Shown: one piece after another, positions 1 to 64,000 of the stretch
Layout: every line of letters begins with the position of its first letter
How positions within the stretch are numbered: position 1 is the first letter of the stretch
Source of the DNA: Candidatus Uhrbacteria bacterium CG_4_9_14_3_um_filter_41_35
GTDB lineage: Bacteria; Patescibacteriota; Patescibacteriia; UBA9934
Reading direction: 5' to 3'
Assembly: GCA_002791275.1 (NCBI GenBank)
Contig: PFWT01000009.1
Coordinates: 211,357 to 275,356, forward strand
Length of the DNA stretch: 64,000 nt
Notes under the pieces: generated by a model
Told to the model about the DNA's origin: nothing
Seen by the model: the letters and a program-made list of their open reading frames with translations, nothing else
Databases searched by the model: none
Made by a program: the position numbers and the translations under genes

Positions 1-153
1 AACTTGAATTTTCGAAGGATCCAGTTATAAATTTCGAGAAACATTGTTACTCCTGCCGTAACGGCCGGCGAAGTATTCCACATCACCCAGCAAAAGTCAA
101 GAGTTTATTCATTTTTTCTTTAAAAAAATACCAGCATTTTGCTGGTATTTTTC

Positions 154-1119
154 TTATCTTAAGCTGTCTGAACTTGTTTCTTTAATTCTGCTTCTATCCA
201 GGTTATCCGCTAAATCCCTTATTCCGTCTAGCAATTCAACCGTAGGCTTGAAACCAAGTTCTGATTGGATTTTGTGAATATCCGCGTGTTGCCCCTTAAC
301 ATAGCCTTCTTTAACTGGATTTTCTATGTAAATCGGTTGAATATTTTTACCCAAAACCTGATTAATAGCTTTAAAAATATCATTAAATGAAGTCGACTCT
401 CCTCGCCCAATATTATAGACCTTGTTACCCAGATTCTCTTTTTCCAAGGCTAGTGTTATCCCAGCCACAATATCTTTTACATTTGTAAAATCTCTAAACT
501 GTTCACCTGTACCGTAAATCACCGGCGGTAAATCTCGAGCCAAATCCCACAAAAACTGCGTTATCATATTGGCATATCTTCCCTTTGCTTCCTCATTTGG
601 CCCATAAACGCTCATAAATCTAAAACCAATTGTGTCCATTTCAGGATATACGTGGTTATACATTCGAGTGCAGTGTTCGTAAGTAAACTTGGTTACTGCA
701 TAATGATTTGGCGGAACTACCTGTTGATCCTCCACAAGTGGCAAAGGATTGTTTCCGTAAATTGATGAGGTTGAGGCGTACAAAAATTTCTTAGCCCCAG
801 TTTTCCGCGCAAACTCCAAAGTTCGAACAAAACTTTCAATTGAGTTCACATAGCCATCTGCAAACCCATCACCCATAAACATTGGTGCTGAACTAGTTCC
901 GGCAAAGTGCAAAACAATATCAAAATCGTCGCCACACTTTGCTAAATCTTCATTTTTGCATGCGTCCCCTTTTATAAACTTAATATCTGGGTGCAAATTT
1001 GAAGGTGTTCCTAAAAACAAGTTATCGAGTACCACAATATCGTACTTTTCTTTGTTAATATTGCAGAAATTTGAGCCAATAAATCCCGCTCCGCCCGTTA
1101 CCAAGACTTTCTTTTTCAT
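154..1119 (-). CDS. NAD-dependent epimerase/dehydratase (extended SDR; UDP-sugar 4-epimerase/decarboxylase-like)
   Basis: N-terminal GGAGFIGS Rossmann motif and a YxxxK catalytic motif (YAVTKFTYEHC). A 321-aa length is typical of this family. The exact sugar substrate cannot be assigned. Confidence 0.75.
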   Translation of the reverse strand: MKKKVLVTGGAGFIGSNFCNINKEKYDIVVLDNLFLGTPSNLHPDIKFIKGDACKNEDLAKCGDDFDIVLHFAGTSSAPMFMGDGFADGYVNSIESFVRTLEFARKTGAKKFLYASTSSIYGNNPLPLVEDQQVVPPNHYAVTKFTYEHCTRMYNHVYPEMDTIGFRFMSVYGPNEEAKGRYANMITQFLWDLARDLPPVIYGTGEQFRDFTNVKDIVAGITLALEKENLGNKVYNIGRGESTSFNDIFKAINQVLGKNIQPIYIENPVKEGYVKGQHADIHKIQSELGFKPTVELLDGIRDLADNLDRSRIKETSSDSLR

Positions 1120-1131
1120 ATTTGTAATTAT

Positions 1132-2574
1132 TTACCAACTTTCCGAAACTGGTTTTCCCTCTTTATATCCCGCTGTAGATTGAACGCCGATAATAGCTTT
1201 CTCTGAAAGTTCGGTTATTGAGCGAGCACCAGCGTAGGTGCAAGAACTCCGAATTCCCGCGGTAATTGTGTCGATGATATCCTCTACACTTTCACTACCT
1301 GGTTTTAAATATAATTTTGAATTACTAATTCCCTCCTCAAAATATTGCTTCATTGCAGAGTCGTAGGAGCTGAACTTAATGTTTCGATCTATCACCGCGC
1401 GGTTCGAAGCCATGCCAAAGTTTTCTTTGTACAGTCGACCTTGCTCATCTTTCATGGCGTCCGCCGGACTTTCGTAAGTTCCAGCAAACCAGCTACCCAC
1501 CATCACTGCACTGGCACCCGCTGAAATTGCGAGCGCTACATCCCGTGGATGCTTCACACCACCGTCCGCCCACACCTGCGCCCCGTATTGCTTAGCTACC
1601 TCCGCGGTCTTAAGCACTGCACTAAACTGTGGCCGACCAACGCCGGTCATCATTCGCGTAATACACATTGCCCCTGGACCAACTCCAACCTTCAAAACAT
1701 TAGCTCCTGCCTTACATAAATCGTGTGCTGCTTCCTCGGAGACAATATTTCCAGCTACCAAAGTTCGATGCGGTCCGATAATCTCACGTACTTTTTTTAC
1801 AGCTCTGATCATCTTTTCCTGATGGCCGTGAGCAGTATCGAGCACAATGGTATCGACTCCTAATTCAAGTAATTTTTGTGTTGTTACCTCAAGATCACGA
1901 TTAACACCAACAGCCACAGCTGTCAAAAGTTCACCATTCTGATTGACCGCTGGTTTGTAAATCTTGGCCCGTAGCGCACCTTTCTTGGTCATGACACCGG
2001 CTAAAGTCCCGTCTTGATTTACCACCGGAACAATTGAGAGACGCTTCTCTTCTAAGACCGTAAATATATCTTCAGGTGTAGCGTAGCTTGGCACTGTTAC
2101 CAAATCAGTTGTCATCACTGCTTCAATTTTTGTAAATTTGTCTTTATGTCGAACATCGGCCTCAGTAAAAATTCCAACTGGTTTATTCAGCTCGTCTACC
2201 ACAACGATCGCCTTATGTGCTCTTTTATGAATTAGGTTCAAAGCCGACTGAACAGACTCGTGCTCTCTAACTACCACCGGTGTTTCAAATAAATGATGAC
2301 ATTTCTTTACATATTTTACTATTTCCTCAATTCGGTCGAGGCTCATATCCTGTGGTAAAACCACAATTCCACCACGACGAGTAACCGTTTCCGCCATACG
2401 TCGTCCAGAAACTGCTGTCATATTGGCAACGACGATCGGAATCGTCATCCCGCCACCATTTTGCGGGGAAAGATCAACCTCCATTCGTGAAGCAATGCTT
2501 GATAACTGAGGCATTAAAAAAACATCCTCATACGTTAACTCCTTTAATTCGTCTTCTTTATGTAGGAACTTCAT
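1132..2574 (-). CDS. guaB: Inosine-5'-monophosphate dehydrogenase
   Basis: 480 aa with a tandem CBS insert, an IMPDH catalytic loop (GVGPGAMCITRMMTGVGRPQ) and a C-terminal GGV..G motif. Confidence 0.9.
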   Translation of the reverse strand: MKFLHKEDELKELTYEDVFLMPQLSSIASRMEVDLSPQNGGGMTIPIVVANMTAVSGRRMAETVTRRGGIVVLPQDMSLDRIEEIVKYVKKCHHLFETPVVVREHESVQSALNLIHKRAHKAIVVVDELNKPVGIFTEADVRHKDKFTKIEAVMTTDLVTVPSYATPEDIFTVLEEKRLSIVPVVNQDGTLAGVMTKKGALRAKIYKPAVNQNGELLTAVAVGVNRDLEVTTQKLLELGVDTIVLDTAHGHQEKMIRAVKKVREIIGPHRTLVAGNIVSEEAAHDLCKAGANVLKVGVGPGAMCITRMMTGVGRPQFSAVLKTAEVAKQYGAQVWADGGVKHPRDVALAISAGASAVMVGSWFAGTYESPADAMKDEQGRLYKENFGMASNRAVIDRNIKFSSYDSAMKQYFEEGISNSKLYLKPGSESVEDIIDTITAGIRSSCTYAGARSITELSEKAIIGVQSTAGYKEGKPVSESW

Positions 2575-2679
2575 ACAAAGTTATCTTATCATAAGTTCAA
2601 AAAATTCGGGAATAGTCCTAGCAACAGAAGCTATAAACAAAAAATGAGCCAATGGCTCATTTTTTGCACTAAATAAAGC

Positions 2680-3084
2680 TTATTTAATTGTTACTGAAGC
2701 TCCAGCTTCTTCCAAAGCCTTTTTGATTGTTTCAGCTTCTTCCTTTGAAACACCAGCCTTTACAACTGTAGGTGCTCCGTCAACCATATCTTTTGCTTCC
2801 TTTAGACCTTCACCAGTCACAGCTCGAACAGCCTTGATCACGTTAATCTTGCTGTCTCCTACTGCTGCTAGTTCAACATCGAAAGATGTCTTCTCTTCAA
2901 CCTCTGCCGCAGCTGCTGCTGGTCCAGCCATCATCATAGCTGGTGCCGCTGCTGAAACTCCGAACTTATCTTCTAGAACCTTTACAAGCTCTGAAAGTTC
3001 GATTACTGACATTTCTGAAACTGTCTTAACTAAATCTGCAAACTTTGCAGGTACTTCTACCTCTGATTTTGTTTCTTCTGACAT
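2680..3084 (-). CDS. rplL: 50S ribosomal protein L7/L12
   Basis: Ala-rich hinge ([16 protein letters not shown]) and a conserved C-terminal domain ([24 protein letters not shown]). Located immediately downstream of rplJ. Confidence 0.9.
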
Positions 3085-3113
3085 ATTTTAATATTAGTTA
3101 TTATTTACTTTAC

Positions 3114-3641
3114 TTATGCGGTTTTTTGATCCTTGATTGCGCCAAGCACAGTTACAAGGCCACGGATATTTCCAGCAAGTACACGTACGAAGCCGGAAAC
3201 AGGAGCGTTAAGTGTTCCAACAAGCTGTCCAAGAAGCTGTTCTTTGCTTGGAAGTAGTGCTAGCTGGTTTACTTCTGCTGCTGATAGTCCTTTTCCTTCA
3301 AGAACTCCAGCTACAAGCTCTACAGAGTCGTTCGTTTTAGAGAACTCCATTAAAAGCTTAGCAGATGACACTTCATCACCATAAGAAACTGCTGTTAGAA
3401 TTGAACCCGCAAAATCATTTGGGTCAATTCCTTCAAAACCAGCTTCCTTTGATGCAAGAGCAAGGAGAGTCTTCTTGGTAATAAATACCTCAGAATTCAT
3501 CTCTCGAGCTTTGTCTCGAAGTGCGTTTGCCTGATCCATGGTAAAGCCGGATACGTTAGAAAATGATGCAGCCTTTGCGTTGCGGAACTTTTCCACGACT
3601 ACGGCGACAATATCCTCTTTCTCTTTCCTAGTCTTTGCCAT
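3114..3641 (-). CDS. rplJ: 50S ribosomal protein L10
   Basis: 175 aa with an L10-family N-terminus. Forms the canonical rplJ-rplL gene pair. Confidence 0.85.
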   Translation of the reverse strand: MAKTRKEKEDIVAVVVEKFRNAKAASFSNVSGFTMDQANALRDKAREMNSEVFITKKTLLALASKEAGFEGIDPNDFAGSILTAVSYGDEVSSAKLLMEFSKTNDSVELVAGVLEGKGLSAAEVNQLALLPSKEQLLGQLVGTLNAPVSGFVRVLAGNIRGLVTVLGAIKDQKTA

Positions 3642-3746
3642 ATTTGTTAGTTAGGTTTAAGGTTTTAGATCAATTTGTGAACAACGGCTTGAATCAGCGA
3701 TTATTCTTAATTATATCCATCACCTAAAATAAATTACGGCCTTAAG

Positions 3747-3821
3747 CCGTAGAAAACAGGGCAAAACAAGTGTTTTGACTATTACCTCGACAGGATTTAC
3801 TTTTATACCTGTTTTCTACGG
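3747..3821 (-). promoter_or_regulatory. Structured 5' leader of the rplJL operon (possible L10-leader-type autoregulatory element)
   Basis: A 14-bp perfect inverted repeat (ccgtagaaaacagg ... cctgttttctacgg) encloses an inner hairpin (caaaac-aagt-gttttg). It lies about 100-180 nt upstream of the rplJ start on the coding strand. Confidence 0.3.
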
Positions 3822-3928
3822 TTTAAGATGTGGCTAAATAATACAACAACCCCCTTTATTTGTCAAGAAAATAGTTGTATAATATCGATTTGCATAAAGA
3901 AAAATAGACCTATAAGGTCTATTTTCAA

Positions 3929-4453
3929 TTATTCACCAACTTCTCCGCTACTTGCGGTGTCGATTGTTAATTGATCACTTGTTCCTTCTGGTTTTACAAA
4001 ATTCAATTCTACTGGAATATCTGACGGGTTTATACTGAAAAACGACACCTGCCAACCGAATTTTTGATCTTGTTTCATATACATGATAACCGGAGCTGTA
4101 GCGTCACCACTGTCTTTAATGGTTCCAACCAGCACTGTTTGTTCAGATTCAGGCATTACCTTATCTATCGCCAAGTAGGTATTTTCAGACAACACTGTGT
4201 GCGCCGAAGAAAAAGCCTGTAGGTCACCAACTGGCACGATCTTCTTAAATTCATCAGTTGTAAGTATATAGGCTTCGTCGGTCCGCCCTTCCGTAAGTAA
4301 CTGCACAAAATTCTCACCCACCTCCTTCGCTTCAGGATTCTTATGAGTCCCTTTTAAAATAAGGAACAAAATGGCGATCACAACTAAAATAGCAACAGCA
4401 GCTATCAAACCTAAAATTTTCCTATTTGTTTTATTTTCATTTAATTCTTTCAT
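3929..4453 (-). CDS. Hypothetical membrane-anchored protein
   Basis: N-terminal transmembrane helix (ILGLIAAVAILVVIAILFLIL) with the remainder predicted outside the membrane. No recognisable family. Confidence 0.4.
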   Translation of the reverse strand: MKELNENKTNRKILGLIAAVAILVVIAILFLILKGTHKNPEAKEVGENFVQLLTEGRTDEAYILTTDEFKKIVPVGDLQAFSSAHTVLSENTYLAIDKVMPESEQTVLVGTIKDSGDATAPVIMYMKQDQKFGWQVSFFSINPSDIPVELNFVKPEGTSDQLTIDTASSGEVGE

Positions 4454-4529
4454 AATGATTTTAATTTATCTTGCAATTTTAAATCCTGAGAGATCCAATA
4501 TAATTCATTTAAAAGTTATCCGCAATCTT

Positions 4530-5234
4530 TTATTTTAGCAATGTCCCCACCCAATTTTCTCCGCTCATTACTTTTTTTAAATTTTCAAGATCAGCACTTG
4601 CAACCGCCACTTCCATTTTATTTTTTTGACAGAATTTTGACGCGATTGGGTCAAACGGTGCGGATTTACCAGGGTGCCAGTTATCGCCAACCATAAGCCT
4701 ATATACCTTCCAGCTTAGTTCGTTAAGAGGTTTAGCCTCAGGATTTTTTCGTGGATCTTCCTCAAACACGTGACTAATATTTGAAACATTCACTACATTT
4801 TTAACGCCTAGCTTGTGCGCCATTCTACTTGCCACGTAATCAGTGCTCCAACCCGGTTTCCAGCCAGAAGCTACAAGCACTTTCCCTTTCCAACGCTTTG
4901 GTGTTTTCGTTGGATCCTTAATGACCACCGGGTGCGCAATATCTCTAAATAATGTCCTAACTAAGTGTGCATTAAGTCGAGTAGCGTGAATCCCGATCCA
5001 ATCTAAATCTTCAGGATCGATCTTGTGAATTTGCGCAGCCGCATCTATATAATGACGCGCGGTTTTTCCACCTCCGCAAATAATAGCCACCAGCTGACCT
5101 TTTTCAACAAAAGATCTGACTAATTTATCCATTCTGTTTAAAAATTCTGTATCTGGTCCACACTCCGGCACAATCATCGAGCCACCAAGTGAAATCACGA
5201 TCGGCTTTTTCTTATCAATTTTGAGTTTCGGCAT
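4530..5234 (-). CDS. pyrH: Uridylate (UMP) kinase, amino-acid kinase family
   Basis: Resembles PyrH across its length. It has an N-terminal ISLGGS and a GGG loop. The C-terminal half (VASGWKPGWSTDYVASRMA...GDNWHPGKSAPFDP...GENWVGTLL) parallels E. coli PyrH (ILSAGTGNPFFTTDSAA...GEKEGTLI). Confidence 0.65.
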   Translation of the reverse strand: MPKLKIDKKKPIVISLGGSMIVPECGPDTEFLNRMDKLVRSFVEKGQLVAIICGGGKTARHYIDAAAQIHKIDPEDLDWIGIHATRLNAHLVRTLFRDIAHPVVIKDPTKTPKRWKGKVLVASGWKPGWSTDYVASRMAHKLGVKNVVNVSNISHVFEEDPRKNPEAKPLNELSWKVYRLMVGDNWHPGKSAPFDPIASKFCQKNKMEVAVASADLENLKKVMSGENWVGTLLK

Positions 5235-5263
5235 AGCATAAAAAATGAAGCAAAAGCTTCATT

Positions 5264-5614
5264 TTATTTTTTCTTAATTAACCAAGTTGTTAGCATTGAA
5301 ACCACCCACAGGAGCAAAGCTCCAGCTAAAGCCTCCCAAAATCCAGCGATGGTAAATCCTTGAATAAAAGTGCTCACGAACCAAAGAAGTAAGGCGTTCA
5401 CCACAAAGGTAAAAGTTCCCAAGGTCATGACGCTAAGTGGTAATGTGAAAAATAGAATCACCGGTCTAATCGTCGCGTTTACAAGGCCAAGGATTAGTGC
5501 AGTAACTAACGCGATGTAAAAACTGCTCACCTCAAAACCTGCTAACACCTGCGTAATTGCAAGTAAAGCTACGGCATTTATAACCCATCTAAAAAGTAAT
5601 TTCATATTATTCAA
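5264..5614 (-). CDS. Small 4-TM membrane protein (holin superfamily IV / PF04020-like)
   Basis: 116 aa with four hydrophobic helices and a KKK C-terminus. The profile resembles the putative-holin PF04020 family. Its function here is unknown. Confidence 0.45.
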   Translation of the reverse strand: MNNMKLLFRWVINAVALLAITQVLAGFEVSSFYIALVTALILGLVNATIRPVILFFTLPLSVMTLGTFTFVVNALLLWFVSTFIQGFTIAGFWEALAGALLLWVVSMLTTWLIKKK

Positions 5615-5825
5615 ATTTCTTTTTTAGTTTAAAAACTTTATTTTCTACTTCCGCCAACTTCTTTTTGCAAATTTCAGCCAACTCCAGACCCTGTTCGTAT
5701 TTTTTCAATCCTTCATCCAAATTAACTTCTTCAGTTTCAAACCACTCCGTAAGTTTTTCAAGTTCCGCAAAAGCTTGCTGAAATGATAATTCTTTTTTAG
5801 TTGCCATATATACTCTAGTCTTCAA
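5607..5825 (-). CDS. xseB: Exodeoxyribonuclease VII small subunit
   Basis: 72-aa coiled-coil protein (LSFQQAFAELEKLTEWFE..LDEGLKKYEQGLELAEICKKKL). It overlaps the upstream xseA stop. Confidence 0.8.
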   Translation of the reverse strand: MKTRVYMATKKELSFQQAFAELEKLTEWFETEEVNLDEGLKKYEQGLELAEICKKKLAEVENKVFKLKKKFE

Positions 5826-6965
5826 TTATTTACCTAAATCCTTAGCTATAACCAGAGAATTAACCCTGCCTTTAGCTAATTGTACTTCAATTACATCCTT
5901 AAGACCAACTTTATTTGCGTCCTTCACAATTTTACCGTCTTTTCTCACAATACTAAATCCTCGATCCAGCGACTTCTGAACATCGAAAGCCTTGAATAAT
6001 CTTACCATACCGTCCACTTTTGACCTCATATTTACTAACTTTGAAGTAATGATCTGATCGATCTTTGAAATACCATGATCAACCGTTCGAGTTTTCCGCT
6101 CAAGCGAAAGTTTAAGGACATCTTCCATTCTGTTTGCAGTGGTTCCGATCTCTCTCAAAATATCCGCTCTATTTGGTACGATCCGTTCAGCTGCGTTGCT
6201 TGGAGTTGAAGCCCGAACATCAGCAACGAAGTCGCAAAGTGATTCGTCCCGTTCGTGTCCAACACCCACCACCACCGGAATCGTTGATTGAAAGACCGCC
6301 CTAGCCGTTTGTTCATCATTAAACGCGTGCAAATCCTCCAAACTTCCACCACCACGAGTTAGTACAATAACTTCTGGTTTTTCTGTGCTCGGCAGTGCAT
6401 TAAACTGATCAAATGCTTCAATAATCTCCCGCACAGCGTGCTGACCCTGAACCGTAACCGGGATATGCACAACCTCTACCCCGCTCCAACGATTGTTCAA
6501 AATCCGTAAAAAATCACCATAAGCTGCTGCCTCACCTGAGGTAATAAGCCCAATTCTTGCCGGGAATTTTGGGATGCTGCGTTTACGTTCAGTGGAAAAC
6601 AAGCCCTCAGCTTGCAATTTCTTTTTGAGGGCTTCGTAAGCTTTTTGCAATGTTCCTACCCCAACCAACTCAACTTCAATAACATTTAAACTAAATTTAC
6701 CAAAACGTTCATACACTTTTGGATAACCCTTAACCGAAATCTTCATTCCACTTTCAAGTGGCAATTGAATTTTAAAAGTTGTTGCGAAACAAGAAATTTT
6801 AACCTCTTCTTCTTGATCTTTTAGGTCAAAATTTATCCATTTACCTTGGCTGACCTTATAGTCAACAATTTCTCCAATAATATTAATAGCCTCGCTTGGG
6901 ATAAGTGCCAACGTATCATTCACTAGCCGTAGATAGTCTGCAACTGTAATAATTTTATTTTCCAT
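5826..6965 (-). CDS. xseA: Exodeoxyribonuclease VII large subunit
   Basis: 379 aa with an N-terminal OB-fold region and a central catalytic region typical of XseA. Located immediately upstream of xseB. Confidence 0.85.
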   Translation of the reverse strand: MENKIITVADYLRLVNDTLALIPSEAINIIGEIVDYKVSQGKWINFDLKDQEEEVKISCFATTFKIQLPLESGMKISVKGYPKVYERFGKFSLNVIEVELVGVGTLQKAYEALKKKLQAEGLFSTERKRSIPKFPARIGLITSGEAAAYGDFLRILNNRWSGVEVVHIPVTVQGQHAVREIIEAFDQFNALPSTEKPEVIVLTRGGGSLEDLHAFNDEQTARAVFQSTIPVVVGVGHERDESLCDFVADVRASTPSNAAERIVPNRADILREIGTTANRMEDVLKLSLERKTRTVDHGISKIDQIITSKLVNMRSKVDGMVRLFKAFDVQKSLDRGFSIVRKDGKIVKDANKVGLKDVIEVQLAKGRVNSLVIAKDLGK

Positions 6966-7146
6966 AACCAGTTATTTTTGCATTAAACACCACAATTCTT
7001 GTTACCTGTATTCTATCACAAAGTTTTTAAATTAAAACCAAACAAACATTAGAAAATTGGTGATAGAGTTATCCAGAGCTCGCATTTAACCAAAACATGT
7101 TCTCGTCATTTATGTTATAATGATTACATAAATAATCAATGTTAAT

Positions 7147-8448
7147 ATGAATCATACTTTTCAATCAAAAAGTTTTGGTCTTATGCTTGGGATGTTTTTA
7201 GCCTTTAGCGCTTCACTCGTTCTTACACCATACGCCAATGCGCAAACTGCGCCCGTTCCCTCACTAACTAGCTCGGCTACTGTAAGCAATGTCCCAACAG
7301 ATGCAAGTCAAGGTGATCTAGTAAAATGTAACACTTCGCCGGCTGTTTACTACTACGGCGAAGACGGCAAACGTTACGTTTTTCAAAATTCAAATTCCTA
7401 CTTTTCTTGGTACGATGATTTTAGTCAGGTAAGAACTATCGCTTGTTCTGATCTTGCTACCTTGCCAATCGGCGGTATCGTGCCCTACCAGGCTGGAACA
7501 AGACTAATTAAAACTCAGCTTGATCCGCACGTTTATGCGGTTCTGCCAAACGGTCGACTTCGACCAGTCAAAAGCGAAGAGCAAGCACAAAAACTTTACG
7601 GCTCAGATTGGGCAACTCGAGTCGATGATATTAACGAAGCCTTCTTCCCGCAATATACAGTTGAAGCTGAACTAGAAGATTCGGAGCTACCAGAAGGTTA
7701 CGTGTTTGGTGACGAAAATAACAACACTTTTCAGGTTGACACTCAGGGGGATGCTGTTCAAATCGACTCCGAAATTCAACACGAAGATCAGCACCGTTGG
7801 GCTGAGTACAAAACAAGTGTAAGTGCGCTTGATAGCACACTTCGCGATTCGCTAAATATTCATAGAGAAGATGACGACGACTTCGAAACTCACGCACCAG
7901 AAGTAAACAGACTTCGAACAAAAATAGAAATTCACCAAAACGAACACGCTACTGAAAGAACTTTCAAAGTTGGGGAACACTCACTTGATTACATTTCAAA
8001 AGCTGAAGAAAACCTAAATCGTGCAAAAGTAGGTCTAGGAGTTACAAACGCTTCTCAGACAAGCTACGCACAGGCAGAAAATCTTGTGACTGAGGCTGAA
8101 AATGCCTTACGCTCAGCTCGTGACGAGTTTTATAATGGTAACTTCGGACTAGCTAAGGACTTGGCTCAGCAATCACGTCGTGCTTCACGCAATGCACTTC
8201 AGGCCATGCGTATAAGCGAAGGAACAGATGAATACGATGACCTAAACGAAAATGACACTGCAGACGACTCGGGTACAAATAGTTCCGATTCAAACTCTAT
8301 TAATGAAGATAACGACTCATCATGGTCAAATGAAGTAAATGACTCAAACTCTGAAAGCGATAATTCAAATCTGAACGAAGTTCAGGATGATAATAACGAG
8401 AATAGTTTTGAGGATAATACTGAACATAACGAAGGCGATTTAAACTAA
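7147..8448 (+). CDS. Secreted hypothetical protein with acidic low-complexity C-terminal tail
   Basis: Signal peptide (MLGMFLAFSASLVLTPYANA). The C-terminal 80 aa are D/E/N/S-rich. No family recognised. Confidence 0.5.
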   Translation: MNHTFQSKSFGLMLGMFLAFSASLVLTPYANAQTAPVPSLTSSATVSNVPTDASQGDLVKCNTSPAVYYYGEDGKRYVFQNSNSYFSWYDDFSQVRTIACSDLATLPIGGIVPYQAGTRLIKTQLDPHVYAVLPNGRLRPVKSEEQAQKLYGSDWATRVDDINEAFFPQYTVEAELEDSELPEGYVFGDENNNTFQVDTQGDAVQIDSEIQHEDQHRWAEYKTSVSALDSTLRDSLNIHREDDDDFETHAPEVNRLRTKIEIHQNEHATERTFKVGEHSLDYISKAEENLNRAKVGLGVTNASQTSYAQAENLVTEAENALRSARDEFYNGNFGLAKDLAQQSRRASRNALQAMRISEGTDEYDDLNENDTADDSGTNSSDSNSINEDNDSSWSNEVNDSNSESDNSNLNEVQDDNNENSFEDNTEHNEGDLN

Positions 8449-8498
8449 GTATAAAAAATACCAGGTTTTCCTGGTATTTTTTATTTTGAAAAATTGAT

Positions 8499-9395
8499 TT
8501 AATTCAAGAAGTTGGAAGTGAAAATTACTCGCTTCTGCCCATTCACTGGGTCGCCACCGTTCCAATCGTGAATTGCGTTCATAATGGTTGAAATGTTATA
8601 AATGTAACTTTCTCCGTTTCGGGTTCCTGGGTCGTTTGTGATGAACTTATCCTTAGTGTAACCCTTTATCACAAACATATGATACAGCGGTCCCTGGCCA
8701 ACAAAATTTGGGTTACCTAGTAGTTGGCCTGCCGAAGGTACGATTACCGGATGACCAGAGGCAATTTCTGTCTTAATCTGTTCAATGCTCGGGTTCTCAA
8801 CCACCACCGCTCCGTAACCATAAAAACTATCAATCAACCGCGAAGTTTCACCAGCTGTAGTGTCGAGATAGTCACCCAGAAAATCTTTTTCAAAAGCCAC
8901 AATCTCCAAGATATTTGTATCCGCCGTATCTGCGTTTATCACGCCAGACAGTGTTCCTTTATAATATTCAGAAACCATATAAATAGACGCTTCTTCACAA
9001 GTTTCTTGATAAGGTAACGCCCAGTTTGAATGTGGTGCTTGCGAAGTAAACGGAACTGCGAGTTTATACTCTTCTGGAATCTGTACAGTCTCCTCAACCA
9101 TAATCGGTGCGTCGTCAACCACTGTTTCTCCTATGGCCCCAGGAGTTTCTTCAGTTACAATTTTTATTTCTGGAAATGTTTGAGTCTCGCCGTTTACCAA
9201 AACCGGTTCTGAAATTACGGTTTCATTCGCCAGTTGCCACTCTGGTGTTTCCTGATAGCCAACCTCCGCAATATTAATAACCTCTTTTTTTGGAGATCTG
9301 TGAACTAAATTATTAAATTGCGCTTGGTTAAAATAAAAGTAGGTACCAAACCCTAAAACTGCAACCAAGGTTAGTTTTAAAGCGAATTTGAGCAT
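8499..9395 (-). CDS. Secreted C39-like (papain-fold) peptidase-domain protein
   Basis: N-terminal TM/signal segment. Candidate catalytic Cys sits in QAPHSNWALPYQETCEEASIYMVSEYYKG and candidate His in GPLYHMFVIKGYTKD, matching the Peptidase_C39_2 pattern (Q..C...S..M...Y ... H.VVV.GY). Confidence 0.45.
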   Translation of the reverse strand: MLKFALKLTLVAVLGFGTYFYFNQAQFNNLVHRSPKKEVINIAEVGYQETPEWQLANETVISEPVLVNGETQTFPEIKIVTEETPGAIGETVVDDAPIMVEETVQIPEEYKLAVPFTSQAPHSNWALPYQETCEEASIYMVSEYYKGTLSGVINADTADTNILEIVAFEKDFLGDYLDTTAGETSRLIDSFYGYGAVVVENPSIEQIKTEIASGHPVIVPSAGQLLGNPNFVGQGPLYHMFVIKGYTKDKFITNDPGTRNGESYIYNISTIMNAIHDWNGGDPVNGQKRVIFTSNFLN

Positions 9396-9727
9396 ACACC
9401 AATATTATTTACATAATCTTTACAGAAAGTACCATACGGACAGCTGATATCGCCAGTACATTCGCAAACCGGAATACAAACCTCGATACAAGGAACATCA
9501 GGCGTTTTACGGCAGGAAGACGCACAATTATTCCACTTACCACCAGACACAGTGCAGGTCTCTTCGGAGAGAATAACTGGAATCACCACCTTAGCCTCCT
9601 GTTTTCTAACCTCGCCAAACCTTTGCACAACACCTAAAACTAGCGAGGCTACTACTACAAACACTATCAAATAACCGTGCCACGGTTTGTAGCTTCCACG
9701 CTCAGTTTTACTTTGAAAAATTTGCAT
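9377..9727 (-). CDS. Small membrane-anchored Cys-rich secreted peptide precursor
   Basis: 116 aa with an N-terminal TM helix. A VSGG motif is followed by a 50-aa core containing 13 Cys. It overlaps the start of the C39-like peptidase gene by 19 nt, consistent with an operon. Confidence 0.4.
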   Translation of the reverse strand: MQIFQSKTERGSYKPWHGYLIVFVVVASLVLGVVQRFGEVRKQEAKVVIPVILSEETCTVSGGKWNNCASSCRKTPDVPCIEVCIPVCECTGDISCPYGTFCKDYVNNIGVCSNSL

Positions 9728-9752
9728 ATAAAACTCGATCCTATTTTTTCAA

Positions 9753-11183
9753 TTACATTAGATTTTCTTTCACCCACTTAATCACATACCAAGTAGCACG
9801 CACATCGTCTTCATTGTAATCAATAATATCTTGAAGTGCCTGCTGATCACTCTCGTTTAGCCATTTTTCGTACCAAATAATCGAATCCACCCCCGTTACC
9901 TCTCCAGCTCGCCACTTAAAACCAAGGTGTTTAGCCACATCTTTTAGCGAGTAAAACGGACTCGGAAAAATAATACTACCTCGCAAACGACCCAGTAGAT
10001 CAATCATATTTTCAGAAAACATTCGTTCTGCAACTTCGGTAACACCGTATTTTGCAGATAATTGTCTAAATCTATCTACTTCGTACCAACCATAGTGATA
10101 TATATTAGCTCCGGCGTATTCCCCAATAAAACTCAAAAAATCACGCCAAGTACTAGCTTCGTCTTCTGGGGTTTCGGCAGTAAATACGTGATAAGTTTCA
10201 TTAGCACCATCAACAACCAGCACACCAAACATAAAATCAACATCTCGCAAGGAGTCACTTTCAATGTCGATTATCAGCACAACTCCATCCTCATTTGGTA
10301 GATCTATATCTCCAATTCTGATTATTTGTTTATCAAGAAGTGAGATTGCTTGTTGTTGCAAAAAATATAAACGATCAAGCGAAACGCCACGAACTTTTTT
10401 TAGAACTTCCGACTTTACCGAAGCTAACTTTGATACCGTATCTATGCCGGCATCCTCAAGTGAATGTGCCTCATTTCGCCAAATTCTATTCAAGACGGAC
10501 AAACTGTCACAACTTTCCGAATCGCCCATACACTCAGAAAACCACGGCGACTGTTTGCAACCGCTAGTTAAAAAGTGCGGCTTATCCTCGCCATCTAAAA
10601 TTTCCTGAATCGAATCTAAAGTCAGATGAAACTCCGTATAAAAATCATTTATAAGATAGCTGTCCACCACCCCATTAGCATGAATAACATAACCATTAAC
10701 TGGCCTTACCCCCTGAAGTTTTCTCAAAATTTGGGCATAAAATACCCCCTGAAATTTGTATTCAGTTTTTAATTGACTCGAACGTTTAATATCGCTTGCA
10801 ACGTAGTACCAATTTCCGAAATTTGACCGACCCTCTACCTTCTCTAAAACATCCGGTCGACCAACCCAGTGACCGTGCACCAAAACCCCTTTATAAATAG
10901 TTTCCGCGCCTTTTTTCATAAGCGTCAAAGTTTCAAGTGCAGCCTCATCCATGTCCTCACTTACAACCTCGGAGATATTCCGATCACGCAAAAGCTCGAG
11001 CTCATGTTCACGGAGAAGCCCTTCGGTCTGCAGTTTTTCAATCAAAGCCTCCTGAAACTGACCCTCGTTTTTAAGCTCACGAGCAATCCACGAGGGACAC
11101 TTTAGATATTTATAAAAGCTTTGTTCTGTAATTATTGGTTTCATACGGTTATTATAACAGAGAGACGCCGAGGATGACAGCAA
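9753..11183 (-). CDS. RecB-family (PD-(D/E)xK, Cas4/TM0106-like) nuclease with C-terminal RNase-H-like domain
   Basis: N-terminal YKYLKCPSWIARE motif and a Cys cluster (C..SPWFSEC..SESC). The C-terminal region IIDIESDSL...DFMFGVLVV is exonuclease/RNase-H-like. Matches the architecture of the TM0106 putative-nuclease family. Confidence 0.45.
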   Translation of the reverse strand: MLSSSASLCYNNRMKPIITEQSFYKYLKCPSWIARELKNEGQFQEALIEKLQTEGLLREHELELLRDRNISEVVSEDMDEAALETLTLMKKGAETIYKGVLVHGHWVGRPDVLEKVEGRSNFGNWYYVASDIKRSSQLKTEYKFQGVFYAQILRKLQGVRPVNGYVIHANGVVDSYLINDFYTEFHLTLDSIQEILDGEDKPHFLTSGCKQSPWFSECMGDSESCDSLSVLNRIWRNEAHSLEDAGIDTVSKLASVKSEVLKKVRGVSLDRLYFLQQQAISLLDKQIIRIGDIDLPNEDGVVLIIDIESDSLRDVDFMFGVLVVDGANETYHVFTAETPEDEASTWRDFLSFIGEYAGANIYHYGWYEVDRFRQLSAKYGVTEVAERMFSENMIDLLGRLRGSIIFPSPFYSLKDVAKHLGFKWRAGEVTGVDSIIWYEKWLNESDQQALQDIIDYNEDDVRATWYVIKWVKENLM

Positions 11184-11254
11184 TTATTCATCCGAGGCTC
11201 AGCCTTGCCAAGGCTAAGCCTCGGATTTATTTAATAGCGACCTTAGTCAAACAA

Positions 11255-11340
11255 AAAACCGCGAATGATGATCCGTACCCCAAAAAGTGGACACGAAAGT
11301 GTTCACTTTTTGGGGTACGGATCAATGAACGCGGTTTTTT
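11255..11340 (-). terminator. Rho-independent terminator (20-bp stem hairpin) downstream of the PPIase gene
   Basis: Hairpin GATCCGTACCCCAAAAAGTG-loop-CACTTTTTGGGGTACGGATC at 11270-11323, with T-rich tracts on both sides. Confidence 0.55.
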
Positions 11341-11345
11341 TGAAA

Positions 11346-12026
11346 TTATTTTGCTTCCTCGATAACAACCTTCTGCATTTTGTCACCACCCACAATCTGA
11401 AGTACAACATCCTGCCCCTCGATTACCTCACCGAAAATTGTGTGAGCTCCTTGTAGCCACTCTGTTGGCACGGTTGTGATAAAGAATTGACTACCATTTG
11501 TACCAGGTCCTCGGTTAGCCATTGCTAGCTTACCTGGCTCGCTAAAGTTAACTTCGTCAGAAAACTCGTCCTCAAAATTGTAACCCGGACCACCAGCGCC
11601 TGTACCAGTTGGATCGCCACCCTGAACCATAAAGTCCTCGATCACGCGGTGGAATGTAAGGCCATCGTAGTAACCTTCCTCTGTTAAATACACAAAGTTT
11701 GAAACAGTCTTTGGCGCAATTTCGTCTAGTAGTTTAATCACTACATCACCGTTCTTTGTGGTAATTCGAACCTGCTTATTGTGAATTTTTTCCGCTGGTA
11801 AAACACCTGGGAAAGCGTATGTTTTTTCTGTCATAGTATTTACATTAGGCTCTGATTCCTTCACCTCCTCTGAGTTAACTGAATCATCGTTTGATTTAAG
11901 TTGAATGTTGGTAGCTTCTAAACCGTCATCGGCACTAGGCACCCCCGTACAACCAGCACCAATAAACAGCAAAAAGCTGAAAATTGCAAGATATTTCATA
12001 ATTATTGTTAAAATAAAAACTTCCAA
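11346..12026 (-). CDS. ppiB: Peptidyl-prolyl cis-trans isomerase, cyclophilin type (lipoprotein)
   Basis: Lipobox FIGAGC and a cyclophilin core ([31 protein letters not shown]). Confidence 0.85.
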
Positions 12027-12068
12027 AATATTATCATAGAGATGAGAATCTTGGAAGTATTAATTGTT

Positions 12069-12440
12069 TTATCGAACTTGTGACTGCAGTACAGCTATGT
12101 GATCCGCTTGAACATTAAGTGCGTAAACGGAGGTTAAAAGGACAGCTGTTAGCGAAAAAGAGAGTACAAGCAATAAACTTACCAGTTCCACACTACCAAC
12201 GGGTAGTGCATTGCAACTTCGACAAACGTTTGCGGAAACAAATGTATTTGTCGGTTTTTTCTTAAGCGGAGTCGATTTCATTGTACTTTTAGCAGGCTTT
12301 TTCCGTGCTGCAACTTTTTTTGCTGGCGTTCTTTTTTTCGTTACCGATGTTTTTTTAACAGTCATACCTCCAATATTATCAATAATTGATAGGTAAATTA
12401 TATCATAAAACCAAAATTCTATTTTGTGTATTTTATACAC
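12069..12440 (-). CDS. Hypothetical small basic protein (Lys/Pro/Ala-rich, C-terminal hydrophobic segment)
   Basis: ORF only. It has a histone-H1-like basic low-complexity stretch (KKRTPAKKVAARKKPAKS) and may be spurious. Confidence 0.25.
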   Translation of the reverse strand: MYKIHKIEFWFYDIIYLSIIDNIGGMTVKKTSVTKKRTPAKKVAARKKPAKSTMKSTPLKKKPTNTFVSANVCRSCNALPVGSVELVSLLLVLSFSLTAVLLTSVYALNVQADHIAVLQSQVR

Positions 12441-12484
12441 ACCCTATTCGGTTGAATAAGGGTATTGATTGAAAATAACTAGGA

Positions 12485-12925
12485 GATGATCAATGTCCTC
12501 AATTGTTTTGAGTTGAATTAATACTTATTTATAATGTGATTCCGAGTGAGATTCTTCGGTGTGATCCACGTTCACCTCAGAATGACGGTTTGTTTAGATT
12601 CTTCGCCGTGATTCACGCTAAGCTATGAATGACGAGGCGATGAGATTCTTCACCGTGATTCACGTTAGGTTCAGAATGACGCTTGGTTTAATGGGCTTAG
12701 CCTTGAACTTCGTCCATCACATATTCCGTCATCCTGAAGCTGGCGACGATTCACGCTGAAGGATCTCCTTCGCCCTGTGCTGAATCGACATTCGCTTAGT
12801 GATTCAGTAATGAGATTCTTCGGTGTAGTTCACGTTCACCTCAGAATGACGGTTTTGTTTGATTTTGTCGGTGTGGTTCACGCCAAGGTCTGAATGATGG
12901 TTTAGTGGCTGTATAGCTTCTCCGA
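12485..12925. repeat. Array of a composite REP/MITE-like repeat family (locus 1)
   Basis: Contains at least four forward units (~GAGATTCTTCGCCGTGATTCACGTTAGGCTCAGAATGACGG) and one diverged inverted unit (CCGTCATCCTGAAGC..CACGCTGAAGGATCTCCTTCGCC). The same family occurs at 18.85-19.6 kb, 26.87-27.17 kb and 58.88-58.99 kb. Confidence 0.8.
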
Positions 12926-12974
12926 TGTTGTAAAAAATAAATCGCAATCTCTGTATGCAAAAAATACTAACGAA

Positions 12975-13008
12975 CTAAGACTGAGTCGCATCTGCAACTC
13001 AGTCTTAG
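12975..13008. repeat. Perfect 12-bp-stem hairpin (CTAAGACTGAGT ... ACTCAGTCTTAG) adjoining the repeat array
   Basis: Inverted repeat seen directly in the sequence. An extended 24-bp-stem version sits at 59144-59194, next to another array copy. The downstream flank TAATAAAAAACTCC is shared by both. Confidence 0.7.
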
Positions 13009-13024
13009 ATAATAAAAAACTCCA

Positions 13025-13055
13025 AAATCAAATCAAATCAAATCAAATCAAATCG
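13025..13055. repeat. (AAATC)n microsatellite, about 6 units
   Basis: Directly visible as aatcaaatcaaatcaaatcaaatcaaatc. Confidence 0.8.
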
Positions 13056-13139
13056 TAACCAAGCCTTGGTCAAGGTAAATCACCAAATTGAAAAGCTCAT
13101 TACACTTCGCAACCTATAGCCCAAAACCTAATACAAAAA

Positions 13140-13470
13140 AAGATCTGCACGCGCAGATCAAAGTAGACGAAAGTGGTCGGGAGACCACGTAAGTGTTAGA
13201 CCAGAGTGCCGCACAGCGACCGTATTTTTAGTCTCTGTACTGTTCAAAGGTTTACAATTACGTAGTCTCCCGCCACCCAAGTGTGCAGTGAGTGAATTCC
13301 GCCTATCGTACCGCCCCGAACAGTACAGTCGGAAAACCCCTCCCCAAGGCACCGCTCTCCAACGGTGACTCACTGCAATAATGAGTTCGAACGCTCCAGT
13401 CAGACTAGCCACTGAGGGGACTAGGAGGTACCGGACATGAGCTCAGCTGTCTGGGCGTTCGAAAGAAAAA
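13140..13470. ncRNA. Unclassified GC-rich structured RNA candidate (strand and identity undetermined)
   Basis: A roughly 330-nt intergenic block is markedly more GC-rich than its surroundings. It has a terminal stem (agatctgc-acgc-gcagatc) and a long-range pairing (gttcgaacgc ... gcgttcgaa). The only ORF across it (13158-13412) is low-complexity, apparently noise. The tmRNA lies elsewhere in this window, so it is not that. RNase P, SRP or 6S RNA could not be confirmed by eye. Confidence 0.3.
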
Positions 13471-13552
13471 TTTATCAAAAGAGCAATAATGATCATACAC
13501 TTACAAAATATATCTGTCAAGTCACCAATCACAAAACCGCCTATTTGGCGGT

Positions 13553-14590
13553 TTATTTTTCAATCCTTTCCCAACTCACCCCGGCTCTTCCAAAGTAACC
13601 GTAATTAGCAACGTCCTGATAGATTGGCTTACGTAGATCAAGCCTTTCCACAATTGCCTCTGGTCTAAAATCGTATTTATCTTTAACTAATTTCGACAAA
13701 TTCTCGCCTTTTCCACCCACAGCTTCAATAAAAATTGGTTCCTGTTGACCAATACTGTAGCCAACCTTGATTAAAATATTACCGACCGCTCCTGAAGCCA
13801 CTATATTTTTTGCAGCATATCGCGCCATGAGCGAGCCAGCTCGACTTGGCTTTAATGGATCCTTTCCTGAAATTGCCCCACCACCACTTGGCAACAAACC
13901 TCCGTAAGTATCAGCAAGCGTTTTTCGACCAGAAGCTCCGGCGCAAGCTGAAAAACCACCGGTACAAAAAGAACCACTTGAATTCACATACATTCTAAGG
14001 CCATCCACCTCACCAAGAATTGGTGTGATTACTGTATCAACCAAAGCCATTTGCATTTGTGCTAACTCCATCTTCGGCGCATGTTGCACTAAAACAGTGA
14101 CCGAAACCGGTCGTTTGCCATCCATTGTTAGTTGAACTTTACCGTCCGGCAATAGCCATTGAAAAGCCTCATCCGTACGTCTGAGGTCATCAATTCTGCG
14201 CGCTAGTGCTGAAGCATAAACATACGCAAGTGGCATCATCTCTCGTGTTTCCCTGGTTGCATAGCCGTGAACAACAGTTGTCCCCTGAGATCCACCGGCT
14301 ACCACAATCTTTGCAACATCTTCGCTTGGCCTTTCAATATTAATAAAAGGTTCAAGCTCATCCTGATTTCCAATATTTTTGTAAACCTTTTGAATAATTG
14401 AAGCTGAATCAAAATCCGCTCTTGAGTCCACACTTCCGCCAATCATAATCATTCCATGACTACCAAGCGCCTGGATATCAACGCGACTTTTCTCATCACG
14501 TCTTAGATATTCATCAAGAATTGCCTCCACTATTCGGTCGCACATTTTATCTGGATGACCAGAAAGTGGAATTTCAACTGTTTTCAGCAT
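13553..14590 (-). CDS. metK: S-adenosylmethionine synthetase
   Basis: GHPDKMCDRIVEAILD N-terminal motif. The C-terminal GGGAISGKDPLKPSRAGSLMARYAAKNIVASG matches MetK [32 protein letters not shown]. Confidence 0.85.
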   Translation of the reverse strand: MLKTVEIPLSGHPDKMCDRIVEAILDEYLRRDEKSRVDIQALGSHGMIMIGGSVDSRADFDSASIIQKVYKNIGNQDELEPFINIERPSEDVAKIVVAGGSQGTTVVHGYATRETREMMPLAYVYASALARRIDDLRRTDEAFQWLLPDGKVQLTMDGKRPVSVTVLVQHAPKMELAQMQMALVDTVITPILGEVDGLRMYVNSSGSFCTGGFSACAGASGRKTLADTYGGLLPSGGGAISGKDPLKPSRAGSLMARYAAKNIVASGAVGNILIKVGYSIGQQEPIFIEAVGGKGENLSKLVKDKYDFRPEAIVERLDLRKPIYQDVANYGYFGRAGVSWERIEK

Positions 14591-14844
14591 ATTTAGAATT
14601 GTACGGATTGTTCCTGTAAGATTTTAAATCAACAATCGGTTGCTAAAACTTATCACTATTTTTGTTTTTGTTCAATCTTCACCAAACCTACTCACAGATC
14701 AAGAAAATAAACGCGTTTCAGCTACGATAAAACAGTTTACTACAAAATAAAATTGCTAATACATCACAAATTTAATTAAAAATATCACTTTATGCGAAAA
14801 TATTTGATATTTTTAATTGAAAGCAACTTATCCACCCTCAAACC

Positions 14845-14892
14845 TTGCGTTCGGTTTTTGTTCGGTTTATAATAGAACAAGAAACGAACATT
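14845..14892 (+). promoter_or_regulatory. Candidate operator/promoter region of lexA (TGTTC-N11-GAACA palindrome plus tandem GTTCGG repeats)
   Basis: The palindrome tgttcggtttataatagaaca lies at 14859-14879, just upstream of the lexA start. It is not a canonical Cheo or SOS box, so the assignment is tentative. Confidence 0.25.
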
Positions 14893-14893
14893 T

Positions 14894-15523
14894 ATGAATC
14901 AACAACCTCCCCTTACGAAAAAACAAACAGAAGTGCTTAACGTTATTCAAACATTCATCCAAAGTAATGGCTACACACCTTCATACCGAGAAATTGCCTC
15001 CATTATGGGTCTATCCTCCCCCTCTACTATCCACCAACATGTTCAGGCACTATGTGAAAAAGGCGTTATAAATACTGGTGATGACGGTACAGCAAGATCA
15101 ATTGAACTTTGTGATGCTGACGATCTGTCTGAAATGAGCATTCTTTTACCCTTGGTTGGTATTATCACCGCGGGTGAACCTATAGAGGCCATTCAAACCA
15201 ATGAAACTATGGTCGTTCCAACAGATTTCGTAGTCGACGCAAGCAAATCTTTTATCCTTAAGGTAAAGGGTCGATCAATGATCGAAGATGGAATTTTTGA
15301 CGGTGATTATGTTGTCATTGAACGTAATCCATCACCAAACAATGGAGACACTGTGGTAGCTCTTCTCGATAACACCTATGCCACACTAAAACGCTTTTAT
15401 CGCGAAGCAAATCACATCAGATTACAACCAGCAAACAGCACGATGGAGCCGATCATTGTTAAAGGTGATATCGACATTCAAGGTACAGTAAGAGCCGTTA
15501 TCCGAAAGTTCTCACAATTCTAA
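14894..15523 (+). CDS. lexA: LexA repressor (S24 peptidase family)
   Basis: N-terminal winged-HTH region (TKKQTEVLNVIQTFIQSNGYTPSYREIA). The C-terminal S24 domain carries the catalytic Ser in VKGRSMIEDGI and the Lys in ATLKRF. Confidence 0.85.
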   Translation: MNQQPPLTKKQTEVLNVIQTFIQSNGYTPSYREIASIMGLSSPSTIHQHVQALCEKGVINTGDDGTARSIELCDADDLSEMSILLPLVGIITAGEPIEAIQTNETMVVPTDFVVDASKSFILKVKGRSMIEDGIFDGDYVVIERNPSPNNGDTVVALLDNTYATLKRFYREANHIRLQPANSTMEPIIVKGDIDIQGTVRAVIRKFSQF

Positions 15524-15667
15524 ACATTCACAACTAGGATCCCCCCTTTATTTTCTACTATAGAACTTCGCTTCCTTTTTAGGATCCCAAGTGAAGTCCT
15601 GGAGTAGAGCCGTAGGGATCCGGCAATATTTCAGCGCGCCCACTACTCCTCTTGTGGGTGCAACTGG

Positions 15668-15704
15668 AAAACACGCCTTGCCCCATAAGGCGTGTTTTCT
15701 TTCG
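15668..15704 (+). terminator. Rho-independent terminator after lexA
   Basis: Hairpin acacgcctt-gccccat-aaggcgtgt followed by a TTTTCTTTC tract. Confidence 0.55.
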
Positions 15705-16070
15705 GCAATTTAATTAATCAGTCCTAATTTTTTCGATTCACTACCAAGTTGAGTATATATTTTATAGTCAACTACATAGCAATCTGAATTTTAGACTATA
15801 AAAAATTTGGGTTCTTATTATTTACTTTAGAATTTAAATTTTAAAAAATTGATCTTACCTAAGATCTCAACCTAATAGTTCATAACCAAAAGCCTAAAGT
15901 TTTTTCACCACCTTACTTATGTCAAACACAACTCTTCGCTTCTACAATTCAACCCTTTCGTACAGTGCAAATTTGCGTGACCGCAAACTACGAGGTATGA
16001 AAAAGCGCTTCAAAACAAGAATTAGCCGAAGACGGGTAAAACAGGTGGTAAATACTATGCTTTATAAATT

Positions 16071-16091
16071 GCAGATGTCATAAACATCTGC
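16071..16091 (+). promoter_or_regulatory. Perfect palindrome GCAGATGT-cataa-ACATCTGC abutting a TATAAAT -10-like box upstream of the small-ORF/polY pair
   Basis: TATAAAT at 16063-16069 is immediately followed by 8-bp inverted-repeat arms. This position is typical of a repressor operator. Confidence 0.3.
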
Positions 16092-16122
16092 TTCAAACTT
16101 ACTTAACCAGCTTCCATTTTCT

Positions 16123-16371
16123 ATGCATCAATTACTAAACGAACCGATTGAAGTTCTCGTTGAGTTCAAAGGAAAACACGTAAAACCAAGACGAATACGT
16201 TGGGGAAATAATATCTACGATATGAACGCCTTTAATTTAGTTCACGGTGTTCTAGAAGGCACAAAACAGGTTTTCTATTTTTCAGTTTCAGACGCTACCA
16301 ATTTTATGAAGCTAAGATTCGAAACTGAATCACTTGAATGGCGTCTGGTTGAACTTTATACCGACGGGTAA
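16123..16371 (+). CDS. Small hypothetical protein preceding the Y-family polymerase (possible accessory, YolD-like position)
   Basis: 82-aa ORF lying between lexA and the polymerase gene. No recognisable motifs. Confidence 0.3.
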   Translation: MHQLLNEPIEVLVEFKGKHVKPRRIRWGNNIYDMNAFNLVHGVLEGTKQVFYFSVSDATNFMKLRFETESLEWRLVELYTDG

Positions 16372-16447
16372 AACCAAAGAACTTAGAACAATCAACAAAC
16401 GTATATCAAACAATAAACAGCACCAATACTTATTCCACCTAGTATCT

Positions 16448-17728
16448 ATGCCTCAAAAAATTATTCTTCATCTTGATTTCAACTCATATTTTGCATCTGT
16501 TGAGCAACAAGCAAATCCATTTTTAAGGGGTAAGGCAATTGCTATTGCTGGAAAAGGCGTAGATTCTATTGATCTGTCGCATACGCATTATAAAAATATT
16601 CGTTTTAATGTTAAACAAGCGAGTTTACAGCGTACGGTCGTAACCACCGCCTCAAAAGAAGCAAAAAAATTAGGTGTTAAAACCGCTATGTCCAGCCTCG
16701 AAGCTCGCCGAATTGCTCCAGAGTTAATAATAATCCCTGGTGATCCAAAGAAATATAGCGAAGTTACCGACAGATTTTTAAAAATACTAAATAAATATTG
16801 CGATAAAGTAGAACAATTTAGTACAGACGAAGCCTTTGCTGATATCACAAACAATGCCGGTGATTACTTTGGCGCCACCATGCTAGCGCAAATGATTCGA
16901 AACGATATCAGACTAGAAATCGGTGAGGCTTGCACTGTTTCTATTGGCATTGCCCCAAATAAACTTGTTGCAAAGTTGGCTGGTGAGTCCGTTAAACCAA
17001 ACGGAATTACAATTGTACCTCCAAAATGCGTGGATAAATTTATTTTATCCAGAAAACTAGACGATATTTGCGGTATAGGCCGAAGCACTGAACGACAACT
17101 TCATTCCCTCGGTATTACCACAATGAAAACCTTAAGAGAAACATCCCTCAAGGATCTTGTAGCGGTCTTCAAAGAAGACCGTGGTTATTTTCTGTACTTT
17201 GCTTCAAGAGGTATCGGAGACGATGAGGTTAATAATGTTGCCGAGGAGCCTAAATCAATTGGTCATTCCTACACCTTTCCTCACGACCTTGATACCGACA
17301 TTGAACTACAAATGAATCTCCTTGCTCTTTGCGATAAGGTGGCTTGGCGAATGCGTCGAGATGGTTTTGTAGCTACCGAAATTGGGGTTTGCGCCAACTA
17401 CAAAGAATCTGGGAGTATTGGTGCGGTCAGAAGATGTCAAACACCTATGGAGGACGGCTTAGCGCTGTTTAAATCAGCCTGGGCAGTGCTCGATAAAGCT
17501 AGAAATCCAAATATTCCAATACGTCTACTTGGTGTTTCAGCTCGAGGTTTAATCAAATCAGAAATGCCACAGGGGCTATTCCCAAAACAAGAAAAAATGC
17601 ACAAAACTCTTCAGGCACTAGACAAAGCGCAAACTCGCCACGGTTCAGGTATTTGGCAACGCGCCTCAACAATGAAAACAAGTTTTAAAGAACGTGTTTC
17701 CGGTTTTAATTACGATCACAAAGTATAA
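16448..17728 (+). CDS. Y-family (DinB/UmuC-type) translesion DNA polymerase
   Basis: The IILHLDFNSYFASVEQ motif matches the Y-family palm motif (hVDMDcFFAsVE), and the SxDEAF motif (STDEAFADIT) retains the catalytic Asp/Glu. A little-finger-like C-terminus is present. Start placed at the ATG at 16448, in frame with ORF 16334. Confidence 0.8.
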   Translation: MPQKIILHLDFNSYFASVEQQANPFLRGKAIAIAGKGVDSIDLSHTHYKNIRFNVKQASLQRTVVTTASKEAKKLGVKTAMSSLEARRIAPELIIIPGDPKKYSEVTDRFLKILNKYCDKVEQFSTDEAFADITNNAGDYFGATMLAQMIRNDIRLEIGEACTVSIGIAPNKLVAKLAGESVKPNGITIVPPKCVDKFILSRKLDDICGIGRSTERQLHSLGITTMKTLRETSLKDLVAVFKEDRGYFLYFASRGIGDDEVNNVAEEPKSIGHSYTFPHDLDTDIELQMNLLALCDKVAWRMRRDGFVATEIGVCANYKESGSIGAVRRCQTPMEDGLALFKSAWAVLDKARNPNIPIRLLGVSARGLIKSEMPQGLFPKQEKMHKTLQALDKAQTRHGSGIWQRASTMKTSFKERVSGFNYDHKV

Positions 17729-17909
17729 TTCATCAAATAATTAAAAACATTATTATGCTTGGTCTCAAACTTTTAGTGCAACTAAATTATTAAATACTTC
17801 ATCTGGTTTTTAATATTCATGAACTACTCTTGTGATCCGTACCCCAAAAAATGGATTACTTATACACTTTTCTTGATTAATTAAATTTATTGTGTTTTTA
17901 TATGTATCT

Positions 17910-18734
17910 ATGCCTGAACTTCCCGAAGTTGAAACCGTTGTCCGACAATTAAACTCTGCAATTGCAAACCTTAAAATTAATGATGTTCAGGTCTATTTTG
18001 GTATTCGCAATCAACCAGAACAGAAGTCGTTCATCAGTACACTTGTCGGGAAAACTATCTTAAAAGTAGAACGCCGAGCGAAGGTAATTATTTTTCGTCT
18101 GTCAGACGATATGACAATGGTGGCGCACTTAAAAATGTCTGGTAAATTTTTTATCCATTTAGCAGAAGTAAAACCAGACAAACACACTCACGTTGTTCTA
18201 AGATTAGATAATGACAAGCAGTTATTTTGGCATGACGTGCGTAAATTTGGTTATTTAAAAATTATGACCAATCTAGAGGTTGATGATTGGTTTTTAAATA
18301 AAAATTTTGGACCTGAACCTCTGCTCGATACATTTACACCTGCCGTTTTTAAACGGCAATTGTTGACCAGAAAAAATGCAAAAATAAAAAACACGCTACT
18401 CGATCAATCGGTTGTAGCGGGTGTTGGAAATATCTACGATATCGAAGCACTCTGGTTAGCAAAGATTCATCCACTACGAGTTATCAACACACTAACCGAT
18501 AGCGAAATTGAACTTCTACACCAGCATATCGTGGCAATCCTTCATAAATCAGTGGCCGCAAATGGCACTTCCTCCGACGACTTCTTAGATACCTCGAAAA
18601 AACGCGGTACTTTCCAAGATGAGCTTAAAGTTTACGGTAAGGAAAACACTCCTTGCCCACGTTGCGCTACGATATTTACAAAGATTAAACTTAACGGTCG
18701 AGGCACAGTTTTTTGCCCAAGTTGTCAAATATAA
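17910..18734 (+). CDS. fpg: Formamidopyrimidine-DNA glycosylase / Nei family
   Basis: MPELPEVE N-terminus with the catalytic Pro2/Glu3, an H2TH region and a C-terminal CPRC...CPSC zinc finger. Start taken at the ATG at 17910. Confidence 0.85.
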   Translation: MPELPEVETVVRQLNSAIANLKINDVQVYFGIRNQPEQKSFISTLVGKTILKVERRAKVIIFRLSDDMTMVAHLKMSGKFFIHLAEVKPDKHTHVVLRLDNDKQLFWHDVRKFGYLKIMTNLEVDDWFLNKNFGPEPLLDTFTPAVFKRQLLTRKNAKIKNTLLDQSVVAGVGNIYDIEALWLAKIHPLRVINTLTDSEIELLHQHIVAILHKSVAANGTSSDDFLDTSKKRGTFQDELKVYGKENTPCPRCATIFTKIKLNGRGTVFCPSCQI

Positions 18735-18849
18735 GACCAGTTTTCTGGTCTTATAGCTATCAGAGTATTTGAGCTAGCCCTGAAGTAATGCTGAATTTAT
18801 ACAATTCACCTTATTTTTTTGTATTTGTTTGTTACCGTCAATTGTTATC

Positions 18850-19615
18850 CGCCAGCCTGAAGCGAACGCTGACTTACGCTGAAGGATCTTTTTTGTTTTG
18901 TGTTTAATCGACATTTACTTAGTAATCCAACACTGAGATTCTTCGGTGTGATCCGTGTTCACCTCAGAATGACGAGGCGATGAGATTCTTCGCCGTGATT
19001 CACGTTAGGCTCAGAATGACGGTTTGGTTTATTTGGTGTAATTGTATTATTTTGACCCGCACCCATACCGTCATCCTGAAGCGAGCGACGACTCACGCTG
19101 AAGGATCTCCTTCGCCCTGTGCTGAACCGACATTTACTTAGTAATCCAACACTGAGATTCTTCGCCGTGATTCACGTTCACCTCAGAATGACGATTTGGT
19201 TAGATTTAATAGGCTTAGTTTTGAACTTCATCCTTCTTCTCATACCGTCATCCTGAAGCAAGCGTTGAGTTACGCTGAAGGATCTCCTTCGTTTAGCCGA
19301 ACCGGCATTTACTTGGTGATTCAGTAATGAGATTCTTCGCCGTGGTTCACGCTAGGCTCAGAATGACGGTTTTGTTTGCTGTATTTTAATGAATTGTCCC
19401 ACACTCATACCGTCATCCTGAAGCGAGCGCTAACTTACGCTGAAGGATCTCCTTCGCCCATTACTAAACCGAGACTTGTTTACACTGTAACTCAACACTA
19501 AGATTCTTCGGTGTGGTCCACGTTCACCTCAGAATGACGGTTTAATTAGATTCTTCGCCGTGATTCACGTTAGGCTCAGAATGACGATTTTATGCGTCTT
19601 CTAGCTACCCCACTG
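18850..19615. repeat. Array of the composite REP/MITE-like repeat family (locus 2, about 4 modules)
   Basis: The module is an inverted unit (ccgtcatcctgaagcgagcg..cacgctgaaggatctccttcgcc), a conserved linker (ctgtgctgaaccgacatttacttagtaatccaacact) and then 1-2 forward units (gagattcttcgccgtgattcacgtt.ggctcagaatgacgg). It is repeated several times. Confidence 0.8.
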
Positions 19616-19642
19616 TTGTAAAAAATAAGACTCCATAACATA

Positions 19643-19676
19643 ATCAAAAAAATAACCCCGGGCTTAACCCGGGGTC
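19643..19676 (-). terminator. Rho-independent terminator downstream of eno
   Basis: Hairpin ccccggg-cttaa-cccgggg, followed on the reverse strand by a TTATTTTTTT tract. Confidence 0.6.
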
Positions 19677-19764
19677 AATTATTAAATCAATAATCTTTTT
19701 TAAGATATCAGATATTCTAAAATATAATCATTACAATTCATCAAACATCTAATACTGTTCCATC

Positions 19765-21045
19765 CTATCTCCTATGAAGTCCTGTTTTTAGGTTTTCCTC
19801 AATTTCCATAAACCGATTATACTTCGCCAAACGCTCCGACCTCGAAGGAGCACCCGTTTTTACATACTCAGCGTTAATCGAAACCGCAAGATCAGCTAGT
19901 GTTGTATCACAAGTTTCACCTGATCTATGAGAAATAACCAACTTTTGTTTATTAGCTCGAGCCAATTTCATTGTTTCCATTGTTTCTGAAATTGTACCTA
20001 TTTGATTCATCTTAATCAAAATTGCGTTGGTTGCTTTCATTTCAATTCCTTTTTTCAATCGTTCAACATTCGTTACATAAAAATCGTCACCAATAACCAT
20101 CATTTTTTTACCTAATCGACGAGTAAATTCTGTCCAGTCTGCCCACGCATCTTGATCTAGCGGATCTTCTATCGAAATAAGTGGATATTTATTACTCCAC
20201 TCCTCTAGTAAATCCGTCATTTCTTCAGCCGACATTTTTCTGCGGTCAGTTTTTAAAACATAGCGATCCCGTTTTATATCATAAAACTCACTTGCCGCCA
20301 CATCAATTCCCAAACCAATATCAACCCCTGGTTTATATTTCGCTCGTTTTATCGCCTTCATCAAATACTCAAGTGCCATTTCTGTTTTACCTACGTTTGG
20401 TGCGTACCCCCCTTCATTTCCTACATCCGTATCAAGACCATCTTCCTTCAAAACCTTCCCAAGTGCGTGAAAAATCTCAGCTCCAGCTTGAACTTTTCGC
20501 GTAAACGTTTTAAATGACTTCGGAATAATAATAAATTCCTGCATATCTAAATTCGTATCCGCGTGGCTTCCACCATTAAAAACATTCATCAGTGGAGTTG
20601 GTAATTTGAATTTTGTTTCCTGAATATCATAAATATTCCGCAAATGCTCATAAAGCGGAATGTTATTTTTCTTTGCCCCCGCGTGCGCCGCCGCCATCGA
20701 TACACCTAAAATTGCGTTAGCTCCGAGCTTATGTTTATTTGACGTCCCGTCTAAAATTCGCATTGCGTCGTCTAGTCCCTGCAAATCCATTACATCCATT
20801 CCCTTTACTGCTTTGCTGATCTTCTTGTTTACATTCTCACAAGCCTGAAGCACCCCCTTACCATCGTAACGATCCTTATCACCATCGCGAAGTTCTAAAG
20901 CTTCGTGAATTCCAGTAGACGCCCCACTCGGTACTGAAGCCGATCCACGTGATCCATTTTTCAAAACTACCGTCACGTTTAGAGTCGGGTTTCCGCGCGA
21001 GTCTAAAATTTCATGAGCATGTACTAAATCAATTTTTTCTTTCAT
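19765..21045 (-). CDS. eno: Enolase
   Basis: 426 aa with N-terminus HAHEILDSRGNPTLNVTV and SGASTGIHEA, plus the enolase signature region. Confidence 0.95.
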   Translation of the reverse strand: MKEKIDLVHAHEILDSRGNPTLNVTVVLKNGSRGSASVPSGASTGIHEALELRDGDKDRYDGKGVLQACENVNKKISKAVKGMDVMDLQGLDDAMRILDGTSNKHKLGANAILGVSMAAAHAGAKKNNIPLYEHLRNIYDIQETKFKLPTPLMNVFNGGSHADTNLDMQEFIIIPKSFKTFTRKVQAGAEIFHALGKVLKEDGLDTDVGNEGGYAPNVGKTEMALEYLMKAIKRAKYKPGVDIGLGIDVAASEFYDIKRDRYVLKTDRRKMSAEEMTDLLEEWSNKYPLISIEDPLDQDAWADWTEFTRRLGKKMMVIGDDFYVTNVERLKKGIEMKATNAILIKMNQIGTISETMETMKLARANKQKLVISHRSGETCDTTLADLAVSINAEYVKTGAPSRSERLAKYNRFMEIEENLKTGLHRR

Positions 21046-21084
21046 ACTTTTCCTCCTTAAGATTTAAGATATATAAATTATACA

Positions 21085-22269
21085 CTATTTTTCAATCAAA
21101 GGTGCAAGCCCTGGCATCTGTTCTCCGCCCAAAAATGCCAACATTGCGCCACCACCTGAGGAAATAAAGGTAAATCTGTCCAAAACTTTTGTAGTTGATA
21201 AAAAACTGATCGTGTCCCCACCCCCAATTACTAAACGTGCATCTGTTAGTTCACTGATAGTTTTTGCGATTTTAAGCGTGCCAAATTCACCTTTTGAATT
21301 TTCCGTCACCCCCATTGAACCGTTCCAAACAACACTTTTGGCCGGCGCTAAAATTTTTTTGTAAAGCTTAATCGTTTTTGGGCCAATATCAATAATTTCC
21401 GAGCTCGGTAACAAATCTTCAATGTCAACTACTAGCACTTTTCCTTGAGTTGTTACAGATACTACATCAATCGGTAAAAACACTTTTTCCTTAAACTTAT
21501 TCGAAATCATTCCAGCAACCTTCTTATCGCCTTCAGAAATCGGTACCCTGTATGGGTTACAGACAACTCCTAAATAATTTTCACAAAAAGCTGAGCCAAC
21601 ACCGCCACCTAACAATACCGCTTCAGCCTGAGGTGCAAGTTTATTAATTAAATTAATTTTTGTTTCGAGTTTTATACCCCCAAGCACTAAAAAGAATGGC
21701 TTAACTAATTTTTTTGAAAGTTGCGTTACCTCTTCATGTAAAAGCGCACCTGCATAAGAAGGTAGAAATTTAGTGATCGCGTTTACCGAAGCATGTTTAC
21801 GGTGACAAGTCGCAAAAGCATTATTAATATAAACATCTCCGAGCTTAGCAAGTTTTTCAGCAAAAATCTTACTGTTTGTTAATTCACCCTTTTGAAACCT
21901 TACATTTTCAAGCATCAGAATTTCCCCCGGTTTCATACTCGAAACTAAAAGTTCCACCTGTTGACCAGTGATTTCTTCGGAAAACTTAACTTCTCTACCA
22001 AGCAACTTTGATAAATAACCAGCGATTGGTTTTAAAGTATAATCTTTGTTTACAATTCCATCCGGTCGACCAAGATGAGAAATGATAATAACTTTCGCTC
22101 CCTTGTCTATCAGCTCCGAAAGTTCTGGAACCGTTTTTTGAATCCTTAAGTTTTCTCCTGTTTTTACCTTGCCATCAACAAGCGGAACATTAAAATCCGC
22201 CCGATAAAGAATTCGGGTTCCCGGCTTCACTTTACTAAGTGGTAATGTTCTTAACTTCATATTAGTCAT
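21085..22269 (-). CDS. pgk: Phosphoglycerate kinase
   Basis: 394 aa with RADFNVPL, IISHLGRP and a C-terminal GGGD/GGGA nucleotide-binding region. Confidence 0.9.
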   Translation of the reverse strand: MTNMKLRTLPLSKVKPGTRILYRADFNVPLVDGKVKTGENLRIQKTVPELSELIDKGAKVIIISHLGRPDGIVNKDYTLKPIAGYLSKLLGREVKFSEEITGQQVELLVSSMKPGEILMLENVRFQKGELTNSKIFAEKLAKLGDVYINNAFATCHRKHASVNAITKFLPSYAGALLHEEVTQLSKKLVKPFFLVLGGIKLETKINLINKLAPQAEAVLLGGGVGSAFCENYLGVVCNPYRVPISEGDKKVAGMISNKFKEKVFLPIDVVSVTTQGKVLVVDIEDLLPSSEIIDIGPKTIKLYKKILAPAKSVVWNGSMGVTENSKGEFGTLKIAKTISELTDARLVIGGGDTISFLSTTKVLDRFTFISSGGGAMLAFLGGEQMPGLAPLIEK

Positions 22270-23515
22270 TTTTCATTAAAGTACGGGTGCCTTTTGACCA
22301 AAATTTAATAGCCTGCAAAGCTGGCATGATCGTTAGGAAGTATCTTAAATCAATCAATCTTCTTAAAACAAAGGCAAAATATCCAGAAAATTTAAAATGT
22401 GATGCCGAACCCACACCGAATTGTCCACCAACAGTTACCGCCACTGGATGTTTTCTTGGCGGAAAATAACTTATAAGTTCCCCACCTTTAGTTAGAGACA
22501 AGATATTTTGTACCGCAACTTTACCAGCATCAACAGCCGCCCAACCAGTTTGTGGCAAAGCCTGAACGTTACCCGCTGGATAAAAGCCAGCGCAATCACC
22601 GATCACAAAAACATCATCAGCTCCTTCGGCTTGCGTAGTTTGCCTCGAAATAATCCGTCCTTTGTTGTCTTTTTTTAATTTTATCGATTTACTAATTTCA
22701 CTAGGCACTATACCACCAGCCCAGATCAAAACATCATACGGAATTTCTTCATTTGTTGTAAAAACAGTTTTATCTTGAACTTTTAAAATAGCTGTCTCTG
22801 TACGGAGATCTACCCCCAGTTTTTTCAATCTATTTGTTGCCACTTGTGAAATATATGGGTCTAAAAAATTCAAAACTCTCGGAGCAGAATCAACTAAACT
22901 AACGCGTATTTTTTCTGAGATCTTAACTCCATTTCGATTGGAAGCTTGAAAAAAATTAACAAGCTCGGCAGCTGTCTCTGTGCCTGTTGGTCCAGCGCCG
23001 ACGATAACAATATTTTTGACCCCACTCTCTCCTGCAATCACCTCTTTTACAAGCTCACCAATTCTCTCCTGAACCTGCATTCCGTCTTCGAGTGTCTTCA
23101 TTGGTAGAGCAAATTTTTCCATCCCCGGAATACCGTAATAAGTTGTCTTGGCTCCAAGCGCAACCACTAAAAAATCATAAGCTAAAGTCATGCCACTTTT
23201 AAGCAGTACATGTTTTGTCTTTACGTCAACGCCCTGAATTTCTGCTTGTCTAAAACGAAGATTTTTAAACCCATGCATTTTTATCAGTTCTTTTATAGAA
23301 ACTGCTGAAACTTTTTTTAGTAACGCGATCTCTTTATTTTTTGGTTTTACCAAAAAACTAGTTGCAACATCATAAAGCCAGGGAGTATACAAATGCTCAC
23401 TGTTTTTATCGATCAGAACAATCTCAAGCTCGTGATTTTTCTTAGCTAATAAAATAGCTGAAACCAGACCACCAAAACCCGCGCCGAGTATCACTATTCT
23501 TTTAGCTTTTTTCAT
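22262..23515 (-). CDS. ndh: Type II NADH dehydrogenase (NDH-2), FAD-dependent pyridine nucleotide-disulfide oxidoreductase
   Basis: Two dinucleotide-binding motifs (RIVILGAGFGGL and NIVIVGAGPTGTE) in a roughly 417-aa protein. Confidence 0.75.
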   Translation of the reverse strand: MKKAKRIVILGAGFGGLVSAILLAKKNHELEIVLIDKNSEHLYTPWLYDVATSFLVKPKNKEIALLKKVSAVSIKELIKMHGFKNLRFRQAEIQGVDVKTKHVLLKSGMTLAYDFLVVALGAKTTYYGIPGMEKFALPMKTLEDGMQVQERIGELVKEVIAGESGVKNIVIVGAGPTGTETAAELVNFFQASNRNGVKISEKIRVSLVDSAPRVLNFLDPYISQVATNRLKKLGVDLRTETAILKVQDKTVFTTNEEIPYDVLIWAGGIVPSEISKSIKLKKDNKGRIISRQTTQAEGADDVFVIGDCAGFYPAGNVQALPQTGWAAVDAGKVAVQNILSLTKGGELISYFPPRKHPVAVTVGGQFGVGSASHFKFSGYFAFVLRRLIDLRYFLTIMPALQAIKFWSKGTRTLMKND

Positions 23516-23517
23516 AA

Positions 23518-24024
23518 TTATCCAAAAAAGATAGTTAACAACTTTTTCTTTTTTCGTAAATTACCTGAAATTAATCCATCAAGTCCGAACACGTGACCAG
23601 CACCACCAGCCATCAATAGAATTAACACAAGCGCGTAAATTATATGTTCATCAATGTATCCATGTGCTGTGTTTTGCTCAAACTGTGCCAGGTAATAGAG
23701 CGTCATCATAAGTGCCCCAAAAAAACCAGCTGGTCTTACCATCAATCCAATAATAAGCGCTAACCCAATTAAAATTAGCCCCCACAAGTTCAGCTGATCA
23801 ACTAGCAAACTACCTGCCAATGACTGAAAAAACGAGGCTAGCGGACCGGTTGCCGAGTTTAAATATCCTGCAGCCGACCAACCCCCAAATTTTGCAATAC
23901 CTGCTGTAAAGAACAAAACGCCAAGTGTTACTCGTGTTAAAACAAGCGCACAGCAAAACCAAACCTCATTCGTAGCGTCAGAAAATGTTTTAAAAGCTGT
24001 TTTTGATCGCATATTATTTTGCAT
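23518..24024 (-). CDS. DoxX-family membrane protein
   Basis: 168 aa with 4 TM helices. The motif LTRVTLGVLFFTAGIAKF is typical of DoxX. Confidence 0.7.
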   Translation of the reverse strand: MQNNMRSKTAFKTFSDATNEVWFCCALVLTRVTLGVLFFTAGIAKFGGWSAAGYLNSATGPLASFFQSLAGSLLVDQLNLWGLILIGLALIIGLMVRPAGFFGALMMTLYYLAQFEQNTAHGYIDEHIIYALVLILLMAGGAGHVFGLDGLISGNLRKKKKLLTIFFG

Positions 24025-25024
24025 TTTTGCTATAGAAAACAGCCATCTCTGCTAATCTATTTGAATAACCCCATTCGTTGTCATACCAAGCCAGAATTTT
24101 TACCAAATCACCACCCACTACTCGGGTCATTTCAAGATCCACGATAGCTGAATACTCATTGCCAATTATATCCGTGGAAACCAACGGCTCTTCTGTAATC
24201 GCCACAACTTTTTTAAATCTTGGTTTTTTTATTGCCGATTTGAAAGCGGTCTTAATTTCGTCTACCGTAACCTTCTTGCTAAGCACCATTGTAATATCAG
24301 AAATAGACCCGGTTGGTACAGGCACTCTAATTGAAATACCGTCGAACTTATTTTTAAGCTGTGGCAGTGTTTTTGTTGTTGCAATAGCCGCTCCGGTACT
24401 CGTTGGAATCATATTTACCGCTGCAGCTCGTCCTCGACGTAGTTCGTTTTGCGGACTATCTACCAAACTTTGAGTTGAAGTATAGCCATGAATAGTTGTA
24501 AGGAGTGCCTTCTTTACCCCAAACGCTTCGTCCATAATGGCCATAACTGGCGACGCACAGTTAGTTGTACACGAAGCATTATTTATTATTTTTGCTCCCT
24601 CTTTCTTCAAGCCTTCTTCGTTTGCTCCAATTACATAAGTTGGAATCGCTTCATCTTTAGCGGGTGCTGAAATCACTACACGCTTTGCCCCAGCCTCTAA
24701 ATGTTTGCTTGCCGCTTCCACAGTTCTGAAAAATCCAGTTGATTCAATTACCACATCAATTTTGTCCTCTGCCCACGGCAAATTTGCCGGATCTCGCTCT
24801 GAGTAAACAGGTATTTTTCTTCCGTCAATAATTAAAAAATTTCCCCTTGATTTTACATCCACATTCCAAATTCCGTAGTTTGAATCGTACTTTAATAGAT
24901 AAGCTAAAGTTTTTGCGTCTGTTAAATCATTAATCGCCACCACGTTAAAATCTGGTTTGTGAAAACCCGCCTTAAAAGCTTGTCTGCCAATACGGCCAAA
25001 ACCGTTAATCGCAATTCGTGTCAT
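24014..25024 (-). CDS. gap: Glyceraldehyde-3-phosphate dehydrogenase
   Basis: RIAINGFGRIGR NAD-binding motif and ASCTTNCASP active site. Start taken at MTRIAING (ATG at 25024) rather than at the ORF-track start. Confidence 0.9.
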   Translation of the reverse strand: MTRIAINGFGRIGRQAFKAGFHKPDFNVVAINDLTDAKTLAYLLKYDSNYGIWNVDVKSRGNFLIIDGRKIPVYSERDPANLPWAEDKIDVVIESTGFFRTVEAASKHLEAGAKRVVISAPAKDEAIPTYVIGANEEGLKKEGAKIINNASCTTNCASPVMAIMDEAFGVKKALLTTIHGYTSTQSLVDSPQNELRRGRAAAVNMIPTSTGAAIATTKTLPQLKNKFDGISIRVPVPTGSISDITMVLSKKVTVDEIKTAFKSAIKKPRFKKVVAITEEPLVSTDIIGNEYSAIVDLEMTRVVGGDLVKILAWYDNEWGYSNRLAEMAVFYSKNAK

Positions 25025-25069
25025 ATTACTTTTTTGAAATAAGTTGAAAACCATAAAGTTATGAATAAA

Positions 25070-25100
25070 TTATAACACAAAAGAGCTCCGAAGAGCTCCT
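25070..25100 (-). terminator. Rho-independent terminator after tsf
   Basis: Hairpin gagctc-ttcg-gagctc with a TTTTGTGTT tract on the reverse strand. Confidence 0.45.
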
Positions 25101-25111
25101 TTGTAATAATC

Positions 25112-25705
25112 TTATCCACCAATCTGGAATCGTGAGAATCTTCCAAGTTGAATATTCTCACCAAGAGACAAAATTTTCTGTTCAATTAACGCTTCGATTG
25201 TAAGATCTTCATCCTTAATGAATTTCTGTTTCATTAGCACAACCTCTTCGTAATATTTGTTGATTTTTCCTTCTGTAATCTTTTCGATCATTTCCTCAGG
25301 CTTTCCTTCGTTTAGAAGTAGGCCCTTAATGATCTCACGCTCTTTCTCCACCACTTCTTCTGGTACATCCTCAACATGAGAATATAGTGGCGACATAGCT
25401 GCGATATGCATAGCGATATCAGCACAGAAAGTTATGAAAGCTTCATTACGTGCCACGAAATCTGTTTCACAAAGTAGCTCTACAGAAACTCCGATCTTTC
25501 CATTTCCGTGAGTGTAAGTGTGCACTCGACCCTCTGAAGTTGTTCGATCAGCTTTCTTAGCTGCCTTTGCAGAACCAGTTGTTCGAAGGTGGTCAATTGC
25601 TTTATCAAAATCCCCTTCGCTAATTGTTAGAGCTTTTTTCGCTTCCATCATTCCTACTCCTGTTACTTGTCGTAATCTTGCAACATCTGCTGCTTTTATT
25701 TCCAT
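25112..25705 (-). CDS. tsf: Elongation factor Ts (short form)
   Basis: N-terminal UBA-like MEIKAADVARLRQVTGVGMMEAKKAL, total length 197 aa. Located downstream of rpsB. Confidence 0.85.
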   Translation of the reverse strand: MEIKAADVARLRQVTGVGMMEAKKALTISEGDFDKAIDHLRTTGSAKAAKKADRTTSEGRVHTYTHGNGKIGVSVELLCETDFVARNEAFITFCADIAMHIAAMSPLYSHVEDVPEEVVEKEREIIKGLLLNEGKPEEMIEKITEGKINKYYEEVVLMKQKFIKDEDLTIEALIEQKILSLGENIQLGRFSRFQIGG

Positions 25706-25840
25706 AGTATTTTTTATAGATACAGGTTTATAAAAGGATAACCATAACCTTCACGTAGAACCCCTGGTGATTTTGAACCAGTAAATTATTTACTGATTTC
25801 AATTTTCACCTAAACCCAAATTCTGTCGTTAAGTTATTAA

Positions 25841-26671
25841 TTACTTTTTGCTCTCTGATGCCTCTTTAACTAACTGATCCTTCATAGCTTCATCTAAATC
25901 CTCCACAGTTTCCTGAGAAGCCTTAGCTACAGCCACCTCTTCTTTTTTATCAGCCTTCTCCTTTACAGCAGTTTCAACAGCTTTCTTGTTAGCCTTTCCT
26001 TCAAGCAAAGCCTGTGACATTAGTTTAGCGATCATTCGAAGTGAAGCAATTGAGTCATCGTTAGCTGGAATTACGTAATCAACCTCAGTTGGGTTTACGT
26101 TTGTATCACAAACTCCAATAACTTTAATTCCACGTTTCTTAGCCTCAACAATAGCAGTTTTGTCATTTCGAACATCTAGAACAAAGATAGCCTCTGGTAG
26201 TTTCTTAAGTTCTGAAATTCCACCGATCTTACCTTCAAGTTCTTCAATCTTTCGGTCAAATTGCAACTGTTCAAGTTTAGTGTACTTCTTTAGCTCACCC
26301 TTTGTTCGCTGATCAATAAGACCAAGGTAGTTTTTGATAAGCTTTTGAATTTCTGGGAAGTTTGTAAAAGTTCCTCCAAGCCATCTTGTATTTACGTATG
26401 GAGCTCCAGCTTCTTCTGCAGACTTCTGAATTAAATCCTGAATCTGTGGTTTTGTTCCAATAAGAACAACGTTACCACCTCGAGACACAATTCCGCTTGC
26501 GTAAGCCAAAGCTTCCTCAAGCATCTTCTGGGTCTGTTCTACGTCAATAATGTGAACACCACCTCTTGAACCAAAAATAAATGGTTTCATCTTAGGGTGC
26601 CAACGGCTAGTTCGGTGTCCAAAGTGAACACCAGCTTTAAGCATTTCCTCAAGTGTAGGCATCTTAGGCAT
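25841..26671 (-). CDS. rpsB: 30S ribosomal protein S2
   Basis: MLKAGVHFGHRTSRWHPKM N-terminal signature. Forms the canonical rpsB-tsf gene pair. Confidence 0.9.
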   Translation of the reverse strand: MPKMPTLEEMLKAGVHFGHRTSRWHPKMKPFIFGSRGGVHIIDVEQTQKMLEEALAYASGIVSRGGNVVLIGTKPQIQDLIQKSAEEAGAPYVNTRWLGGTFTNFPEIQKLIKNYLGLIDQRTKGELKKYTKLEQLQFDRKIEELEGKIGGISELKKLPEAIFVLDVRNDKTAIVEAKKRGIKVIGVCDTNVNPTEVDYVIPANDDSIASLRMIAKLMSQALLEGKANKKAVETAVKEKADKKEEVAVAKASQETVEDLDEAMKDQLVKEASESKK

Positions 26672-26869
26672 ATTTTTTCCTTTTTTACGACGGTTTGACG
26701 AATTTGGGCCCTTTGTAAAAGGGAGGATCTCAAATCGATCGCCTCAAACCTGATTATTAAATTTTGAAGGTAAAAGTCTGAATTTTGCTAAAAATAGCCA
26801 CAAACAGTCCTTCCTGCGATGGCGATAATGTACATTATTTGCGTAGATTAGTCAAATAGTTGGTGAGTA

Positions 26870-27170
26870 AACACTGAGATTCTTCGCCGTGATTCACGTC
26901 AGGCTCAGAATGACGGTTTGATGAGATTTTTCGACGTGGTTCACGCTAGGTTCAGAATGACGAGGCGATGAGATTCTTCACCATAGTTCACGTCAGGCTC
27001 AGAATGACGAGGTGATGAGATTCTTCGCCGTAATTCACGTCAGGCTCAGAATGACGGTTTGGTGTGATTGTGTGGTTTATACATTCATCACCATCTCAAA
27101 TAAACCGTCCACCACTCATTTCGTCATCCTGAAGCGAGCGTCAAATTATGCTGAAGGATCTCCTTCGTTT
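26870..27170. repeat. Array of the REP/MITE-like repeat family (locus 3): four tandem forward units with a 47-bp period, plus one inverted unit
   Basis: Four roughly 47-bp units (gagattcttcgccgtgattcacgtcaggctcagaatgacgg + ~8-nt linker), then an inverted copy at ~27121-27166. Located upstream of rpsB. Confidence 0.8.
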
Positions 27171-27550
27171 TTGTGCTGAACCAACATTTATTAAATGAAT
27201 AATAAAAAGCAAAAGCGGTAGGTGGAAAATTCCAAACCTACCGCTCGATGTAGTCCGCCCTATGCCTACCGGCAATTCCCCGGCGAACCGTGGAAGCCGG
27301 CGAGCAAGTTTTCGCCGGAGTCGAAGCCGTGGAAGCCGGCAATTAACTCGCCGGCTTCCGTTGTCTCCTCACCGCCAAAAGTGGCGGTGAGGAGGAAAAA
27401 AAACAATGAAAATTGAAAACTCATTGTTACTCCCTTTCTTTTTGCCGACAAAAAAATCCTTCGCTTACCTCAGGATTTCACTTTTGCCGACTTACCATAT
27501 TACCACGTTTTTAACGTTTTGTCAAGCTCCGCTTAACAAAACGTACTTAA

Positions 27551-27590
27551 AATAAAGGACCCCTACACTACGAATAGTGCAGGGGTCACA
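27551..27590 (-). terminator. Rho-independent terminator downstream of the GC-rich lipoprotein gene
   Basis: Hairpin gacccctacact...agtgcaggggtc with a CTTTATTTT tract on the reverse strand. Confidence 0.5.
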
Positions 27591-27594
27591 GCGC

Positions 27595-28605
27595 TTAATA
27601 CGTCGCACCCACGTATGCGACGTTAAGCGCGTCGTAGTCCGTGCCGTTGGCGTACGCCCACGGCCGGACTTTGAAGCTCTGGCTCCCGCCGGTGACATAC
27701 ATGTCACCGACGAGGGTCATGTCGTTCTCCACCATGTGGCGCCAGACGCCATGGTGGAGAGCGAAGCCGTTGACGATGATCTGGTCATCGTCAGCGGCTA
27801 CCATAACCACGCAGGGATCCGTCATCCCTGCGTAGAGGCCCCACTCCAAAAAAGTGGGGTCCTCCCAGTTGTACCACTGGGAGTCGTCTTGGACGACCCC
27901 CAGCTTGTCGGTAAGAGCCAAGAACAAACGGAGCTGGGTCACTCCGTCTGCGATAAACTCTGCGGTGTCAACGCAGAGTTTGACGCGCATGTCGTCCGGC
28001 ACAGACGAGGTGCAACCCTCGTCCACCGCACCGTCGCAGTCGTTGTCGAGGCCGTCGTCGCAGACTTCTGCGAACGACGGGTTAACGGCTGCGCGCATGT
28101 CGTCGCAGTCATCGGGACGGGCCACGTAACCAGCTGGCTGGTTACACGCCACAATAGTTACGGCGTTTCCGCCGTAACTGTCGCCGTCGTTGTCTCGGTA
28201 CCAGATCTTGGTACCGACCGCGCCGACATCCACCGTGCCGTCGCAGTTGTTGTCGATGCTGTCGCAGACCTCGGTGGCGCCCGGGTAGATGTTCGGGTTG
28301 GCGTCGTTGCAGTCGACGCCGGCAATGAAGCCGTCGCCGTCCGCGTCCGTGCCGGCGTCCGTGCCGGCGTCCGTGCCAGCATCTGTGCCGGCGTCCGTGC
28401 CGGCGTCCGTGCCGGCGTCCGTGCCAGCATCTGTGCCGGCGTCCGTGCCGGCGTCCGTGCCAGTACCGCTGTCGGTACTGGCAAAATACCCGATCCCACC
28501 TGAAGTGGGATTGGGCGCCCCGCCACAGCCCGTAAGGGCCATGACAAGGGCGAATTCAAACATGCACTTTCGCATGAATCCTCCTTTTTGAGTGCACTTC
28601 TGCAC
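27595..28605 (-). CDS. GC-rich lipoprotein with (GTDA)n tandem repeat and Cys-rich 'putative metal-binding' DCDD/CDGxDNDCDG domains
   Basis: Lipobox LTGC, at least ten GTDA repeats, and two copies of a CNDANP...PGATEVCDSIDNNCDG / CDDM...FAEVCDDGLDNDCDG motif (the myxobacterial-type Cys-rich repeat). The antisense ORF 27577..28503 is compositional noise. Confidence 0.55.
   Translation of the reverse strand: MQKCTQKGGFMRKCMFEFALVMALTGCGGAPNPTSGGIGYFASTDSGTGTDAGTDAGTDAGTDAGTDAGTDAGTDAGTDAGTDAGTDADGDGFIAGVDCNDANPNIYPGATEVCDSIDNNCDGTVDVGAVGTKIWYRDNDGDSYGGNAVTIVACNQPAGYVARPDDCDDMRAAVNPSFAEVCDDGLDNDCDGAVDEGCTSSVPDDMRVKLCVDTAEFIADGVTQLRLFLALTDKLGVVQDDSQWYNWEDPTFLEWGLYAGMTDPCVVMVAADDDQIIVNGFALHHGVWRHMVENDMTLVGDMYVTGGSQSFKVRPWAYANGTDYDALNVAYVGATY
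28323..28470. repeat. 12-nt period tandem repeat (ggcgtccgtgcc)n, about 12 units, encoding (GTDA)n
   Basis: Directly visible in the sequence. Minor variants agcatctgtgcc occur. Confidence 0.85.
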
Positions 28606-28935
28606 TCGGTTTCAAGATTCTCGGAAATCAGCAGAATTTTGAATTCTGCATTATCCCTTTAAACCCACAATCTAGTACTTTGACTATAGGCTCCAAGCGA
28701 TTTTCGTTATTCTGGGACTTTAATTACTTCTATATTCCCTTTTTATAACGACCTACCATAATAGCATAAAATTGTCTTTCTGTCAAGGTCTTAGCTAAAT
28801 AAATACTCTAATCTTAGCAAAAAAAAGATACTCAGAATCTCTGAACATTTATCACAAACCGCGCAATTTTTACAAAAAAAAGACGCCTCTCATTTGAGAA
28901 GCGTCGAAGTGATGATCCATTGACTGCGCTTCAGC

Positions 28936-29583
28936 CTAATGGATCGGATCACCAAACGCGTAAGCGGGCAGCCCGCTTAGCGTAAAGTCAGTGAGCGCCC
29001 CGTCGGCGCTCCGGTCGTCGAACGGGAGGGAGGACTGTGGAACAATCCTCGCGTGCTCGATTTGAACACTTCCGTCTTCACGGAGGTGTTCAAGAGTGAC
29101 GTCTCCGAGGAGCGAGCGCTCCTCGGAGAGGCAGTGCCGGACGGTGTTACCCGTCCAGCAGAATCCGTTCACGATCACACCCTCGTTGGGTGTGATCGTG
29201 AACGGTGCGCTCGAGCACCGCTTCATCCCGCCCGTTCCGGGCGGAATGTTCTGAGCGACGAGGGCGTAACTGCCCTCGTCGTAGAACGTTGCGCCACCAT
29301 CCAGCTCCCGCTGGGTGATGGCGAAGAGGTAGACGTCCGTCGTCACCTCCTCCCCACCGACGCGCTGCGCGCCGGTGAAGCAGATGTAGGCCGCGCCGGC
29401 GTCAGTGCCGGCGCCGTTGCCGTTGCCGTCGGTGCCGGCGCCGGTGTCGTTGCCGGTGTCCCACGTGCCGGTGGTGCCGTCATTCGGCACCATCACGCAA
29501 CCGCCCATAAGGGCGAAAAGAATCATAAACTTCATTTTAACTCCTTTGGCCAGAAACTGGCCGTTGGTTTTCGGACTACCCAA
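28936..29583 (-). CDS. GC-rich lipoprotein with Gly/Thr/Asp/Asn-rich low-complexity linker (hypothetical)
   Basis: The MKFMILFALMGGC lipobox lies after the first in-frame Met, so the true start is probably around 29538. The T/G/D/N-rich stretch is followed by a globular region. GC3-rich codon usage. Confidence 0.45.
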   Translation of the reverse strand: MGSPKTNGQFLAKGVKMKFMILFALMGGCVMVPNDGTTGTWDTGNDTGAGTDGNGNGAGTDAGAAYICFTGAQRVGGEEVTTDVYLFAITQRELDGGATFYDEGSYALVAQNIPPGTGGMKRCSSAPFTITPNEGVIVNGFCWTGNTVRHCLSEERSLLGDVTLEHLREDGSVQIEHARIVPQSSLPFDDRSADGALTDFTLSGLPAYAFGDPIH

Positions 29584-29616
29584 TACTGCCTATGCAGTTC
29601 ATTGGGGAGTCCGCTT

Positions 29617-29666
29617 GCAGGACTCTTAAAATCTATAAATAATTTTATAAACTTTAAGAGTCCTGC
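29617..29666. promoter_or_regulatory. 16-bp perfect inverted repeat (ttgcaggactcttaaa / tttaagagtcctgcaa) around an AT-rich spacer, upstream of the 28936-29583 gene
   Basis: Seen directly in the sequence. No T-tract follows on either strand, which favours an operator over a terminator. Confidence 0.3.
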
Positions 29667-30000
29667 AAAACAACAGAAGAACTTATCATCAACTATCACC
29701 CTTGTCAATAGCTTAATCTTTTTCAACTCTTCCTTTGGTGACGTGCAACATACATCACTTTTATTTTACCCAGGCATCGTGTTTTTGTTTCAGTCGATAT
29801 AACAACATTTTCAGTGTATCCTGCGTAAATTTGATGTATGTTACCAGTCGTAACAGCACCAAAGAAAGAGTTAATTTTTAATAGAACATTTTCAAAGTTC
29901 TCATCGAACATTAAATTTCTTTAATATTCAGTGAAAAATTTAAAGGTGTGGAGCCGGGAAGAATGATTTCACTCATCTTCCCAGCTCCTAGGAGGAGCGC

Positions 30001-30900
30001 TTACTCGCGATCCGCGTGGCTGTTCCACAGCCACGCGAGGTTAGCACTCAGCTCGAGGCGCGTCACAGGCAGTGCCTGGTGACGCGTCCCCTGCAAGCCG
30101 GCGAAAACGCCAGGCTGCAGGGTGAGCTGAAGCTCGCTCCCGACCGGGAGCGAGTACCAGAGGCCACCGTGGCCTCCGATACTCGCTCCGGTGTAGCTCC
30201 AACCTTTGCCGAGACCGGAGTGGTTACCAACCACTCCGGCGTAAAAGCCGAGGTCATTCGACTCCTGTGACCAGTAGGTCACGGAGTCGAATGACCCTCC
30301 GACGTGGTCGGGGCCGAGCTCAAGGCTCGGGATGAAAAGGTGGCCCACCTTGGCCCCCTCCCATCCCCAGATCACTCCCGTCCGGAGTGATCCTTGGACC
30401 GCTCCGGTGGCGCCGGCGATGGGCTGGCCGAAGCCGGCGCCGAGGCCGGCGCTCCAGCCGGCAACCATCCGTCTGTCATCCACGCGCCCGTTAAGCGCGT
30501 AGATGGCGGCGCGGTTACTTGCCACCCCGTCGCCGAGATTGGCGACGTCGGCCTCGAGCTGACCGATTCGCACCAAAAGTGCGGTGCGCTCAACCATCAA
30601 TTCCTCAAACTGTTCCACGATGTCGTGGAACTCCTGACCAGCATACCGGTCAAGTTTTCCGAGGTACACTCGGGTTTCGTTGAGCTTCCGCTCAACGGCC
30701 CCGAGTTGCGCCCGAACGGCACCGATGTCGGTGCTGTTCGTGACCGAGGTTTGCACCTCCGTCACTTCCTGCGTCGCCGGAGCGACGCAGGGGTTCACAC
30801 AGTCCTCCGGGCCGCCAGCGAAAGCGCTGGTGGCCGGAGCGATTACGATCATTACGAAGGCCATAACGGCCTTCGCGGACTTCCTCATTGTGGCCATCAT
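30001..30900 (-). CDS. GC-rich secreted protein: signal peptide, coiled-coil, Gly/aromatic-rich C-terminal domain (hypothetical)
   Basis: Signal peptide MIVIAPATSAFA, a heptad-like region (LEADVANL...), and a C-terminus with alternating G/W/Y/S β-strand-like segments. The antisense ORFs are noise. Confidence 0.45.
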   Translation of the reverse strand: MMATMRKSAKAVMAFVMIVIAPATSAFAGGPEDCVNPCVAPATQEVTEVQTSVTNSTDIGAVRAQLGAVERKLNETRVYLGKLDRYAGQEFHDIVEQFEELMVERTALLVRIGQLEADVANLGDGVASNRAAIYALNGRVDDRRMVAGWSAGLGAGFGQPIAGATGAVQGSLRTGVIWGWEGAKVGHLFIPSLELGPDHVGGSFDSVTYWSQESNDLGFYAGVVGNHSGLGKGWSYTGASIGGHGGLWYSLPVGSELQLTLQPGVFAGLQGTRHQALPVTRLELSANLAWLWNSHADRE

Positions 30901-31237
30901 GACCTCCTTCTGTTGTTTTTTGGCTACTTTCTGATCTCATCATTATTACCGACTTTAAGAAAAATCGGCAAATGCTAAGACCAATAAGTAACCAAAAAAC
31001 TTTGTGCAATGTCGGCTATTCTGAAGCACGACGACGCAACTTAACACAAGCTAAAGTATTTGTCAATAGTCTCTTAGCAAAATAAAAAACCCACTCGGAA
31101 GGCTCGAGATCTAGTCATAATAAGGAGGAGGTATTACGATTTGACACTCGAGCCATCGAAGCAGGCTTTTCAGTGCTGAGACCTTAGCAAAGCCTCAAAA
31201 ATCTGTCAACGGATTTACATTTTTCAGCAGATTTTTC

Positions 31238-31975
31238 TTAATTATTTGGATAAAACTCGCCATTTTTTACAATCTTTTCAAAAAAACGCTTTAAAACCAT
31301 AACTGCAAAAGGAGTTTCACCAACATTGTCCTGCATCACTAAAAGAGCGTCAGCCGACAATTTATAGATGTTTGCATAACGCTTTAAACGCCAGTGAACT
31401 GCTTCTTTATTTAGTTCTGGATGAAAGGTTAGCGCGTAAACCGGTTCGCCTGGAAAAGTGAAAGCTTGAACGCTTGAACGCACGCTCGACGCTAAATTAA
31501 CAGCTCCAACCGGTAAATTCATAATGTGGTCTTTGTGGCCGAGTTGAGCTTCAAAGCTCTCTGGAATTTCGCTAAATACTGGGCAATCCTTAGCCTCAAC
31601 CTTTTTCGTAATCAAAAAAGTGCCAGTTTCCTGATTTGCTTCGTCTAGCTCAACCACCCCACCAAAAGTTTGCGCTAAAATCTGCGCCCCAAAACAAATT
31701 CCGAGTGTTGGAATTTGTTTACCTCTTGCCAAACGAATAATTTCCCCCACCAATCCAACTTTTTCAGGAATATCGCCGTTTGAAAGCAAATAATCACCGG
31801 AACCACCAATAACCAAAGCGTCAACACCATTCAAATCTGTCTCGCTTGGTATTTTTTCTAAAACATTAAGTGAAACAACATCCTCAGCCTTCAAACCAGA
31901 CTGATGCACGAAACATTCAAGTTCGTGCTGTTCGGTTTCTGAATCAGGTCGCAACTGAATAAGCAAAACTTTCAT
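31238..31975 (-). CDS. Class I glutamine amidotransferase-like protein (GATase1)
   Basis: GICFGAQ nucleophile-elbow motif and an H/E dyad region (LTFHPE). Confidence 0.65.
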   Translation of the reverse strand: MKVLLIQLRPDSETEQHELECFVHQSGLKAEDVVSLNVLEKIPSETDLNGVDALVIGGSGDYLLSNGDIPEKVGLVGEIIRLARGKQIPTLGICFGAQILAQTFGGVVELDEANQETGTFLITKKVEAKDCPVFSEIPESFEAQLGHKDHIMNLPVGAVNLASSVRSSVQAFTFPGEPVYALTFHPELNKEAVHWRLKRYANIYKLSADALLVMQDNVGETPFAVMVLKRFFEKIVKNGEFYPNN

Positions 31976-31981
31976 AATATG

Positions 31982-33100
31982 CTAGTACTTCAAATCTTTA
32001 AAATCAGTAAAAGTCACCTCTAAACTAATTAGCGCCCCAGAACGCAATACTGTTAACACTCCCCTATCCCCTACTTCGTGCAGTGCGATAAGCTCTGCGA
32101 GCGACATATTTTTTTCGATATTTTTGTTATCAACCGAAATAATAATATCACCAGCTTCTAGACCAGCGAGCTCTGCTGGTGATTTTGCCAGCACTTCAGA
32201 TTCATTAAGTACTAGCGCCCCAGCTGTCATATTTTGAAGCAGTGATTCATCGATATTTAAAGTTGAATCAATTTCAACAACTCGAACTCCAAGCCCAGCA
32301 CGACTACCCACACCGTCACGAATAGTACTTCGTATAAACGGTAAAATTTGATGCAGTGGAATTCCGCCACCCTCTCCAGTGCTAATTCCCACAAGTTCCG
32401 CCAAAGTATTAAATAGTGGTGCACCTACCGGGTTTTTATTTTCTAGCTCCCAGTTAGTAGTAAAAAATTCAGCAGGATCGGCGACTTCACCAACTCTTGC
32501 GCGGTAGTTTTTTATATTTTCGATAATAACTGACTGATCGTTTTGAATCGCAAAAAGCAAATCGCCACTATTCATCCCTGTTGATGTGCCAAACGCCAGT
32601 GAAGTTAAATTTTTCGATTCAATCTTCACCATCACTAAATCTGTTAAAGTGTCCTCCACGTAATTTGTTATTGCAAACCTGTTACCACCGATCCAAACTT
32701 CCGCCTCGGTTAAAGGGTTTGTGAATTTCTTGAAACTTATTTTATTAAAAACAATCCAGCCGTCATTGGTTACTACAGCTCCAGCCCCCAGCATCGAATC
32801 GTCTTTTATCATTAGTGATAACTCTTTTGTATCCTTGCTAACAGCCCTAACTGTAGCCACACCTGTAAAAGCAACCTCTCTTACTCTTGAAAGTGACTCT
32901 TCGTAGGTTCCCGGTAGTGGTCTTGGTTTTATTTCTGAGAGTGTTACGAACTTTGTATCTTCCTCTAAACTGCGAGTGTAATTATTCAGCGACTCGTTTA
33001 CATTCACCGCCCCAATAACTCCAGCTAAACCACCGGCAATAATCGAAAAGAATATAGAGAGCCCCAAAACACTACCAATTTTTTTATTTTTTTTATCCAT
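31982..33100 (-). CDS. HtrA/DegP-like trypsin-fold + PDZ protein, apparently lacking catalytic His/Ser
   Basis: N-terminal TM segment, a trypsin-like core (DLVMVKIE Asp box) and a C-terminal PDZ domain (LAGLEAGDIIISVDNKNI). The TNxHV box reads TNYVE and the GNSGG box reads GEGGG, so the catalytic His and Ser appear absent. Confidence 0.5.
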   Translation of the reverse strand: MDKKNKKIGSVLGLSIFFSIIAGGLAGVIGAVNVNESLNNYTRSLEEDTKFVTLSEIKPRPLPGTYEESLSRVREVAFTGVATVRAVSKDTKELSLMIKDDSMLGAGAVVTNDGWIVFNKISFKKFTNPLTEAEVWIGGNRFAITNYVEDTLTDLVMVKIESKNLTSLAFGTSTGMNSGDLLFAIQNDQSVIIENIKNYRARVGEVADPAEFFTTNWELENKNPVGAPLFNTLAELVGISTGEGGGIPLHQILPFIRSTIRDGVGSRAGLGVRVVEIDSTLNIDESLLQNMTAGALVLNESEVLAKSPAELAGLEAGDIIISVDNKNIEKNMSLAELIALHEVGDRGVLTVLRSGALISLEVTFTDFKDLKY

Positions 33101-33115
33101 ATAAAGTTTAATAAT

Positions 33116-33880
33116 CTATATCCACCTTGCCGAAGCGAAGATGATTGCTAAAAGTATTACGGCCGTTCTTAAATATCGCATCAAAACTTTTTTCGAAATT
33201 TTTTCAAGCACATGGACTCGTGTGAGGCCAAGGTACAAGTATAGAAAAACTGAAAAAGCGGCTGCGCTCGTTATAAAACTAGTTGGCAACATTGCGAGCG
33301 CTATATATAGTTCGGTCATCAGCAGAGCTCCGGAAAACGCAAAAAGATTACTTACACTGCTTGAAACTTTGCTCACCCAAAAGACCGCGGTGCTCGAAAA
33401 TAACACCACCCAAAAAACTGCCAGCGCTGGCACCCAAACCGGAAGCTGTAAAAAGATCTGCACGGCGTAGGCTCCACTTGTGAAGAAAAAACCGCTCACC
33501 ACAAAGAGCACTAGTGACAGATACTCTAAAGCGTAGGCCTGATACGTACTTGGTAAATGATAAAAAGCAAAAACGTTTTCTGCAAACAACCAGATACCAA
33601 AAGTTACAAATACCCCCAAAGCAATCTTTACCGCCTCAACTTCAAGAAATAAAAAGAAAAAGATTGAGGATACTAAGAAAAATAACGGTATACCTAAAAA
33701 TACCCAAAAAGACGCAAGTTGCCATTCCCATTTCAGAAGTCTTGCAAACAGCATGGGTGAAGCCAGAACCGTGAAAAGCAGTGGGAGACCGATTGGTGTG
33801 TGCGAATAAATAAGGATACCAAAACTAGCAATCGTTGTGATTGCAATAATCATTGGAGTTATTCGATGTAATAGAATCAC
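33116..33880 (-). CDS. Polytopic membrane protein (hypothetical, about 8 TM)
   Basis: Hydrophobicity pattern only. Confidence 0.4.
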   Translation of the reverse strand: MILLHRITPMIIAITTIASFGILIYSHTPIGLPLLFTVLASPMLFARLLKWEWQLASFWVFLGIPLFFLVSSIFFFLFLEVEAVKIALGVFVTFGIWLFAENVFAFYHLPSTYQAYALEYLSLVLFVVSGFFFTSGAYAVQIFLQLPVWVPALAVFWVVLFSSTAVFWVSKVSSSVSNLFAFSGALLMTELYIALAMLPTSFITSAAAFSVFLYLYLGLTRVHVLEKISKKVLMRYLRTAVILLAIIFASARWI

Positions 33881-33901
33881 AGGCGCCTACCTTACAAAAA
33901 G

Positions 33902-34306
33902 TTATTGATTTAGCCAAGGGGTAGCTTTTTTCAACAGATCTAACCTTGCTTGACCACTTGCGGTGTTGCCTAATTTAAAATCGCCAAAAGCAACCACTAA
34001 ATTGAAGTGAAATTCCTTAAATTCAGCCGGCACCCTAAGGTCAAGAAGTGAGGTGTAGGCGCTTTCAGCACTACCTGTTGTTTCAAAAGTAATAACAATA
34101 GTATTAATCTCGGTCTCGTATTGCGAAGTGGTTGGTGACATAACTACCGGTAACTCAACAGGTGGGATTTGTACCGTTCGCGAAATAGTTGGTTGCCAAA
34201 AGGTAGCAACAAACAGAGTAAACGAAACGGCTACACCGATCAGAATAAATGGAAACCAAGTTCTATAAGGCATGTGCATACTATTTATTATTTTTAGATA
34301 ATTCAT
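33902..34306 (-). CDS. Hypothetical membrane-anchored protein
   Basis: A single N-terminal TM helix with a soluble C-terminal domain. Confidence 0.35.
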   Translation of the reverse strand: MNYLKIINSMHMPYRTWFPFILIGVAVSFTLFVATFWQPTISRTVQIPPVELPVVMSPTTSQYETEINTIVITFETTGSAESAYTSLLDLRVPAEFKEFHFNLVVAFGDFKLGNTASGQARLDLLKKATPWLNQ

Positions 34307-35336
34307 CTATTAAAACGCTTATTGCAATTACGGTTGGAATCGCAAGCAGACCACCAAAAAATCCCGCAACTTTAAGACCAATTAAAATTGCAAAAATGCC
34401 AATTACCGGATTAAGTCCTGTAACTTTTTGCATAATTTTTGGTGATAGTACATCTGCCTCAAGCTGTTGAATCAGAAAATAAAACAGTGCCACAAACACA
34501 GCCTGAAGTGGAGAAATTGAAAGCGCAATTATCACCGCTGGTATCACCGAAAGAATTGGTCCAATATATGGGACAATTTCGAGCAAACCAGCGATGAGCG
34601 CCAGCACGAGGGCAAACGGAACCTGAAGAACCGAGAGTACAATGAAGGTAAGCGCAAAAATTATGACCATCACCAGCAACTCAGCTCGAAGCCACGTGCC
34701 TAGCCGATCCCGCATCCTTGGCCCAATAGTCTTTGAAAACTTGTTGTATTTTGTGGAGGCTAGCCATTTTACAAAACCAGCCTTGAAAAAATCCTCCTCC
34801 ATAACCATATAATATGCCAAAACCAGAACAAGGAGGATTGTTAAAATTACCTGAAAAGTTTCGGTAACATAGGTTGCCAGAACCGGTACAGCACTTGAAA
34901 TACCAGATTCTTGAATATGCGAAACAACCTCGGTTAAATTCTGCTCAAATAAATTACCATCGATAATTCCCCCGATAATTGGTTCAGTTTCTTTGAGTTT
35001 ATTGATTGCCGGCGCGTACCTCTCGGCGATTTCCTGAGTTTGTGCTAAGGTTCGAGGGACAATTAGTAAAAGACCACCTGTAAGCACGATCAGAATCCCA
35101 AGATAAACTAGGCCAATCCCAATCCCTTTTGAAATTCCGCGCTTTTTAAACCACGCAGCTGCCGGTTCAATTAATGCTGCGAGCATAAGCGAGGCTAAAA
35201 AAATTGCCAGCAAGTCTCTTAAAAAGAAGATCAGTAGTCCGCCTGCAATAATTGCAAAAACTTGAAAAATAGTGCTGGTCGAAATTTTGACCTGCACCTC
35301 GCGAGCACTTACCCCCTTTGTTTTTGACCTAGGCAT
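34281..35336 (-). CDS. AI-2E family transporter (PerM/YhhT-like, UPF0118)
   Basis: 351 aa with 8 TM helices and the conserved LEIVPYIGPILSVIPAVIIAL region. Confidence 0.65.
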   Translation of the reverse strand: MPRSKTKGVSAREVQVKISTSTIFQVFAIIAGGLLIFFLRDLLAIFLASLMLAALIEPAAAWFKKRGISKGIGIGLVYLGILIVLTGGLLLIVPRTLAQTQEIAERYAPAINKLKETEPIIGGIIDGNLFEQNLTEVVSHIQESGISSAVPVLATYVTETFQVILTILLVLVLAYYMVMEEDFFKAGFVKWLASTKYNKFSKTIGPRMRDRLGTWLRAELLVMVIIFALTFIVLSVLQVPFALVLALIAGLLEIVPYIGPILSVIPAVIIALSISPLQAVFVALFYFLIQQLEADVLSPKIMQKVTGLNPVIGIFAILIGLKVAGFFGGLLAIPTVIAISVLIDELSKNNK

Positions 35337-35373
35337 AATCTATCGCTATTATATCATATATTGAATAAAACCT

Positions 35374-35817
35374 ATGGGTACCTTGGCGAAAAATAGAAAA
35401 GCACATTTTAACTACGAACTCCTCGAAAACTTCGAGGGTGGTTTAGTGCTCTCTGGCGCTGAAGTAAAAGCTGCAAAAAGAGGTCATATAAATATGAAAG
35501 GAGCCTTTTTATCGATCGTGAATAACGAGCTTTGGCTTAAAAATATGCATATCGGTAAATTCGCACCCGCTGGTAAGCAGGAAGACTATGTGCCAACTCA
35601 GAACCGAAAGGTTCTAGTTAAACGCCGAGAAATCAAGTCACTTACTGGAAAAGCTGATCAAAAAGGATTGACAATTGTGCCAATTAGTGTTTATACTAAG
35701 GGAGATTTGGTGAAGCTTGGCTTTGCTTTAGCGAAAGGGAAAAAGAATCACGAAAAGCGTGATGCGATCAAAAAACGCGACATTAGCCGGCACATTCAAG
35801 AAGAAATGAAGCGTTAA
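35374..35817 (+). CDS. smpB: SsrA-binding protein
   Basis: NRKAHFNYELLE...GLVLSGAEVK... with a basic C-terminal tail. It is immediately followed by the tmRNA gene. Confidence 0.9.
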   Translation: MGTLAKNRKAHFNYELLENFEGGLVLSGAEVKAAKRGHINMKGAFLSIVNNELWLKNMHIGKFAPAGKQEDYVPTQNRKVLVKRREIKSLTGKADQKGLTIVPISVYTKGDLVKLGFALAKGKKNHEKRDAIKKRDISRHIQEEMKR

Positions 35818-35884
35818 GGCTAGGCGACGCTTGTCGTCAGGTGCTGTTATCTGCGAAAAGATTTTAAGCTCTTCGCATATTACA

Positions 35885-36274
35885 GGGCCTGCCAGGAATC
35901 GATGGCAGAATCAGACTACTTTTACAATCAAGTCTGGGGGTGTTCACCCAGTTATAGCCGGACACAAATGACTACACGCAAACGTATTCACACAGGCTCG
36001 TAACGCATTTAGCGTTCAAATGCCTGCTCTAGCACTCGCTTAATAGCTGAGGCTCATCAAACTCGCGACATCTACTAGTGAGATCTTGGTGTTATATAAG
36101 TAGATATGAGCCTTCCCTGCTGACTTTGGAAGAACTCAAGATTTGCAAGTCAGAACTATCCAACATTTTTTCTGCGCTTTATATGTTGGGTTGTAAATAA
36201 GCGCGGATAAACTTGTAAGCAATTGTTTGGGGGTCTCTGACCAGACGGGAGTTCAATTCTCCCCAGGTCCACCA
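35885..36274 (+). ncRNA. ssrA: tmRNA (transfer-messenger RNA)
   Basis: 5' GGGCCUG pairs with 3' CAGGUCC-A-CCA, including a G3·U70 wobble. A T-arm is present (gggagTTCAATTctccc). The internal tag ORF GCA AAC GTA...CTC GCT TAA TAG encodes ANVFTQARNAFSVQMPALALA with tandem stops. Adjacent to smpB. Confidence 0.8.
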
Positions 36275-36384
36275 GTTAGATTTTTACTTTGTAGAAGCTA
36301 TTATTTACAAAATTCAATGTTTTGATGTAACCTCTACCAAGTAAACATCTTAAATTAAGAGTTAATCTATTTAATCCAATCACG

Positions 36385-36933
36385 ATGCGCATCCACCGAC
36401 ACCGAAATCGAAAGCCGAAATTTGACATACCTCAGTTTAGAGTTAATAAAAAAATTACCTCGCCTGAAGTGCGTGTGGTTTTGGATGGAGAGAATAGAGT
36501 TTTAAAAACTGAAGAAGCAATTGCGCTCGCAGAAGAGCAAGGTCTGGATCTTATCGAAGTTTCACCAAAAGCAAACCCACCCGTTTGCAAAATAATGGAT
36601 TTTGGTTCGTTTAAGTACCAGAAAGAAAAAGAAGCTAAGAAGCAACGAGCTACTGCAAAAGAAATAGAAATTAAGGGAATTAGACTTTCAATGCGGATTG
36701 GTCAAAACGATTTCGATGTTCGGTTAAAGCAAGCTAAAAAATTCTTAGAAAAAGGGCAAAAACTACGGCTTGAGTTAATTTTACGAGGTCGCGAAAAAGC
36801 TCATCGAGCTCGCGCAAATGAGGTTTTCAATCAATTTACGGAAGCTTTGAAGCTAGATTACGACATTAGAGTCGAGTCACCAACAAAGAGTTTAGGTAAC
36901 CGAATGCAGACAATCATCTCCAGAGTTTCATAA
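36385..36933 (+). CDS. infC: Translation initiation factor IF-3
   Basis: Conserved IF-3 N- and C-domains (EVRVV..G...G, LDLIEVSP.A.PPVCKIMD..K..YE). The true start is possibly a non-AUG codon inside the annotated ORF. Forms the infC-rpmI-rplT operon. Confidence 0.8.
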   Translation: MRIHRHRNRKPKFDIPQFRVNKKITSPEVRVVLDGENRVLKTEEAIALAEEQGLDLIEVSPKANPPVCKIMDFGSFKYQKEKEAKKQRATAKEIEIKGIRLSMRIGQNDFDVRLKQAKKFLEKGQKLRLELILRGREKAHRARANEVFNQFTEALKLDYDIRVESPTKSLGNRMQTIISRVS

Positions 36934-37040
36934 ATATCCTCAGTCATACACTCAGAAGCTTGACGAAAATAGCTAAATAAACTACAATCCTGCATACAAT
37001 ATAGGGTTACCACCTTTTTGGTCACCTTTAGAATCAAAAT

Positions 37041-37238
37041 ATGACACTAAAGACGCATAAAGCGCTTTCAAAGCGTGTAAAAATTACTAAAGCTGGTAAA
37101 GTTGTAAAGCGAACTGCTGGACAGGACCATTTTAATTCTAGAGAATCTGGAAAGGTACGTCGAAATAAGCGTCGTGACAATGAGATGCCAGGAACCCTAA
37201 CTAAGGCAATCAAGACATTGATGCCACACGCGAAATAA
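37041..37238 (+). CDS. rpmI: 50S ribosomal protein L35
   Basis: 65-aa basic protein located between infC and rplT. Confidence 0.8.
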   Translation: MTLKTHKALSKRVKITKAGKVVKRTAGQDHFNSRESGKVRRNKRRDNEMPGTLTKAIKTLMPHAK

Positions 37239-37242
37239 TTAT

Positions 37243-37590
37243 ATGCCACGAGTAAAACGAGGTACACAACACGTAAAACGCCGAAAAAGCCTACTTTCTA
37301 AAGTAAAAGGCTTCAAATGGGGGCGAAAGAACAAGATCAGACAAGCACGTCCTGCCATGCTAAAAGCTGGAGTATATGCCTACCGAGATCGTCGAAATAA
37401 GAAACGAACTTTCAGACAGCTCTGGAACACTCAGATTGGAGCAGCTGCAAAGCTAAACGGAACTTCTTACTCACGACTAATTAACGCTCTTAAAAACGCA
37501 AACATTAGTCTAAACCGAAGAGTTCTATCTCAGATCGCCGGAGAACACCCAGAGGTTTTCACAAAGATTGTAGAAACTTCAAACAAATAA
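37243..37590 (+). CDS. rplT: 50S ribosomal protein L20
   Basis: MPRVKRGTQHVKRRK...KGFKWGR signature. Confidence 0.9.
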   Translation: MPRVKRGTQHVKRRKSLLSKVKGFKWGRKNKIRQARPAMLKAGVYAYRDRRNKKRTFRQLWNTQIGAAAKLNGTSYSRLINALKNANISLNRRVLSQIAGEHPEVFTKIVETSNK

Positions 37591-37596
37591 ATAAAA

Positions 37597-37622
37597 ATTC
37601 AGCCGAAAGGCTGATTTTTTGT
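37597..37622 (+). terminator. Rho-independent terminator after rplT
   Basis: Hairpin tcagcc-gaaa-ggctga followed by T7. Confidence 0.7.
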
Positions 37623-37731
37623 TGCTTGTCAGAACCTGTTCTTGACAACTAACTCAATTTTTGTTAGGTTAAGTCGTCATGTTCACATGGCTGCATTTAA
37701 CCGGGTGTATATGCACCCAAAATAGGGAGGG

Positions 37732-38652
37732 TTGATGAAAGAAGAAAACGAATCTGGCCAGGAAGGGCCGGAAATCAAGATGCCGGAAGCCTCGGCGCGT
37801 ATCCCGCGCCGAGGTCCCGACAACAAGGCCGACGACGTCGGCGCCATTGACCCTAGCCGAAACGCTAGGGCTAACCACACCATCGCCTCGGCGATGGCGG
37901 TCGCGGTCTTCGTGATCATGTGTATGCTCGCGATTGCGGGCTTGCTCATGTTCGCTGAGCCCCAGAGCGTGGCCGTGGCTCAGGCAACGGCCACCGAGCC
38001 AGCGACCTCGCCGGTCGCTGACGCGTCAGTGGTCACTTCGGTGACCACTGACGCCTTCGCGGTCTCGGAGATCGAGCCCACGGAGGCGAGCGCTCCGCTC
38101 GTCGCTCCGCGGCCTCGGATCGACGTCCTGGCCTCCGGCCCGAACGAGGCCGGGGTCGAGTACCTGAGCGGCGAGAGCTGGGATCAGCTCTCCCGCCAGT
38201 TCACCATCAGCCGGGAGGACTGCGCCAAGCTCTTTGGCGCAGACTTCGTCTGCAAGCCGGTTGTGCTCAGCATGGCCGCCGTTACCGCGGCCTACGCGGT
38301 AACGGGTGAGCAGCCGGTGCTCGGCGTGAACGACTACGTCGTTTTCGCCGAGCCTGACGAGAACGGAACGCACCAAGCAGTGCTCCGTTCTTGTGCGCTC
38401 GCGGCCATCACTGGCCTCGCTGTGGCCGAGGGGCAACAGTGCCCCTCGGCCACGATCACCTGGCGCCATTATGGCCAGCGAGAGGCCATGAACTTGGCCG
38501 AACGCAACAAGGCGGGCGCTAAGTCCGGGCAGACTTCGACAACGCCGAAGTCTGCCCCGGCGCTCAAGGCCTCACCGAACTTCGGTGAGGCCTTGAGCGT
38601 CCACGAGCGCCGGCTCCAGGCGCTCGAGGCCAAGACCTTACAGGGAAGCTAG
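37732..38652 (+). CDS. GC-rich membrane-anchored Ala/Pro/Thr-rich protein (hypothetical)
   Basis: Basic N-terminus, then a TM helix (MAVAVFVIMCMLAIAGLLMF), then an extracytoplasmic domain. GC3-rich codon usage unlike the flanking rpl genes. The antisense ORFs are noise. Confidence 0.45.
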   Translation: MMKEENESGQEGPEIKMPEASARIPRRGPDNKADDVGAIDPSRNARANHTIASAMAVAVFVIMCMLAIAGLLMFAEPQSVAVAQATATEPATSPVADASVVTSVTTDAFAVSEIEPTEASAPLVAPRPRIDVLASGPNEAGVEYLSGESWDQLSRQFTISREDCAKLFGADFVCKPVVLSMAAVTAAYAVTGEQPVLGVNDYVVFAEPDENGTHQAVLRSCALAAITGLAVAEGQQCPSATITWRHYGQREAMNLAERNKAGAKSGQTSTTPKSAPALKASPNFGEALSVHERRLQALEAKTLQGS

Positions 38653-38674
38653 CAACTGCTAGCTTCCCAAATAA

Positions 38675-38709
38675 CCCCGTGTATCGAAAGGTACCGGGGC
38701 GTTTTTTTT
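38675..38709 (+). terminator. Rho-independent terminator after the GC-rich gene (preceded by a second hairpin at 38644-38667)
   Basis: Hairpin ccccgtgta...taccgggg followed by T8. Confidence 0.7.
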
Positions 38710-38793
38710 GACTAGGATTTAGATCTTTGGTACAGTCTTACATCACGATTAACAAAAAAAATCGTGAATGATCTTTCATGAACAGGAGTCAAA

Positions 38794-40089
38794 ATGTCAA
38801 CTATTCCAAAGTTGGTTGCCGGTTTGCGCGATGCCGCTCAAATCATTTTCGAAAACCTCGACACTGATCGCTTCAACATGATTTTTAACGATCTTGAGAG
38901 TTCGGCAGACACGTTTTCGCTAAGTGACCTAAAAACTAAGCTCCAAATCTTGCGAGCACAGATTAAAACCTTTCCTCTAGACAGAGCAACAAAATTAGAG
39001 CTTTCAAATCAGTTGAAATTACTAGCTGGCAAGCTGGCAAGTAGCCACAGTCTCCTTGAGGAACCGCTCAGAATTCAAAATCTGAACAGTTCTCTAGATT
39101 ATGTCGATCCACCATCGCTATCGGCGATTCAAATCAGAAAGAGACCCGATGAATTTGAAAAGCCCACCGAACACGCACCCATTCGTGTTCCCCGTACTTT
39201 AGCTACGGTAGAAATTAATGAAGACTTAGTGGAAGCTGAAGAGCGATGGCATAATACAGACGAAGTAGAAGTCGCCGAATTCTTCGGTGATCTTCCCCCG
39301 CCCTCGGACGAAGAGCGTCTGCTTCCGCCGGGCTTTACCGAGGATCCGAGTAACTCTTCGCAACAAAAAGCGCTCGAAGCACAAACCCTAGGAGCTTATT
39401 TTGCTGAAGGAGACGCTATGAACAGCTCTCCGAAGAAAAGGAATGAAGATCGAGCACGCGACACTACCCGACTACTTTTGAACTTTTCGCTCCTTGGTTT
39501 AGTGGCAATTATCGCCATCTGTACCGTTCGTATGAGCACTTTTCAAGACACTCTTAGCTACATCCGGGCTCAAAAGCTGGTACATCTATCATCAGAACCA
39601 CGGATCTCACTCACTGAGAGTCTGTCTGAAGTGCCAGTTCTGGTGGCTAACGTAGCGGAGCAGTCGCCTATCGAAACTGAAATCGATGAAACTGTGACAG
39701 CGGTCATTGACTTCATTACAGCTATCGAAGAAGAACCGGCAACGCGTGGAGAGGAGCTAACAAAAACCCTCACCACCGTGGTCGTCTATGTACCTCAACC
39801 AGTTGAACAAGTGCCCCTACTTCAGACCGCTGTCTCTGAACCCGGAGCTCCAACTAAGGTTCGTATCAAGCCTTCGAGCGACGATCAGCCAGTTCGGTGT
39901 GATGGTGAATTTGCCTACAGTAACCTCCTTTGGCAAAACGGTCATTGGTGGGGACTGCGCGACGTCGAGTGCAACAATGGCCTCTACACCATCACGGTTG
40001 GCGCGTACAAGGGCGAAACTATCCGATCGTCCTGCCTAAACGCCGAAACAAACGGCACCCCCTGGTGCCGTTTGATCGAGCGCTTTTAA
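38794..40089 (+). CDS. Hypothetical membrane protein (single TM, Cys-containing C-terminal domain)
   Basis: An internal TM helix (LLLNFSLLGLVAIIAICTV). The C-terminus carries 4 Cys (CDGEF...CNNG...C...C). Intermediate GC content. Confidence 0.4.
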   Translation: MSTIPKLVAGLRDAAQIIFENLDTDRFNMIFNDLESSADTFSLSDLKTKLQILRAQIKTFPLDRATKLELSNQLKLLAGKLASSHSLLEEPLRIQNLNSSLDYVDPPSLSAIQIRKRPDEFEKPTEHAPIRVPRTLATVEINEDLVEAEERWHNTDEVEVAEFFGDLPPPSDEERLLPPGFTEDPSNSSQQKALEAQTLGAYFAEGDAMNSSPKKRNEDRARDTTRLLLNFSLLGLVAIIAICTVRMSTFQDTLSYIRAQKLVHLSSEPRISLTESLSEVPVLVANVAEQSPIETEIDETVTAVIDFITAIEEEPATRGEELTKTLTTVVVYVPQPVEQVPLLQTAVSEPGAPTKVRIKPSSDDQPVRCDGEFAYSNLLWQNGHWWGLRDVECNNGLYTITVGAYKGETIRSSCLNAETNGTPWCRLIERF

Positions 40090-40215
40090 GGCCTCACCCC
40101 TTTGCTAGTTTGCTGGCCGAGGGGATTTTTTTATTAACTTAGCGAATTAAGTTATATTCAACCAGCTATTGCACGATTTTTAATAATCTGATACTCTACC
40201 TGCACGAATTACCAA

Positions 40216-40292
40216 GGACCGGTAGTTCAATTGGTTAGAGCACCGCCCTGTCACGGCGGAAGTTGCGAGTTCGAGTCTCGTCCGGTCCGCCA
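40216..40292 (+). tRNA. tRNA-Asp (anticodon GTC), CCA encoded
   Basis: Cloverleaf with acceptor GGACCGG/CCGGTCC, D-arm TAGTTCAATTGGTTAGAGC, anticodon loop cCTGTCAc and T-arm GCGAGTTCGAGTCTCGT, ending GCCA. Confidence 0.9.
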
Positions 40293-40295
40293 GAA

Positions 40296-40327
40296 AAATG
40301 CCTCAGCGAAAGCTGGGGCTTTTTTTG
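40296..40327 (+). terminator. Rho-independent terminator after tRNA-Asp
   Basis: Hairpin gcctcagc-gaaa-gctggggc with a U·G pair, followed by T7. Confidence 0.5.
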
Positions 40328-40377
40328 TTGAGTTAAGAATGAAATTAATTCAAGATTCAAGACCTGACCCCCTAGTT

Positions 40378-40548
40378 TATTTTCTCTGAAATTAAAAATA
40401 TCCAAGATCGCAATAAAATGATTTATTTTGCACGAATAATAGCAGGATATTCAATCACCGACATCTCTCAACATCTTCAACTACACCGCTCAACCGTAAG
40501 TCGAATATTTAATGGAAGTCACAGGTAACGACTTGACCCCTCTACTTT
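40378..40548 (+). repeat. 171-bp direct repeat R, copy 1 (carries the 3' part of a small HTH gene; truncated copy)
   Basis: Near-identical to 43558-43728, with about 5 mismatches. It holds a 36-codon remnant (40418-40528) of the 58-aa HTH ORF found intact in copy 2. Confidence 0.85.
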
Positions 40549-40771
40549 TAGCTCAACTAACTATCTGTTTAAACATTCTAGTGTAGTTTAGTGATAAGAT
40601 CATTGAGTATATATAATTTTCGCGAACTTTCGCAAAACTAATGAACAGTTGGCGTTGTGTAGCCACACTACAAAGAATAGAATGTAGTTATACAGTCTAT
40701 AAAATATCTATCTCAATTTATTTTATATAGATGTTGCCGTTTAACTTTCAATAATTAACTCTTTAAAACAT

Positions 40772-42562
40772 ATGACAAAGATCAGCAAGATTTCATCAAT
40801 CATTCTGGGAGTTGGACTTGTTCTTGGTATCGGTGCGCCAAGCAGTTCGTTTGCGGCAACAGACCCTGGATTAGGTGCGGCCTCGACCTTTTCAATCATC
40901 GCCCAAACAGCAATTACCAGAACTGGAACCATTGCTAATGATGTGGGCTTAAATAGCACAGGTGCTGGTATCACAGCGCTCACGGACCTAATGGTTGGTG
41001 GGACTATCTACTCTTCGGATGGAGTGGCACCGAGTACCGCTACGCTTGATCCGAGTGTTCAAGCTAACCTTATAACGGCTAACGGTAATATTTCAGGACA
41101 AGGTTCGACTGCAAGCATTGGTCCAGCGCTTGATGGTTTAAGTCTTGTTCCTGGCGTTTATGACATCGGAGCTGGTCGTCTAAACGGTGGCGTGCTTACT
41201 CTAGATGGAGCTGGAGTCTATATTTTAAGAGCCTCGAGCGACCTTATTTCCTCTGGTTCAATTAATTTTATAAACGGAGCAACAGCTTGTGATGTTTTCT
41301 GGCAAGTTAATTCCCTGGCAACTATCAATGGTAGTTCGTTTGCTGGAACGATTATTGCAGGAACAGGTGTTCATTTTGGGCCTAACGTCACTTTAGCGGG
41401 TAATGCGCTAGCGCTCGGTGGTGACGTAACTTTAAAAAATACAACAATTTCTGCACCAGTTTGTACCGCTGTAGTGCCGTCAACATCAGATATTTATAAC
41501 ACAATTACAGTTATTAAAAATGTTATCAACGATAATGGCGGAACATCTACTTTTAATGATTTCCTTCTTTACGTTGGTGGAACACACGTAACTAGTGGTC
41601 AAAGTGTTCCTTTTCAAGCGGGTACTTATGCTGTGACTGAAACAGGTGTATCTGGTTATTCAGCAACATATAGCGGTGATTGTAACGCAAGCGGTATGAT
41701 TCTTCACGGTGGAGCTAGTACTCGTAACCACATTTGTTTTATTACAAATGATGATATTGGAGCACCCGTAGCGATCCCACCGGTACCACCACTTATTGAT
41801 ATCATTAAGGTTCCAAGTCCAATCAATCTCCCAAATGGGCCCGGTCTTGTAACTTATTCTTTCGCACTCACTAATATTGGAACCGTGCCGGTTACAGATA
41901 TTACTGTAATTGACGACTCATGCAATCCGTTGTTCATTTCTGGCGATCTGAATAATAATAGTGCCCTGGATCTTACCGAAACCTGGAGATATTCTTGTTC
42001 AAAGACCCTGACTGAAACCTACACCAACACCGTTGTAGCAACAGGTTGGGCAAATGGAATTAACGTTAGCGATGTTGCAGACGCAATTGTTACGGTTGGC
42101 ATTCCAGTTGTGCCACCAATAATTCACGTAACAAAAGTTCCAAGTCCACTTATACTCTCAGCTGGTGGTGGCACAGTTACGTACACTAATAAAGTAACTA
42201 ACCCAGGTATAGTTGCTTTAAGTAATATTTATCTTGCAGACGATAAGTGCGAACCTGTTGAATATATCTCCGGTGATATTAATAACGATTCAAAACTTGA
42301 TGTAACAGAGACCTGGACTTACACTTGCCAAACAAATCTAACTACAACTACTATGAACACAATCACCGCGAGTGGTGATGCTAATGGATTGACTGCCAGA
42401 GACTTTGCTAGGGCAACTGTTGTAGTAAACGCTGCTGTTCCGAAGTTACCAAACACTGGAATAACTTCTGCAAAATCAGGTAGCTATACGGGTCTTGTAA
42501 CCGTAAGTCTTTTGACACTCGCTACCCTATTCTACTTGGGTCGAAAGCAACAGCTAATTTAG
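40772..42562 (+). CDS. LPXTG-anchored surface protein with N-terminal ice-binding-like (DUF3494) β-helix domain and two DUF11-type repeats
   Basis: Signal peptide. The motif GAASTFSIIAQTAITRTGTIANDVGLNSTGAGITAL matches the DUF3494 start (GaAanFaVLAgstvTnTG.s.i.GdlGvsPG). Two roughly 80-aa repeats (KVPSP.NL..G.G.VTY...TN.G.V.......DD.C.P...SGD.N....LD.TETW.Y.C) are present. The C-terminus has LPNTG, a hydrophobic segment and GRKQQ. Confidence 0.7.
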   Translation: MTKISKISSIILGVGLVLGIGAPSSSFAATDPGLGAASTFSIIAQTAITRTGTIANDVGLNSTGAGITALTDLMVGGTIYSSDGVAPSTATLDPSVQANLITANGNISGQGSTASIGPALDGLSLVPGVYDIGAGRLNGGVLTLDGAGVYILRASSDLISSGSINFINGATACDVFWQVNSLATINGSSFAGTIIAGTGVHFGPNVTLAGNALALGGDVTLKNTTISAPVCTAVVPSTSDIYNTITVIKNVINDNGGTSTFNDFLLYVGGTHVTSGQSVPFQAGTYAVTETGVSGYSATYSGDCNASGMILHGGASTRNHICFITNDDIGAPVAIPPVPPLIDIIKVPSPINLPNGPGLVTYSFALTNIGTVPVTDITVIDDSCNPLFISGDLNNNSALDLTETWRYSCSKTLTETYTNTVVATGWANGINVSDVADAIVTVGIPVVPPIIHVTKVPSPLILSAGGGTVTYTNKVTNPGIVALSNIYLADDKCEPVEYISGDINNDSKLDVTETWTYTCQTNLTTTTMNTITASGDANGLTARDFARATVVVNAAVPKLPNTGITSAKSGSYTGLVTVSLLTLATLFYLGRKQQLI

Positions 42563-42636
42563 TTGCGGTATGTAAGAGTCAGTTTATAAATGCCAGGCAT
42601 AATTTTGCCTGGCATTTAGCTAGATTTTGAAAAAAT

Positions 42637-43266
42637 ATGCGATCAATAATTACACCAAAAAAAGCTACATATATATTTTTCCCCTCAGGTATAATTCTTT
42701 CTGTTGCCCTTTTACTAAATATTATTCCCCAGAATTCTGTGAATAATAATATAAATCCGACCATAGAAAATAACGTAGTAATTTCTGATGTGGTGCCGGT
42801 AGTAAAACAGATGATTAGTATTGGCTCACCCGTAAGACTTGAAATCCCAGCAATTAACATTAATACTAATATTATTTCCGTAGGATTAACTCCGACTGGC
42901 GCAGTTGCTGTTCCCGATAATCCATTCGAAGTAGCCTGGTACAATCTCGGATCTAAGCCGGGAGAGACCGGTAGTGCAGTTATTGATGGTCATTACGGCT
43001 GGATTAATAACGAACCAGCTGTATTTGATGATTTGAATAAATTAAAAACAGGTGACGAAATTTTTGTCGAAGATAAAAACGGTAGAATTATTAATTTTAA
43101 AGTCCGCGAAATAGCTATTTTCAAAAAAGATGATGATGCCGTAAACGTATTTTTATCAAACGACGGCAAGGCGCACCTCAATCTAATCACCTGCACCGGT
43201 GATTGGAATAAATCAGAAAAAACTTTTTCCGAGCGACTTGTAATATTCAGTGATGTTGCTGAATAA
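42637..43266 (+). CDS. Sortase (class E/F-like transpeptidase)
   Basis: N-terminal TM anchor, the LEIPAININ motif, catalytic His in GHYGW, active-site LNLITCTG (TLxTC) and a conserved Arg region. Located immediately downstream of the LPXTG substrate gene. Confidence 0.8.
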   Translation: MRSIITPKKATYIFFPSGIILSVALLLNIIPQNSVNNNINPTIENNVVISDVVPVVKQMISIGSPVRLEIPAININTNIISVGLTPTGAVAVPDNPFEVAWYNLGSKPGETGSAVIDGHYGWINNEPAVFDDLNKLKTGDEIFVEDKNGRIINFKVREIAIFKKDDDAVNVFLSNDGKAHLNLITCTGDWNKSEKTFSERLVIFSDVAE

Positions 43267-43531
43267 AAGCTAATTTGAATATCTCCGTTCACATATTACA
43301 TATCCAAAAAAAAAGAGCATTTTTGCATCGGGGTCAAGTCGTTACCTGTGACTTTTTTTGATATAATCAGTTTATGAGCCGAGCCCTCCGATTTTAGACA
43401 AGCTGGATGAGCAATGACCTTTTAGCAACATTGCAGAAGGAACAATATTAGGAAGTCCCCAATTTATTTCTTGGGTTTGGGAAAACTTTAATGAAAAAGA
43501 AGAAATCACTGAAATTAAAAAATCTGACAGG

Positions 43532-43708
43532 ATGATCAGCAGACCGAGTTTGGAAGATATTTTCTCTGAAATTAAAAATATCCAAGATCGCAATAAAATG
43601 ATTTATTTTGCACGAATAATAGCAGGGTATTCAATCACCGATATCTCTCAACATCTTCAACTACACCGCTCAACCGTAAGTCGAATATTTAATAGAAGTC
43701 ACAGGTAA
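43532..43708 (+). CDS. Small HTH-domain protein (58 aa; transposase/recombinase-type or Xis-like helix-turn-helix)
   Basis: MISRPSLEDIFSEIKNIQDRNKMIYFARIIAGYSITDISQHLQLHRSTVSRIFNRSHR. The helix-turn-helix lies in IAGYSITDISQHLQLHRSTVSRI. The gene falls below the ORF-track length cutoff. Confidence 0.4.
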   Translation: MISRPSLEDIFSEIKNIQDRNKMIYFARIIAGYSITDISQHLQLHRSTVSRIFNRSHR

Positions 43709-43728
43709 CGACTTGACCCCTTTACTTT
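43558..43728 (+). repeat. 171-bp direct repeat R, copy 2
   Basis: Near-identical to 40378-40548 and directly abuts the partial tRNA-Asp copy. Confidence 0.85.
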
Positions 43729-43794
43729 ACAATTGGTTAGAGCATTGTTTTGTTATGGTGGAAGTTGCGAGTTCGAGTCTCGTCCGATCCGCCA
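43729..43794 (+). pseudogene. Partial tRNA-Asp copy (D-loop plus T-arm/acceptor 3' half; lacks 5' acceptor and anticodon arm), att-like remnant
   Basis: caattggttagagca...gaagttgcgagttcgagtctcgtccgatccgcca matches the 3' 34 nt of the tRNA-Asp at 40216-40292 with one mismatch. Confidence 0.65.
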
Positions 43795-43846
43795 GGACTA
43801 TTTCTTATAGTGCAACCCGAGTGGCTTGCAAAAGATAGGAACGAGT

Positions 43847-43887
43847 CTAAGCCACAAAATCGCCTTAGGGGCGATTTTGTGGCTTAG
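43847..43887. repeat. Perfect 18-bp inverted repeat (ctaagccacaaaatcgcc-ttagg-ggcgattttgtggcttag)
   Basis: Directly visible, about 50 bp right of the partial tRNA. No flanking T-tract. Confidence 0.7.
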
Positions 43888-43964
43888 GGTAAGTGTAAGT
43901 ACCTTTGGAAGTGAACTGGCTTGTTTTGGTTGTTAAATTATAATCTATCCTCTGATATTTTTTT

Positions 43965-44010
43965 TAATAAAAAAAAGACCCCGTCACCGTCGTTACGGTT
44001 CAGGGGTCTA
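43965..44010 (-). terminator. Rho-independent terminator downstream of the 44027-44704 gene
   Basis: Hairpin gacccc-gtcaccgtcgttacggttca-ggggtc, followed on the reverse strand by T8. Confidence 0.6.
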
Positions 44011-44026
44011 AGCTGTTCAGTCTCGG

Positions 44027-44704
44027 TCAGTAGACCTGGAGCTTCGAAGCTGAAGGCACAAAAATACCTGATAGCAACATTTGTCCATGACCTAGAACAG
44101 CGTAGGTTGAACCGGACCAGTGCTCCCCAAGAATACTCGAGTAGGAGTTGATCCAGTTGTCGTAGGCCGTCGTCTTACCGTCGATCGTGGTCTTGTTCGC
44201 GGTCGGAAAATGGAATCGATGATCACAACCACCCCACTCACAGGCCCCGGTGGACTGCCGGTCCATCCACGTGCCAGACGTACAGCCATAACCGCAGCTT
44301 CCGCCGTAAAGTGAGGTCTGGTAAGCTGGGCTCCAAACAGTGCAAGTGCTCTGACCGGGCAGGCATGACCGGTACAGGTCACCCTCTAACGCATCATAAA
44401 CCACCTGTACGTCAAGATCGAACGGGGCGATACCTTGCTTAATGGCCTCCTCAACCACGACGTTCGCGATATAGGTGTTGTCGACGTCCGCCCCCTGGAG
44501 GCGCATAAGCTCATCCATGAAGGAGCGGAGCTCGTTCGGGTCAAGGTTTCGAACCTCGTCGTTGATATCGACAGCCTCCTCGTCGGTGACCTCGAGCTCG
44601 AGATAGCGCCAGGAGAGATCCAACACATAAGTGTTGTTGCTGGTCTCGATGTTGGATTCGATCTCATCATTAATAGTTGTCTGCACACTGCAAGCGGTCA
44701 CCAA
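44027..44704 (-). CDS. Hypothetical secreted/lipoprotein with GC-rich Cys/Gly/Trp-rich C-terminal half
   Basis: Extending the frame upstream gives KNYLFLSLALLVTAC, a lipobox, but no ATG. The start is therefore uncertain (TTG or GTG). The C-terminus has 8 Cys and many Trp and Gly. The 44100-44400 portion is conspicuously GC-rich. Confidence 0.4.
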   Translation of the reverse strand: MVTACSVQTTINDEIESNIETSNNTYVLDLSWRYLELEVTDEEAVDINDEVRNLDPNELRSFMDELMRLQGADVDNTYIANVVVEEAIKQGIAPFDLDVQVVYDALEGDLYRSCLPGQSTCTVWSPAYQTSLYGGSCGYGCTSGTWMDRQSTGACEWGGCDHRFHFPTANKTTIDGKTTAYDNWINSYSSILGEHWSGSTYAVLGHGQMLLSGIFVPSASKLQVY

Positions 44705-44817
44705 AAGAGCCAGGGAGAGAAAAAGATAGTTTTTATTAAAGAGAGTTTCCTTATTTATTCAAGCACAGTTTATCTATGCGCGGGTAAACATAACAATAAC
44801 TGCTCATCGAGTCAAGC

Positions 44818-45186
44818 TTGAACAGAATATCTTGTGATGATAGTGTGATCATACTAAGAATAAATTATATTAAAAAACAAACATACGCCATTTTTGCGAT
44901 ATTGGGTTCAGCTATTTGGTTATTTAGCGAAATTTTTATCCTTCTAACAATCAATGAGGGAATCGAAGTATCAAACCTAGCCTTAATAGGAATTGTATAT
45001 TTTTTTGGAATGATTTCGTTATATATTGGCGCCCCCTTGAGCTTTCTAGTAGGGAAAATTGTTTCTATATTCGGAGCCAACCCTTACGCGGTTTACCCAA
45101 CTCTTTACCCGCTACTAAATACTCTCTCTGTTTTGATTTTAGTTTTTGTAGGGTTAAAAATCTATAGTCGATACAAAAAATCATAG
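44818..45186 (+). CDS. Hypothetical small membrane protein (3-4 TM)
   Basis: Hydrophobicity only. Confidence 0.35.
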   Translation: MNRISCDDSVIILRINYIKKQTYAIFAILGSAIWLFSEIFILLTINEGIEVSNLALIGIVYFFGMISLYIGAPLSFLVGKIVSIFGANPYAVYPTLYPLLNTLSVLILVFVGLKIYSRYKKS

Positions 45187-45392
45187 AAAGTAATAAAATC
45201 GCCTATATACTAGGTGAGCGAGGTGAGATTGACATAGTAGTTCTATTTACTAGAATTAAAGATGAAGATCCCGTTTGGTACCAGAATTGAATATAATCTT
45301 TAGTTCTTTCTACATTTTTACCGTCCTTTTTTTTCGGATGAGCCCTATTCTTATTCTGATAAAGTCGTTGACTTTCAGGTCTCTTCATTTGC

Positions 45393-45548
45393 TTTTATAG
45401 GAAAACTTTCATATCTGGCTTGTAAAATAGTCGACGTCCGCCAACTCTAGTGCAGCCGATCATTCCGCTTTGAAGCATTTGACTGACTCGTTGCTCGGTT
45501 GTGCCGAACAATTCAGCGACCTCTGACCCCAGTATGTAAAAAAAAGAA
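45393..45548 (-). pseudogene. Excisionase-family (HTH_17/MerR-like) DNA-binding gene with start disrupted at a T8 homopolymer
   Basis: Reverse-strand translation gives LGSEVAELFGTTEQRVSQMLQSGMIGCTRVGGRRLFYKPDMKVFL*, which is an Xis/HTH_17 pattern. The only ATG is out of frame across an 8-T run. With 7 T's it would read MFFFYILGSEVAEL... Confidence 0.4.
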
Positions 45549-45585
45549 CATAATTGTTCTTTTTTTCTGTAAACATTTATTTTGA

Positions 45586-46350
45586 CTACCTCTGAAACAA
45601 AACCGTGAAATAGCTCGTTGTAGAGTGAATATCTTCATTTAAGATAATTGCCGAGTTTGAATGATCCAGTTGAATTTGATCATTAGCTCCAAGAATATCC
45701 ATTACCGACAGAAGTGTAATTATTGAAGGTGGTGAATCTAAATAATCACTATTCATTTCTGAAAGTTGGCCATAGTCTTTTTTGAGCATGGCGTCGTACG
45801 TTATCTCATCATTAATATTCGCCTGTTCAAGATTCAAATAATGCGAAAAATCAACGGATGCGATAATCAGAGTATTTTCCCTGGCAAGGACCTGCGCAAG
45901 CTGTGCAGATTCTGAAATACCGTGCCTTGAACTGAGAATAATTGAGACAACCTCCGCCTTCGGAAAATATTCCTGCACATAAGGCAGTAATACTCTAACT
46001 GAATACTCCTCAAACATCACAGAATCGTCCACAGACATATATCCTTCTCTAACAAGCTGTTTTCCAAGGCTGGTACTGAGCGTATCACTATTTATGATCG
46101 CATCAGTATTGCCAAGTTCATAGTGATTCGGGCCGATTAAGATAATCGTTGCAGGATCTGCATTCTGCCTCATTTTCTGAAATGCCTCTTCGATCAAACC
46201 TTCTGCAAGATCGTGGTGAGGCACAATAGCACCCACCACGATTTTACTTTCGGCTCTACTTTCACTATTCAGATTTTGTTTTGTTTTCTCTATCCTGACT
46301 ACCACCATAAGTAGCAAAACAGCTAAAACAAAGACAATTAATTTCTTCAC
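45586..46350 (-). CDS. Memo-family protein (AmmeMemoRadiSam system protein B-like)
   Basis: Signal/TM N-terminus and the motifs GAIVPHHDLA, IILIGPNHY and ASVDFSHY, which resemble the conserved metal-binding motifs of the Memo-family fold. Confidence 0.65.
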   Translation of the reverse strand: MKKLIVFVLAVLLLMVVVRIEKTKQNLNSESRAESKIVVGAIVPHHDLAEGLIEEAFQKMRQNADPATIILIGPNHYELGNTDAIINSDTLSTSLGKQLVREGYMSVDDSVMFEEYSVRVLLPYVQEYFPKAEVVSIILSSRHGISESAQLAQVLARENTLIIASVDFSHYLNLEQANINDEITYDAMLKKDYGQLSEMNSDYLDSPPSIITLLSVMDILGANDQIQLDHSNSAIILNEDIHSTTSYFTVLFQR

Positions 46351-46351
46351 A

Positions 46352-49300
46352 CTATTTTACAGTTATCTCTAGCGCGTCAGAAAAGCTCTGAATGCTAGGA
46401 ACTTTCATTGAATTAATCATGATCGGTTCAACTGTATAAGTTCCCGGATTTGTAACTCTAACGTAATACTTGAAGTAATCACGGCTAGCGTTGTAGCTAC
46501 TAGAATCTGCAGTGAACTTAATTCTTTGACCATCAATTTGGTAAGGATATCGAATTGCTCCCTTTGTTGTATTATCACTATATCTATATGGTCTTGAGAT
46601 AATGCTCATACCGCTTGGAAGAACGTCGGTGATCTGATATTCACCTTCAACGGCATTTTCGATGAATTTAGGGTAAACTCGTACCTCAACAATTCCCCCT
46701 TCTTTAAAGGCATTTGTCTCTACCCCGTCCACGAAATACTTCCTATCTACATCCACATGACTATCATCTATTGAAACATCTTTTAGCGGGACTTCATAGT
46801 GACTTGTTACACCAAGATTTCCTTTAATGTCTAGTAACCGTATTGTGCGTCGCTGTTCCGGAGAAACGCTAATCGTGTGGGTTGAGCCTTTTTCAAGCTC
46901 TACGGTTTCTGTTTTACCATTTACCTCAACCTTAAAGCTCACTGCTCCAGGAACTAGAGTTGGTAGAGTTTTTCCAATAAAGATCGCTCTTTCTAGACTA
47001 ACAAGTCGCTCGTTTGATCTTGCAGTTGCAACATAATTCCATAAAGAATCTTTATGCTCAGCCTGTAATCCAGCTGCCAGCATTGAAGCTAGTGCCGAAG
47101 CTTCAAGAGTCTTATCTTTGTCATCCTCAACGTTAATTCGGATATAGTCTTCATAAGCCTCGCCATTTTCTGCCATGACTTCAGCATATAATGTTCTTGC
47201 ATTTTCTTTATCACCAATTTCCTCTAGCGCAAGCGCAATATAAAGTTTTTCTGTAACTGAAAGATCTTTGATTGCAGCCATATTTTGGATCTTCACAAGC
47301 ACTGGCTCGTTAAGTCCTGCTAATCCCCAAAGTGCCGTAGCAATTTCATCCGTATTCGATTTTTTATTTGCTACAACGTTATAGAAATAGCTCGCAAGCG
47401 CTTCTTTATCAACGTATTTTGCCCCAGCTACTGCTACTTTGGCGCTTAGCACAAGTTCACTGTCAGAATATGGTAGAAGTGAAATACCGCCGCCCTGTTG
47501 ATACAGTGACATATCTACTACATCACCAGTTTTAGGTTCTGCGAAATATGAATCAAGAAGATCCTGCCCGATTTGTCTGCTTAATTTTTGATCAACTCTA
47601 TCTCCATATCCCCATTTTAGTGAACGTAAACTGTTGTACAAACGTCCCTGATTTTCGTCAGAAAAGACAACTGTTGTGCGACCATCTTCCGCTCCGTCTA
47701 CAATCAGATCCTCACTACCAACAGCGAACTTTTGAATAGTTTCCATTAATCTTGATTCTACAACTGAAACTCTGAGTCGTAATGCGTCATTATAATCATA
47801 AGTTGAAGCTCCAAATGTAATACTATGCTCACCAAGTTTATCCGTAAGACTTGGTAGATCAAAGTATGTTGATTTGAAAGCTTTTCCATCCTTCGTCTCT
47901 TCAAGACCCAATGAATCTGACAACACGTTAAACGAGACAGTATCACCAGTTAAAAGTGCCTTACCAAAAGCTCTTACAGCAAAACTTGGCTTATCTGTGG
48001 TTAGATATTCGTCTGCAATAACCACATTAGCAAATATTGGTTTGGTAACTGGTAATTTAGTTACATCAAAACCTGCTTTGATGTCGCTTGAAATTGCCTG
48101 AGTTGTAATTCGCCAGGATGTAATATTGTCTGGCAAAGTGAAAGTAATTTCACCATTTCCGTTTTGATCTGTTTCCAAAGTTTTGAAGACAGCTGCATCC
48201 AAGAATGTTTCGCGAACACTTCCATCACCACCCTTGTCGTTATGAACATAAATATCGTTTGCAAGATAAGTGTGATATGTCTCCACATGGAAGTTGTATA
48301 CGTAAACCGGTTCATGTTTCCATTCGATTGAATCAATTCTCACCGGAAATCCTTCAGAGTTGATTAAAATATCTCCAACTTCAGCGTTTCCAATCACTTG
48401 CCAACCGCCGTTCATATAAACTTTGTGAACCGGAGTTACTTTAAGTGATCCGTTGATAATCATATATTCAGAAACATAGTGCTCAAAAGTTTCAAGAACT
48501 CGGCCTGGAACTAGTGTATTTGATTTTTCACTAAGTCTTGTGAGAATCATATCGCCAGCCTCTATATTCTCAATATTTTTCTTTGAGCCGTCTGCCATCG
48601 TGATCTGTGTTTCTCCTAAGAAGCAACCACCACCCTCGGCTCCACCCGGAATCGTTAATAATCCAGAATACTTATGAGAGAATGAATCGATTATTTCACC
48701 TCCTGGAACTGAAGCGTAAAGATTATCTAAGGTATTAACAGATTCGTTTGAAACCGCGTAATAAGCTTCGTCGACTACATTTACGTTTACGTTAGCTTTT
48801 TTCCCCGCGCCATTTTTATCTACAACTTTTACATTCAGTTTAACCTCTTCGCCCGGTAAATATTCTATTTTTTCAGTTTTTACCTGAATATTTAGTTCGC
48901 TATCCGCAGTATCTAGTTTCGCACCGCTGTAATTGAATTGGTTGCCTGCAATTTTGTATGTTTGTCCATCAAAATATACAGCCTTTAGCACAACGTTAGG
49001 TGCGTGTTTTTGTTCGAAGGTAAACGAATAATCTGCCGAAGAATCAACTTCGTAGGCCCGCAAACCTCTTTGAAGCTGATAGTATAAGAATTTATTTTCA
49101 CCATCTTGAACTCGTTCCTCATTATTTTGTAGCTCAAACTTTGCAAGATCGCCTAGTTTATAGGTCATATCTTTATCAAAGTTTTTTAAGAAGTAATAAT
49201 CACTACTGTATGCAGATCGATATTCAATTGGTGCGTATGCATAAGATGTAGCTTTGTTCATTCTGCCCTCGGCATCGACTACACTGATATTTACTTTGTA

Positions 49301-51943
49301 ACTTTTATCCTGTGTAATTGGGAAATTGTAGTGGTATTCACCGTTACTATCCGAGGTACCACTGAAATTTCCGATCTTATTTTCAATTTTATTATATCTA
49401 TAGGTTTTTCTAACAATTTTATTGATAAAATCGTAATATTCACCAGTTTCAACCCTATTGTATGTGATTTCGATAATGTCTCCTTCAATCCGCAAATCAG
49501 AAACAAGTTCGCCTTCACCACCTGCAAGATCAACGGACCTAACTGTCGCGTTAACTAAAGCAGTTCCGTTATTCCTGATTACCTCCTGATCAATGACGGC
49601 GTTTGCATTGTAAACATTTACGCGTGAGTATTCATTAATTTCTGCAACTTCTGAATTAACTGGACTAACAGATAGAGTCACACTGTTAACCAGGGGACAG
49701 TATGAGCTAGTTAAATTACAGGTTGAGATAACAGGAGTGTATGAAACACTCATCTTTCCGAACTCATCTGTTTTCAGTACCTTATCTACTGCTGATTTTG
49801 AAGTTCCAGAAACACGAACTTTAAATTCTGTATCTGGTAGTGGTGTTCCCTCAAAAAAGTTTGCAGAAATATCAAACTTTACATCTTCGCCAGCAAACAT
49901 AGCAGCCTTCGCTGGTTGAATATCGATACTATAAGCGGGTTTCGTGTAAGTTTGAACGTTGATATAACTACTCTGGATCAAATTGTCACCAACGAAAAAT
50001 TGAAGGTCGTAGTAGCCAGGTGTTGTATTCTCGAGATTAATCGAACCTTCGAAAATTCCATTATTCAAGATTATTTCCTGTTCCTGCAAAACAACATAAT
50101 TGTTATAAAAATCCCTATAACCATTACTTACGAGTTTCACGTGAACTGAATCTGTAGCTTTTAAATCACGATTCTTTACAAATCCCCAATATTTTATTTG
50201 ATCGCCAGGGTGGTACAATGATCTGTCGGTATAAATATACTTCCAATAATCAGATGCAGAGGTCGATGTATTATTATAGTAATAACCATTAAAACGGTTA
50301 AGTACCATAATTAATTCATCATTTCCAGCTTTGATGCTCATGATTTTTTTAAACGCATCTTGGCTGTTAGCATCGATAAGCTTTTCAGTTGCAAAAGTTG
50401 CGATACCAGTACTATTTGTGGTTGCTGTTGTATTATTTTCAGTGAAAGTAAGCTTCGCAGAGACCGTTGGTTGATCTGATTTTACATTATTTACCCAAAC
50501 AAGTGTGTCGGTTTCAGTTACCGTTGCGTAAGCTGAAAGATCCGTAACCTGAATAAATGCTTGTTTATCAAATCGGCTCGCTGACTTATTTTCGAGGACG
50601 TAAAAACCTTTTGGTAAAGACTCTGGCAAGACGAGAAAATGAATCCCGTTATTTACTTCACTAATTGTTTGTATTTCAAGAGTTGCGGTGAATATGCTAG
50701 ACATTTTTGATGTATCTACCAAAAACGCAGATTTTTGGTAGACTGACCAGTCTGGCACTGACATTTTGTCTGAAAGATCTGAAATAAAATCAGTTGAATT
50801 GTTGTATGCGAAAATTTCAACTTCAACTTTTTTTGCTTCTTCGCCGTACGCATAAACTGGGATTGCAATAGTATCTTCAGTTGAATATTGAAGTTCATTT
50901 TCAATAAATGAGACCTTCTGGCGATCATGTTGATTGGCATTATGGGCGCTTGATAATGTTTCAAATTGAAACACGTAATCTTCACCTAGAGTATTTTGAG
51001 AACCAACAACATGTGAAGCTCCGCTAACCGTAACGGTGTACACTGTCCCTTCTGCCAATATTTGAGGTACAAAAACAACTGTTTGACCATGTGTTTCAAA
51101 CCGACCATTCACTTTTGGTGAAATTGTAATGTGATTTTCTACATCTTCAACATTTTCGTGACTAAAAGTAACTTCAATCCCAGTTGAAAGTGGCACATTA
51201 CTTGAGTTCTTTCCTGGTAGCGTGTGTTTTACTTTAAAACTGTCCTTCACTTGAAAAGCCCAAGAATAATCTCTTTCAAAAGAAGTTCCATTTTCTGCAA
51301 TAAATGATGCTGAAATTTCAATATTATAAGTAGTATTGTTTTCAAGTGTCTTAATCGGTGTAACTTTAAAGGTGTGATCGTCGATTACCTCAAAAGTAAA
51401 TTCAGCTCGTGGGCTAAGCGAAATATTTTCTTTTAGTATTTCTGAATCCAAAGCCCCTTTGCTGGTGATAATAAAGCTGGTGTCCGCCTCGACTCCGGTT
51501 GAATCACCGCTTACTGGTTCAATTTCGAAATTATCCTGCGCGTAAGCAGGATCAAGAATCAAACGAGAAAACTCGCCAAATGGGCTAGATGGATTATTCC
51601 TTACTCCTGGCCAGTATTGAAATGTTGTGGCCACAATTGCAACGATTAACAAGCTAGAAACACCAACAACAACTCGCTGGTGGTGAAAACTTGCGAAAAA
51701 CGACATTATTTGCTTATTCATACTTTTTTCTGTTGAAGATGCTCTTTCGGTTCGTCTTGCCCGCAATATGTCCTGTTCTAGCTTTTCTTTGAAGTTAGAA
51801 GATGCGAGATGCGAATCCTGAGCATGCGTTATTAATTTATCTCTTACATTCAATAACGCACAAAGCTCAGGATCATTACAATCCTGCATTTGTTCCTTTG
51901 CCTTTAGAGCTTTTTCAAGCTTTTTTGCTTTTTTATTAAACAT
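46352..51943 (-). CDS. Giant (1863 aa) anti-sigma-factor-like membrane protein with extracytoplasmic Ig/MG-domain array, Hint/BIL domain, alpha-2-macroglobulin domain and thioester-less TED-like domain
   Basis: An N-terminal roughly 110-aa cytoplasmic segment (C-x5-C) precedes a TM helix (VVVGVSSLLIVAIVATTF). Many β-rich repeats follow. The Hint domain runs GGG|CFLGETQI...VYNFHVETYHTYLANDIYVHN. The A2M signature is RETFLDAAVFKTLETDQNGNGEITFTLPDNITSWRITTQAISS (cf. FPETWLW...FTLPDSITTWR). The TED-like region (LYQQGGGISL, LWGLAGL) has GYGD where the thioester CGEQ is expected. The start overlaps the ECF sigma gene stop by 8 nt. Confidence 0.7.
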   Translation of the reverse strand: MFNKKAKKLEKALKAKEQMQDCNDPELCALLNVRDKLITHAQDSHLASSNFKEKLEQDILRARRTERASSTEKSMNKQIMSFFASFHHQRVVVGVSSLLIVAIVATTFQYWPGVRNNPSSPFGEFSRLILDPAYAQDNFEIEPVSGDSTGVEADTSFIITSKGALDSEILKENISLSPRAEFTFEVIDDHTFKVTPIKTLENNTTYNIEISASFIAENGTSFERDYSWAFQVKDSFKVKHTLPGKNSSNVPLSTGIEVTFSHENVEDVENHITISPKVNGRFETHGQTVVFVPQILAEGTVYTVTVSGASHVVGSQNTLGEDYVFQFETLSSAHNANQHDRQKVSFIENELQYSTEDTIAIPVYAYGEEAKKVEVEIFAYNNSTDFISDLSDKMSVPDWSVYQKSAFLVDTSKMSSIFTATLEIQTISEVNNGIHFLVLPESLPKGFYVLENKSASRFDKQAFIQVTDLSAYATVTETDTLVWVNNVKSDQPTVSAKLTFTENNTTATTNSTGIATFATEKLIDANSQDAFKKIMSIKAGNDELIMVLNRFNGYYYNNTSTSASDYWKYIYTDRSLYHPGDQIKYWGFVKNRDLKATDSVHVKLVSNGYRDFYNNYVVLQEQEIILNNGIFEGSINLENTTPGYYDLQFFVGDNLIQSSYINVQTYTKPAYSIDIQPAKAAMFAGEDVKFDISANFFEGTPLPDTEFKVRVSGTSKSAVDKVLKTDEFGKMSVSYTPVISTCNLTSSYCPLVNSVTLSVSPVNSEVAEINEYSRVNVYNANAVIDQEVIRNNGTALVNATVRSVDLAGGEGELVSDLRIEGDIIEITYNRVETGEYYDFINKIVRKTYRYNKIENKIGNFSGTSDSNGEYHYNFPITQDKSYKVNISVVDAEGRMNKATSYAYAPIEYRSAYSSDYYFLKNFDKDMTYKLGDLAKFELQNNEERVQDGENKFLYYQLQRGLRAYEVDSSADYSFTFEQKHAPNVVLKAVYFDGQTYKIAGNQFNYSGAKLDTADSELNIQVKTEKIEYLPGEEVKLNVKVVDKNGAGKKANVNVNVVDEAYYAVSNESVNTLDNLYASVPGGEIIDSFSHKYSGLLTIPGGAEGGGCFLGETQITMADGSKKNIENIEAGDMILTRLSEKSNTLVPGRVLETFEHYVSEYMIINGSLKVTPVHKVYMNGGWQVIGNAEVGDILINSEGFPVRIDSIEWKHEPVYVYNFHVETYHTYLANDIYVHNDKGGDGSVRETFLDAAVFKTLETDQNGNGEITFTLPDNITSWRITTQAISSDIKAGFDVTKLPVTKPIFANVVIADEYLTTDKPSFAVRAFGKALLTGDTVSFNVLSDSLGLEETKDGKAFKSTYFDLPSLTDKLGEHSITFGASTYDYNDALRLRVSVVESRLMETIQKFAVGSEDLIVDGAEDGRTTVVFSDENQGRLYNSLRSLKWGYGDRVDQKLSRQIGQDLLDSYFAEPKTGDVVDMSLYQQGGGISLLPYSDSELVLSAKVAVAGAKYVDKEALASYFYNVVANKKSNTDEIATALWGLAGLNEPVLVKIQNMAAIKDLSVTEKLYIALALEEIGDKENARTLYAEVMAENGEAYEDYIRINVEDDKDKTLEASALASMLAAGLQAEHKDSLWNYVATARSNERLVSLERAIFIGKTLPTLVPGAVSFKVEVNGKTETVELEKGSTHTISVSPEQRRTIRLLDIKGNLGVTSHYEVPLKDVSIDDSHVDVDRKYFVDGVETNAFKEGGIVEVRVYPKFIENAVEGEYQITDVLPSGMSIISRPYRYSDNTTKGAIRYPYQIDGQRIKFTADSSSYNASRDYFKYYVRVTNPGTYTVEPIMINSMKVPSIQSFSDALEITVK
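48240..48625 (-). other. Hint (Hedgehog/intein-like) / bacterial intein-like (BIL) domain embedded in the giant protein
   Basis: An N-terminal Cys follows GGG (CFLGET). C-terminal block HTYLANDIYVHN is followed by Asp rather than Cys, Ser or Thr. This pattern favours a BIL-type domain over a canonical intein. Confidence 0.6.
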
Positions 51944-52505
51944 ATTTGCTATATTCTTCCTTAAATCTTGTTAGTGCTCTGTGAACCTTCACACCAGCGT
52001 TATTTCCTGAAATTTGCAGAACGTTAGCGATTTCATCATTACTGAGCTCGCCAAAAAACTTTAATTGTATAATTTCTTGCTCTTTTTCCTTCAATCTACT
52101 CAATACTTCCCGGATTTTCACGTTTTCTATCGATCTATCTGTAAGCAGTTCCGGCGCAAGTTCACCTGACTCAAGATGATGTATTTCCTCAATATCAACC
52201 TCTATTCGCCGACCTTTTTTCCGATAATGATCAATAATCGTGTTCGTAGCGATACGATACAACCAAGCTTTAAACGAACCAGTGCCTTTTTTGTAGGTAT
52301 CAAGCTTTGTAAAAGCTTTCATGAACGTTTGTGAAACTAAATCTTCTGTTGTTTGGCAGTGCCCGACCCTCTTTGCTGTATAGCCGTAAATTTTTTTAAA
52401 ATAAAATTCATACAAAACACCAAAAGCTTCGTCGTTTACCCTTGCTCTTTCAACAAGTTCTTCTTCGTTTTCAAGCACACTTTGATTTATATTTTTCTCC
52501 TCCAT
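51936..52505 (-). CDS. ECF-type RNA polymerase sigma factor (sigma-70 family, group 4)
   Basis: Region 2 (VLYEFYFKKIYGYTAKRV...EDLVSQTFMKAF) and region 4 HTH (EIANVLQISGNNAGVKVHRALTRFKE). 189 aa. Confidence 0.8.
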   Translation of the reverse strand: MEEKNINQSVLENEEELVERARVNDEAFGVLYEFYFKKIYGYTAKRVGHCQTTEDLVSQTFMKAFTKLDTYKKGTGSFKAWLYRIATNTIIDHYRKKGRRIEVDIEEIHHLESGELAPELLTDRSIENVKIREVLSRLKEKEQEIIQLKFFGELSNDEIANVLQISGNNAGVKVHRALTRFKEEYSKYV

Positions 52506-52667
52506 AATCTTAAACGTATAAAAAGCTTTTTGATTACAATAGTATACCAGAATATTATGGAAGTAAGTTTATAACCATATTAAAATTAATGATTTAGAAA
52601 AGGCCACGTCCCGTGCCTAATTTTTGCGTAAATAAAAAATCACAGGCTTCAACCTGTGATTTTTAAA

Positions 52668-53144
52668 TTATTTTGTTTCGTCTATCTGGACTGTGTTTTC
52701 GTCGATTGGTGGGATTACTATTTCCTGTTGTTTTGCTTGCTCAATCTGCGCCATTATTTCACTGTAAAGTGCTGACTGCATAACTAGAAGCTCACCATCT
52801 TTTGTAATTTTCAGCTCCTGATCTACCGAACCATCCGCTCCGTCTAGAACAAACTTTATGTCATAAAGACCATTCACTTCTTCAATACTTGTAAGAGTAT
52901 ACTTCTCAGCTCCAGCGGTACTGGCATCTACCAAACTAGCGATTCTTGTTGAAACTTCGTCCTGGCTTAGTACTTTCACATCTGAGCTTGGCATTTTAGC
53001 CTGAACTAGGAGAACCACAGCTACAACCGCGATTAAACTGCTAACTGCTGAGATGTTTTTCCAAAAATTTTGATTATTCTCCTTAACTGCCCGTGTTTCC
53101 ATCTTTACTTCTTCAACGTTCTCTGTTTTTACTTCATCTGTCAT
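52668..53144 (-). CDS. Hypothetical membrane-anchored protein (acidic N-terminus, single TM, extracytoplasmic domain)
   Basis: TM helix ISAVSSLIAVVAVVLLV. No recognisable family. Confidence 0.4.
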   Translation of the reverse strand: MTDEVKTENVEEVKMETRAVKENNQNFWKNISAVSSLIAVVAVVLLVQAKMPSSDVKVLSQDEVSTRIASLVDASTAGAEKYTLTSIEEVNGLYDIKFVLDGADGSVDQELKITKDGELLVMQSALYSEIMAQIEQAKQQEIVIPPIDENTVQIDETK

Positions 53145-53379
53145 ATATTTATATTAGCTTATTAAAATCCTCTTAAAATCAATTTCTTAACATCCTCTAC
53201 CCAATCTTTCATAAAGCCACCATAATCCGAACCTTCTAGCATGTTATGACCACTACATTAATCCCCGCCATTTGTGTTTCATATACCCCTACCCTGTGCA
53301 TCTCTGCTTCCATACTGTTTATTGGGCTATTAATTAACGCCTGTATTATATAAAAAGCGATTTTATGCGTCAATCTTTC

Positions 53380-53408
53380 TTGACGAATACACAAAAATAT
53401 GGTAAATA
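53380..53408 (+). promoter_or_regulatory. Sigma-70-type promoter for the marR-MFP-RND operon (TTGACG -17- TGgTAAATA extended -10)
   Basis: -35 TTGACG at 53380-53385, a 17-nt spacer, TG at 53400-53401 and a -10 TAAATA at 53403-53408. This lies about 30 nt upstream of the MarR start. Confidence 0.4.
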
Positions 53409-53439
53409 AAGGCCTCAATAGTTAGGGTTACTAATAGTT

Positions 53440-53913
53440 ATGGATCAAGCAGAACTCCAAAATATAGCAAAACAAATATTTTCTACTATGCCAACTATGT
53501 TTCACGCTGTTATGCGAATGGCGCGTGAGGAAAATTTTGGTTTAGCGCCGAATCAGTTAAAAATCCTGAAGTTTCTGCAAGTTAATTCCGCTAAGCCTAA
53601 TATGATTGCAAAAATGCTTCAGGTGAGCGCCCCGACGGTTTCTGGGGCAATTGAAACCTTAGTTCAAAAGGGTTTAGTTCATAGAGTACCATCTACAACT
53701 GACCGGCGGGTTATTAATTTACACTTAACGCAGGCAGGTGGTGATCTCCTTGAGTCAGCCGAAAATAAAATGATGATCGCCGTTTCAAAAAAACTTGGAG
53801 TGCTTTCTGACGAAAAATTAGTTGAGATCGCTGAGTCTATTCGACTTCTTGAGAAGGTTTTCAGAAAACCTGGTAGCTCAGGATCCGAACTTGAAAACGA
53901 GTGCATAAACTAA
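53440..53913 (+). CDS. MarR-family transcriptional regulator
   Basis: Winged HTH (LAPNQLKILKFLQVNSAKPNMIAKMLQVSAPTVSGAIETLVQKGLVHRVPSTTDRRV). Confidence 0.8.
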   Translation: MDQAELQNIAKQIFSTMPTMFHAVMRMAREENFGLAPNQLKILKFLQVNSAKPNMIAKMLQVSAPTVSGAIETLVQKGLVHRVPSTTDRRVINLHLTQAGGDLLESAENKMMIAVSKKLGVLSDEKLVEIAESIRLLEKVFRKPGSSGSELENECIN

Positions 53914-53948
53914 ACTCACACCAAAATCAATATTCTAGATCAATTAAT

Positions 53949-55736
53949 ATGAAAAATTTCCTAAATTTACACTCAAAAATAATTATAGCTACTGGAGCAC
54001 TTGCCGTTTTAGCTGTCATAATATTTTCGTTTCTGAATTCAGATAAATCTGTTGATGCAGAAACCGATGCGAGTAATAATCTTACAACCCTCAAAGTTGC
54101 TGATTATCAGTCAGCCGTAGACACCGTGTACTCAAGCGGTGAAGTGATTTCTGAAAATCAAGCTACGATTAGAAGCGAGGCCTCTTCGCCCATTGAAGAC
54201 TTTTACATAGAAATCGGCGACCGGGTGCAGACTGGAGATTTACTGGTTGCTTTCAGGCACGATGATTTGAACGCACAATTAACCCAGGCCAATGCTGCAG
54301 TGACGCGAGCTAAAACCGCGCTTGAAGCTCAACAGATGGGAGCTAAAGAAGAGGACAAAGAAAAGGCCAGACTTGCAGTTGAGCAGGCTAAGCTTGGGTT
54401 AACGCAAGCGACTTTGAATTTGAATCAAATTAAATTAGCGCAAACTAGTTCTGAAAATGCTGTTAATGAGGGAATTCAACAATTGTACAAAACAAGTTTA
54501 AGTACGCTTGACGCAAGTGAGCAAACACTGGTCGATTCCTTGGCAACCATCTCGGATTTACAAGTTGATTATTTTAACTGTTCCTCTGATCAAATCTGCT
54601 ACGTAATTGGCAAAGAAAAAGGCACAGCTATTAAAACCTACTTTGCTAAAGAAGGTGCTGATAAATGGAACGCAACTAGCGTTCGCGGGATAAACTCTGG
54701 CTACGCTGAGAAATTAGCTAATTTAAAAATAGCCGAAGCGCCAGACTGGATACTTCGTAGTGAAATTTTAGCTGCACAAATTGTAACTTTGAAACACATT
54801 CAAGCATCACTCACAGCAATTCAAGAAGGTTTTACCCAACCAGTCGCTAACCAAGCGTCTGCTAGCGCTCAAGCCAATACGGCCACAACTTTAGCTACAG
54901 TGAATGCTAAAATTAGTGTTCTTGAAAGTTTACAAACTTCGATAAACGAAGCTGAAGGTTTTGGTTTAGTTGGAGGTGAACCAAAATCTATCGATGACGC
55001 TAAACGTCAGGCCTACCTAGCTATTACTACCGCTGAAACAGCGGTAACAAACGCTACGGTAGCTGTACAGATGTCAGAGCAAACACTTGCTCAAATTGAA
55101 AATGGTCCGCGAGCTATTGATCTTCGACCTTTTGAAATTGGTGTGATTGAAGCCGAGGCAAATTATGCAAATGTTACATCTCAACTACGCCGAGTAATGG
55201 TACGTGCGCCTTTTGACGGTATTATTTCAAGTTTGTCTGGCAATGTTGGTGAGCTAGTTCCCGCTGGACAGCCACTTGTTACAATTGTTGAGCCGAATTT
55301 GATTGAAATTAAAGCTTACGTAAGTGACAAAGATCTTGGAAGTTTTGATCTGCATTCTTCGGTTAAAATTAATGGTAAGAACGACGGCGTGTTAACTTTT
55401 ATTTCACCAAGTATTGATCCGCAAACTCGAAAAGTTGAGGTACATATAGCTGTTTTAGATGAGGCTTCGCTTCTGATTGGTCAATATGTTGATATTGAAA
55501 TCGGAAGTACAAATAAAGAAAAAAGTAAATATTATTTACCGCTTGAGAGTGTAAAACAGTCTCAACTTGGTTCTGTGGTCTACCGTATAAATTCAGATAA
55601 TTTAATGGAAGAAATTCCCGTTGTGACCGGTGACGTGATTGGAGAAACTATCGAGATTACAAGTGGGCTTAATATAGGCGACGAACTAGTTGTTAATGCT
55701 AGAACCGCCAAAGCTGGTAACAGGGTAAGCAAGTAA
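53949..55736 (+). CDS. Efflux transporter periplasmic adaptor subunit (membrane fusion protein, HlyD/RND-MFP family) with extended coiled-coil
   Basis: N-terminal TM helix, a biotinyl-lipoyl-like half (IEIGDRVQTGDLLVAF), a long α-helical hairpin, and a β-barrel/MP domain (VMVRAPFDGIISSL). Start chosen at MKNFLN so that it does not overlap marR. Confidence 0.7.
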   Translation: MKNFLNLHSKIIIATGALAVLAVIIFSFLNSDKSVDAETDASNNLTTLKVADYQSAVDTVYSSGEVISENQATIRSEASSPIEDFYIEIGDRVQTGDLLVAFRHDDLNAQLTQANAAVTRAKTALEAQQMGAKEEDKEKARLAVEQAKLGLTQATLNLNQIKLAQTSSENAVNEGIQQLYKTSLSTLDASEQTLVDSLATISDLQVDYFNCSSDQICYVIGKEKGTAIKTYFAKEGADKWNATSVRGINSGYAEKLANLKIAEAPDWILRSEILAAQIVTLKHIQASLTAIQEGFTQPVANQASASAQANTATTLATVNAKISVLESLQTSINEAEGFGLVGGEPKSIDDAKRQAYLAITTAETAVTNATVAVQMSEQTLAQIENGPRAIDLRPFEIGVIEAEANYANVTSQLRRVMVRAPFDGIISSLSGNVGELVPAGQPLVTIVEPNLIEIKAYVSDKDLGSFDLHSSVKINGKNDGVLTFISPSIDPQTRKVEVHIAVLDEASLLIGQYVDIEIGSTNKEKSKYYLPLESVKQSQLGSVVYRINSDNLMEEIPVVTGDVIGETIEITSGLNIGDELVVNARTAKAGNRVSK

Positions 55737-55738
55737 GT

Positions 55739-58700
55739 ATGTGGAATTTTCTAGTTATACATCAAAAATTTACAATCATAATTATTCTCGCACTAACAAT
55801 TGCGGGGCTTGTTTCCGTAAACCAGCTACCAAAAGAATCAGCTCCGGAGGTAAATATTCCGTTCATCATTGTCTCTACGCCATTTCCAGGCGCAAACGCT
55901 CTTGATGTTGAAAGTTTCGTTACCAACAAAATTGAGGACAATGTTTCTAGCATTGAGGGACTGAAAAATTTAACCTCAACTTCAGCACTTGGTATGTCGA
56001 GTGTAGCGCTTGAGTTTAATGTTGGAGTTGATATTGATAAAAAACTCACTGAAGTAAAGGATGCGACAGATATAGCTAAGCTTGAATTTCCAAGTGATGC
56101 CAAAGATCCGCTTGTTGCCAATGTTAACTTTAACGATACACCGATAAAAACTTACGCTTTGGCTGGCCCTTACAGCCGTGGTGAATTGCAACTTTTTGCT
56201 GAAGAATTAAAAAGTAAACTTGATCAATTGCCAAACGTAGACAGTATTAGTCTAAGCGGTGGCGATAGTGAGCAGGTGCAAATCCTGATTGAGCAGCGCA
56301 GACTTGATCAGTTCGAGCTTTCACTGAACCAAGTTGTGCGAGCTATTCAGTCAGCAAACAGCAATATTCCAATCGGAAGCATTGAGTCGAGCAATAGTGA
56401 TATTTCTGTTCGTTTTGATGGCACAATCAATACTATTAACGACCTTAAAAGAATTCCGCTTAGCCTGAAAAATGGTGCGCCAATTTTTGTTTCCGATGTC
56501 GCTGAAGTTATTTACGGAACTGAAGATAAAACCTCGAGTTCATATTTAAGTACCGATAACAAAGTTTCAAACCCTGCCATATCAATCAGTATTGTGAAAT
56601 CGCCAGGTGGAGATATTTTAAAGCTCGTTAAAAAAGCAGATGAAATAATCTATAGTTCAATTGGCACCACCCTACCAGAGGATCTTCAGGTAGAAGTTAT
56701 TGACGACAGTGCCGAACAAATTAAAGCTGATCTAGGTAACCTAAGTATGAGTGGTCTTGAGACCACTCTGATCGTTACGCTTCTGATTTTCTTCACACTC
56801 GGTTGGCGCGAGGCAATTTTGACTTCACTTTCGATCCCGCTAACTTTCCTGATTACTTTTCTAACCCTGGATTTATTCGGCTACACTCTTAACTTTTTAA
56901 CTCTATTCGCATTAATTCTGGCGCTAGGAATTTTAGTTGACGGTGTAATCGTGATCACGGAAGGTTTGCACTCAAATATCAACAAAGGCTTACCACCAAC
57001 CAAGGCTGCACTTGCAACCATTGCTGAGTTTGAAAAACCACTTATTGCCGGTACCCTAACAACTATTTTTGCTTTCGTACCAATGCTTCTTACCTCTGGA
57101 ATGATCGGACAGTTCATTAAATCAATCCCCGTAACTGTGAGTATCGTTCTCTTCTCCTCGCTCTTTATCGCGCTTGGCGTTATTCCAACACTAGGCACTT
57201 CCCTACTTGGATTGAAGACAAAACCTGGCAAATTTAAGACTCTAACAGATAAGCTTGAGAGTTTTAGAGAAAATTCTATTTTTTATCTACAAAATATTTA
57301 CTCAGGGATAATTGATAAATTCCTGTACTCAAAACCCGCACGAAAAAGTCTTGCTATAATTTTGACTTTTGCTTTTGTGGGATCGCTCGCACTGCCAGCG
57401 CTTGGAATTTTGAAGGTTGATATGTTCCCAAGCAGTGATACTGAGCGCGTATACATTGATTTTTCCTTACCTCAAGGGACTGCACTTTTTGCAACTGAAA
57501 AAACAATGACTGAAGTTGAAAAATATTTGCATAATAAGTCTGAAATAAAATCTTATTTAATTAGCAGCGGAGCCGGTTCTTCGCTCGGTGGTGGTACTGG
57601 TTCAAATATCGGTTCGGTAAATATTAACCTTACTGAAGAGAGACGCGATAGCCGAAAGATTACCGCTGAAATTGAACGTGAAATTACGAGCCTGGTACCT
57701 GAAGCAACCATTTCCGTTGCGCAATTGAGCAGTGGTCCGCCTTCTGGCGCTCCGGTTGAGATTTCTATTGCTGGTCAAGATCTACAGACACTTGAACAAA
57801 TTGCCGAAGAGTTCAAAAAAATTATTACTGAAATTCCAGGCACAAAATCCGTGACAACTTCGGTAGTGAATACTTCTGGAGAGTTTGTATACACCATTAA
57901 CCGCGCAGTTGTAGCCAGATATGGGTTGTCGCCAACTGAAGTGGCGACAACTATGCGAACTGCTTTGTTTGGTAGCACTGTGGCAACTCTTAGTCTAAAC
58001 GGTAACGACATTGATGTTGTAGCAACCTATAAACTAAGCGAAAATGACACTAAACGAAATGCGATTGAAATCGCAAAACTTTCGAGTATCACCATGCAAA
58101 CGCAGTTTGGTGATATTCCAATTTCCACATTCCTAGATACGAATTTGAAACCAAGTCAGGCCTCAATTCCGCACAAGGATGGTGAACGAATTGTAACAGT
58201 CACTGCTGATGTTGAACTTGGTGTTGTGGCGCAGGATGTTTTTACTGAAGTTAAAAAAGAGATGGTAAAAATTGATATTCCCGGCAAATACACCGTAAAA
58301 CTCGGTGGGCAAAATGATGACATCACGCAGTCGTTCACGGACATGGCTAAAGCTATGGTGCTCGGCATCTTTATGATCGCCGGACTGCTTGTTTTGCAGT
58401 TTAATTCATACAAACAACCACTCATCGTCCTCTCCAGTATTCCGCTCGCACTGATCGGGGTTTTACCCGGACTCGTGATTGTGAACCAGACGCTGTCGTT
58501 CCCGGGAGTCATTGGTGTAGTGGCACTTGCCGGAATTGTGGTGAATAACGGGATTATCCTAATTGACCGAATTAACGAAAATCGTCTCGCTGGCATGGAG
58601 ATTCTAATTGCTGTAAAAGAATCAACCATGAGCAGATTAAGGCCAATTCTACTAACAACCATCACAACGGTAGCAGGCCTAGTCCCGCTAGTAATCAGTC

Positions 58701-58816
58701 AACCCGAATGGGCTTCCCTTGGTTACGCTATTATCTTCGGACTAATCTTCTCCACGGTTTCGACTTTGATTGTGGTACCGCTCCTTTACGCAGGGATTGA
58801 GAAACATAGAAAATAA
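55739..58816 (+). CDS. RND-family efflux transporter permease (AcrB/HAE-type)
   Basis: 1025 aa with 12 TM helices, two large periplasmic loops and typical RND motifs (GIVVNNGIILIDRINE). Confidence 0.85.
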   Translation: MWNFLVIHQKFTIIIILALTIAGLVSVNQLPKESAPEVNIPFIIVSTPFPGANALDVESFVTNKIEDNVSSIEGLKNLTSTSALGMSSVALEFNVGVDIDKKLTEVKDATDIAKLEFPSDAKDPLVANVNFNDTPIKTYALAGPYSRGELQLFAEELKSKLDQLPNVDSISLSGGDSEQVQILIEQRRLDQFELSLNQVVRAIQSANSNIPIGSIESSNSDISVRFDGTINTINDLKRIPLSLKNGAPIFVSDVAEVIYGTEDKTSSSYLSTDNKVSNPAISISIVKSPGGDILKLVKKADEIIYSSIGTTLPEDLQVEVIDDSAEQIKADLGNLSMSGLETTLIVTLLIFFTLGWREAILTSLSIPLTFLITFLTLDLFGYTLNFLTLFALILALGILVDGVIVITEGLHSNINKGLPPTKAALATIAEFEKPLIAGTLTTIFAFVPMLLTSGMIGQFIKSIPVTVSIVLFSSLFIALGVIPTLGTSLLGLKTKPGKFKTLTDKLESFRENSIFYLQNIYSGIIDKFLYSKPARKSLAIILTFAFVGSLALPALGILKVDMFPSSDTERVYIDFSLPQGTALFATEKTMTEVEKYLHNKSEIKSYLISSGAGSSLGGGTGSNIGSVNINLTEERRDSRKITAEIEREITSLVPEATISVAQLSSGPPSGAPVEISIAGQDLQTLEQIAEEFKKIITEIPGTKSVTTSVVNTSGEFVYTINRAVVARYGLSPTEVATTMRTALFGSTVATLSLNGNDIDVVATYKLSENDTKRNAIEIAKLSSITMQTQFGDIPISTFLDTNLKPSQASIPHKDGERIVTVTADVELGVVAQDVFTEVKKEMVKIDIPGKYTVKLGGQNDDITQSFTDMAKAMVLGIFMIAGLLVLQFNSYKQPLIVLSSIPLALIGVLPGLVIVNQTLSFPGVIGVVALAGIVVNNGIILIDRINENRLAGMEILIAVKESTMSRLRPILLTTITTVAGLVPLVISQPEWASLGYAIIFGLIFSTVSTLIVVPLLYAGIEKHRK

Positions 58817-58818
58817 AA

Positions 58819-58851
58819 ATACCCCAGCTCTATAGCTGGGGTATTTTTTTA
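58819..58851 (+). terminator. Rho-independent terminator after the RND gene
   Basis: Hairpin accccagct-ctat-agctggggt followed by T8. Confidence 0.7.
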
Positions 58852-58879
58852 CGAACCGTAAATCATTTTTGGTTTAGTA

Positions 58880-58990
58880 ATTCAACAATGAGATTCTTCG
58901 CCATGAATCATGCCAGGCTCAGAATGACGGTTTAATTAGATTCTTCAATGTAATTCACGCCAGGCTCGGAATGACGGTTTGGTTCGTCGT
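58880..58990. repeat. REP/MITE-like repeat family (locus 4, two forward units)
   Basis: gagattcttcgccatgaatcatgccaggctcagaatgacgg and a second diverged unit. These are followed by hairpins at 59028-59055 and 59144-59194. Confidence 0.75.
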
Positions 58991-59143
58991 CTAGCTTGTC
59001 CGGTTTGTCGATAAAAAACACAGCGAGCGGGAGACCGCATGGGGTCTCCCGTACACCTTGACCTTGATATAAGAATGGCCGCACACGGCCACACGTTTGT
59101 TAATATAACTCTGCAATCCCTGTGAGCATAAAATGCTCACAAA

Positions 59144-59194
59144 CTAAGACTGAGTTGCAGATGCGACTAAGTCGCATCTGCAACTCAGTCTTAG
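59144..59194. repeat. Perfect 24-bp-stem hairpin (CTAAGACTGAGTTGCAGATGCGACT-a-AGTCGCATCTGCAACTCAGTCTTAG)
   Basis: Directly visible. It is an extended version of the hairpin at 12975-13008 and is likewise followed by AATAAAAAAACTCC. Confidence 0.75.
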
Positions 59195-59361
59195 TTAATG
59201 AATAAAAAAACTCCGTAATCAAAACAAATCAATACCCCAGGCTTAGCCTGGAGTTAATTGTGAAGTATAAAAACCGTTCAAATTCGTCGCATTTTTTCTT
59301 CTAGTTTAGTCTCGCAACGCTGTACATCACAGCCATCAAATCGCTCACAACCTAGCCCATC

Positions 59362-60081
59362 TTATTCAAACAAATTTTCAGCTATAGTACCCACCCTGGT
59401 GAGTACAAATTTATTTCCGTTCCATTTTATTTTTGCGTAAACATAACCCGACATATTATCGTAAGCCTTAATCTCGGTACCGAACTCTGGGATTTCAACA
59501 AGTGGAGAGAATGTAAGGTCTTCAAAATTTTCATCTGGATTCTCGTTCGCGTACTTAGTTTTTATAGCTAAAACTTCTTCAGTAGTTGGTTCTGTGTTTG
59601 GCCAAAGCTTCGCAGTTTGGTCTACCCACTTGCCATTTACCACTTCGAGCACATAAAGTGTTTGTTCGCAAATTGGTCCGCAACCGCTTCTCTCAACCAC
59701 TACTAATTCGCGATCATCTACTAAAAATACCGCTACCGAGCCCATACCGTCCCAAGTTACTGGCCGGAAATTCAAATAATAGTTAGCTTCATCCAAAATA
59801 TCAACCGAAGCCTTGCGCTCAACAGCCGGAAAACCTGTTAAATACTCGTCTGGGATATCTAAAAAGTAGTCCATTACTGAAGTGTGCACCTTGGCCATCA
59901 CATCACTCAGCGCCTGTTCACCGGTTGGCGGAATGTCTATATTTATATTAATATTCTCGTTATTCTGAGTTTCTGTTGCTGTAATTACAGGTTCTACTGC
60001 TGGTTTTACAGGTTCTACTTGATTTTTCATGCACCCGCCACCAACTAGTAAAAGTATCGTTAATATTGCGAATTTATTCAT
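59362..60081 (-). CDS. Hypothetical lipoprotein
   Basis: Lipobox LLVGGGC with a soluble domain. No family recognised. Confidence 0.45.
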   Translation of the reverse strand: MNKFAILTILLLVGGGCMKNQVEPVKPAVEPVITATETQNNENININIDIPPTGEQALSDVMAKVHTSVMDYFLDIPDEYLTGFPAVERKASVDILDEANYYLNFRPVTWDGMGSVAVFLVDDRELVVVERSGCGPICEQTLYVLEVVNGKWVDQTAKLWPNTEPTTEEVLAIKTKYANENPDENFEDLTFSPLVEIPEFGTEIKAYDNMSGYVYAKIKWNGNKFVLTRVGTIAENLFE

Positions 60082-60139
60082 ACAAAATCATAATATCATT
60101 TCTTTTCAAAACGTCCATAAGTTGTTAAGCTAAAGGTCT

Positions 60140-60871
60140 ATGAACGCCCTTGAAATTCAAAATCTACACAAAACCTACACCGATAAAAAAGGCGAAAAGA
60201 TTGCAGTCGACGACGTGAATTTAACTGTGAAGCAGGGTGAATTTTTTGGCTTACTTGGCCAGAACGGCGCTGGAAAATCAACGATGATTAGTTGTATTAC
60301 CGGGATTAACCAGTTCACTACAGGTTCGATTTTGGTTATGGGCCACGATATTGAAGTGGATTATCAGCAGGCTCGACTGGCTATTGGTCTCTCACCCCAG
60401 GATTTTAATGTTGATGTTTTTGCTAAAATTGAAAAAAGTATTGATCTTGTAGGTGGTTATTTCGGAATGTCAAAAGCTGATCGAAACACTAGAGCTCAAG
60501 AATTATTTGAACTATTTGATCTGGTTCAGTTTAAAGATAAACCGTTTCAGGCATTATCTGGCGGTTTTAAACGGCGGTATGTTTTGGCCCGCGCCCTGAT
60601 GCACGATCCTGACGTCCTTATTCTTGATGAGCCAACTGCCGGTATCGATGTCGAGCAACGTCGGGCACTATGGAAATACTTGCAAGAACTCCACAAACAA
60701 GGAAAAACTATTATTCTAACCTCACACTATCTTGAAGAAGTTGAGCTACTTTGCGACCGCGTGGCGGTGATGAACCACGGTAAAATTATTGCCGATCTCA
60801 CCAAAGCCGAGTTTACAAAAGGCGGAGCAAAGCTCGAGGATACTTATTTGAAATTAACTGAGAGCATTTAG
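60140..60871 (+). CDS. ABC transporter ATP-binding protein
   Basis: Walker A GQNGAGKST, signature LSGGFKRR, Walker B LILDEPTAGID and an H-loop TSHY. Confidence 0.85.
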   Translation: MNALEIQNLHKTYTDKKGEKIAVDDVNLTVKQGEFFGLLGQNGAGKSTMISCITGINQFTTGSILVMGHDIEVDYQQARLAIGLSPQDFNVDVFAKIEKSIDLVGGYFGMSKADRNTRAQELFELFDLVQFKDKPFQALSGGFKRRYVLARALMHDPDVLILDEPTAGIDVEQRRALWKYLQELHKQGKTIILTSHYLEEVELLCDRVAVMNHGKIIADLTKAEFTKGGAKLEDTYLKLTESI

Positions 60872-60872
60872 T

Positions 60873-61634
60873 ATGAATATCATTAGACTCAGTGCCGTTG
60901 CCAAGCGTGAAGTGCAACGCTTTATGCGAATACCGGTGCAGACAATTTTAGCACCGCTCATTTCAGCCGCCCTCTACATTCTAGTTTTCGGGATTATCCT
61001 GGGAAATCGTATCAATTTTCTAGAAAATATTAATTACATCGACTTTGTGTTTCCAGGAATCCTGATGATGCAACTTATCTTTGGCTCTTACAGCCAAAGC
61101 GCATTTTCGCTCTTCTTTCACCGCTCGACTAAAACTATTACCGAAATGCTGACTTCCCCACTGTCGTACTCCGAAATTGTGCTTGGTTACATTATCGGTG
61201 CCACAGCTCGAGCCCTAATTGTAAGCTCGGGCGTGTACGCAATCGCCATAATTTTTACCGACGCAACGCCAGCAAATATCCCATTTTTTATTTTCTACGT
61301 CCTCGTGGTTTCCGTCCTTTTTGCTTTGCTCGGTTTACTAATTGGGCTCTGGGCGGAAAAAATGGAGCAACTCAATATGCTCCAAACCTTCGTTCTGACA
61401 CCACTCATTTATGTTGGTGGAGTGTTTAACAGTATCGATATGCTCCCTGAAAATATCCACTGGTTAGTAAAAATCAACCCTATTTTCTACATGGTCGACG
61501 GTATTAGATACTCTATGATCGGCTATTCAGAGAGTAATTTACTAAGCGGGGCGTTTTTTTTAACAGGAAGTGCGGTTATTTTATTCGCTTTAGTGATTTA
61601 TTTGTTTAAGATCGGCTGGAAATTACGGAGTTAG
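60873..61634 (+). CDS. ABC-2 family transporter permease
   Basis: 6 TM helices. Translationally coupled to the ATPase, with the stop and start 1 nt apart. Confidence 0.7.
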   Translation: MNIIRLSAVAKREVQRFMRIPVQTILAPLISAALYILVFGIILGNRINFLENINYIDFVFPGILMMQLIFGSYSQSAFSLFFHRSTKTITEMLTSPLSYSEIVLGYIIGATARALIVSSGVYAIAIIFTDATPANIPFFIFYVLVVSVLFALLGLLIGLWAEKMEQLNMLQTFVLTPLIYVGGVFNSIDMLPENIHWLVKINPIFYMVDGIRYSMIGYSESNLLSGAFFLTGSAVILFALVIYLFKIGWKLRS

Positions 61635-61757
61635 AAGTTAGTAGAGGCTTTTGATTTTTTGATAAACGTGGGATAAAAATATAATCAGAATCAAAAATCG
61701 CTTCAGAGCTAGTCTTCACAGTGAACCAATAAAAATACCCTCGAGCCGTTCGAGGGT

Positions 61758-62723
61758 TTATTTTGGCCCAGCAAGCATTATGCTGTCACCTGACGTAATC
61801 ACGAAGGTAACCACCCCACCGTTTATGAGAGCTACCTTGCAGTTAACCGTAACTGGTCCGCCGTCCACCGAGTAGTGATTGTCATCGGTGGTGATAATAA
61901 TCCGACTAGACGGTTTACTAATGAGCTGACCTAGCGTAAACGGCGGCACGAGTCCAAACCACACGAATGGCCAAATTAGGCTAAGTGTCCGGTAGGTACC
62001 CCAGTAGGCCACAGAGCCAAACTGACCGTCGTGGATCTTACCGCGAAAAGGCCTTGCCTTTAGTGGCAGTTGCGGTACTGCACTTGCTAGCAGTCCAAGG
62101 TAACTCCTACTTGGAATACTACCTGAATCTATCTGTACATCGCCAAACGTCTGCGAAAGAACGCCATCTGAATCTTTGCCAACAGCAAAGGCCAAGAAGG
62201 CGACTTTCAGGATTTGACCGAAGATTGGCAGTCGACTCTTGTGATGACCGAGCTTTATCCAGCGGAAAAAGCCGTGAAGCAGACCACTACCAAAGACCGT
62301 GCAGTAAAGCACACTCTCCTCTTCGAGAATCTCTACCTTGAGCGGTCGCCAGAAAAATTCCTGAATCTCCACCTTATCTTCAAACAACAGTTTGATATTT
62401 TGCAGTGGATCGATGGATGAAAAACCAACATGAGTGGTCATAAGGCAGTCGTTACCACCCCCGAGCGGTACGAGTGTTGGTCGCTCATCAGTTGGTTGCG
62501 CCATCAGCCAGTTAAGCACTGTCCGAAATGTTCCACCGCCACCAACCACGTAGACTCGATGAACACCGAGCGTACCTAGACCGTTTAGCAGGTTTTGAGT
62601 ACTCCGTTCGTTTGAGGTCAGTACAACCCGGACACTGTCCGGAACTATTCGCTCTATTTCCCTCACAAGTGAGGGATTATCCCGTAACTGGCTTGCTACG
62701 GTATTCAGAACTAAAAAGTCCAT
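61758..62723 (-). CDS. Diacylglycerol kinase catalytic-domain family lipid kinase (DagK/YegS-like)
   Basis: DAGK_cat motifs VYVVGGGGTFRTVLN (the GGDGT-like glycine motif) and VPLGGGND (LPxGTGN-like). Confidence 0.6.
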   Translation of the reverse strand: MDFLVLNTVASQLRDNPSLVREIERIVPDSVRVVLTSNERSTQNLLNGLGTLGVHRVYVVGGGGTFRTVLNWLMAQPTDERPTLVPLGGGNDCLMTTHVGFSSIDPLQNIKLLFEDKVEIQEFFWRPLKVEILEEESVLYCTVFGSGLLHGFFRWIKLGHHKSRLPIFGQILKVAFLAFAVGKDSDGVLSQTFGDVQIDSGSIPSRSYLGLLASAVPQLPLKARPFRGKIHDGQFGSVAYWGTYRTLSLIWPFVWFGLVPPFTLGQLISKPSSRIIITTDDNHYSVDGGPVTVNCKVALINGGVVTFVITSGDSIMLAGPK

Positions 62724-62817
62724 CTTCCCTCCCTTGAACTTAGTTTAACAGTAAGTTGAATTATTAATTTAGTCAATGTTAATTACATAAAAAAACACAC
62801 CCTTGCTAAGGAGTGTG

Positions 62818-63585
62818 CTACAAGATGCAGATGACCTCTTCCGTATCTGAAACCCAAGCGATAAGTGGACCGCCATGTTCCACACCGCAATTTAACATCA
62901 CACGATTAGGCCTTACAACCGGTCGGGGTAAAACCGCGTGACCTGTTACAAGACGTATCGAGGGATGGATATTGGTAGTGTCCGTCGCGTGCGCCGCAGA
63001 GAACACCTGCTCTGGCCCAATACTTCCCCACTCCTGCTGTTGCAGGAGAGATCGCTGAGACTGCCAGGTCGAACTCGAATTCAAACCAGCGTGAACTAAG
63101 ACTAATTCATTACTCTCATAAAACCATGGAAGATTCTGCAAACACCGCTTGTGCCAAGTTGGCATTCTTTGAGCAAGTTCAAGAGCTACCTCTTGATAAC
63201 CCTCTCGGCCTCTTGGTGTCTTTCGTATTCCATAGCTCATAAGAACACCATCTTCATAGTTCCTTGCCCATCTGTTAACCCAGTACTCCCAGTCCCCTGC
63301 ATCTGACTGCAGAATTTTTAGAAGCACCAGGTCGTGATTACCGGCAATGGCAATATGGCCTAATTCAACCAGTGAACAAATAAACTCTAACGTAGCCCTG
63401 GATTCAGGACCACGATCAACATAGTCACCGAGAAAAGCCAGTCGACGACCATCAAGTAGCTGTAACTGGTTGAGCTTCTTAATCAGCCTTACCAACTGGT
63501 CCAAATGTCCGTGAACATCAGGAATGACTATCATCGGTAGAGGTTCTGTACCTGCCTCGCCAATGGTTATATTTCGAGTGTGCAT
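62818..63585 (-). CDS. Calcineurin-like metallophosphoesterase (PPP-family phosphatase / ApaH-like)
   Basis: Motifs IPDVHGH, LAFLGDYVDRG and AGNHD (GDxHG / GDxxDRG / GNHE pattern). Confidence 0.75.
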   Translation of the reverse strand: MHTRNITIGEAGTEPLPMIVIPDVHGHLDQLVRLIKKLNQLQLLDGRRLAFLGDYVDRGPESRATLEFICSLVELGHIAIAGNHDLVLLKILQSDAGDWEYWVNRWARNYEDGVLMSYGIRKTPRGREGYQEVALELAQRMPTWHKRCLQNLPWFYESNELVLVHAGLNSSSTWQSQRSLLQQQEWGSIGPEQVFSAAHATDTTNIHPSIRLVTGHAVLPRPVVRPNRVMLNCGVEHGGPLIAWVSDTEEVICIL

Positions 63586-63693
63586 CTTAGCCTCGTTTTT
63601 GAAAAAATACTTCCGAATTGGAAGTAAATTAACTTAGCCTAAAAACCACTTTTTGTCAAGAAAAAAGTGGTTTTTTACATTCAACAAACTAAA

Positions 63694-63957
63694 CTACCAA
63701 GCGTTATCTAGAGTTGATTGAAGTGCTTCAATCAACTCCTCTTCTGTCTCAAAGCTCGTTGGTTTTACCAATCTATTTTTTACTTTTTGATCGTATATTT
63801 CTAACGTCAAAGGAGAAAATTTATAAATGGCTCCACCCTCATTTTCATCGCGTTTAAAAATAAGTGCATTATCATTATTTTCTATAACTTCACCAATAGT
63901 CATTATTCTTTCTTTAGTGCCGTCAAACCAAGTGATAACGGTTGGTGATATTCTCAC
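63694..63957 (-). CDS. Hypothetical small protein
   Basis: ORF only. Confidence 0.3.
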   Translation of the reverse strand: MRISPTVITWFDGTKERIMTIGEVIENNDNALIFKRDENEGGAIYKFSPLTLEIYDQKVKNRLVKPTSFETEEELIEALQSTLDNAW

Positions 63958-64000
63958 GTTTATAGCATAAAGGACCGTATTGTCCTCAGTTGATTCGACA

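What the first reader, a model, noticed from the sequence alone, without database searches (positions are those of the whole stretch)
12485..12925. Novel composite REP/MITE-like repeat family forming intergenic arrays at four loci
A roughly 40-bp unit (GAGATTCTTCGCCGTGATTCACGTYAGGCTCAGAATGACGG) occurs as tandem forward copies. It is combined with diverged inverted copies (CCGTCATCCTGAAGCGAGCG..CACGCTGAAGGATCTCCTTCGCC) and a conserved linker. These build about 200-bp modules repeated several times per locus. The four loci are 12485-12925, 18850-19615, 26870-27170 and 58880-58990. All are intergenic, placed at operon boundaries: after the small-basic-protein ORF, between fpg and eno, upstream of rpsB, and after the RND gene. 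Forward and inverted units can pair into long imperfect hairpins. Such arrays in a streamlined genome suggest a functional role, such as mRNA stabilisation, termination, a nucleoid-protein binding site or a small-RNA family, or else an active MITE. They are not CRISPRs: at locus 3 the period is about 47 bp with about 8-bp linkers.
Basis: seen in the sequence. Interest (0 to 1): 0.6.

Follow-up and report, generated by a model that had tools for sequence, protein, structure and literature searches.

The report
CGTC-tagged REP hairpin arrays in Uhrbacteria
The repeats are real: they are a lineage-specific, unusually tandem and mosaic version of a known class of short bacterial hairpin repeats (CGTC-tagged REP elements), here filling gene-free gaps of a tiny candidate-phyla-radiation genome, so this is a new variant of a known kind, not a new kind.

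Summary
The window holds 16 well-conserved 42-nt units (plus one degenerate copy), all on the + strand, and 6 diverged inverted units. They lie at the four stated intergenic loci, with a 47-nt period where tandem.

Read on the opposite strand, each unit is C-CGTC-ATTCT-GA-[bulged stem-loop]-GA-AGAAT-CTC. That is the signature of the CGTC-tagged REP super-family (Di Nocera et al. 2013, PMC3733652): an unpaired CGTC tag, a stem opening with A-T and T-A, a 3-nt tail, and no linked transposase.

A covariance model trained only on elements from other phyla recovers all 16 forward and 5 inverted units, and nothing else in 64 kb. The same frame occurs in at least 119 stretches of very diverse bacterial genomes, with strong covariation of the inner stem.

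The host is a Candidatus Uhrbacteria (CPR) lineage. Fifteen further arrays were found in the same or related populations.

Unusual for the class:
- head-to-tail tandem arrays;
- mosaic modules of 165-210 bp (inverted unit, linker, 1-4 forward units, linker);
- a conserved end cap;
- a frequently adjacent 45-nt palindrome.

The arrays sit between predicted terminators and the next promoter. The most likely reading is non-coding, self-propagating hairpin DNA of the BIME/NIME type. Function and mobilising enzyme remain unknown.

The parts
12548..12901 (-). Array 1. Forward (T1) units at 12548-12589, 12595-12636, 12642-12683 and 12812-12853, plus a degenerate copy at 12860-12901. One inverted (T2) unit at 12725-12767 and linker A at 12768-12811. 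The strand given is the CGTC (folding) strand of the T1 units.
12902..12940 (+). Right-end cap of array 1 (ttagtggctgtaTAGCTtctCCgatGTTGTAAAAAATAA). It is conserved with the caps of arrays 2 and 4.
   Evidence: seen in sequence
12975..13008 (.). Short version of the companion palindrome P (CTAAGACTGAGTCGCA-TC-TGCAACTCAGTCTTAG), followed by an (AAATC)6 microsatellite at 13025-13054.
18849..19588 (-). Array 2. Degenerate T2 at 18849-18891. T1 units at 18935-18976, 18982-19023, 19154-19195, 19329-19370, 19500-19541 and 19547-19588. T2 units at 19067-19109, 19244-19286 and 19409-19451. Linker A segments at 18892-18934, 19110-19153, 19287-19328 and 19452-19499.
19589..19640 (+). Right-end cap of array 2 (tttatgcgtcttcTAGCTaccCCactGTTGTAAAAAATAAgac).
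26876..27205 (-). Array 3. Four tandem T1 units at 26876-26917, 26923-26964, 26970-27011 and 27017-27058 (47-nt period). A 61-nt linker B follows, then T2 at 27120-27162 and a terminal linker-A-like segment at 27163-27205.
58890..59020 (-). Array 4. Two tandem T1 units at 58890-58931 and 58937-58978, and a right-end cap at 58979-59020. It has no T2 unit.
59146..59192 (.). Full companion palindrome P (AAGACTGAGTTGCAGATGCGACT-a-AGTCGCATCTGCAACTCAGTCTT), 170 nt to the right of array 4. The same element lies next to 7 of the 19 arrays examined.

Best explanation
These loci are mosaic arrays of a lineage-specific family of CGTC-tagged REP elements (repetitive extragenic palindromes) in a Candidatus Uhrbacteria (CPR) genome.

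**The unit.** It is a hairpin of about 40 nt that folds on one particular strand: CGTC tag, 5-bp stem ATTCT/AGAAT, a 2x2 GA/GA internal loop (tandem G.A), a 3-bp stem (GCC/GGC or GGT/ACC), a 4-nt bulge, a GTG/CAC stem with a triloop, and a CTC tail.

**The second unit type.** T2 has a compensated outer stem (ATCCT/AGGAT) and sits in the opposite orientation. With a 44-nt linker it makes a REPIN-like hairpin of about 130 nt with the next T1.

**Most likely mechanism (inferred, not shown).**
- The elements are non-coding, non-autonomous hairpin DNA.
- The hairpin forms on single-stranded DNA and is recognised in trans by a structure-specific enzyme. This enzyme is unknown for the whole CGTC class and is not encoded next to the repeats.
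- Once seeded, arrays grow locally by duplication of 47-nt units and of multi-unit modules.
- They persist because they lie in the untranscribed gap between one gene's terminator and the next gene's promoter.
- Any host benefit would be secondary, as argued for E. coli BIMEs and Neisseria NIMEs. Possible examples are a protein or gyrase binding site, a barrier to read-through, or 3'-end protection of read-through RNA.
For: **Identity**
- The frame is almost invariant in 58 distinct units: C6 58/58, G7 57/58, T8 58/58, C9 56/58, the A-T and T-A opening pairs 57/58 and 58/58, GA/GA 55-58/58 and 51-58/58.
- This matches the defining features given for CGTC REPs in PMC3733652.
- Peptides listed there for intragenic CGTC-1 copies (VIPAKAGI, SFPRKRES) back-translate to GTC-ATTCCCGC-GAAA-GCGGGAAT-C. 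That is the same CGTC-ATTC...GAAT-C frame; this step is my inference.
- Model R1, trained only on 52 elements from other phyla, finds all 16 T1 units on the - strand (E 1e-10 to 7e-3) and 5 T2 units on the + strand (E 7e-7 to 5e-5). It finds nothing else in 64 kb.

**Structure is selected**
- T1 cells are 95% paired, against 26-52% when the partner column is slid.
- Two subfamilies differ by double compensatory changes at two pairs.
- T2 compensates the outer stem (T-A to C-G).
- In the super-family the covariation score is 0.332 against 0.094 in shuffles (0/500), and at most 0.117 when slid.

**Strand specificity**
- Non-canonical inner positions are 81 purine.purine against 1 pyrimidine.pyrimidine on the CGTC strand.
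- That strand folds better (Wilcoxon p = 7e-7) and has G.U pairs 38 against 19.

**DNA rather than mRNA**
- The arrays lie distal to predicted terminators of the flanking genes and proximal to promoter-like sites of the next gene.
- Super-family singles show no sense/antisense preference (27 against 25) but avoid divergent promoters (5 against 20 convergent).

**No linked gene**
- No transposase domain was found in 55 window ORFs.
- No gene family recurs near the 119 hits from other phyla.
- E. coli RayT finds no homologue in about 1.2 Mb of fetched DNA.

**Local growth**
- L142 carries three copies of a 271-nt two-unit module.
- Array-specific loop variants occur, for example CGTCAGG in array 3.

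**Abundance**
- There are 5 arrays in about 74 kb of this genome.
- Fourteen more non-redundant arrays occur in related metagenome contigs.
Against: - Mobility is not demonstrated. Six strain copies of 18-21 kb are more than 99.97% identical, with no unit gain or loss.
- No enzyme candidate was found, and only a fraction of the genome could be read.
- Single units fold no better than shuffled sequence by energy alone (z -0.9 to +0.6). Within the local family the covariation amounts to essentially one event (two subfamilies), and a few recombinant copies break the pairing.
- The local G.T against A.C count (24 against 15) does not settle the strand.
- Array polarity is biased. The gene on the cap side converges on the array in 14 of 17 cases. 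The T1 CGTC strand lies on the G-rich, major coding strand in 15 of 18 arrays. This fits a read-through RNA role as well as a replication-linked DNA process; the two are confounded.
- Terminators and promoters are consensus predictions only.
Confidence: 0.7

Rival explanations
1. The arrays act at the RNA level. They are transcribed by read-through from the gene on the cap side. The T1 hairpins, in CGTC sense, then protect the 3' end from exonucleases or reinforce termination, as shown for some E. coli REPs.
For: - In 14 of 17 arrays the gene on the cap side points into the array, so T1 would be read in the folding (CGTC) sense.
- The T1 CGTC strand coincides with the major coding strand in most loci.
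- Tandem G.A motifs and G.U pairs are compatible with RNA.
- The literature argues that many REPs are transcribed (PMC3733652).
Against: - In all four window loci a predicted intrinsic terminator lies between the stop codon and the array. The array is 125-650 nt from the stop codon.
- Super-family singles show no sense bias (27 against 25).
- There is no Rfam match, even at E up to 10.
- Half of each mosaic (T2) is in the opposite sense.
Confidence: 0.15
2. The arrays are double-stranded DNA binding platforms for a host protein, such as a gyrase, an IHF/HU-like protein or another nucleoid protein, or a transcription factor. They would act as supercoiling relief sites or insulators between transcription units, as proposed for BIME-1 and BIME-2.
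For: - The arrays are placed between the terminator of one unit and the promoter of the next.
- The T1 apex GTGAATCAC is a near-perfect duplex palindrome conserved in 46-56 of 58 units.
- The regular 47-nt spacing is compatible with arrayed binding.
Against: - The apex is not conserved in the super-family or in T2.
- Compensatory changes and the purine.purine asymmetry point to a folded single strand, not a duplex site.
- No binding protein can be named from the data.
Confidence: 0.1
3. The T2-linker-T1 module is a classical MITE. It would be a deleted DDE-type insertion sequence with 40-nt terminal inverted repeats, moved by a transposase such as the IS30-like gene just beyond the right end of the window.
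For: - The module ends are inverted repeats (ACCGTCATCCTGA...TCAGAATGACGGT) around a core of about 44 nt.
- An IS30-like transposase C-terminus lies just outside the window (L148 2-157).
Against: - No target-site duplication flanks the modules.
- Forward units also occur alone and in head-to-tail runs without a partner, as in array 4.
- The same frame occurs as single short hairpins in many phyla.
- No array adjoins the IS30-like gene in the fetched DNA.
Confidence: 0.04
4. The arrays are CRISPR or CRISPR-like.
For: The repeats are regularly spaced, with partial dyad symmetry.
Against: - Only 5-7 nt lie between the 42-nt units, so there are no spacers.
- The units diverge by 10-25%.
- No cas gene is present among the window ORFs.
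Confidence: 0.01

Closest known systems
CGTC-tagged REP super-family (Di Nocera, De Gregorio and Rocco 2013, BMC Genomics 14:522; families CGTC-1 to CGTC-4)
   Same: - An unpaired CGTC tag at one end.
- A stem that opens with A-T then T-A (ATTC...GAAT).
- A short unpaired 3' tail.
- Multicopy and intergenic, mostly downstream of genes.
- Inverted partners that can form larger hairpins.
- No adjacent transposase.
- A model trained on other phyla recognises the window units.
   Different: - The published families have continuous 8-9 bp stems, 4-5 nt loops and a CCA tail. In them head-to-tail dimers are 'negligible' and clusters 'rare'.
- Here the stem is interrupted by a GA/GA loop and a 4-nt bulge, the tail is CTC, head-to-tail runs of 2-4 units are the rule, and every copy seen is in a cluster.
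- The host phylum (CPR/Patescibacteria) is not among the five reported.
Neisseria dRS3 repeats and NIMEs (Neisseria intergenic mosaic elements); dRS3 is equated with CGTC-1 in PMC3733652
   Same: They are CGTC-type hairpins clustered in large intergenic mosaics and interleaved with other repeat families. Here, likewise, T1/T2 units are interleaved with linkers A and B, an end cap and palindrome P.
   Different: - The unit sequence and structure differ.
- No sign was seen here of the phage or IS integration into the repeats that is known for dRS3 (that knowledge is my own, not tested here).
- Head-to-tail 47-nt tandems are not a NIME feature.
E. coli REP/BIME and the REPIN-RAYT systems (GTAG-tagged REPs)
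   Same: - Short imperfect hairpins with a 4-nt tag at the foot.
- Two unit types in opposite orientation joined by conserved linkers (compare Y/Z REPs with L, S, l, r motifs).
- Inverted doublets that form a long hairpin (REPIN).
- Location at the 3' ends of genes.
   Different: - The tag is CGTC, not GT[AG]G.
- No RAYT was found: Pfam on 55 ORFs and an E. coli RayT search.
- Tandem direct repetition is uncommon in BIMEs.
Rickettsia palindromic elements RPE-4 and RPE-6 (equated with CGTC-4 and CGTC-1)
   Same: They have a CGTC-tagged hairpin frame and also occur in a small, reduced genome.
   Different: RPEs are often inserted in frame within genes. All copies seen here are intergenic.
MITEs such as Correia elements or Coxiella QMITEs
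   Same: They are small, non-coding, inverted-repeat-bounded and multicopy.
   Different: No target-site duplication and no related autonomous IS were found, and the basic unit is a single 40-nt hairpin.

Membership tests
CGTC-tagged REP super-family | Unpaired CGTC (rarely TGTC or CCTC) tetranucleotide at one end of the hairpin | tested here: met
   In 58 distinct T1 units: C 58/58, G 57/58, T 58/58, C 56/58. All 21 distinct T2 units also carry CGTC.
CGTC-tagged REP super-family | Stem that begins with complementary A-T then T-A pairs | tested here: met
   Pair 10-42 is A-U in 57/58 units and pair 11-41 is U-A in 58/58. T2 begins ATCCT/AGGAT.
CGTC-tagged REP super-family | Continuous 8-9 bp stem and a 4-5 nt loop | tested here: not met
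   The stem has 5 bp, a 2x2 GA/GA loop, 3 bp, a 4-nt bulge, then 3 bp and a 3-nt loop. The authors themselves note that bulged variants may have escaped their survey.
CGTC-tagged REP super-family | Short unpaired tail (consensus CCA) at the other end | tested here: inconclusive
   A 3-nt tail is present, but it reads CTC (C 57/58, T 57/58, C 43/58).
CGTC-tagged REP super-family | Multicopy, mainly intergenic, between convergent or co-directional genes and rarely between divergent ones | tested here: met
   Nineteen arrays were examined, all intergenic: 6 convergent, 4 co-directional and 2 divergent among those with both neighbours known. For super-family hits the counts are 20 convergent against 5 divergent.
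CGTC-tagged REP super-family | Head-to-head dimers predominate; head-to-tail dimers are negligible and clusters rare | tested here: not met
   Head-to-tail runs of 2-4 units with a 47-nt period occur at all four loci. T2/T1 pairs are tail-to-tail across 44 nt and head-to-head across 40-60 nt.
CGTC-tagged REP super-family | No dedicated transposase gene adjacent | tested here: met
   There is no transposase domain in the window ORFs, no gene recurs beside 119 hits from other phyla, and no RayT homologue was found. Only part of the genome was available.
CGTC-tagged REP super-family | Recognised by a sequence-plus-structure model built from other members | tested here: met
   Model R1 (52 elements, none from this lineage) finds 16 T1 and 5 T2 units and nothing else in 64 kb. 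The T1 matches are partly circular, because the training set was fished with T1's own termini. The T2 matches are not.
REPIN-RAYT system (GTAG REPs) | GT[AG]G tag 5' of the hairpin foot | tested here: not met
   The tag is CGTC.
REPIN-RAYT system (GTAG REPs) | A single-copy RAYT (Y1 HUH transposase) gene flanked by the repeats | tested here: not met
   No Y1_Tnp hit appears among 55 window ORFs. A phmmer search with E. coli RayT finds nothing in the window or in the other fetched loci. The rest of the genome was not testable.
Classical MITE (DDE transposon derivative) | Terminal inverted repeats plus a target-site duplication, and a related autonomous IS | tested here: not met
   Inverted ends exist, but there is no flanking duplication. 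No related IS was found; the IS30-like fragment beyond the window has no array beside it.
CRISPR array | Repeats separated by unique spacers of similar length, with cas genes nearby | tested here: not met
   The linkers are 5-7 nt and there are no cas domains.
Any curated RNA family (Rfam 15) | Match at or near the gathering score | tested here: not met
   There is no match at the loci at gathering score. At E up to 10 only far-sub-threshold long-hairpin matches (microRNA and snoRNA models) appear.

The most novel reading that the evidence does not exclude
The invariant frame CGTC-AYYCT-GA...GA-AGRRT-CTC recurs almost letter for letter in genomes of at least 15 phylum-level lineages. Its inner stem covaries freely, its purine.purine mismatches lie on one strand only, and it has no linked transposase. 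This pattern would fit a selfish repeat less well than the recognition site of a conserved, still unidentified host factor acting on single-stranded DNA or RNA. The polar Uhrbacteria arrays would then be a functional amplification of that site, for example as replication- or transcription-boundary elements in a minimal genome.
Probability: 0.1. Interest if true: 0.75.

Novelty: new variant of a known kind. Interest (0 to 1): 0.35.

Why it matters
**Extension of a known class.** The finding places CGTC-tagged REPs in the candidate phyla radiation. These genomes are about 1 Mb and usually regarded as streamlined, yet about 2.5% of this window is repeat array.

**An uncommon architecture.** It documents head-to-tail tandems and polar mosaics with an end cap and a companion palindrome. 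The published survey treats such arrangements as negligible.

**A wider distribution.** The side result is of broader interest. One exact-frame search returned more than 119 hits across very diverse phyla. These show strong covariation and a one-strand purine-mismatch signature. The distribution is much wider than the five phyla reported in 2013.

**An open question made sharper.** What recognises and spreads CGTC elements, given that no transposase travels with them?

**Practical points.**
- Such arrays break metagenome assemblies.
- They can be mis-called as small ORFs.

Tried and rejected
- **Literature search for the 11-mers CTCAGAATGAC and GTCATTCTGAG.** It returned only unrelated primer and vector hits.
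- **Exact 22-mer scan of species genomes.** It gave 0 hits, so this lineage's own family is not in the representative genomes. The degenerate frame was needed.
- **Rfam, at gathering score and at a permissive threshold.** Nothing relevant was found.
- **Strain comparison for gain or loss of units.** The copies are near-clonal and give no information on mobility.
- **Energy z-scores of single units.** They are not distinguishable from shuffles. The structural support comes from covariation, not from stability.
- **Within-array against between-array unit identity.** The values are 0.825 and 0.828 (permutation 1181/2000), so there is no general signal of in-situ duplication. Only specific cases show it (L142, array 3).
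- **G.T against A.C counts in the local family.** The counts are 24 and 15, which is inconclusive.
- **Orientation of super-family hits relative to local GC skew.** The count is 45 of 99, so there is no bias.
- **Gene-neighbourhood clustering around 119 hits from other phyla.** No recurrent gene was found.
- **RAYT search with E. coli RayT.** It gave no hit, but a single-sequence search has limited sensitivity.
- **attC-like reading of GTTAGGC in some units.** It was rejected because the motif is absent from the super-family and from other subtypes.
- **Hammerhead-like reading of CUGAG...CGAAG.** It was rejected because the core UGA is missing and Rfam finds no ribozyme.

Full report
**1.

Tandem Repeats Finder reports 47-nt-period arrays at 12549-12690, 19501-19590, 26875-27056 and 58887-58980.

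A profile built from the units finds:
- 16 full copies, all on the + strand (E 1e-16 to 1.5e-12);
- one degenerate copy;

All four loci are intergenic:
- Locus 1 lies between metK and a 123-aa lysine-rich ORF. It is upstream of that ORF, not after it.
- Locus 2 lies between fpg and eno, which converge.
- Locus 3 lies between a MopE-motif gene and rpsB.
- Locus 4 lies between an RND pump gene and a convergent 239-aa ORF.

**2. Anatomy**

Parsing the arrays gives a polar mosaic:

[T2 inverted unit] - [linker A, about 44 nt, conserved: cttcgccctgtgctgaaccgacatttacttagtaatccaacact] - [1 to 4 T1 units, 42 nt each, joined head to tail by 5-7 nt] - [linker B, 40-60 nt]

This mosaic is repeated up to four times. 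At loci 1, 2 and 4 it closes with a conserved cap (..TAGCT..CC...GTTGTAAAAAATAA). A T2-linker A-T1 segment folds into a long hairpin, with z -6.4 on the + strand and -7.3 on the - strand.

A second repeat, a 45-nt perfect palindrome (AAGACTGAGTTGCAGATGCGACT-a-reverse complement), lies on the cap side of arrays 1 and 4. It also lies beside five arrays elsewhere.

**3. What the unit is**

Read on the - strand, T1 is CAAAC-CGTC-ATTCT-GA-GCC-TAAC-GTG-AAT-CAC-GGC-GA-AGAAT-CTC.

Across 58 distinct units from the window and related contigs:
- the CGTC tag, the five outer pairs and the GA/GA internal loop are almost invariant;
- 95% of cells pair in this structure, against 26-52% when the partner column is slid;
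- two subfamilies (GCC/GGC and GGT/ACC) differ by double compensatory changes at two adjacent pairs.

T2, read on the + strand, has the same frame with a compensated outer stem: CGTC-ATCCT-GA-AGC...GCT-GA-AGGAT-CTCC.

This frame has three parts: an unpaired CGTC tag, a stem opening with A-T and T-A, and a short tail. It is the definition of the CGTC-tagged REP super-family of Di Nocera et al. 2013 (PMC3733652). That family includes:
- Neisseria dRS3;
[quoted passage not shown] According to that paper the family has no associated transposase.

**4. Relatives elsewhere**

An exact 22-mer of the unit is absent from 185,579 species genomes. My own estimate of the chance expectation is about 8.

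By their record titles the hosts span:
- Acidobacteriota, Omnitrophota, several Patescibacteria and Bacteroidota;
- Planctomycetota, Chloroflexota and Clostridia;
- Melainabacteria, Elusimicrobiota, Nitrospirota, Neisseriaceae and others.

The inner 17-23 nt differ from hit to hit but keep pairing. For 52 elements of one length class:
- the covariation score is 0.332, against 0.094 in shuffles (0/500) and at most 0.117 in slid controls;
- where the inner helix is not Watson-Crick, it is purine.purine in 81 cells and pyrimidine.pyrimidine in 1 on the CGTC strand;
- that strand folds better (p = 7e-7).

So the CGTC strand is the one whose fold is conserved.

A covariance model built from these 52 foreign elements finds all 16 T1 units (- strand), 5 T2 units (+ strand) and nothing else in the window. 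The T2 matches are an independent membership test, because T2 did not match the fishing pattern.

**5. Host and abundance**

Window proteins are identical to proteins of Candidatus Uhrbacteria MAGs named CG_4_.... To my knowledge these come from Crystal Geyser groundwater.

Six strain copies of the region are more than 99.97% identical and show no array polymorphism.

The same genome has a fifth array 8.7-9.2 kb left of the window, in the same orientation (L150).

A family-specific pattern found 22 metagenome stretches. These give 14 further non-redundant arrays with the same T1/T2 mosaic. Some show in-situ higher-order duplication, for example three copies of a 271-nt module in L142.

The arrays make up about 1.6 kb (2.5%) of the window.

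**6. Context and polarity**

In all four window loci a predicted intrinsic terminator lies between the neighbouring stop codon and the array. At loci 1 and 3 a promoter-like site lies between the array and the downstream gene. The arrays therefore occupy the gap between transcription units.

Two observations bear on polarity:
- The gene on the cap side converges on the array in 14 of 17 cases.
- The T1 CGTC strand lies on the G-rich, major coding strand in 15 of 18 arrays.

These observations are confounded. They fit either a replication-linked single-strand DNA process or a read-through RNA role.

Super-family singles show no sense/antisense preference (27 against 25). They avoid divergent intergenic regions (5, against 20 convergent). 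They show no GC-skew bias (45 of 99).

**7. No linked enzyme**

- Pfam scans of 55 window ORFs show housekeeping genes and no transposase.
- Clustering of ORFs around the 119 foreign hits finds no recurrent neighbour.
- E. coli RayT finds no homologue in about 1.2 Mb of fetched DNA.

This agrees with the published statement that CGTC REPs lack a dedicated transposase. Only part of this genome could be inspected.

**8. Verdict**

The finding is a real, abundant repeat family. It is not a new kind of element. It is a lineage-specific variant of the CGTC-tagged REP class, organised like BIMEs or NIMEs.

Several traits are unusual for the class:
- head-to-tail tandems;
- a stem interrupted by GA/GA;
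- a polar mosaic with a cap and a companion palindrome;
- a CPR host.

I found no paper linking REPs to CPR or Patescibacteria in the searchable library.

The most likely mode of existence is non-coding hairpin DNA recognised in trans on its CGTC strand and expanded locally. The mobilising factor, and any host function, remain unknown here as for the whole class.

Noticed in passing
window 12975-13008 and 59146-59192; also L126, L129, L133/L136, L143, L144: A second repeat family is present: a 45-nt perfect palindrome (AAGACTGAGTTGCAGATGCGACT-a-AGTCGCATCTGCAACTCAGTCTT). Its flanks are also conserved: a small hairpin gtgagcat-aaaa-tgctcac before it, and an A-rich tract, an (AAATC)n or (AAACC)n microsatellite and a CCAAGCCTTGG-type hairpin after it. 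It sits on the cap side of 7 of the 19 REP arrays examined and scores as terminator-like on the - strand.
   Followed up: partly
It comes in two inner-stem classes: a plain Watson-Crick hairpin, and a GAA/GAA purine-mismatch helix (for example ACGAAGCGTAGCGAAGT). This is far wider than the five phyla reported for CGTC REPs in 2013. Twenty of 135 hits lie inside long ORFs.
   Followed up: partly
L148 2-157 (about 80-240 nt beyond the right end of the window): This is the C-terminal end of an ORF resembling IS30-family transposases (...ELKRVQRELNDRPRAVLEYYKPDEIF...); the resemblance rests on my own reading and was not tested. The two contigs fetched for this gene (L148, L149) both end about 0.6 kb beyond it, which suggests a multicopy IS there.
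   Followed up: no
window 46352-51943 (- strand): A 1863-aa alpha-2-macroglobulin-like protein (MG2, A2M_BRD, A2M and bMG10 domains) carries a Hint/intein-type insert at residues about 1102-1235 (PT-HINT 9e-13, Vint, Intein_splicing).
   Followed up: no
window 27577-30900: This is a GC-rich island (52% against 41% overall). It contains 12-nt and 48-nt tandem repeats (GCGTCCGTGCCG, 28343-28461) inside a gene with MopE-type metal-binding motifs (27595-28605, - strand). Long ORFs overlap on both strands.
   Followed up: no
L140, L144 and L150 (cap side of the arrays): Three of the 19 arrays lie directly beside what look like tRNA genes. I read tRNA-like T-arm and acceptor sequences by eye and did not run ARAGORN on them.
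   Followed up: no
window 27152-27167 and the 3' end of every T2 unit: The 3' end of T2 plus the start of linker A forms a small palindrome (GAAGGA-TC-TCCTTC). It competes with the outer stem of T2. At locus 3 it is followed by a T-run and scores as a + strand terminator-like site.
   Followed up: no
window 35885-36274 and 35374-35817: A tmRNA gene (Rfam 82 bits) lies directly downstream of smpB. ARAGORN did not report the tmRNA.
   Followed up: no

Follow-up and report, generated by a model that had tools for sequence, protein, structure and literature searches.

The GC-rich block at 27-31 kb of the window, by which we mean the whole analysed stretch of 64,000 nucleotides, is an old lineage-specific peculiarity, neither a recent import nor an assembly error. 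With a probability of roughly 0.5, we consider it a domesticated four-gene surface cassette, restricted to a subclade of Candidatus Uhrbacteria, which diverges fast and keeps its GC3 above the level expected from passive amelioration. What looks like a foreign high-GC block in an AT-rich genome is here shared by diverged relatives, and the coding regions alone are GC-rich. The DNA belongs to a Candidatus Uhrbacteria from Crystal Geyser, a member of the CPR, in agreement with the early guess of a CPR or epibiotic bacterium.

Composition and Gene Content

The GC content of the whole window is 0.416. Between 27 and 31 kb it reaches 0.51-0.61 in 1-kb bins, and the windowed check confirmed the anomaly with peaks of 0.69-0.72 in 200-nt bins. 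The initial annotation had described an island of three GC3-biased genes on the reverse strand, and this island is real. Over the coordinates first given, 27595-28605, 28936-29583 and 30001-30900, GC is 0.62, 0.62 and 0.64 and GC3 is 0.77, 0.77 and 0.76, respectively, while all housekeeping neighbours lie at GC3 0.26-0.41 (background about 0.33). Codon preference in the GC-rich genes is inverted relative to the genome for every amino acid. The likely starts of the three genes according to gene calls are 28575 (p1), 29535 (p2) and 30897 (p3), and a fourth gene at 27266-27424 (p0) had been missed. The cassette consists of four genes in the order p3, p2, p1, p0, immediately upstream of rpsB. The block is not unique in the window, as the same anomaly is found at 37732-38652 and 44027-44704 (p4 and p5). 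The features are as follows.

26875-27190, reverse strand: REP-like array, a native dispersed 47-nt element between the cassette and rpsB
27266-27424, reverse strand: p0, fourth cassette gene, predicted secreted peptide of 52 aa in which AGFHG occurs twice
27425-27594, reverse strand: p1-p0 spacer with p1 terminator, p0 promoter and p0 leader
27595-28575, reverse strand: p1, predicted 326-aa lipoprotein, GC3 0.77
28343-28461, reverse strand: (GTDA)n coding tandem repeat, 12-nt unit in 9.9 copies
28576-28935, reverse strand: AT-rich p2-p1 spacer with p2 terminator, p1 promoter and p1 leader
28936-29535, reverse strand: p2, predicted 199-aa lipoprotein, GC3 0.77
29536-30000, reverse strand: AT-rich p3-p2 spacer with terminator, conserved block, p2 promoter-like site and leader
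30001-30897, reverse strand: p3, 298-aa secreted ORFan, GC3 0.76
30898-31066, reverse strand: p3 promoter-like site and leader, read from sequence
37732-38652, forward strand: p4, ORFan downstream of rplT, GC3 0.81
44027-44770, reverse strand: p5, ORFan with 7 Cys (mechanically called gene 44027-44704, GC3 0.66)

High GC is confined to the coding sequences. In the spacers separating the island genes GC falls to 0.30-0.35; spacers, promoters, leaders and terminators are of native type, as had been claimed for the spacers, and every GC-rich gene has native AT-rich DNA on both flanks. For each cassette gene, a separate sigma-70-type promoter, a long and structured AT-rich leader, and an intrinsic terminator were recognised. 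The predicted products are extracytoplasmic and contain Cys: two lipid-anchored paralogues, a secreted protein with a coiled coil, and a small peptide. Evolution of the genes is rapid, yet under purifying selection. Signal peptides and lipoboxes were judged by reading the sequence, with [LVI][ASTVI][GAS]C as the lipobox pattern, which was matched by p1 (MALTG/C) and p5 (LLVTA/C) and more loosely by p2 (ALMGG/C). The surface or secreted nature first proposed for the three products is visible by the same reading (p1 ...ALTG/C, p2 ...LMGG/C, p3 ...SAFA/GG).

Individual Genes and Spacers

The p3 protein consists of a type-I signal peptide (…TSAFA/GG), a CxxxC pair, a coiled coil of about 100 aa and a Gly/aromatic-rich C-terminal half; AF2 modelled helices at aa 30-137 only. 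Searches of 5.8e9 clusters and 1.84e9 representatives gave no homologue beyond its own cluster and the copy in the related contig L007 (dN/dS 0.33). Its promoter-like site, TTGACA-17-TAAGTT at 31038-31066, is followed by a leader of 133 nt with a long hairpin inside (fold -47.7 kcal/mol, z = -6.5). In the p3-p2 spacer, the terminator hairpin of p3 lies at 29950-29988 and the promoter-like site of p2 at 29680-29708; the spacer further contains a conserved stretch of some 200 nt and the p2 leader, 138 nt long with three hairpins (fold z = -10.9), the second of which keeps its pairing in L007 via two double changes. The spacer is about 83-89% identical to that of L007, above both adjoining coding sequences. 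A 62-aa ORF called in it is probably non-coding, because the indels relative to L007 are not multiples of three.

In p2, a lipobox and a G/T/D/N-rich linker precede a C-terminal domain (about 130 aa, four Cys) that p1 also has. This is the fastest-evolving cassette gene, with 46% amino acid identity to the L007 copy and dN/dS of 0.68. Among billions of proteins searched, the C-terminal domain was found in the window and L007 lineages only. The two genes are paralogues, p1 being p2-like with two MopE modules in addition. Between them lie the p2 terminator (28882-28905), the p1 promoter TTGACA-17-TATTAT (28758-28786) and a structured p1 leader of 176 nt (fold z = -4.1); this promoter and leader are 75-78% identical to those of L007.

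The p1 protein begins with a lipobox (ALTG/C) and an acidic (GTDA)n linker, followed by two MopE-type Cys-rich modules (nt ~28006-28347) and the p2-like C-terminal domain. The two Cys-rich modules reported at the outset were recovered in an HMM search as PF11617 Cu-binding_MopE, in two stretches, at E 1e-24 and 86.9 bits against a gathering cutoff of 27, and PDB entry 2vov (MopE*) was matched at E 7e-7. The structure model is unreliable (pLDDT 28). The L007 homologue, P0002, is full-length with 58-61% identity (dN/dS 0.24), while database proteins match the MopE module at about 40-60% identity across about one third of p1. The nearest MopE matches are Myxococcota-like, the module is commonest in Myxococcota, and it is the only part of the cassette that links it to GC-rich bacteria. 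The (GTDA)n repeat was likewise described correctly; its 12-nt units form a higher-order unit of 48 nt in 2.5 copies. Copy number differs between samples by ±48 nt, with one extra 48-nt unit in L004 and L092, and the length of the p1 linker varies between populations.

The p0 gene was called in several assemblies. On L007 it corresponds to a 51-aa ORF in which the AGFHG motif is also present twice. GC3 along p0 is 0.50/0.75/0.85, and the mature part is GC3-rich. The spacer before it, 73-78% identical to that of L007, carries the p1 terminator (27558-27587), the p0 promoter TTGACA-17-TAATAT (27497-27525) and a leader of 66 nt, in which a hairpin resembling a terminator is followed by a U-run (fold z = -2.4). 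The flanking REP-like array noticed from the start is genuine, with a 47-nt unit in 3.9 copies at 26875-27056. The core motif of this unit has ten occurrences in the window, where 0 would be expected, and the element starts downstream of p0 on L007 too.

Outside the cassette, p4 is predicted to span the membrane with a single helix, and to have an N-terminal tail and an extracellular, Cys-containing part. The gene has its own TTGACA-type promoter and prefers Leu CTC strongly over CTG, as do the cassette genes; no match was found in Pfam, NCBIfam, PHROG or PDB. The TTG start of p5 was called mechanically, and upstream of it, in the same frame, there is a lipoprotein-type signal (…YLFLSLALLVTA/C).

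Counterparts in Related Genomes

The window and L007, a 3.5-kb contig without marker genes, provide the sole true orthologous comparison. L007 carries the four cassette genes in identical order; the proteins are 46-73% identical, GC3 is 0.90 in p3, 0.80 in p2 and 0.82 in p1, and spacer GC is 0.30-0.41. GC content is slightly but consistently lower in the window copies. Spacers and leaders are 75-89% identical and the three coding sequences about 78%, 50% and 62%; conservation is higher in the AT-rich spacers than in the genes. This conservation may reflect function, which would make the spacers a poor neutral yardstick. Divergence of the cassette genes amounts to dS 0.55-1.31, with dN/dS of 0.24-0.68.

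Two other Uhrbacteria species, L008 and L011, have a GC3-rich lipoprotein gene (0.77 and 0.91, respectively) at the corresponding position upstream of rpsB. The GC3 of rpsB itself is 0.36-0.37, and RpsB is 66-70% identical among these species and the window. In L088, another Patescibacterium, a MopE lipoprotein gene with GC3 0.92 and a similar promoter lies among neighbours at 0.38-0.48. Orthology of these three lipoproteins to p1 was judged from position, architecture, MopE module and promoter likeness, the last being partly a generic consensus. For the MopE module, hhalign gave 96.5% with the L011 lipoprotein, and nothing past the signal peptide was found for that of L008. Contigs of the relatives end at these lipoprotein genes.

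Synonymous Sites and the Decay of GC3

We compared the observed GC3 with a model of neutral loss starting from an ancestral GC3 of 0.95-1.0. For p1 the model predicts 0.55-0.65, while 0.77 (window) and 0.82 (L007) were observed; for p2 it predicts 0.66-0.75 against 0.77 and 0.80. The p3 gene, predicted at 0.74-0.83 and observed at 0.76 and 0.90, fits slow passive decay. G<->C changes account for 33% of the synonymous differences, and their proportion is higher in coding sequences (52:105) than in spacers (31:140; p = 0.002). Differences between the window and L007 were asymmetric, 63 being winW/L7S and 42 winS/L7W; these substitutions are unpolarised because the available strains are 99.99% identical. 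Over all five GC-rich genes, from three loci, Leu CTC:CTG is 48:11, compared with 116:105 in GC-rich bacteria that carry MopE (p = 5e-5). This shared bias may reflect a common cause, and we count it in favour of the domesticated-cassette reading. As a control, MopE genes elsewhere follow the local composition, with GC3 of 0.36 in one AT-rich genome.

We infer that the high GC3 is not a mere leftover and that a force on coding sequences in this class of genes, unproven as yet, would hold it up. Selection on synonymous sites or mRNA composition would best fit the sharp boundaries of the coding sequences; alternatively, GC-biased conversion or repair tied to locally frequent mutation or recombination might be responsible. 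Only tentatively do we extend this to a subclade of AT-rich Patescibacteria with two codon regimes per genome, in which housekeeping genes stay at GC3 ~0.33 and fast-evolving, Cys-containing extracytoplasmic ORFans are actively kept at 0.8-0.9 across speciation by a force on coding sequences only (synonymous or mRNA selection, or GC-biased mutation or conversion). If true, composition would be under a gene-class-specific control of a new kind, possibly tied to an epibiotic lifestyle.

The same data could be read as an ancient transfer from a very GC-rich donor before the split of the window and L007, followed by purely passive and incomplete amelioration without any upkeep. The fit of p3 agrees with this, as do the slightly lower GC3 of the window copies, the 63 to 42 asymmetry, and the lipobox, acidic linker and MopE architecture, which is native to GC-rich bacteria. 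We nevertheless find it rather unlikely, since p1 and p2 remain at GC3 0.77-0.82 after dS of 0.85-1.31, values that the model does not reach even when started at 1.0, and since G<->C differences are in excess. Under this reading, counterparts at GC3 0.77-0.92 in species with RpsB only 66-70% identical would require that no decay took place over very long times, and the spacers within the block are AT-rich and conserved.

Origin of the Cassette

Under the domesticated-cassette reading, a MopE-type lipoprotein would have been acquired long ago from a GC-rich bacterium, then duplicated, with domains recombined within the lineage, and the cassette would have been inherited vertically ever since. 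For the MopE lipoprotein architecture alone, a foreign origin in the remote past is plausible. The proteins may form a surface layer or a set of adhesins, stabilised by disulfides and bound Ca or other metal, with a probable role in contact with the environment or with a host or partner cell, and would diversify quickly.

It is improbable that a hotspot upstream of rpsB captured surface genes from GC-rich donors, possibly hosts, independently in each lineage. Past the MopE modules or the signal peptide, homology of the L008 and L011 lipoproteins to p1 is indeed slight or undetectable, the relatives' contigs break at these genes, and the closest MopE matches are Myxococcota-like. However, the window and L007 have all four genes in one order, and their AT-rich spacers, promoters and leaders are homologous; promoters are alike across lineages, and p2 and p3 lack donor homologues. 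The idiosyncratic codon signature common to the five GC-rich genes is absent from candidate donor-type contigs, and no integrase, transposase, tRNA, att-like or flanking direct repeats were found at 26.6-31.3 kb.

A recent transfer of the three-gene block from a high-GC donor, which the initial annotation had suggested, is very improbable. Its appeal lies in GC3 values of 0.76-0.77 against a background of ~0.33 and in the prevalence of the MopE module in Myxococcota. It fails by the refuting condition that the annotation had set for itself: the cassette is also present in L007, where its genes are just as GC-rich and its AT-rich, native-type spacers homologous, so it is older than the split (dS 0.55-1.3), and two further Uhrbacteria species have GC3-rich lipoprotein genes at that position upstream of rpsB. 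Moreover, the p1/p2 paralogy arose in the lineage; the protein searches for a donor gave no homologue of p2 or p3 in any GC-rich organism, and the same holds for the C-terminal domain of p1 and p2. Assembly chimera or mis-binning, suggested by the composition jump and nothing else, is negligible and had rightly been doubted: the island is present at 99.9-100% identity in five independent assemblies (different samples and pipelines; JGI, ENA), both junctions are reproduced in assemblies from at least five samples, and each GC-rich gene is bordered on both sides by native AT-rich DNA.

Comparison with Known Systems

Islets of horizontal transfer are recognised by atypical GC and codon usage within the Lawrence-Ochman amelioration framework. 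The cassette resembles them as a discrete accessory cluster of surface genes, more than 0.4 off the genome in GC3 and with a foreign-type MopE domain. Unlike in such islets, only the ORFs are atypical, and the internal DNA, from spacers and promoters to leaders and terminators, is native and conserved; a diverged relative has the cassette too, mobility genes and an identifiable donor are lacking, and GC3 lies above neutral amelioration in two of the three genes modelled. As a candidate for a recently acquired genomic island it was rejected, as atypical codon usage was found, but not atypical intergenic DNA, patchy presence, mobility signatures or donor homologues.

In Borrelia, vls-type antigenic-variation loci contain surface-lipoprotein genes markedly GC-richer than the AT-rich genome. 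Surface lipoprotein genes with raised local GC in an AT-rich, host-dependent bacterium, rapid divergence and population polymorphism are common ground. Self-blastn and tblastn within the 64-kb window gave no extra copies that could serve as silent donor cassettes. Unlike vls, each cassette gene is a separate transcription unit, and GC skew over 27-31 kb is -0.03 to -0.07, unexceptional for the window. A diversity-generating retroelement target was rejected as well: no repeat pair involved the GC-rich genes, and no RT was seen in the scanned subset of window ORFs.

Among MopE/PF11617 proteins, which include MopE* of Methylococcus capsulatus (PDB 2vov) and are abundant in Myxococcota, p1 has two modules above the gathering score, and its lipobox, acidic linker and MopE architecture recurs in the GC-rich bacteria L089-L091. 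The C-terminal domain of p1 and all of p2 and p3 are, in contrast, unrelated to MopE and lineage-specific. The composition of p1 is discordant with its own genome, whereas every other MopE gene examined was concordant. Judged from its DxDGDG and Cys pattern, Ca binding would fit p1 as well as copper.

Composition and layout of the cassette

The GC-rich island near rpsB is a real, conserved set of four surface-protein genes, p0-p3, which are transcribed separately, and its GC-richness is limited to coding sequence. The GC content of the window was 41.6%. Bins on the 1-kb scale at 27-31 kb reached 0.51-0.61, with 200-nt peaks of 0.69-0.72 in the island and drops to 0.30-0.35 between the genes. 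The three ORFs p1-p3 had GC of 0.62-0.64 and GC3 of 0.76-0.77, and GC3 was 0.26-0.41 in every housekeeping neighbour (tsf, rpsB, eno, pgk, gap, GATase, and others). Windowed GC and per-gene GC3 thus bore out the GC3-biased island in AT-rich surroundings described in the initial annotation. The three genes listed there were indeed GC3-rich, but a fourth small gene at 27266-27424 had been overlooked. The genes, in 5' to 3' order, and their unusually structured leaders were as follows.

30897-30001, minus strand: p3, first gene
30898-31030, minus strand: leader of p3
29535-28936, minus strand: p2, second gene
29536-29673, minus strand: leader of p2
28575-27595, minus strand: p1, third gene
28576-28751, minus strand: leader of p1
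27424-27266, minus strand: p0, fourth gene, followed by the REP-like array and then rpsB
27425-27490, minus strand: leader of p0

Each of p0-p3 had a promoter-like TTGACA-N17-TAnnnT and a hairpin-plus-T terminator. The leaders are long and folded much more stably than shuffled controls, with z of -6.5 (p3), -10.9 (p2), -4.1 (p1), and -2.4 (p0). The p2 leader contained a 26-bp perfect hairpin and a second hairpin, whose pairing is kept in the diverged relative L007 through two double (compensatory) changes; in the p0 leader there was a terminator-like hairpin with a U-run. No Rfam family matched any of the four leaders, the conserved spacers gave nothing real in Rfam, only generic hairpin (miRNA-model) matches, and a scan with the leader-hairpin DNA motif returned one unrelated contig.

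Both repeats reported earlier were recovered: the (GTDA)n tract as a 12-nt tandem unit in 9.9 copies at 28343-28461, and the REP-like array on the flank as a 47-nt unit in 3.9 copies at 26875-27056. The 47-nt element is native and dispersed: its core matched 10 sites in the window, on one strand throughout, against 0 expected. This REP/MITE-like element (core CGTCATTCTGAGCCTGACGTGAA) formed tandem arrays of constant orientation in at least four intergenic regions.

12536-13041, one orientation: intergenic array of the 47-nt element
18849-19628, one orientation: intergenic array of the 47-nt element
26870-27190, one orientation: intergenic array of the 47-nt element
58874-59002, one orientation: intergenic array of the 47-nt element

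Encoded proteins and their shared signature

The p1 product is a true PF11617-module lipoprotein, in which a lipobox and an acidic (GTDA)n linker are combined with two MopE modules and a C-terminal domain. The two Cys-rich modules claimed for one product matched Pfam PF11617 (E 1e-24), and the MopE part matched 2vov (MopE*) in PDB. The p2 protein is a paralogue of p1, sharing the lipobox, linker, and C-terminal domain, without MopE modules. In p3, a signal peptide precedes about 100 aa predicted to be helix or coiled coil, and the C-terminal half is rich in Gly and aromatic residues. The p0 gene encodes a 52-aa secreted peptide with the AGFHG motif twice. Outside the MopE part of p1 there was no match in Pfam, NCBIfam, PHROGs, or PDB, PDB sequence searches being negative for p3, p4, and the p1/p2 domain. 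AF2 models were of low confidence and unusable for fold searches (pLDDT 42 for p3 and 28 for p1). The p0-p3 proteins would be surface proteins or adhesins that are rich in disulfides and bind metal or Ca, with an acidic stalk of variable length. The GC-rich genes mark fast-evolving surface proteins which are the likeliest to mediate partner contact in this uncultivated epibiont lineage.

The same compositional anomaly was found outside the island, at 37732-38652 (GC3 0.81) and 44027-44704 (GC3 0.66).

37732-38652, plus strand: p4, ORFan, GC3 0.81, membrane-anchored
44027-44770, minus strand: p5, ORFan, GC3 0.66, lipoprotein-type signal upstream of the called start

Each of the six GC-rich genes, p0-p5, specifies an extracytoplasmic protein that contains Cys; Cys content was 2.3% in p1-p5 versus 0.4% in native genes. 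Both p4 and p5 showed the preference of the island for Leu CTC over CTG, the CTC:CTG ratio across p1-p5 (three loci) being 48:11, compared with about 1:1 in native genes and 116:105 in GC-rich MopE-bearing contigs (Fisher p = 5e-5). GC3 also climbed to 0.65-0.75 in the final approximately 60 codons of 38794-40089, and was 0.49 and 0.44 in genes for a DAGK-like kinase and a metallophosphoesterase (61758-63585, minus strand), versus a genome norm of about 0.33.

Conservation in relatives

The sole full-length homologue of p1, P0002, was found on the 3.5-kb contig L007, which comes from an unrelated run and has the gene order of the window: p3-like (partial), p2-like, p1-like, and p0-like, with the same 47-nt REP-like element starting downstream of p0. 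GC3 of its coding sequences was 0.90 (p3-like), 0.80 (p2-like), and 0.82 (p1-like), and GC of its spacers was 0.30-0.41. Protein identity between the window and L007 was 73% for p3, 46% for p2, and 61% for p1, with dS of 0.55, 0.85, and 1.31 and dN/dS of 0.33, 0.68, and 0.24, respectively. By these dS and dN/dS values p1-p3 are real, selected genes whose divergence is old. The best conserved parts were the AT-rich spacers, with about 83-89% identity to L007 in the p3-p2 spacer; promoter and leader blocks were 73-78% identical, and coding sequences about 78% (p3), 50% (p2), and 62% (p1). The spacers had been called native-looking, and this holds: their GC is 0.30-0.35 and they are homologous and conserved on L007. 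Native, conserved intergenic DNA is not what a foreign block inserted into native DNA would contain; the mosaic has been passed on as one unit. The cassette is older than the split between the window and L007 and has no detectable donor.

Of 80 rpsB loci compared from Patescibacteria, only the two closest, from other Uhrbacteria species (L008 and L011), had a discrete GC-rich segment that codes for protein, immediately upstream of rpsB and on the same strand. The L008 gene (GC3 0.77) specifies a lipoprotein of 283 aa containing (DT)n repeats, and the L011 gene (GC3 0.91) one of 329 aa containing MopE modules; GC3 of the adjoining rpsB was 0.36-0.37. RpsB identity among the three species was only 66-70%. 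L011 has the MopE region in common with p1 (hhalign 96.5%), and L008 had no detectable similarity to p1 beyond the signal peptide. In L088, another Patescibacteria MAG, GC3 was 0.92 in a MopE lipoprotein gene and 0.38-0.48 in its neighbours. Similarity among the promoter regions of these genes in the window, L007, L008, and L088 extended past the two hexamers (z = 4.8-6.2), in part as strong-promoter consensus.

Possible maintenance of GC3

Retention of an ancestral GC3 was modelled as neutral two-state decay at the observed dS, starting from 0.95-1.0 and approaching an equilibrium of 0.33.

GC3 under neutral decay and as observed
p1: model 0.55-0.65; observed 0.77 (window) and 0.82 (L007)
p2: model 0.66-0.75; observed 0.77 (window) and 0.80 (L007)
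p3: model 0.74-0.83; observed 0.76 (window) and 0.90 (L007)

Of the 160 synonymous third-position differences between the window and L007, 52 were G<->C, and the ratio of G<->C to S/W changes was 52:105 in coding sequences versus 31:140 in spacers (p = 0.002). This excess is suggestive of turnover under a GC-favouring force. These tests are suggestive rather than decisive: they cover one orthologous pair, and its substitutions are unpolarised because the window shares 99.99% identity with the other strains (L092 and L093). Orthology of the L008, L011, and L088 genes, if real, would exclude passive retention outright. Variation among strains, though little, is concentrated in the island: of eight sites that were variable or ambiguous, five lay there, in 17.7% of the length compared (p = 0.006), as did the VNTR.

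A gene-class-specific force would hold synonymous sites at G/C. Sharp CDS boundaries and the better conserved AT-rich spacers speak for putative selection at the level of the coding sequence or mRNA rather than for tract-based biased gene conversion, itself likewise putative. If GC3 is actively maintained, this would point to such a force in a reduced, AT-rich CPR genome, where, to our knowledge, it has been neither described nor expected.

Origin of the cassette

Atypical GC is a standard first-pass sign of recent gene transfer, and the island was initially taken as recently acquired from a high-GC donor. This is not supported: the genes are old in the lineage and donorless, with native conserved spacers, and of five features that define a recent genomic island the cassette lacks four. 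Inference of transfer from GC fails here, as the "foreign" genes are wired into native regulatory DNA. The p1/p2 C-terminal domain was confined to the window and L007 lineages in a profile search, matches of p1 elsewhere span only the MopE third of the protein, and the donor search for p3 and the p1/p2 domain gave nothing outside these two lineages. No p3 homologue beyond its own cluster was found among 5.8e9 clusters (word-indexed search) or 1.84e9 representatives (exhaustive HMMER scan), nor any related locus by alignment in genome and metagenome collections. The MopE lipoprotein architecture would be an ancient acquisition from a GC-rich bacterium, followed by p1/p2 duplication inside the lineage.

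The closest analogy is the Borrelia vls locus, where surface lipoprotein genes are GC-rich in an AT-rich genome. Unlike at vls, strong GC skew is absent here and no silent cassettes were found within the window. The window also held no DGR template/variable pairs. In the literature we found no description of this compositional dimorphism, which in a CPR lineage accompanies fast-evolving surface ORFans and is apparently undescribed.

Forcing by amino-acid composition or the MopE module was rejected because GC3 is synonymous and the MopE gene of the AT-rich contig L096 is AT3-rich (GC3 0.36); in uniformly GC-rich contigs (L089-L091, L095, L097, L098) the architecture of lipobox, acidic linker, and MopE is compositionally native. 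Translational selection for abundant-protein codons was rejected, as rpsB, tsf, and eno are AT3-rich. An assembly chimera, already judged unlikely in the initial annotation, was rejected, since window 26601-31300 occurs with the same junctions and 99.9-100% identity in five independent assemblies (JGI 3300009004, 3300003830, 3300007986; ENA ERZ27293358, ERZ27293400).

Annotation of the locus and other loci in the window

Structurally, the assemblies differed only in the (GTDA)n tract, which in some samples was longer by one 48-nt unit. Contigs from many samples encoded exactly the EF-Ts protein found in the window. The GC-rich genes cause errors in public data, where antisense ORFs are called in their stead and contigs are broken. 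Because the cassette genes are GC-rich, long antisense ORFs exist over p1/p2 (L001 and L003, corresponding to 27577-28503, plus strand, 308 aa, and 28966-29682, plus strand, 238 aa); public gene calls sometimes pick these instead, and annotation of the locus is inconsistent between records. Contigs from this species and from relatives ended repeatedly at or inside the GC-rich lipoprotein gene, as in L008 (1-350), L011 (1-234), L088 (1-366), L006 (start), and L092 (end), which suggests that acidic coding repeats, strain variation, or coverage dependent on GC broke the assemblies.

A 171-nt direct repeat (97.7% identical) with a truncated second copy of tRNA-Asp, at 40216-40548 and 43558-43795, flanks a segment of about 3 kb encoding an ice-binding-like/DUF7507 surface protein (40772-42562) and a sortase (42637-43266). 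The segment resembles an islet that was integrated or duplicated next to a tRNA gene. At 46352-51943 (minus strand), a 1863-aa alpha-2-macroglobulin-like protein has, between its bait-region and A2M domains, a HINT/intein-like insert (PT-HINT, Vint, Intein_splicing; residues ~1106-1235).

Follow-up and report, generated by a model that had tools for sequence, protein, structure and literature searches.

TIRtron remnants bracket a sortase operon beside tRNA-Asp in a groundwater Uhrbacteria genome

A 3.5-kb segment in the genome of a groundwater member of the Uhrbacteria (CPR) carries a sortase and its surface-protein substrate, adjoins a tRNA-Asp gene and ends in a partial copy of that tRNA, raising the question of how this DNA came to lie there and whether it can still move. 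Throughout, the window is the whole 64-kb stretch of DNA analysed, and features lie on its + strand except for one palindrome, which has no strand. The intact tRNA-Asp (GTC, with encoded CCA; 40216-40292) was identified by ARAGORN and Rfam (RF00005 (tRNA), 66.5 bits), and directly 3' of it a terminator scan and the sequence revealed an intrinsic terminator (40300-40326) with an 8-bp stem, GCCTCAGC/GCTGGGGC, followed by T7. In a relative of 60% identity, L022, tRNA-Asp occupies the same place, 3' of a 431-aa gene, so this position is ancestral. At the other end of the segment, repeat and blastn-short searches located tRNA' (43730-43795), a copy of tRNA-Asp positions 13-78 with 57 of 66 nucleotides identical, the 3' 36 nt alone matching tRNA-Asp with an E-value of 2e-13 (blastn-short); the copy reported in the initial annotation is thus real, but its coordinates (43729-43794) were one base off. 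The homology stops 1 nt past the CCA (tRNA 3' end +1). Neither ARAGORN nor Rfam called tRNA' as a tRNA, and the terminator scan found none after it, in contrast to the canonical terminator after the intact gene. Eight of the nine substitutions in the tRNA/tRNA' alignment are C->T, clustered in the former anticodon stem-loop (43745-43759; p about 5e-7 under uniform placement); all eight anticodon-arm C's are now T, and all five former anticodon-stem G-C pairs are now G.T. The described layout holds: an intact tRNA, a 3.5-kb segment, and then a direct repeat of the tRNA 3' part whose end coincides with that of the tRNA. As described, this is the footprint typically left when DNA inserts into a tRNA gene.

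Between the two tRNA sequences lie two 171-bp direct repeats, R1 (40378-40548) and R2 (43558-43728), which indeed align with only 4 mismatches (98% identity); as described, R2 takes in the 3' part of a small HTH ORF (43532-43708). Their interpretation as att-type or island-boundary repeats was not supported. Repeat, tblastn and 25-mer TIR (terminal inverted repeat) searches indicated that R1 comprises codons ~234-280 of a TIR-associated tyrosine transposase (TIRYT), matching residues 234-280 of the L031 TIRYT (tblastn), followed by the stop codon, a right TIR (40516-40540) and 8 more nt. A third, inverted copy of the R end (25-30 nt; 43330-43359), overlooked initially, brings the 25-mer TIR to three copies in the window versus 0 expected. 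The core GACYTGACCCC occurs four times, all in this segment, versus 0.01 expected; the fourth (40361-40371), just before R1, belongs to m1 (40347-40371; AATTCAAGATTCAAGACCTGACCCC), a solo TIR from another TIRtron subtype, as shown by its alignment to right TIRs in L035/L039 (AATTCCAGATTCCAGACCTGACCCC) and L033. The inverted copy, R1 as the end of a copy, and the solo TIR all argue that R is a transposon end and not an att feature. By the inverted repeat, the TIRYT alignment and tblastn, the inverted copy and R2 bound a single mini-TIRtron with an internal deletion, E2 (43330-43728), of which R2 is the right-hand 171 nt, and R1 is the last 171 nt of a second TIRtron copy. The left (43330-43359) and right (43691-43720) TIRs of E2 form a perfect 25/25 inverted repeat; a TATAAT (43362-43367) and a start codon plus 6 codons (MSRALRF*; 43374-43397) follow, with the ATG 44 nt from the left TIR, and this left end aligns with those of L031/L037. 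E2 keeps codons 1-7 and ~187-280 of a ~280-aa TIRYT, about 180 codons being gone, and its C-terminal HTH part (43418-43708; 59% identity to L031 residues 187-280, E=2e-34, tblastn) takes in the HTH ORF. That ORF, presented initially as a gene, has no start context, was called in no assembly and gave weak Pfam matches to HTH_23; it is the C-terminal remnant of this RAYT-like Y1 transposase, the sole database homologue of the fragment being P0001 (55% identity). The segment thus contains the relic of a mobility gene, one of a class for which we know of no integration at tRNAs.

This assignment rests on relatives elsewhere: our genome scan identified 10 loci, seven of them in Uhrbacteria, and seven loci have open frames of 279-289 aa (RPLRIEYPGALYHV...HYHLL). 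In other Uhrbacteria the full-length relatives measure 280-290 aa and have TIRs of 22-28 nt starting GGGGTCAGGTC. At all seven open-frame genes the TIRs are perfect, the left one lying 42-69 nt before the ATG in six and 687 nt upstream in L036, with a TATAAT-like box after it in several, and the right one ending 14-65 nt past the stop; E2, with its 25/25 TIR, TATAAT and ATG 44 nt away, matches this anatomy. The L031 protein scored 39.8 bits against Pfam Y1_Tnp (threshold 23) and 85 against the NCBIfam REP-associated tyrosine transposase model (threshold 80). The 171-bp repeats are therefore the termini of a degraded transposon belonging to an established type, the TIRtron (Di Nocera et al. 2013, PMC3733652). 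Quentin et al. 2018 (PMC6006769) class the same group as TnpA-Y1 subclass 2.1. The TIRtron is defined with the TIR consensus GGGGWSAS (PMC3733652), and the subclass has an HTH_23/HTH_28/DnaA_C-like tail (PMC6006769). Shared features are a RAYT-like Y1/HUH transposase, about 280 aa long and extended at its C-terminus by an HTH_23-like HTH, encoded within 22-28-nt TIRs that start GGGGTCAG, fitting GGGGWSAS (GGGGTCARGTC for the TIRtrons described here), a right TIR that overlaps or follows the stop, and solo and dimer TIRs. Unlike known TIRtrons, those of the window are relics only, with the catalytic domain deleted and a mini-element plus a 171-nt end left; their TIR reads GGGGTCAA, with the last base off consensus; one end abuts a tRNA fragment; and the host belongs to a CPR lineage, of which the consulted passages of PMC3733652 and PMC6006769 make no mention. 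There is also a resemblance to REPtron/RAYT-REPIN and IS200/IS605 'peel-and-paste' systems, which share the HUH Y1 transposase superfamily: the REPtron gene likewise lies between inverted copies of its cognate repeat, the head-to-head TIR dimers of L036 and L038 recall REPINs, and the window junctions, which keep a constant distance to the end that is recognised, recall the subterminal cleavage of IS200/IS605. However, the window TIRs form no hairpins on folding, a GTAG tag is absent, and the copies number only four, within 3.4 kb.

The TIRtron pieces bracket an intact operon, and profile searches for DUF3494, DUF7507 (DUF11-like) and sortase confirmed that the cargo is a sortase with an LPXTG substrate. 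By Pfam and NCBIfam, the surface protein (40772-42562) has a signal peptide, an Ice_binding (DUF3494) domain (90.7 bits), prealbumin-like and DUF7507/DUF11-like repeats (DUF7507 40 bits; SpaA_2 25.3 bits), and an LPNTG motif followed by a TM segment and basic tail; no other ORF of the window has a C-terminus of the LPXTG type. A 13-bp hairpin (42587-42618; repeat search, terminator scan), attenuator- or terminator-like, separates its gene from that of the sortase (42637-43266; PF04203, 86.6 bits), which has the His, TLITC Cys and Arg. From what is known of these families, the surface protein would be exported by Sec, and the sortase would cleave LPNT|G and link it to the cell wall. The sortase fold with His/Cys(TLxTC)/Arg, and a substrate gene immediately upstream encoding the full set of sorting features, recall class F-like systems in which a housekeeping or dedicated sortase neighbours its LPXTG substrate; class F is the nearest class, but the protein scored below the cut-off of NF033748 (123.5 versus 166 bits), was 34-40% identical to annotated class F sortases and, at most loci of a metagenome scan, 33-36% identical to its matches. 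The nearest plasmid-borne sortases found were likewise only 34-40% identical. No relatives of the cargo were found in viral contigs, nor of the LPXTG protein in phage records, and the cargo GC3 (0.29-0.30) is native-like (core genes 0.29-0.33).

The mobility of this supposed mobile display module was not borne out, and these cargo results bear on that claim together with the population data: ~20 contigs from >10 samples were ~100% identical (<=1 mismatch) over the covered parts of 38700-45300, and a search for an empty tRNA-Asp site with an exact 24-mer gave 0 matches. This comparison included no close relative, since the only relative found, L022, breaks off inside the tRNA. The absence of an integrase noted initially was confirmed, as every base of 40293-43795 is assigned to the terminator, TIRtron pieces, two genes or short spacers, and tblastn found no Y1 catalytic domain or full-length TIRYT anywhere in the 64 kb. 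With no space for an integrase, no Y1 catalytic domain, identical contigs and no empty site, nothing inside the segment can move it today, and it is invariant in the sampled population.

As to its origin, the reading we favour, at somewhat short of an even chance, is that the segment represents a fixed remnant of DNA once inserted into tRNA-Asp, with TIRtron debris layered on top; from sequence comparison, the tRNA/tRNA' pair is plausible as an integration scar. A circular unit equivalent to 40228-43729 would have recombined with the 3' part of tRNA-Asp, rebuilding a functional tRNA on the left and shifting the former 3' part (tRNA') rightward, and the TIRtron copies would afterwards have decayed through internal and 5' deletions. 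A tyrosine integrase, since lost or acting in trans, is the likeliest recombinase, though over all readings we put this clearly below even; the TIRYT itself is less likely. The end of homology at tRNA 3' end +1 and the ancestral tRNA position speak for such a scar, and tRNA islands of the tyrosine-integrase type (e.g., P4-like) also have an intact tRNA at one end, a 3'-part direct repeat at the other and a few kb of accessory-type cargo between. However, unlike these islands, the segment has native-like composition, no integrase or excisionase and no presence/absence polymorphism found, and its repeat is heavily mutated in the anticodon arm only; the missing integrase or integrase remnant, the missing empty-site allele and the native-like GC3 all count against insertion. 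So do the terminator after the intact tRNA and not after tRNA', which makes tRNA-plus-terminator look native, and the C->T cluster, which insertion does not predict. The identity block of the window has its start in the D-arm, right beside a transposon end, and most integrase identity blocks at tRNA att sites are shorter than this; a 66-nt block thus argues against an integrase, and a 5' limit of tRNA' <=9 nt from a TIRtron end is a coincidence for which the integrase model does not account.

An unlikely alternative is that tRNA-Asp, terminator, LPXTG gene and sortase are ancestral chromosome and were never an island, TIRtrons having colonised the intergenic spaces. Under this alternative tRNA' would be what is left of a second tRNA-Asp gene into which a TIRtron or composite had inserted, or else a short ectopic duplication made in TIRtron-associated repair. 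It agrees with the native-like GC3, the canonical terminator directly after the intact tRNA, the intact and sole sortase/LPXTG pair in 64 kb, the invariance across all contigs, and the absence of cargo relatives from viral contigs and of LPXTG-protein relatives from phage records, the sortase having only distant ones on plasmids; paralogous tRNA genes would share the tRNA only, which explains the homology stop at the 3' end. TIR/REP-type repeats are, moreover, described as clustering and as sitting after terminators (PMC3733652). However, it needs a second tRNA-Asp in a very small genome, followed by a deletion whose end falls exactly on m1, or else a 66-nt duplication, assumed ad hoc, whose two borders both coincide with functional boundaries, and the sequence left of E2 contains no 5' tRNA fragment.

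We consider it quite unlikely that the unit 40228-43729 was excised and inserted by a Y1 (HUH) TIRYT in trans. Its right end would be the E2 right TIR end and its left end a cleavage in the tRNA D-arm after GGTAGTT (position 12), such that it carried tRNA positions 13-77 and the native terminator; its insertion into a naive tRNA-Asp, 3' of that site, would restore the gene, and the displaced 3' part would come to lie at the right end. This would account for the missing integrase and the tRNA-type terminator after the intact tRNA, and an ssDNA intermediate could explain strand-specific C->T damage. Two same-orientation copies of one TIRtron flank the cargo, the R2|tRNA' junction resembles a right-end-to-left-end circle junction, and three junctions share an offset from a TIR: counted outward from CCCC, tRNA' begins at exactly 9 nt (E2 right TIR) and the homology between R1 and R2 ends at 8 nt, and R1 starts 6-8 nt beyond the C-run of m1. 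IS200/IS605-type enzymes cleave at a constant distance from the end they recognise, and a common offset would be expected of such a site. Against this, we know of no precedent for a tRNA-restoring insertion by a Y1 transposase, and full-length TIRYT is absent from the 64 kb. The left-end tRNA 'site' shows, on inspection, no clear likeness to TIRtron left ends, the repeated unit in L036 stops at GGGG/CCCC with no 8-nt extension, and the other 10 TIRtrons adjoin no tRNA or tRNA fragment, apart from a tRNA-Asn ~500 nt upstream in L021. According to PMC3733652, TIRtron mobility itself is undemonstrated.

Finally, a literal reading of the 171-bp repeats and tRNA copy as attL/attR, with the HTH gene as the regulator or excisionase of the element, draws on direct repeats near both segment ends and the weak HTH_23 matches but is very improbable: R is homologous to TIRYT 3' ends plus right TIR in genomes with no tRNA context, an inverted third copy and a solo TIR are present, the arms are not symmetric (R1 lies 85 nt from the tRNA, R2 abuts tRNA'), and an att regulator module is contradicted by the TIRYT homology of the HTH ORF, a fragment of a ~280-aa transposase, and by the TIR anatomy in relatives.

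Beyond tRNA', the 18-bp palindrome (43847-43887; repeat search, folding) proved perfect, as first described; it has a 5-nt loop and no T-tract beside it on either strand, folds with a dG of -22 kcal/mol (z -10) and is single-copy in the window. The DNA right of tRNA' also looks acquired, a 225-aa gene there having a GC3 of 0.66 and homologues in prophage-like regions, which fits a tRNA hotspot.

The only tRNA gene in the 64 kb is a tRNA-Asp(GTC) at 40216-40292 (ARAGORN; 66.5 bits in Rfam), and a repeat finder identified a 66-nt direct copy of its positions 13-78 at 43730-43795 (tRNA' hereafter; 57/66 identical), so that an islet carrying a sortase and an LPXTG surface protein is flanked by the complete tRNA on one side and by a direct repeat of the tRNA 3' part on the other. 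The homology between the two ends at CCA+1, the CCA being encoded, and the 3' 36 nt of tRNA' alone match tRNA-Asp with an E-value of 2e-13. The initial annotation had recognized this copy of the tRNA 3' half, which stands with the correction that it lies 1 base further to the right; all the features listed there were recovered from the sequence (ARAGORN, Rfam, the repeat finder and Pfam). A terminator scan found a canonical terminator after the intact tRNA and none after tRNA', so the tRNA-plus-terminator looks native, and a search for tandem islands revealed no further tRNA-Asp fragments in the window. A derivation of tRNA' from a different tRNA, given its anticodon GTT (Asn), was rejected because its T-arm and acceptor are identical to those of tRNA-Asp at 35 of 36 positions, and because the anticodon stem of such an Asn tRNA would be all G.U.

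The 596-aa LPXTG protein (40772-42562) has a signal peptide, an Ice_binding/DUF3494 domain (90.7 bits), a prealbumin-like domain and DUF7507/DUF11-like repeats, and its C-terminus consists of LPNTG, a hydrophobic TM stretch and the basic tail GRKQQLI; the LPXTG_anchor model scored just under its cut-off (15.0 vs 15.9). The 209-aa sortase (42637-43266) matched PF04203 (86.6 bits) and is nearest to class F, yet falls under the cut-off of that model, and its catalytic residues are visible in the translation (DGHYG, LITCTG and RLVIF). HMM runs thus bore out the DUF3494, DUF11-like and sortase assignments made earlier, and with a sortase domain that has its catalytic residues and a partner with a C-terminal LPXTG signal, the operon would, as far as its sequence tells, work as an ordinary sortase-substrate pair. 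The GC content of the islet is 0.393 (vs 0.416 for the window), and the cargo shows no atypical composition, its GC3 of 0.29-0.30 being like that of core genes (0.29 for an alpha-2-macroglobulin (A2M)-like gene, 0.33 for L20). We found no close homologues of the sortase in metagenome, viral or plasmid collections, nor of the LPXTG protein in those of viruses and phages: sortase matches in metagenome contigs were mostly from soil (33-36%), those on plasmids reached only 34-40% and were to class F sortases, neither the two cargo proteins nor the transposase discussed below matched viral contigs, and phages yielded nothing for the LPXTG protein. In the islet, Pfam matched nothing beyond the Ice_binding protein, the sortase and an HTH fragment, in keeping with the earlier statement that no integrase remains inside, and the spacers of 223, 74 and 63 nt leave no room for one.

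The direct repeats R1 (40378-40548) and R2 (43558-43728) were confirmed by the repeat finder and by alignment as 171 nt with 4 mismatches; their reading as att sites, and that of the small HTH gene as a regulator, is contradicted by our searches, as homology to full-length genes in other genomes marks the repeats as a transposon end and the HTH frame as a transposase fragment. The last 25-30 nt of the repeat recur as a third, inverted copy at 43330-43359, just past the sortase stop codon (the 25-mer of the repeat end has 3 copies vs 0 expected), and the 11-nt core GACYTGACCCC has a fourth copy at 40361-40371, 6-8 nt before R1; all 4 copies of this core in the window are inside the islet (0.01 expected). 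The 58-aa HTH ORF matched HTH_23 (27.1 bits; cut-off 24.6), and its frame is open upstream to 43418, giving a 96-aa translation; it is called as a gene in no assembly, and an exact look-up for variant contexts returned no record. Among 5.8 billion proteins this translation had one homologue, itself truncated (P0001, 55% identity). A two-sequence alignment scan of one genome per species identified 10 loci (L031-L040), 7 of them in Candidatus Uhrbacteria, and the C-terminal HTH region of the window fragment is conserved across them; this region alone matched 1273 representative clusters at E<=1e-3.

Seven of these loci have open frames of 279-289 aa, starting with M(S/A/T/V)RPLR(I/V)(E/K/Q)Y(P/S)GA(L/V)YHV and containing HYHLL, and in each the gene lies between perfect 22-28-nt terminal inverted repeats (TIRs) starting GGGGTCAGGTC / GGGGTCAG. 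In six of the seven the left TIR precedes the ATG by 42-69 nt (by 687 nt in L036), in several of these a TATAAT-like box comes next, and the right TIR ends 14-65 nt past the stop. The closest locus, L031, matched Pfam Y1_Tnp (39.8 bits; cut-off 23) and the NCBIfam model NF047646, "REP-associated tyrosine transposase" (85 bits; cut-off 80). A class of such genes, the TIRYTs of TIRtrons, is described with the TIR consensus GGGGWSAS by Di Nocera et al. 2013 (PMC3733652), where their activity is given as not yet demonstrated, and it corresponds to TnpA-Y1 subclass 2.1 of Quentin et al. 2018 (PMC6006769), with a C-terminal HTH_23/HTH_28/DnaA_C-like extension. Judged by their sequences, the L031-type loci are members of this published class, and the window shares with it the HTH extension of subclass 2.1 and the GGGGWSAS-type TIRs, the 8th base of its own TIR (A) being off consensus.

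The TIR of the window copies is GGGGTCAAGTCGTTACCTGTGAC; counting the solo TIR of another subtype described below, four TIRs occur between 40347 and 43720, and the remainder of the 64 kb has none. The TIRs at 43330-43354 and 43696-43720 are complementary at 25 of 25 positions, start GGGGTCAA, and bound an internally deleted mini-TIRtron at 43330-43728 (E2, of which R2 is the right part). Its left end, which can be aligned nucleotide by nucleotide with L031 and L037, has the TIR, a TATAAT at 43362-43367 and, 44 nt from the TIR, an ATG that begins MSRALRF* (cf. MSRPLRI...); about 180 codons are then missing, after which transposase residues 187-280 follow (59% identity to L031, E=2e-34), the right TIR overlapping the stop codon. 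R1 comprises the final 171 nt of a further TIRtron copy (residues 234-280 plus TIR), and the motif before it extends at 40347-40371 to AATTCAAGATTCAAGACCTGACCCC (m1), the right TIR of another subtype that has the form AATTCCAGATTCCAGACCTGACCCC in L035 and L039. Two remnants of one TIRtron, in the same orientation, thus flank the cargo. With only residues ~1-7 and 187-280 retained in E2 and 234-280 in R1, the catalytic domain is gone from the window copies, and a Y1 catalytic domain is encoded nowhere in the 64 kb; as the fragments are homologous to full-length Y1_Tnp proteins, we take them for the relic of a TIRYT member and not a functional one; the 171-bp repeats are transposon ends and the "HTH gene" is what is left of a transposase. 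What appeared to be an att repeat plus HTH regulator is thus re-annotated as debris of a little-studied transposon class. This class is common in Uhrbacteria (CPR), where mini-derivatives reduced to the HTH part recur. A reading of the TIRs as REP hairpins was set aside, as they do not fold.

A second, independent mini-TIRtron occurs in another Uhrbacteria genome (L040, 5974-6290), with both TIRs, these being of different subtypes, and only the C-terminal HTH part from about ILGSPQF on; these recurring deletion products may represent either non-autonomous elements or HTH proteins that have been retained. Beside TIRYT genes of other Uhrbacteria, TIRs form head-to-head dimers (REPIN-like hairpins), in L036 (4942-5016 and 6477-6550) and in L038 (1367-1411); the one in L038 is followed by T9, with which it would serve as an intrinsic terminator. 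P0001 is a 5'-truncated TIRYT (L021, 2141-3250); a tRNA-Asn of the same orientation lies about 500 nt upstream of it, separated from it by a SET-domain gene, and no tRNA repeat was found at this locus.

The tRNA/tRNA' pair is a classic insertion scar, and both kinds of component, TIRtron and tRNA-flanked islet, are known, this being a new instance in a CPR lineage. Our leading, still tentative, reading is that DNA once inserted into tRNA-Asp and persists in the islet as a fixed relic overlaid by TIRtron debris; the agent would most likely have been an integrase now lost or acting in trans. Excision would form an empty site with the junction ...GAGTCTCGTCCGGTCCGCCAG|GACTATTTCTTATAG and a circle with the junction ...GACTTGACCCCTTTACTTTA|CAATTGGTTAGAGCACCGCCCTGTCAC..., followed by the terminator at 40300-40326; since the circle boundary falls at the TIRtron end, this junction is predicted under both integrase and Y1 models. 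Recombination between R1 and R2 would instead leave tRNA, terminator, m1, R and then tRNA'. A simple insertion of E2 into a complete tRNA was rejected, there being no tRNA 5' fragment left of 43330.

We consider it somewhat unlikely that the operon is resident, having undergone a local TIRtron-associated rearrangement or stood beside a second tRNA-Asp that was disrupted; the core-like GC3 of the cargo and the native look of the tRNA-plus-terminator speak for such an origin. Unlikely, too, is a cargo transposon made by a TIRYT, with its left end inside the tRNA (40228-43729), for which an argument is that three junctions share one distance from a TIR: counted from the CCCC of the E2 right TIR, tRNA' begins at 9 nt and the R1/R2 homology ends at 8 nt, and R1 begins 6-8 nt beyond the solo TIR m1. 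IS200/IS605 enzymes cleave at a fixed point outside the recognised end, and by analogy the common offset points to cleavage at a set position beyond the TIR, so that R2|tRNA' looks like a right-end-to-left-end circle junction; however, the repeat unit of L036 ends at GGGG/CCCC with no offset, and the spacing may therefore be subtype-specific or due to chance. If the abutment of TIRtron end and tRNA fragment were chemistry and not coincidence, the islet would gain in importance: an integrase-independent building of tRNA-linked islands would be new, and would bear on the movement of surface-display modules in CPR bacteria. Less likely still is the fuller version, in which a TIRYT mobilises the cargo unit, which carries the tRNA 3' part and restores the gene on insertion, and the strand-specific C->T hypermutation of tRNA' is the scar of a single-stranded intermediate.

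Of the nine positions at which tRNA and tRNA' differ, eight are C->T, and the former anticodon stem-loop (43745-43759) has had all its C's converted, with no G->A there, none of the other 12 C's of the fragment changed and the rest almost untouched (clustering p about 5e-7 under uniform placement); all 5 pairs of the former anticodon stem are now G.T. Counted as one event, the cluster leaves a tRNA/tRNA' divergence of about 2%, equal to that of R1/R2, and the window contains no gene-conversion donor for the mutated arm. The change is clustered and strand-coordinated.

Over the parts of 38700-45300 that each covers, about 20 contigs (JGI, ENA and NCBI, including Candidatus Uhrbacteria bacterium CG_4_10_14_0_2_um_filter_41, GCA_002795965.1) match the window at about 100% identity, with <=1 mismatch. 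The empty tRNA-Asp site proposed in the initial annotation did not emerge: the exact 24-mer CGTCCGGTCCGCCAGGACTATTTC had 0 hits in metagenome_contigs, a weak result as the population's own sortase locus was also not returned there, and searches of viral contigs for the tRNA 3' part or the mutated tRNA' as attP gave 0 hits. The 431-aa protein encoded upstream has a single homologue (P0003, 60% identity), on a relative's 2.4-kb contig (L022) that ends inside the tRNA-Asp; since it has the same promoter and tRNA after this gene, the tRNA position is ancestral. The contig stops at the anticodon loop (2330-2365; SRR22388162), which could reflect low coverage or a graph branch at the tRNA (repeat or strain variation).

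The DNA right of tRNA' also looks acquired, as the gene for a 225-aa protein at 44027-44704 (-) has a GC3 of 0.66, no ortholog in relatives, and homologues (L023-L030; only 49-50% identity) solely in prophage-like regions; these regions encode large serine recombinases, ParB, a terminase-like gene product and N6/N4 methyltransferases. The terminator of this gene (43976-44012 (-); GACCCC...GGGGTC plus T8) contains GTAACGAC, and the short strings it has in common with the TIR are probably due to chance. A perfect 18-bp palindrome at 43847-43887, 52 nt after tRNA', is very stable (-22 kcal/mol, z=-10), single-copy in the window and has a T-tract on neither strand; it may once have been a tRNA 3' structure, or it may bind a protein; an Rfam IS128 match at 43841-44002 is spurious (26 bits vs an 80-bit cut-off). 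Patches of 55-69% GC at 27501-31000, 37601-38700 and 44001-44700, in a window of 41.6% GC, each coincide with ORFs for secreted or lipoprotein-like, often Cys-rich proteins, for example 27595-28605 (-), with a (GTDA)n repeat, 28936-29583 (-), 30001-30900 (-), 37732-38652 (+; GC3 0.81) and the 225-aa gene itself. These GC-rich ORFs look horizontally acquired or under unusual compositional constraint. Finally, 46352-51943 (-) encodes a 1863-aa alpha-2-macroglobulin/MG2-like protein with a Hint/intein-like insert, identified from precomputed PT-HINT and Intein_splicing matches and from CFLGE...VHN visible in the translation.
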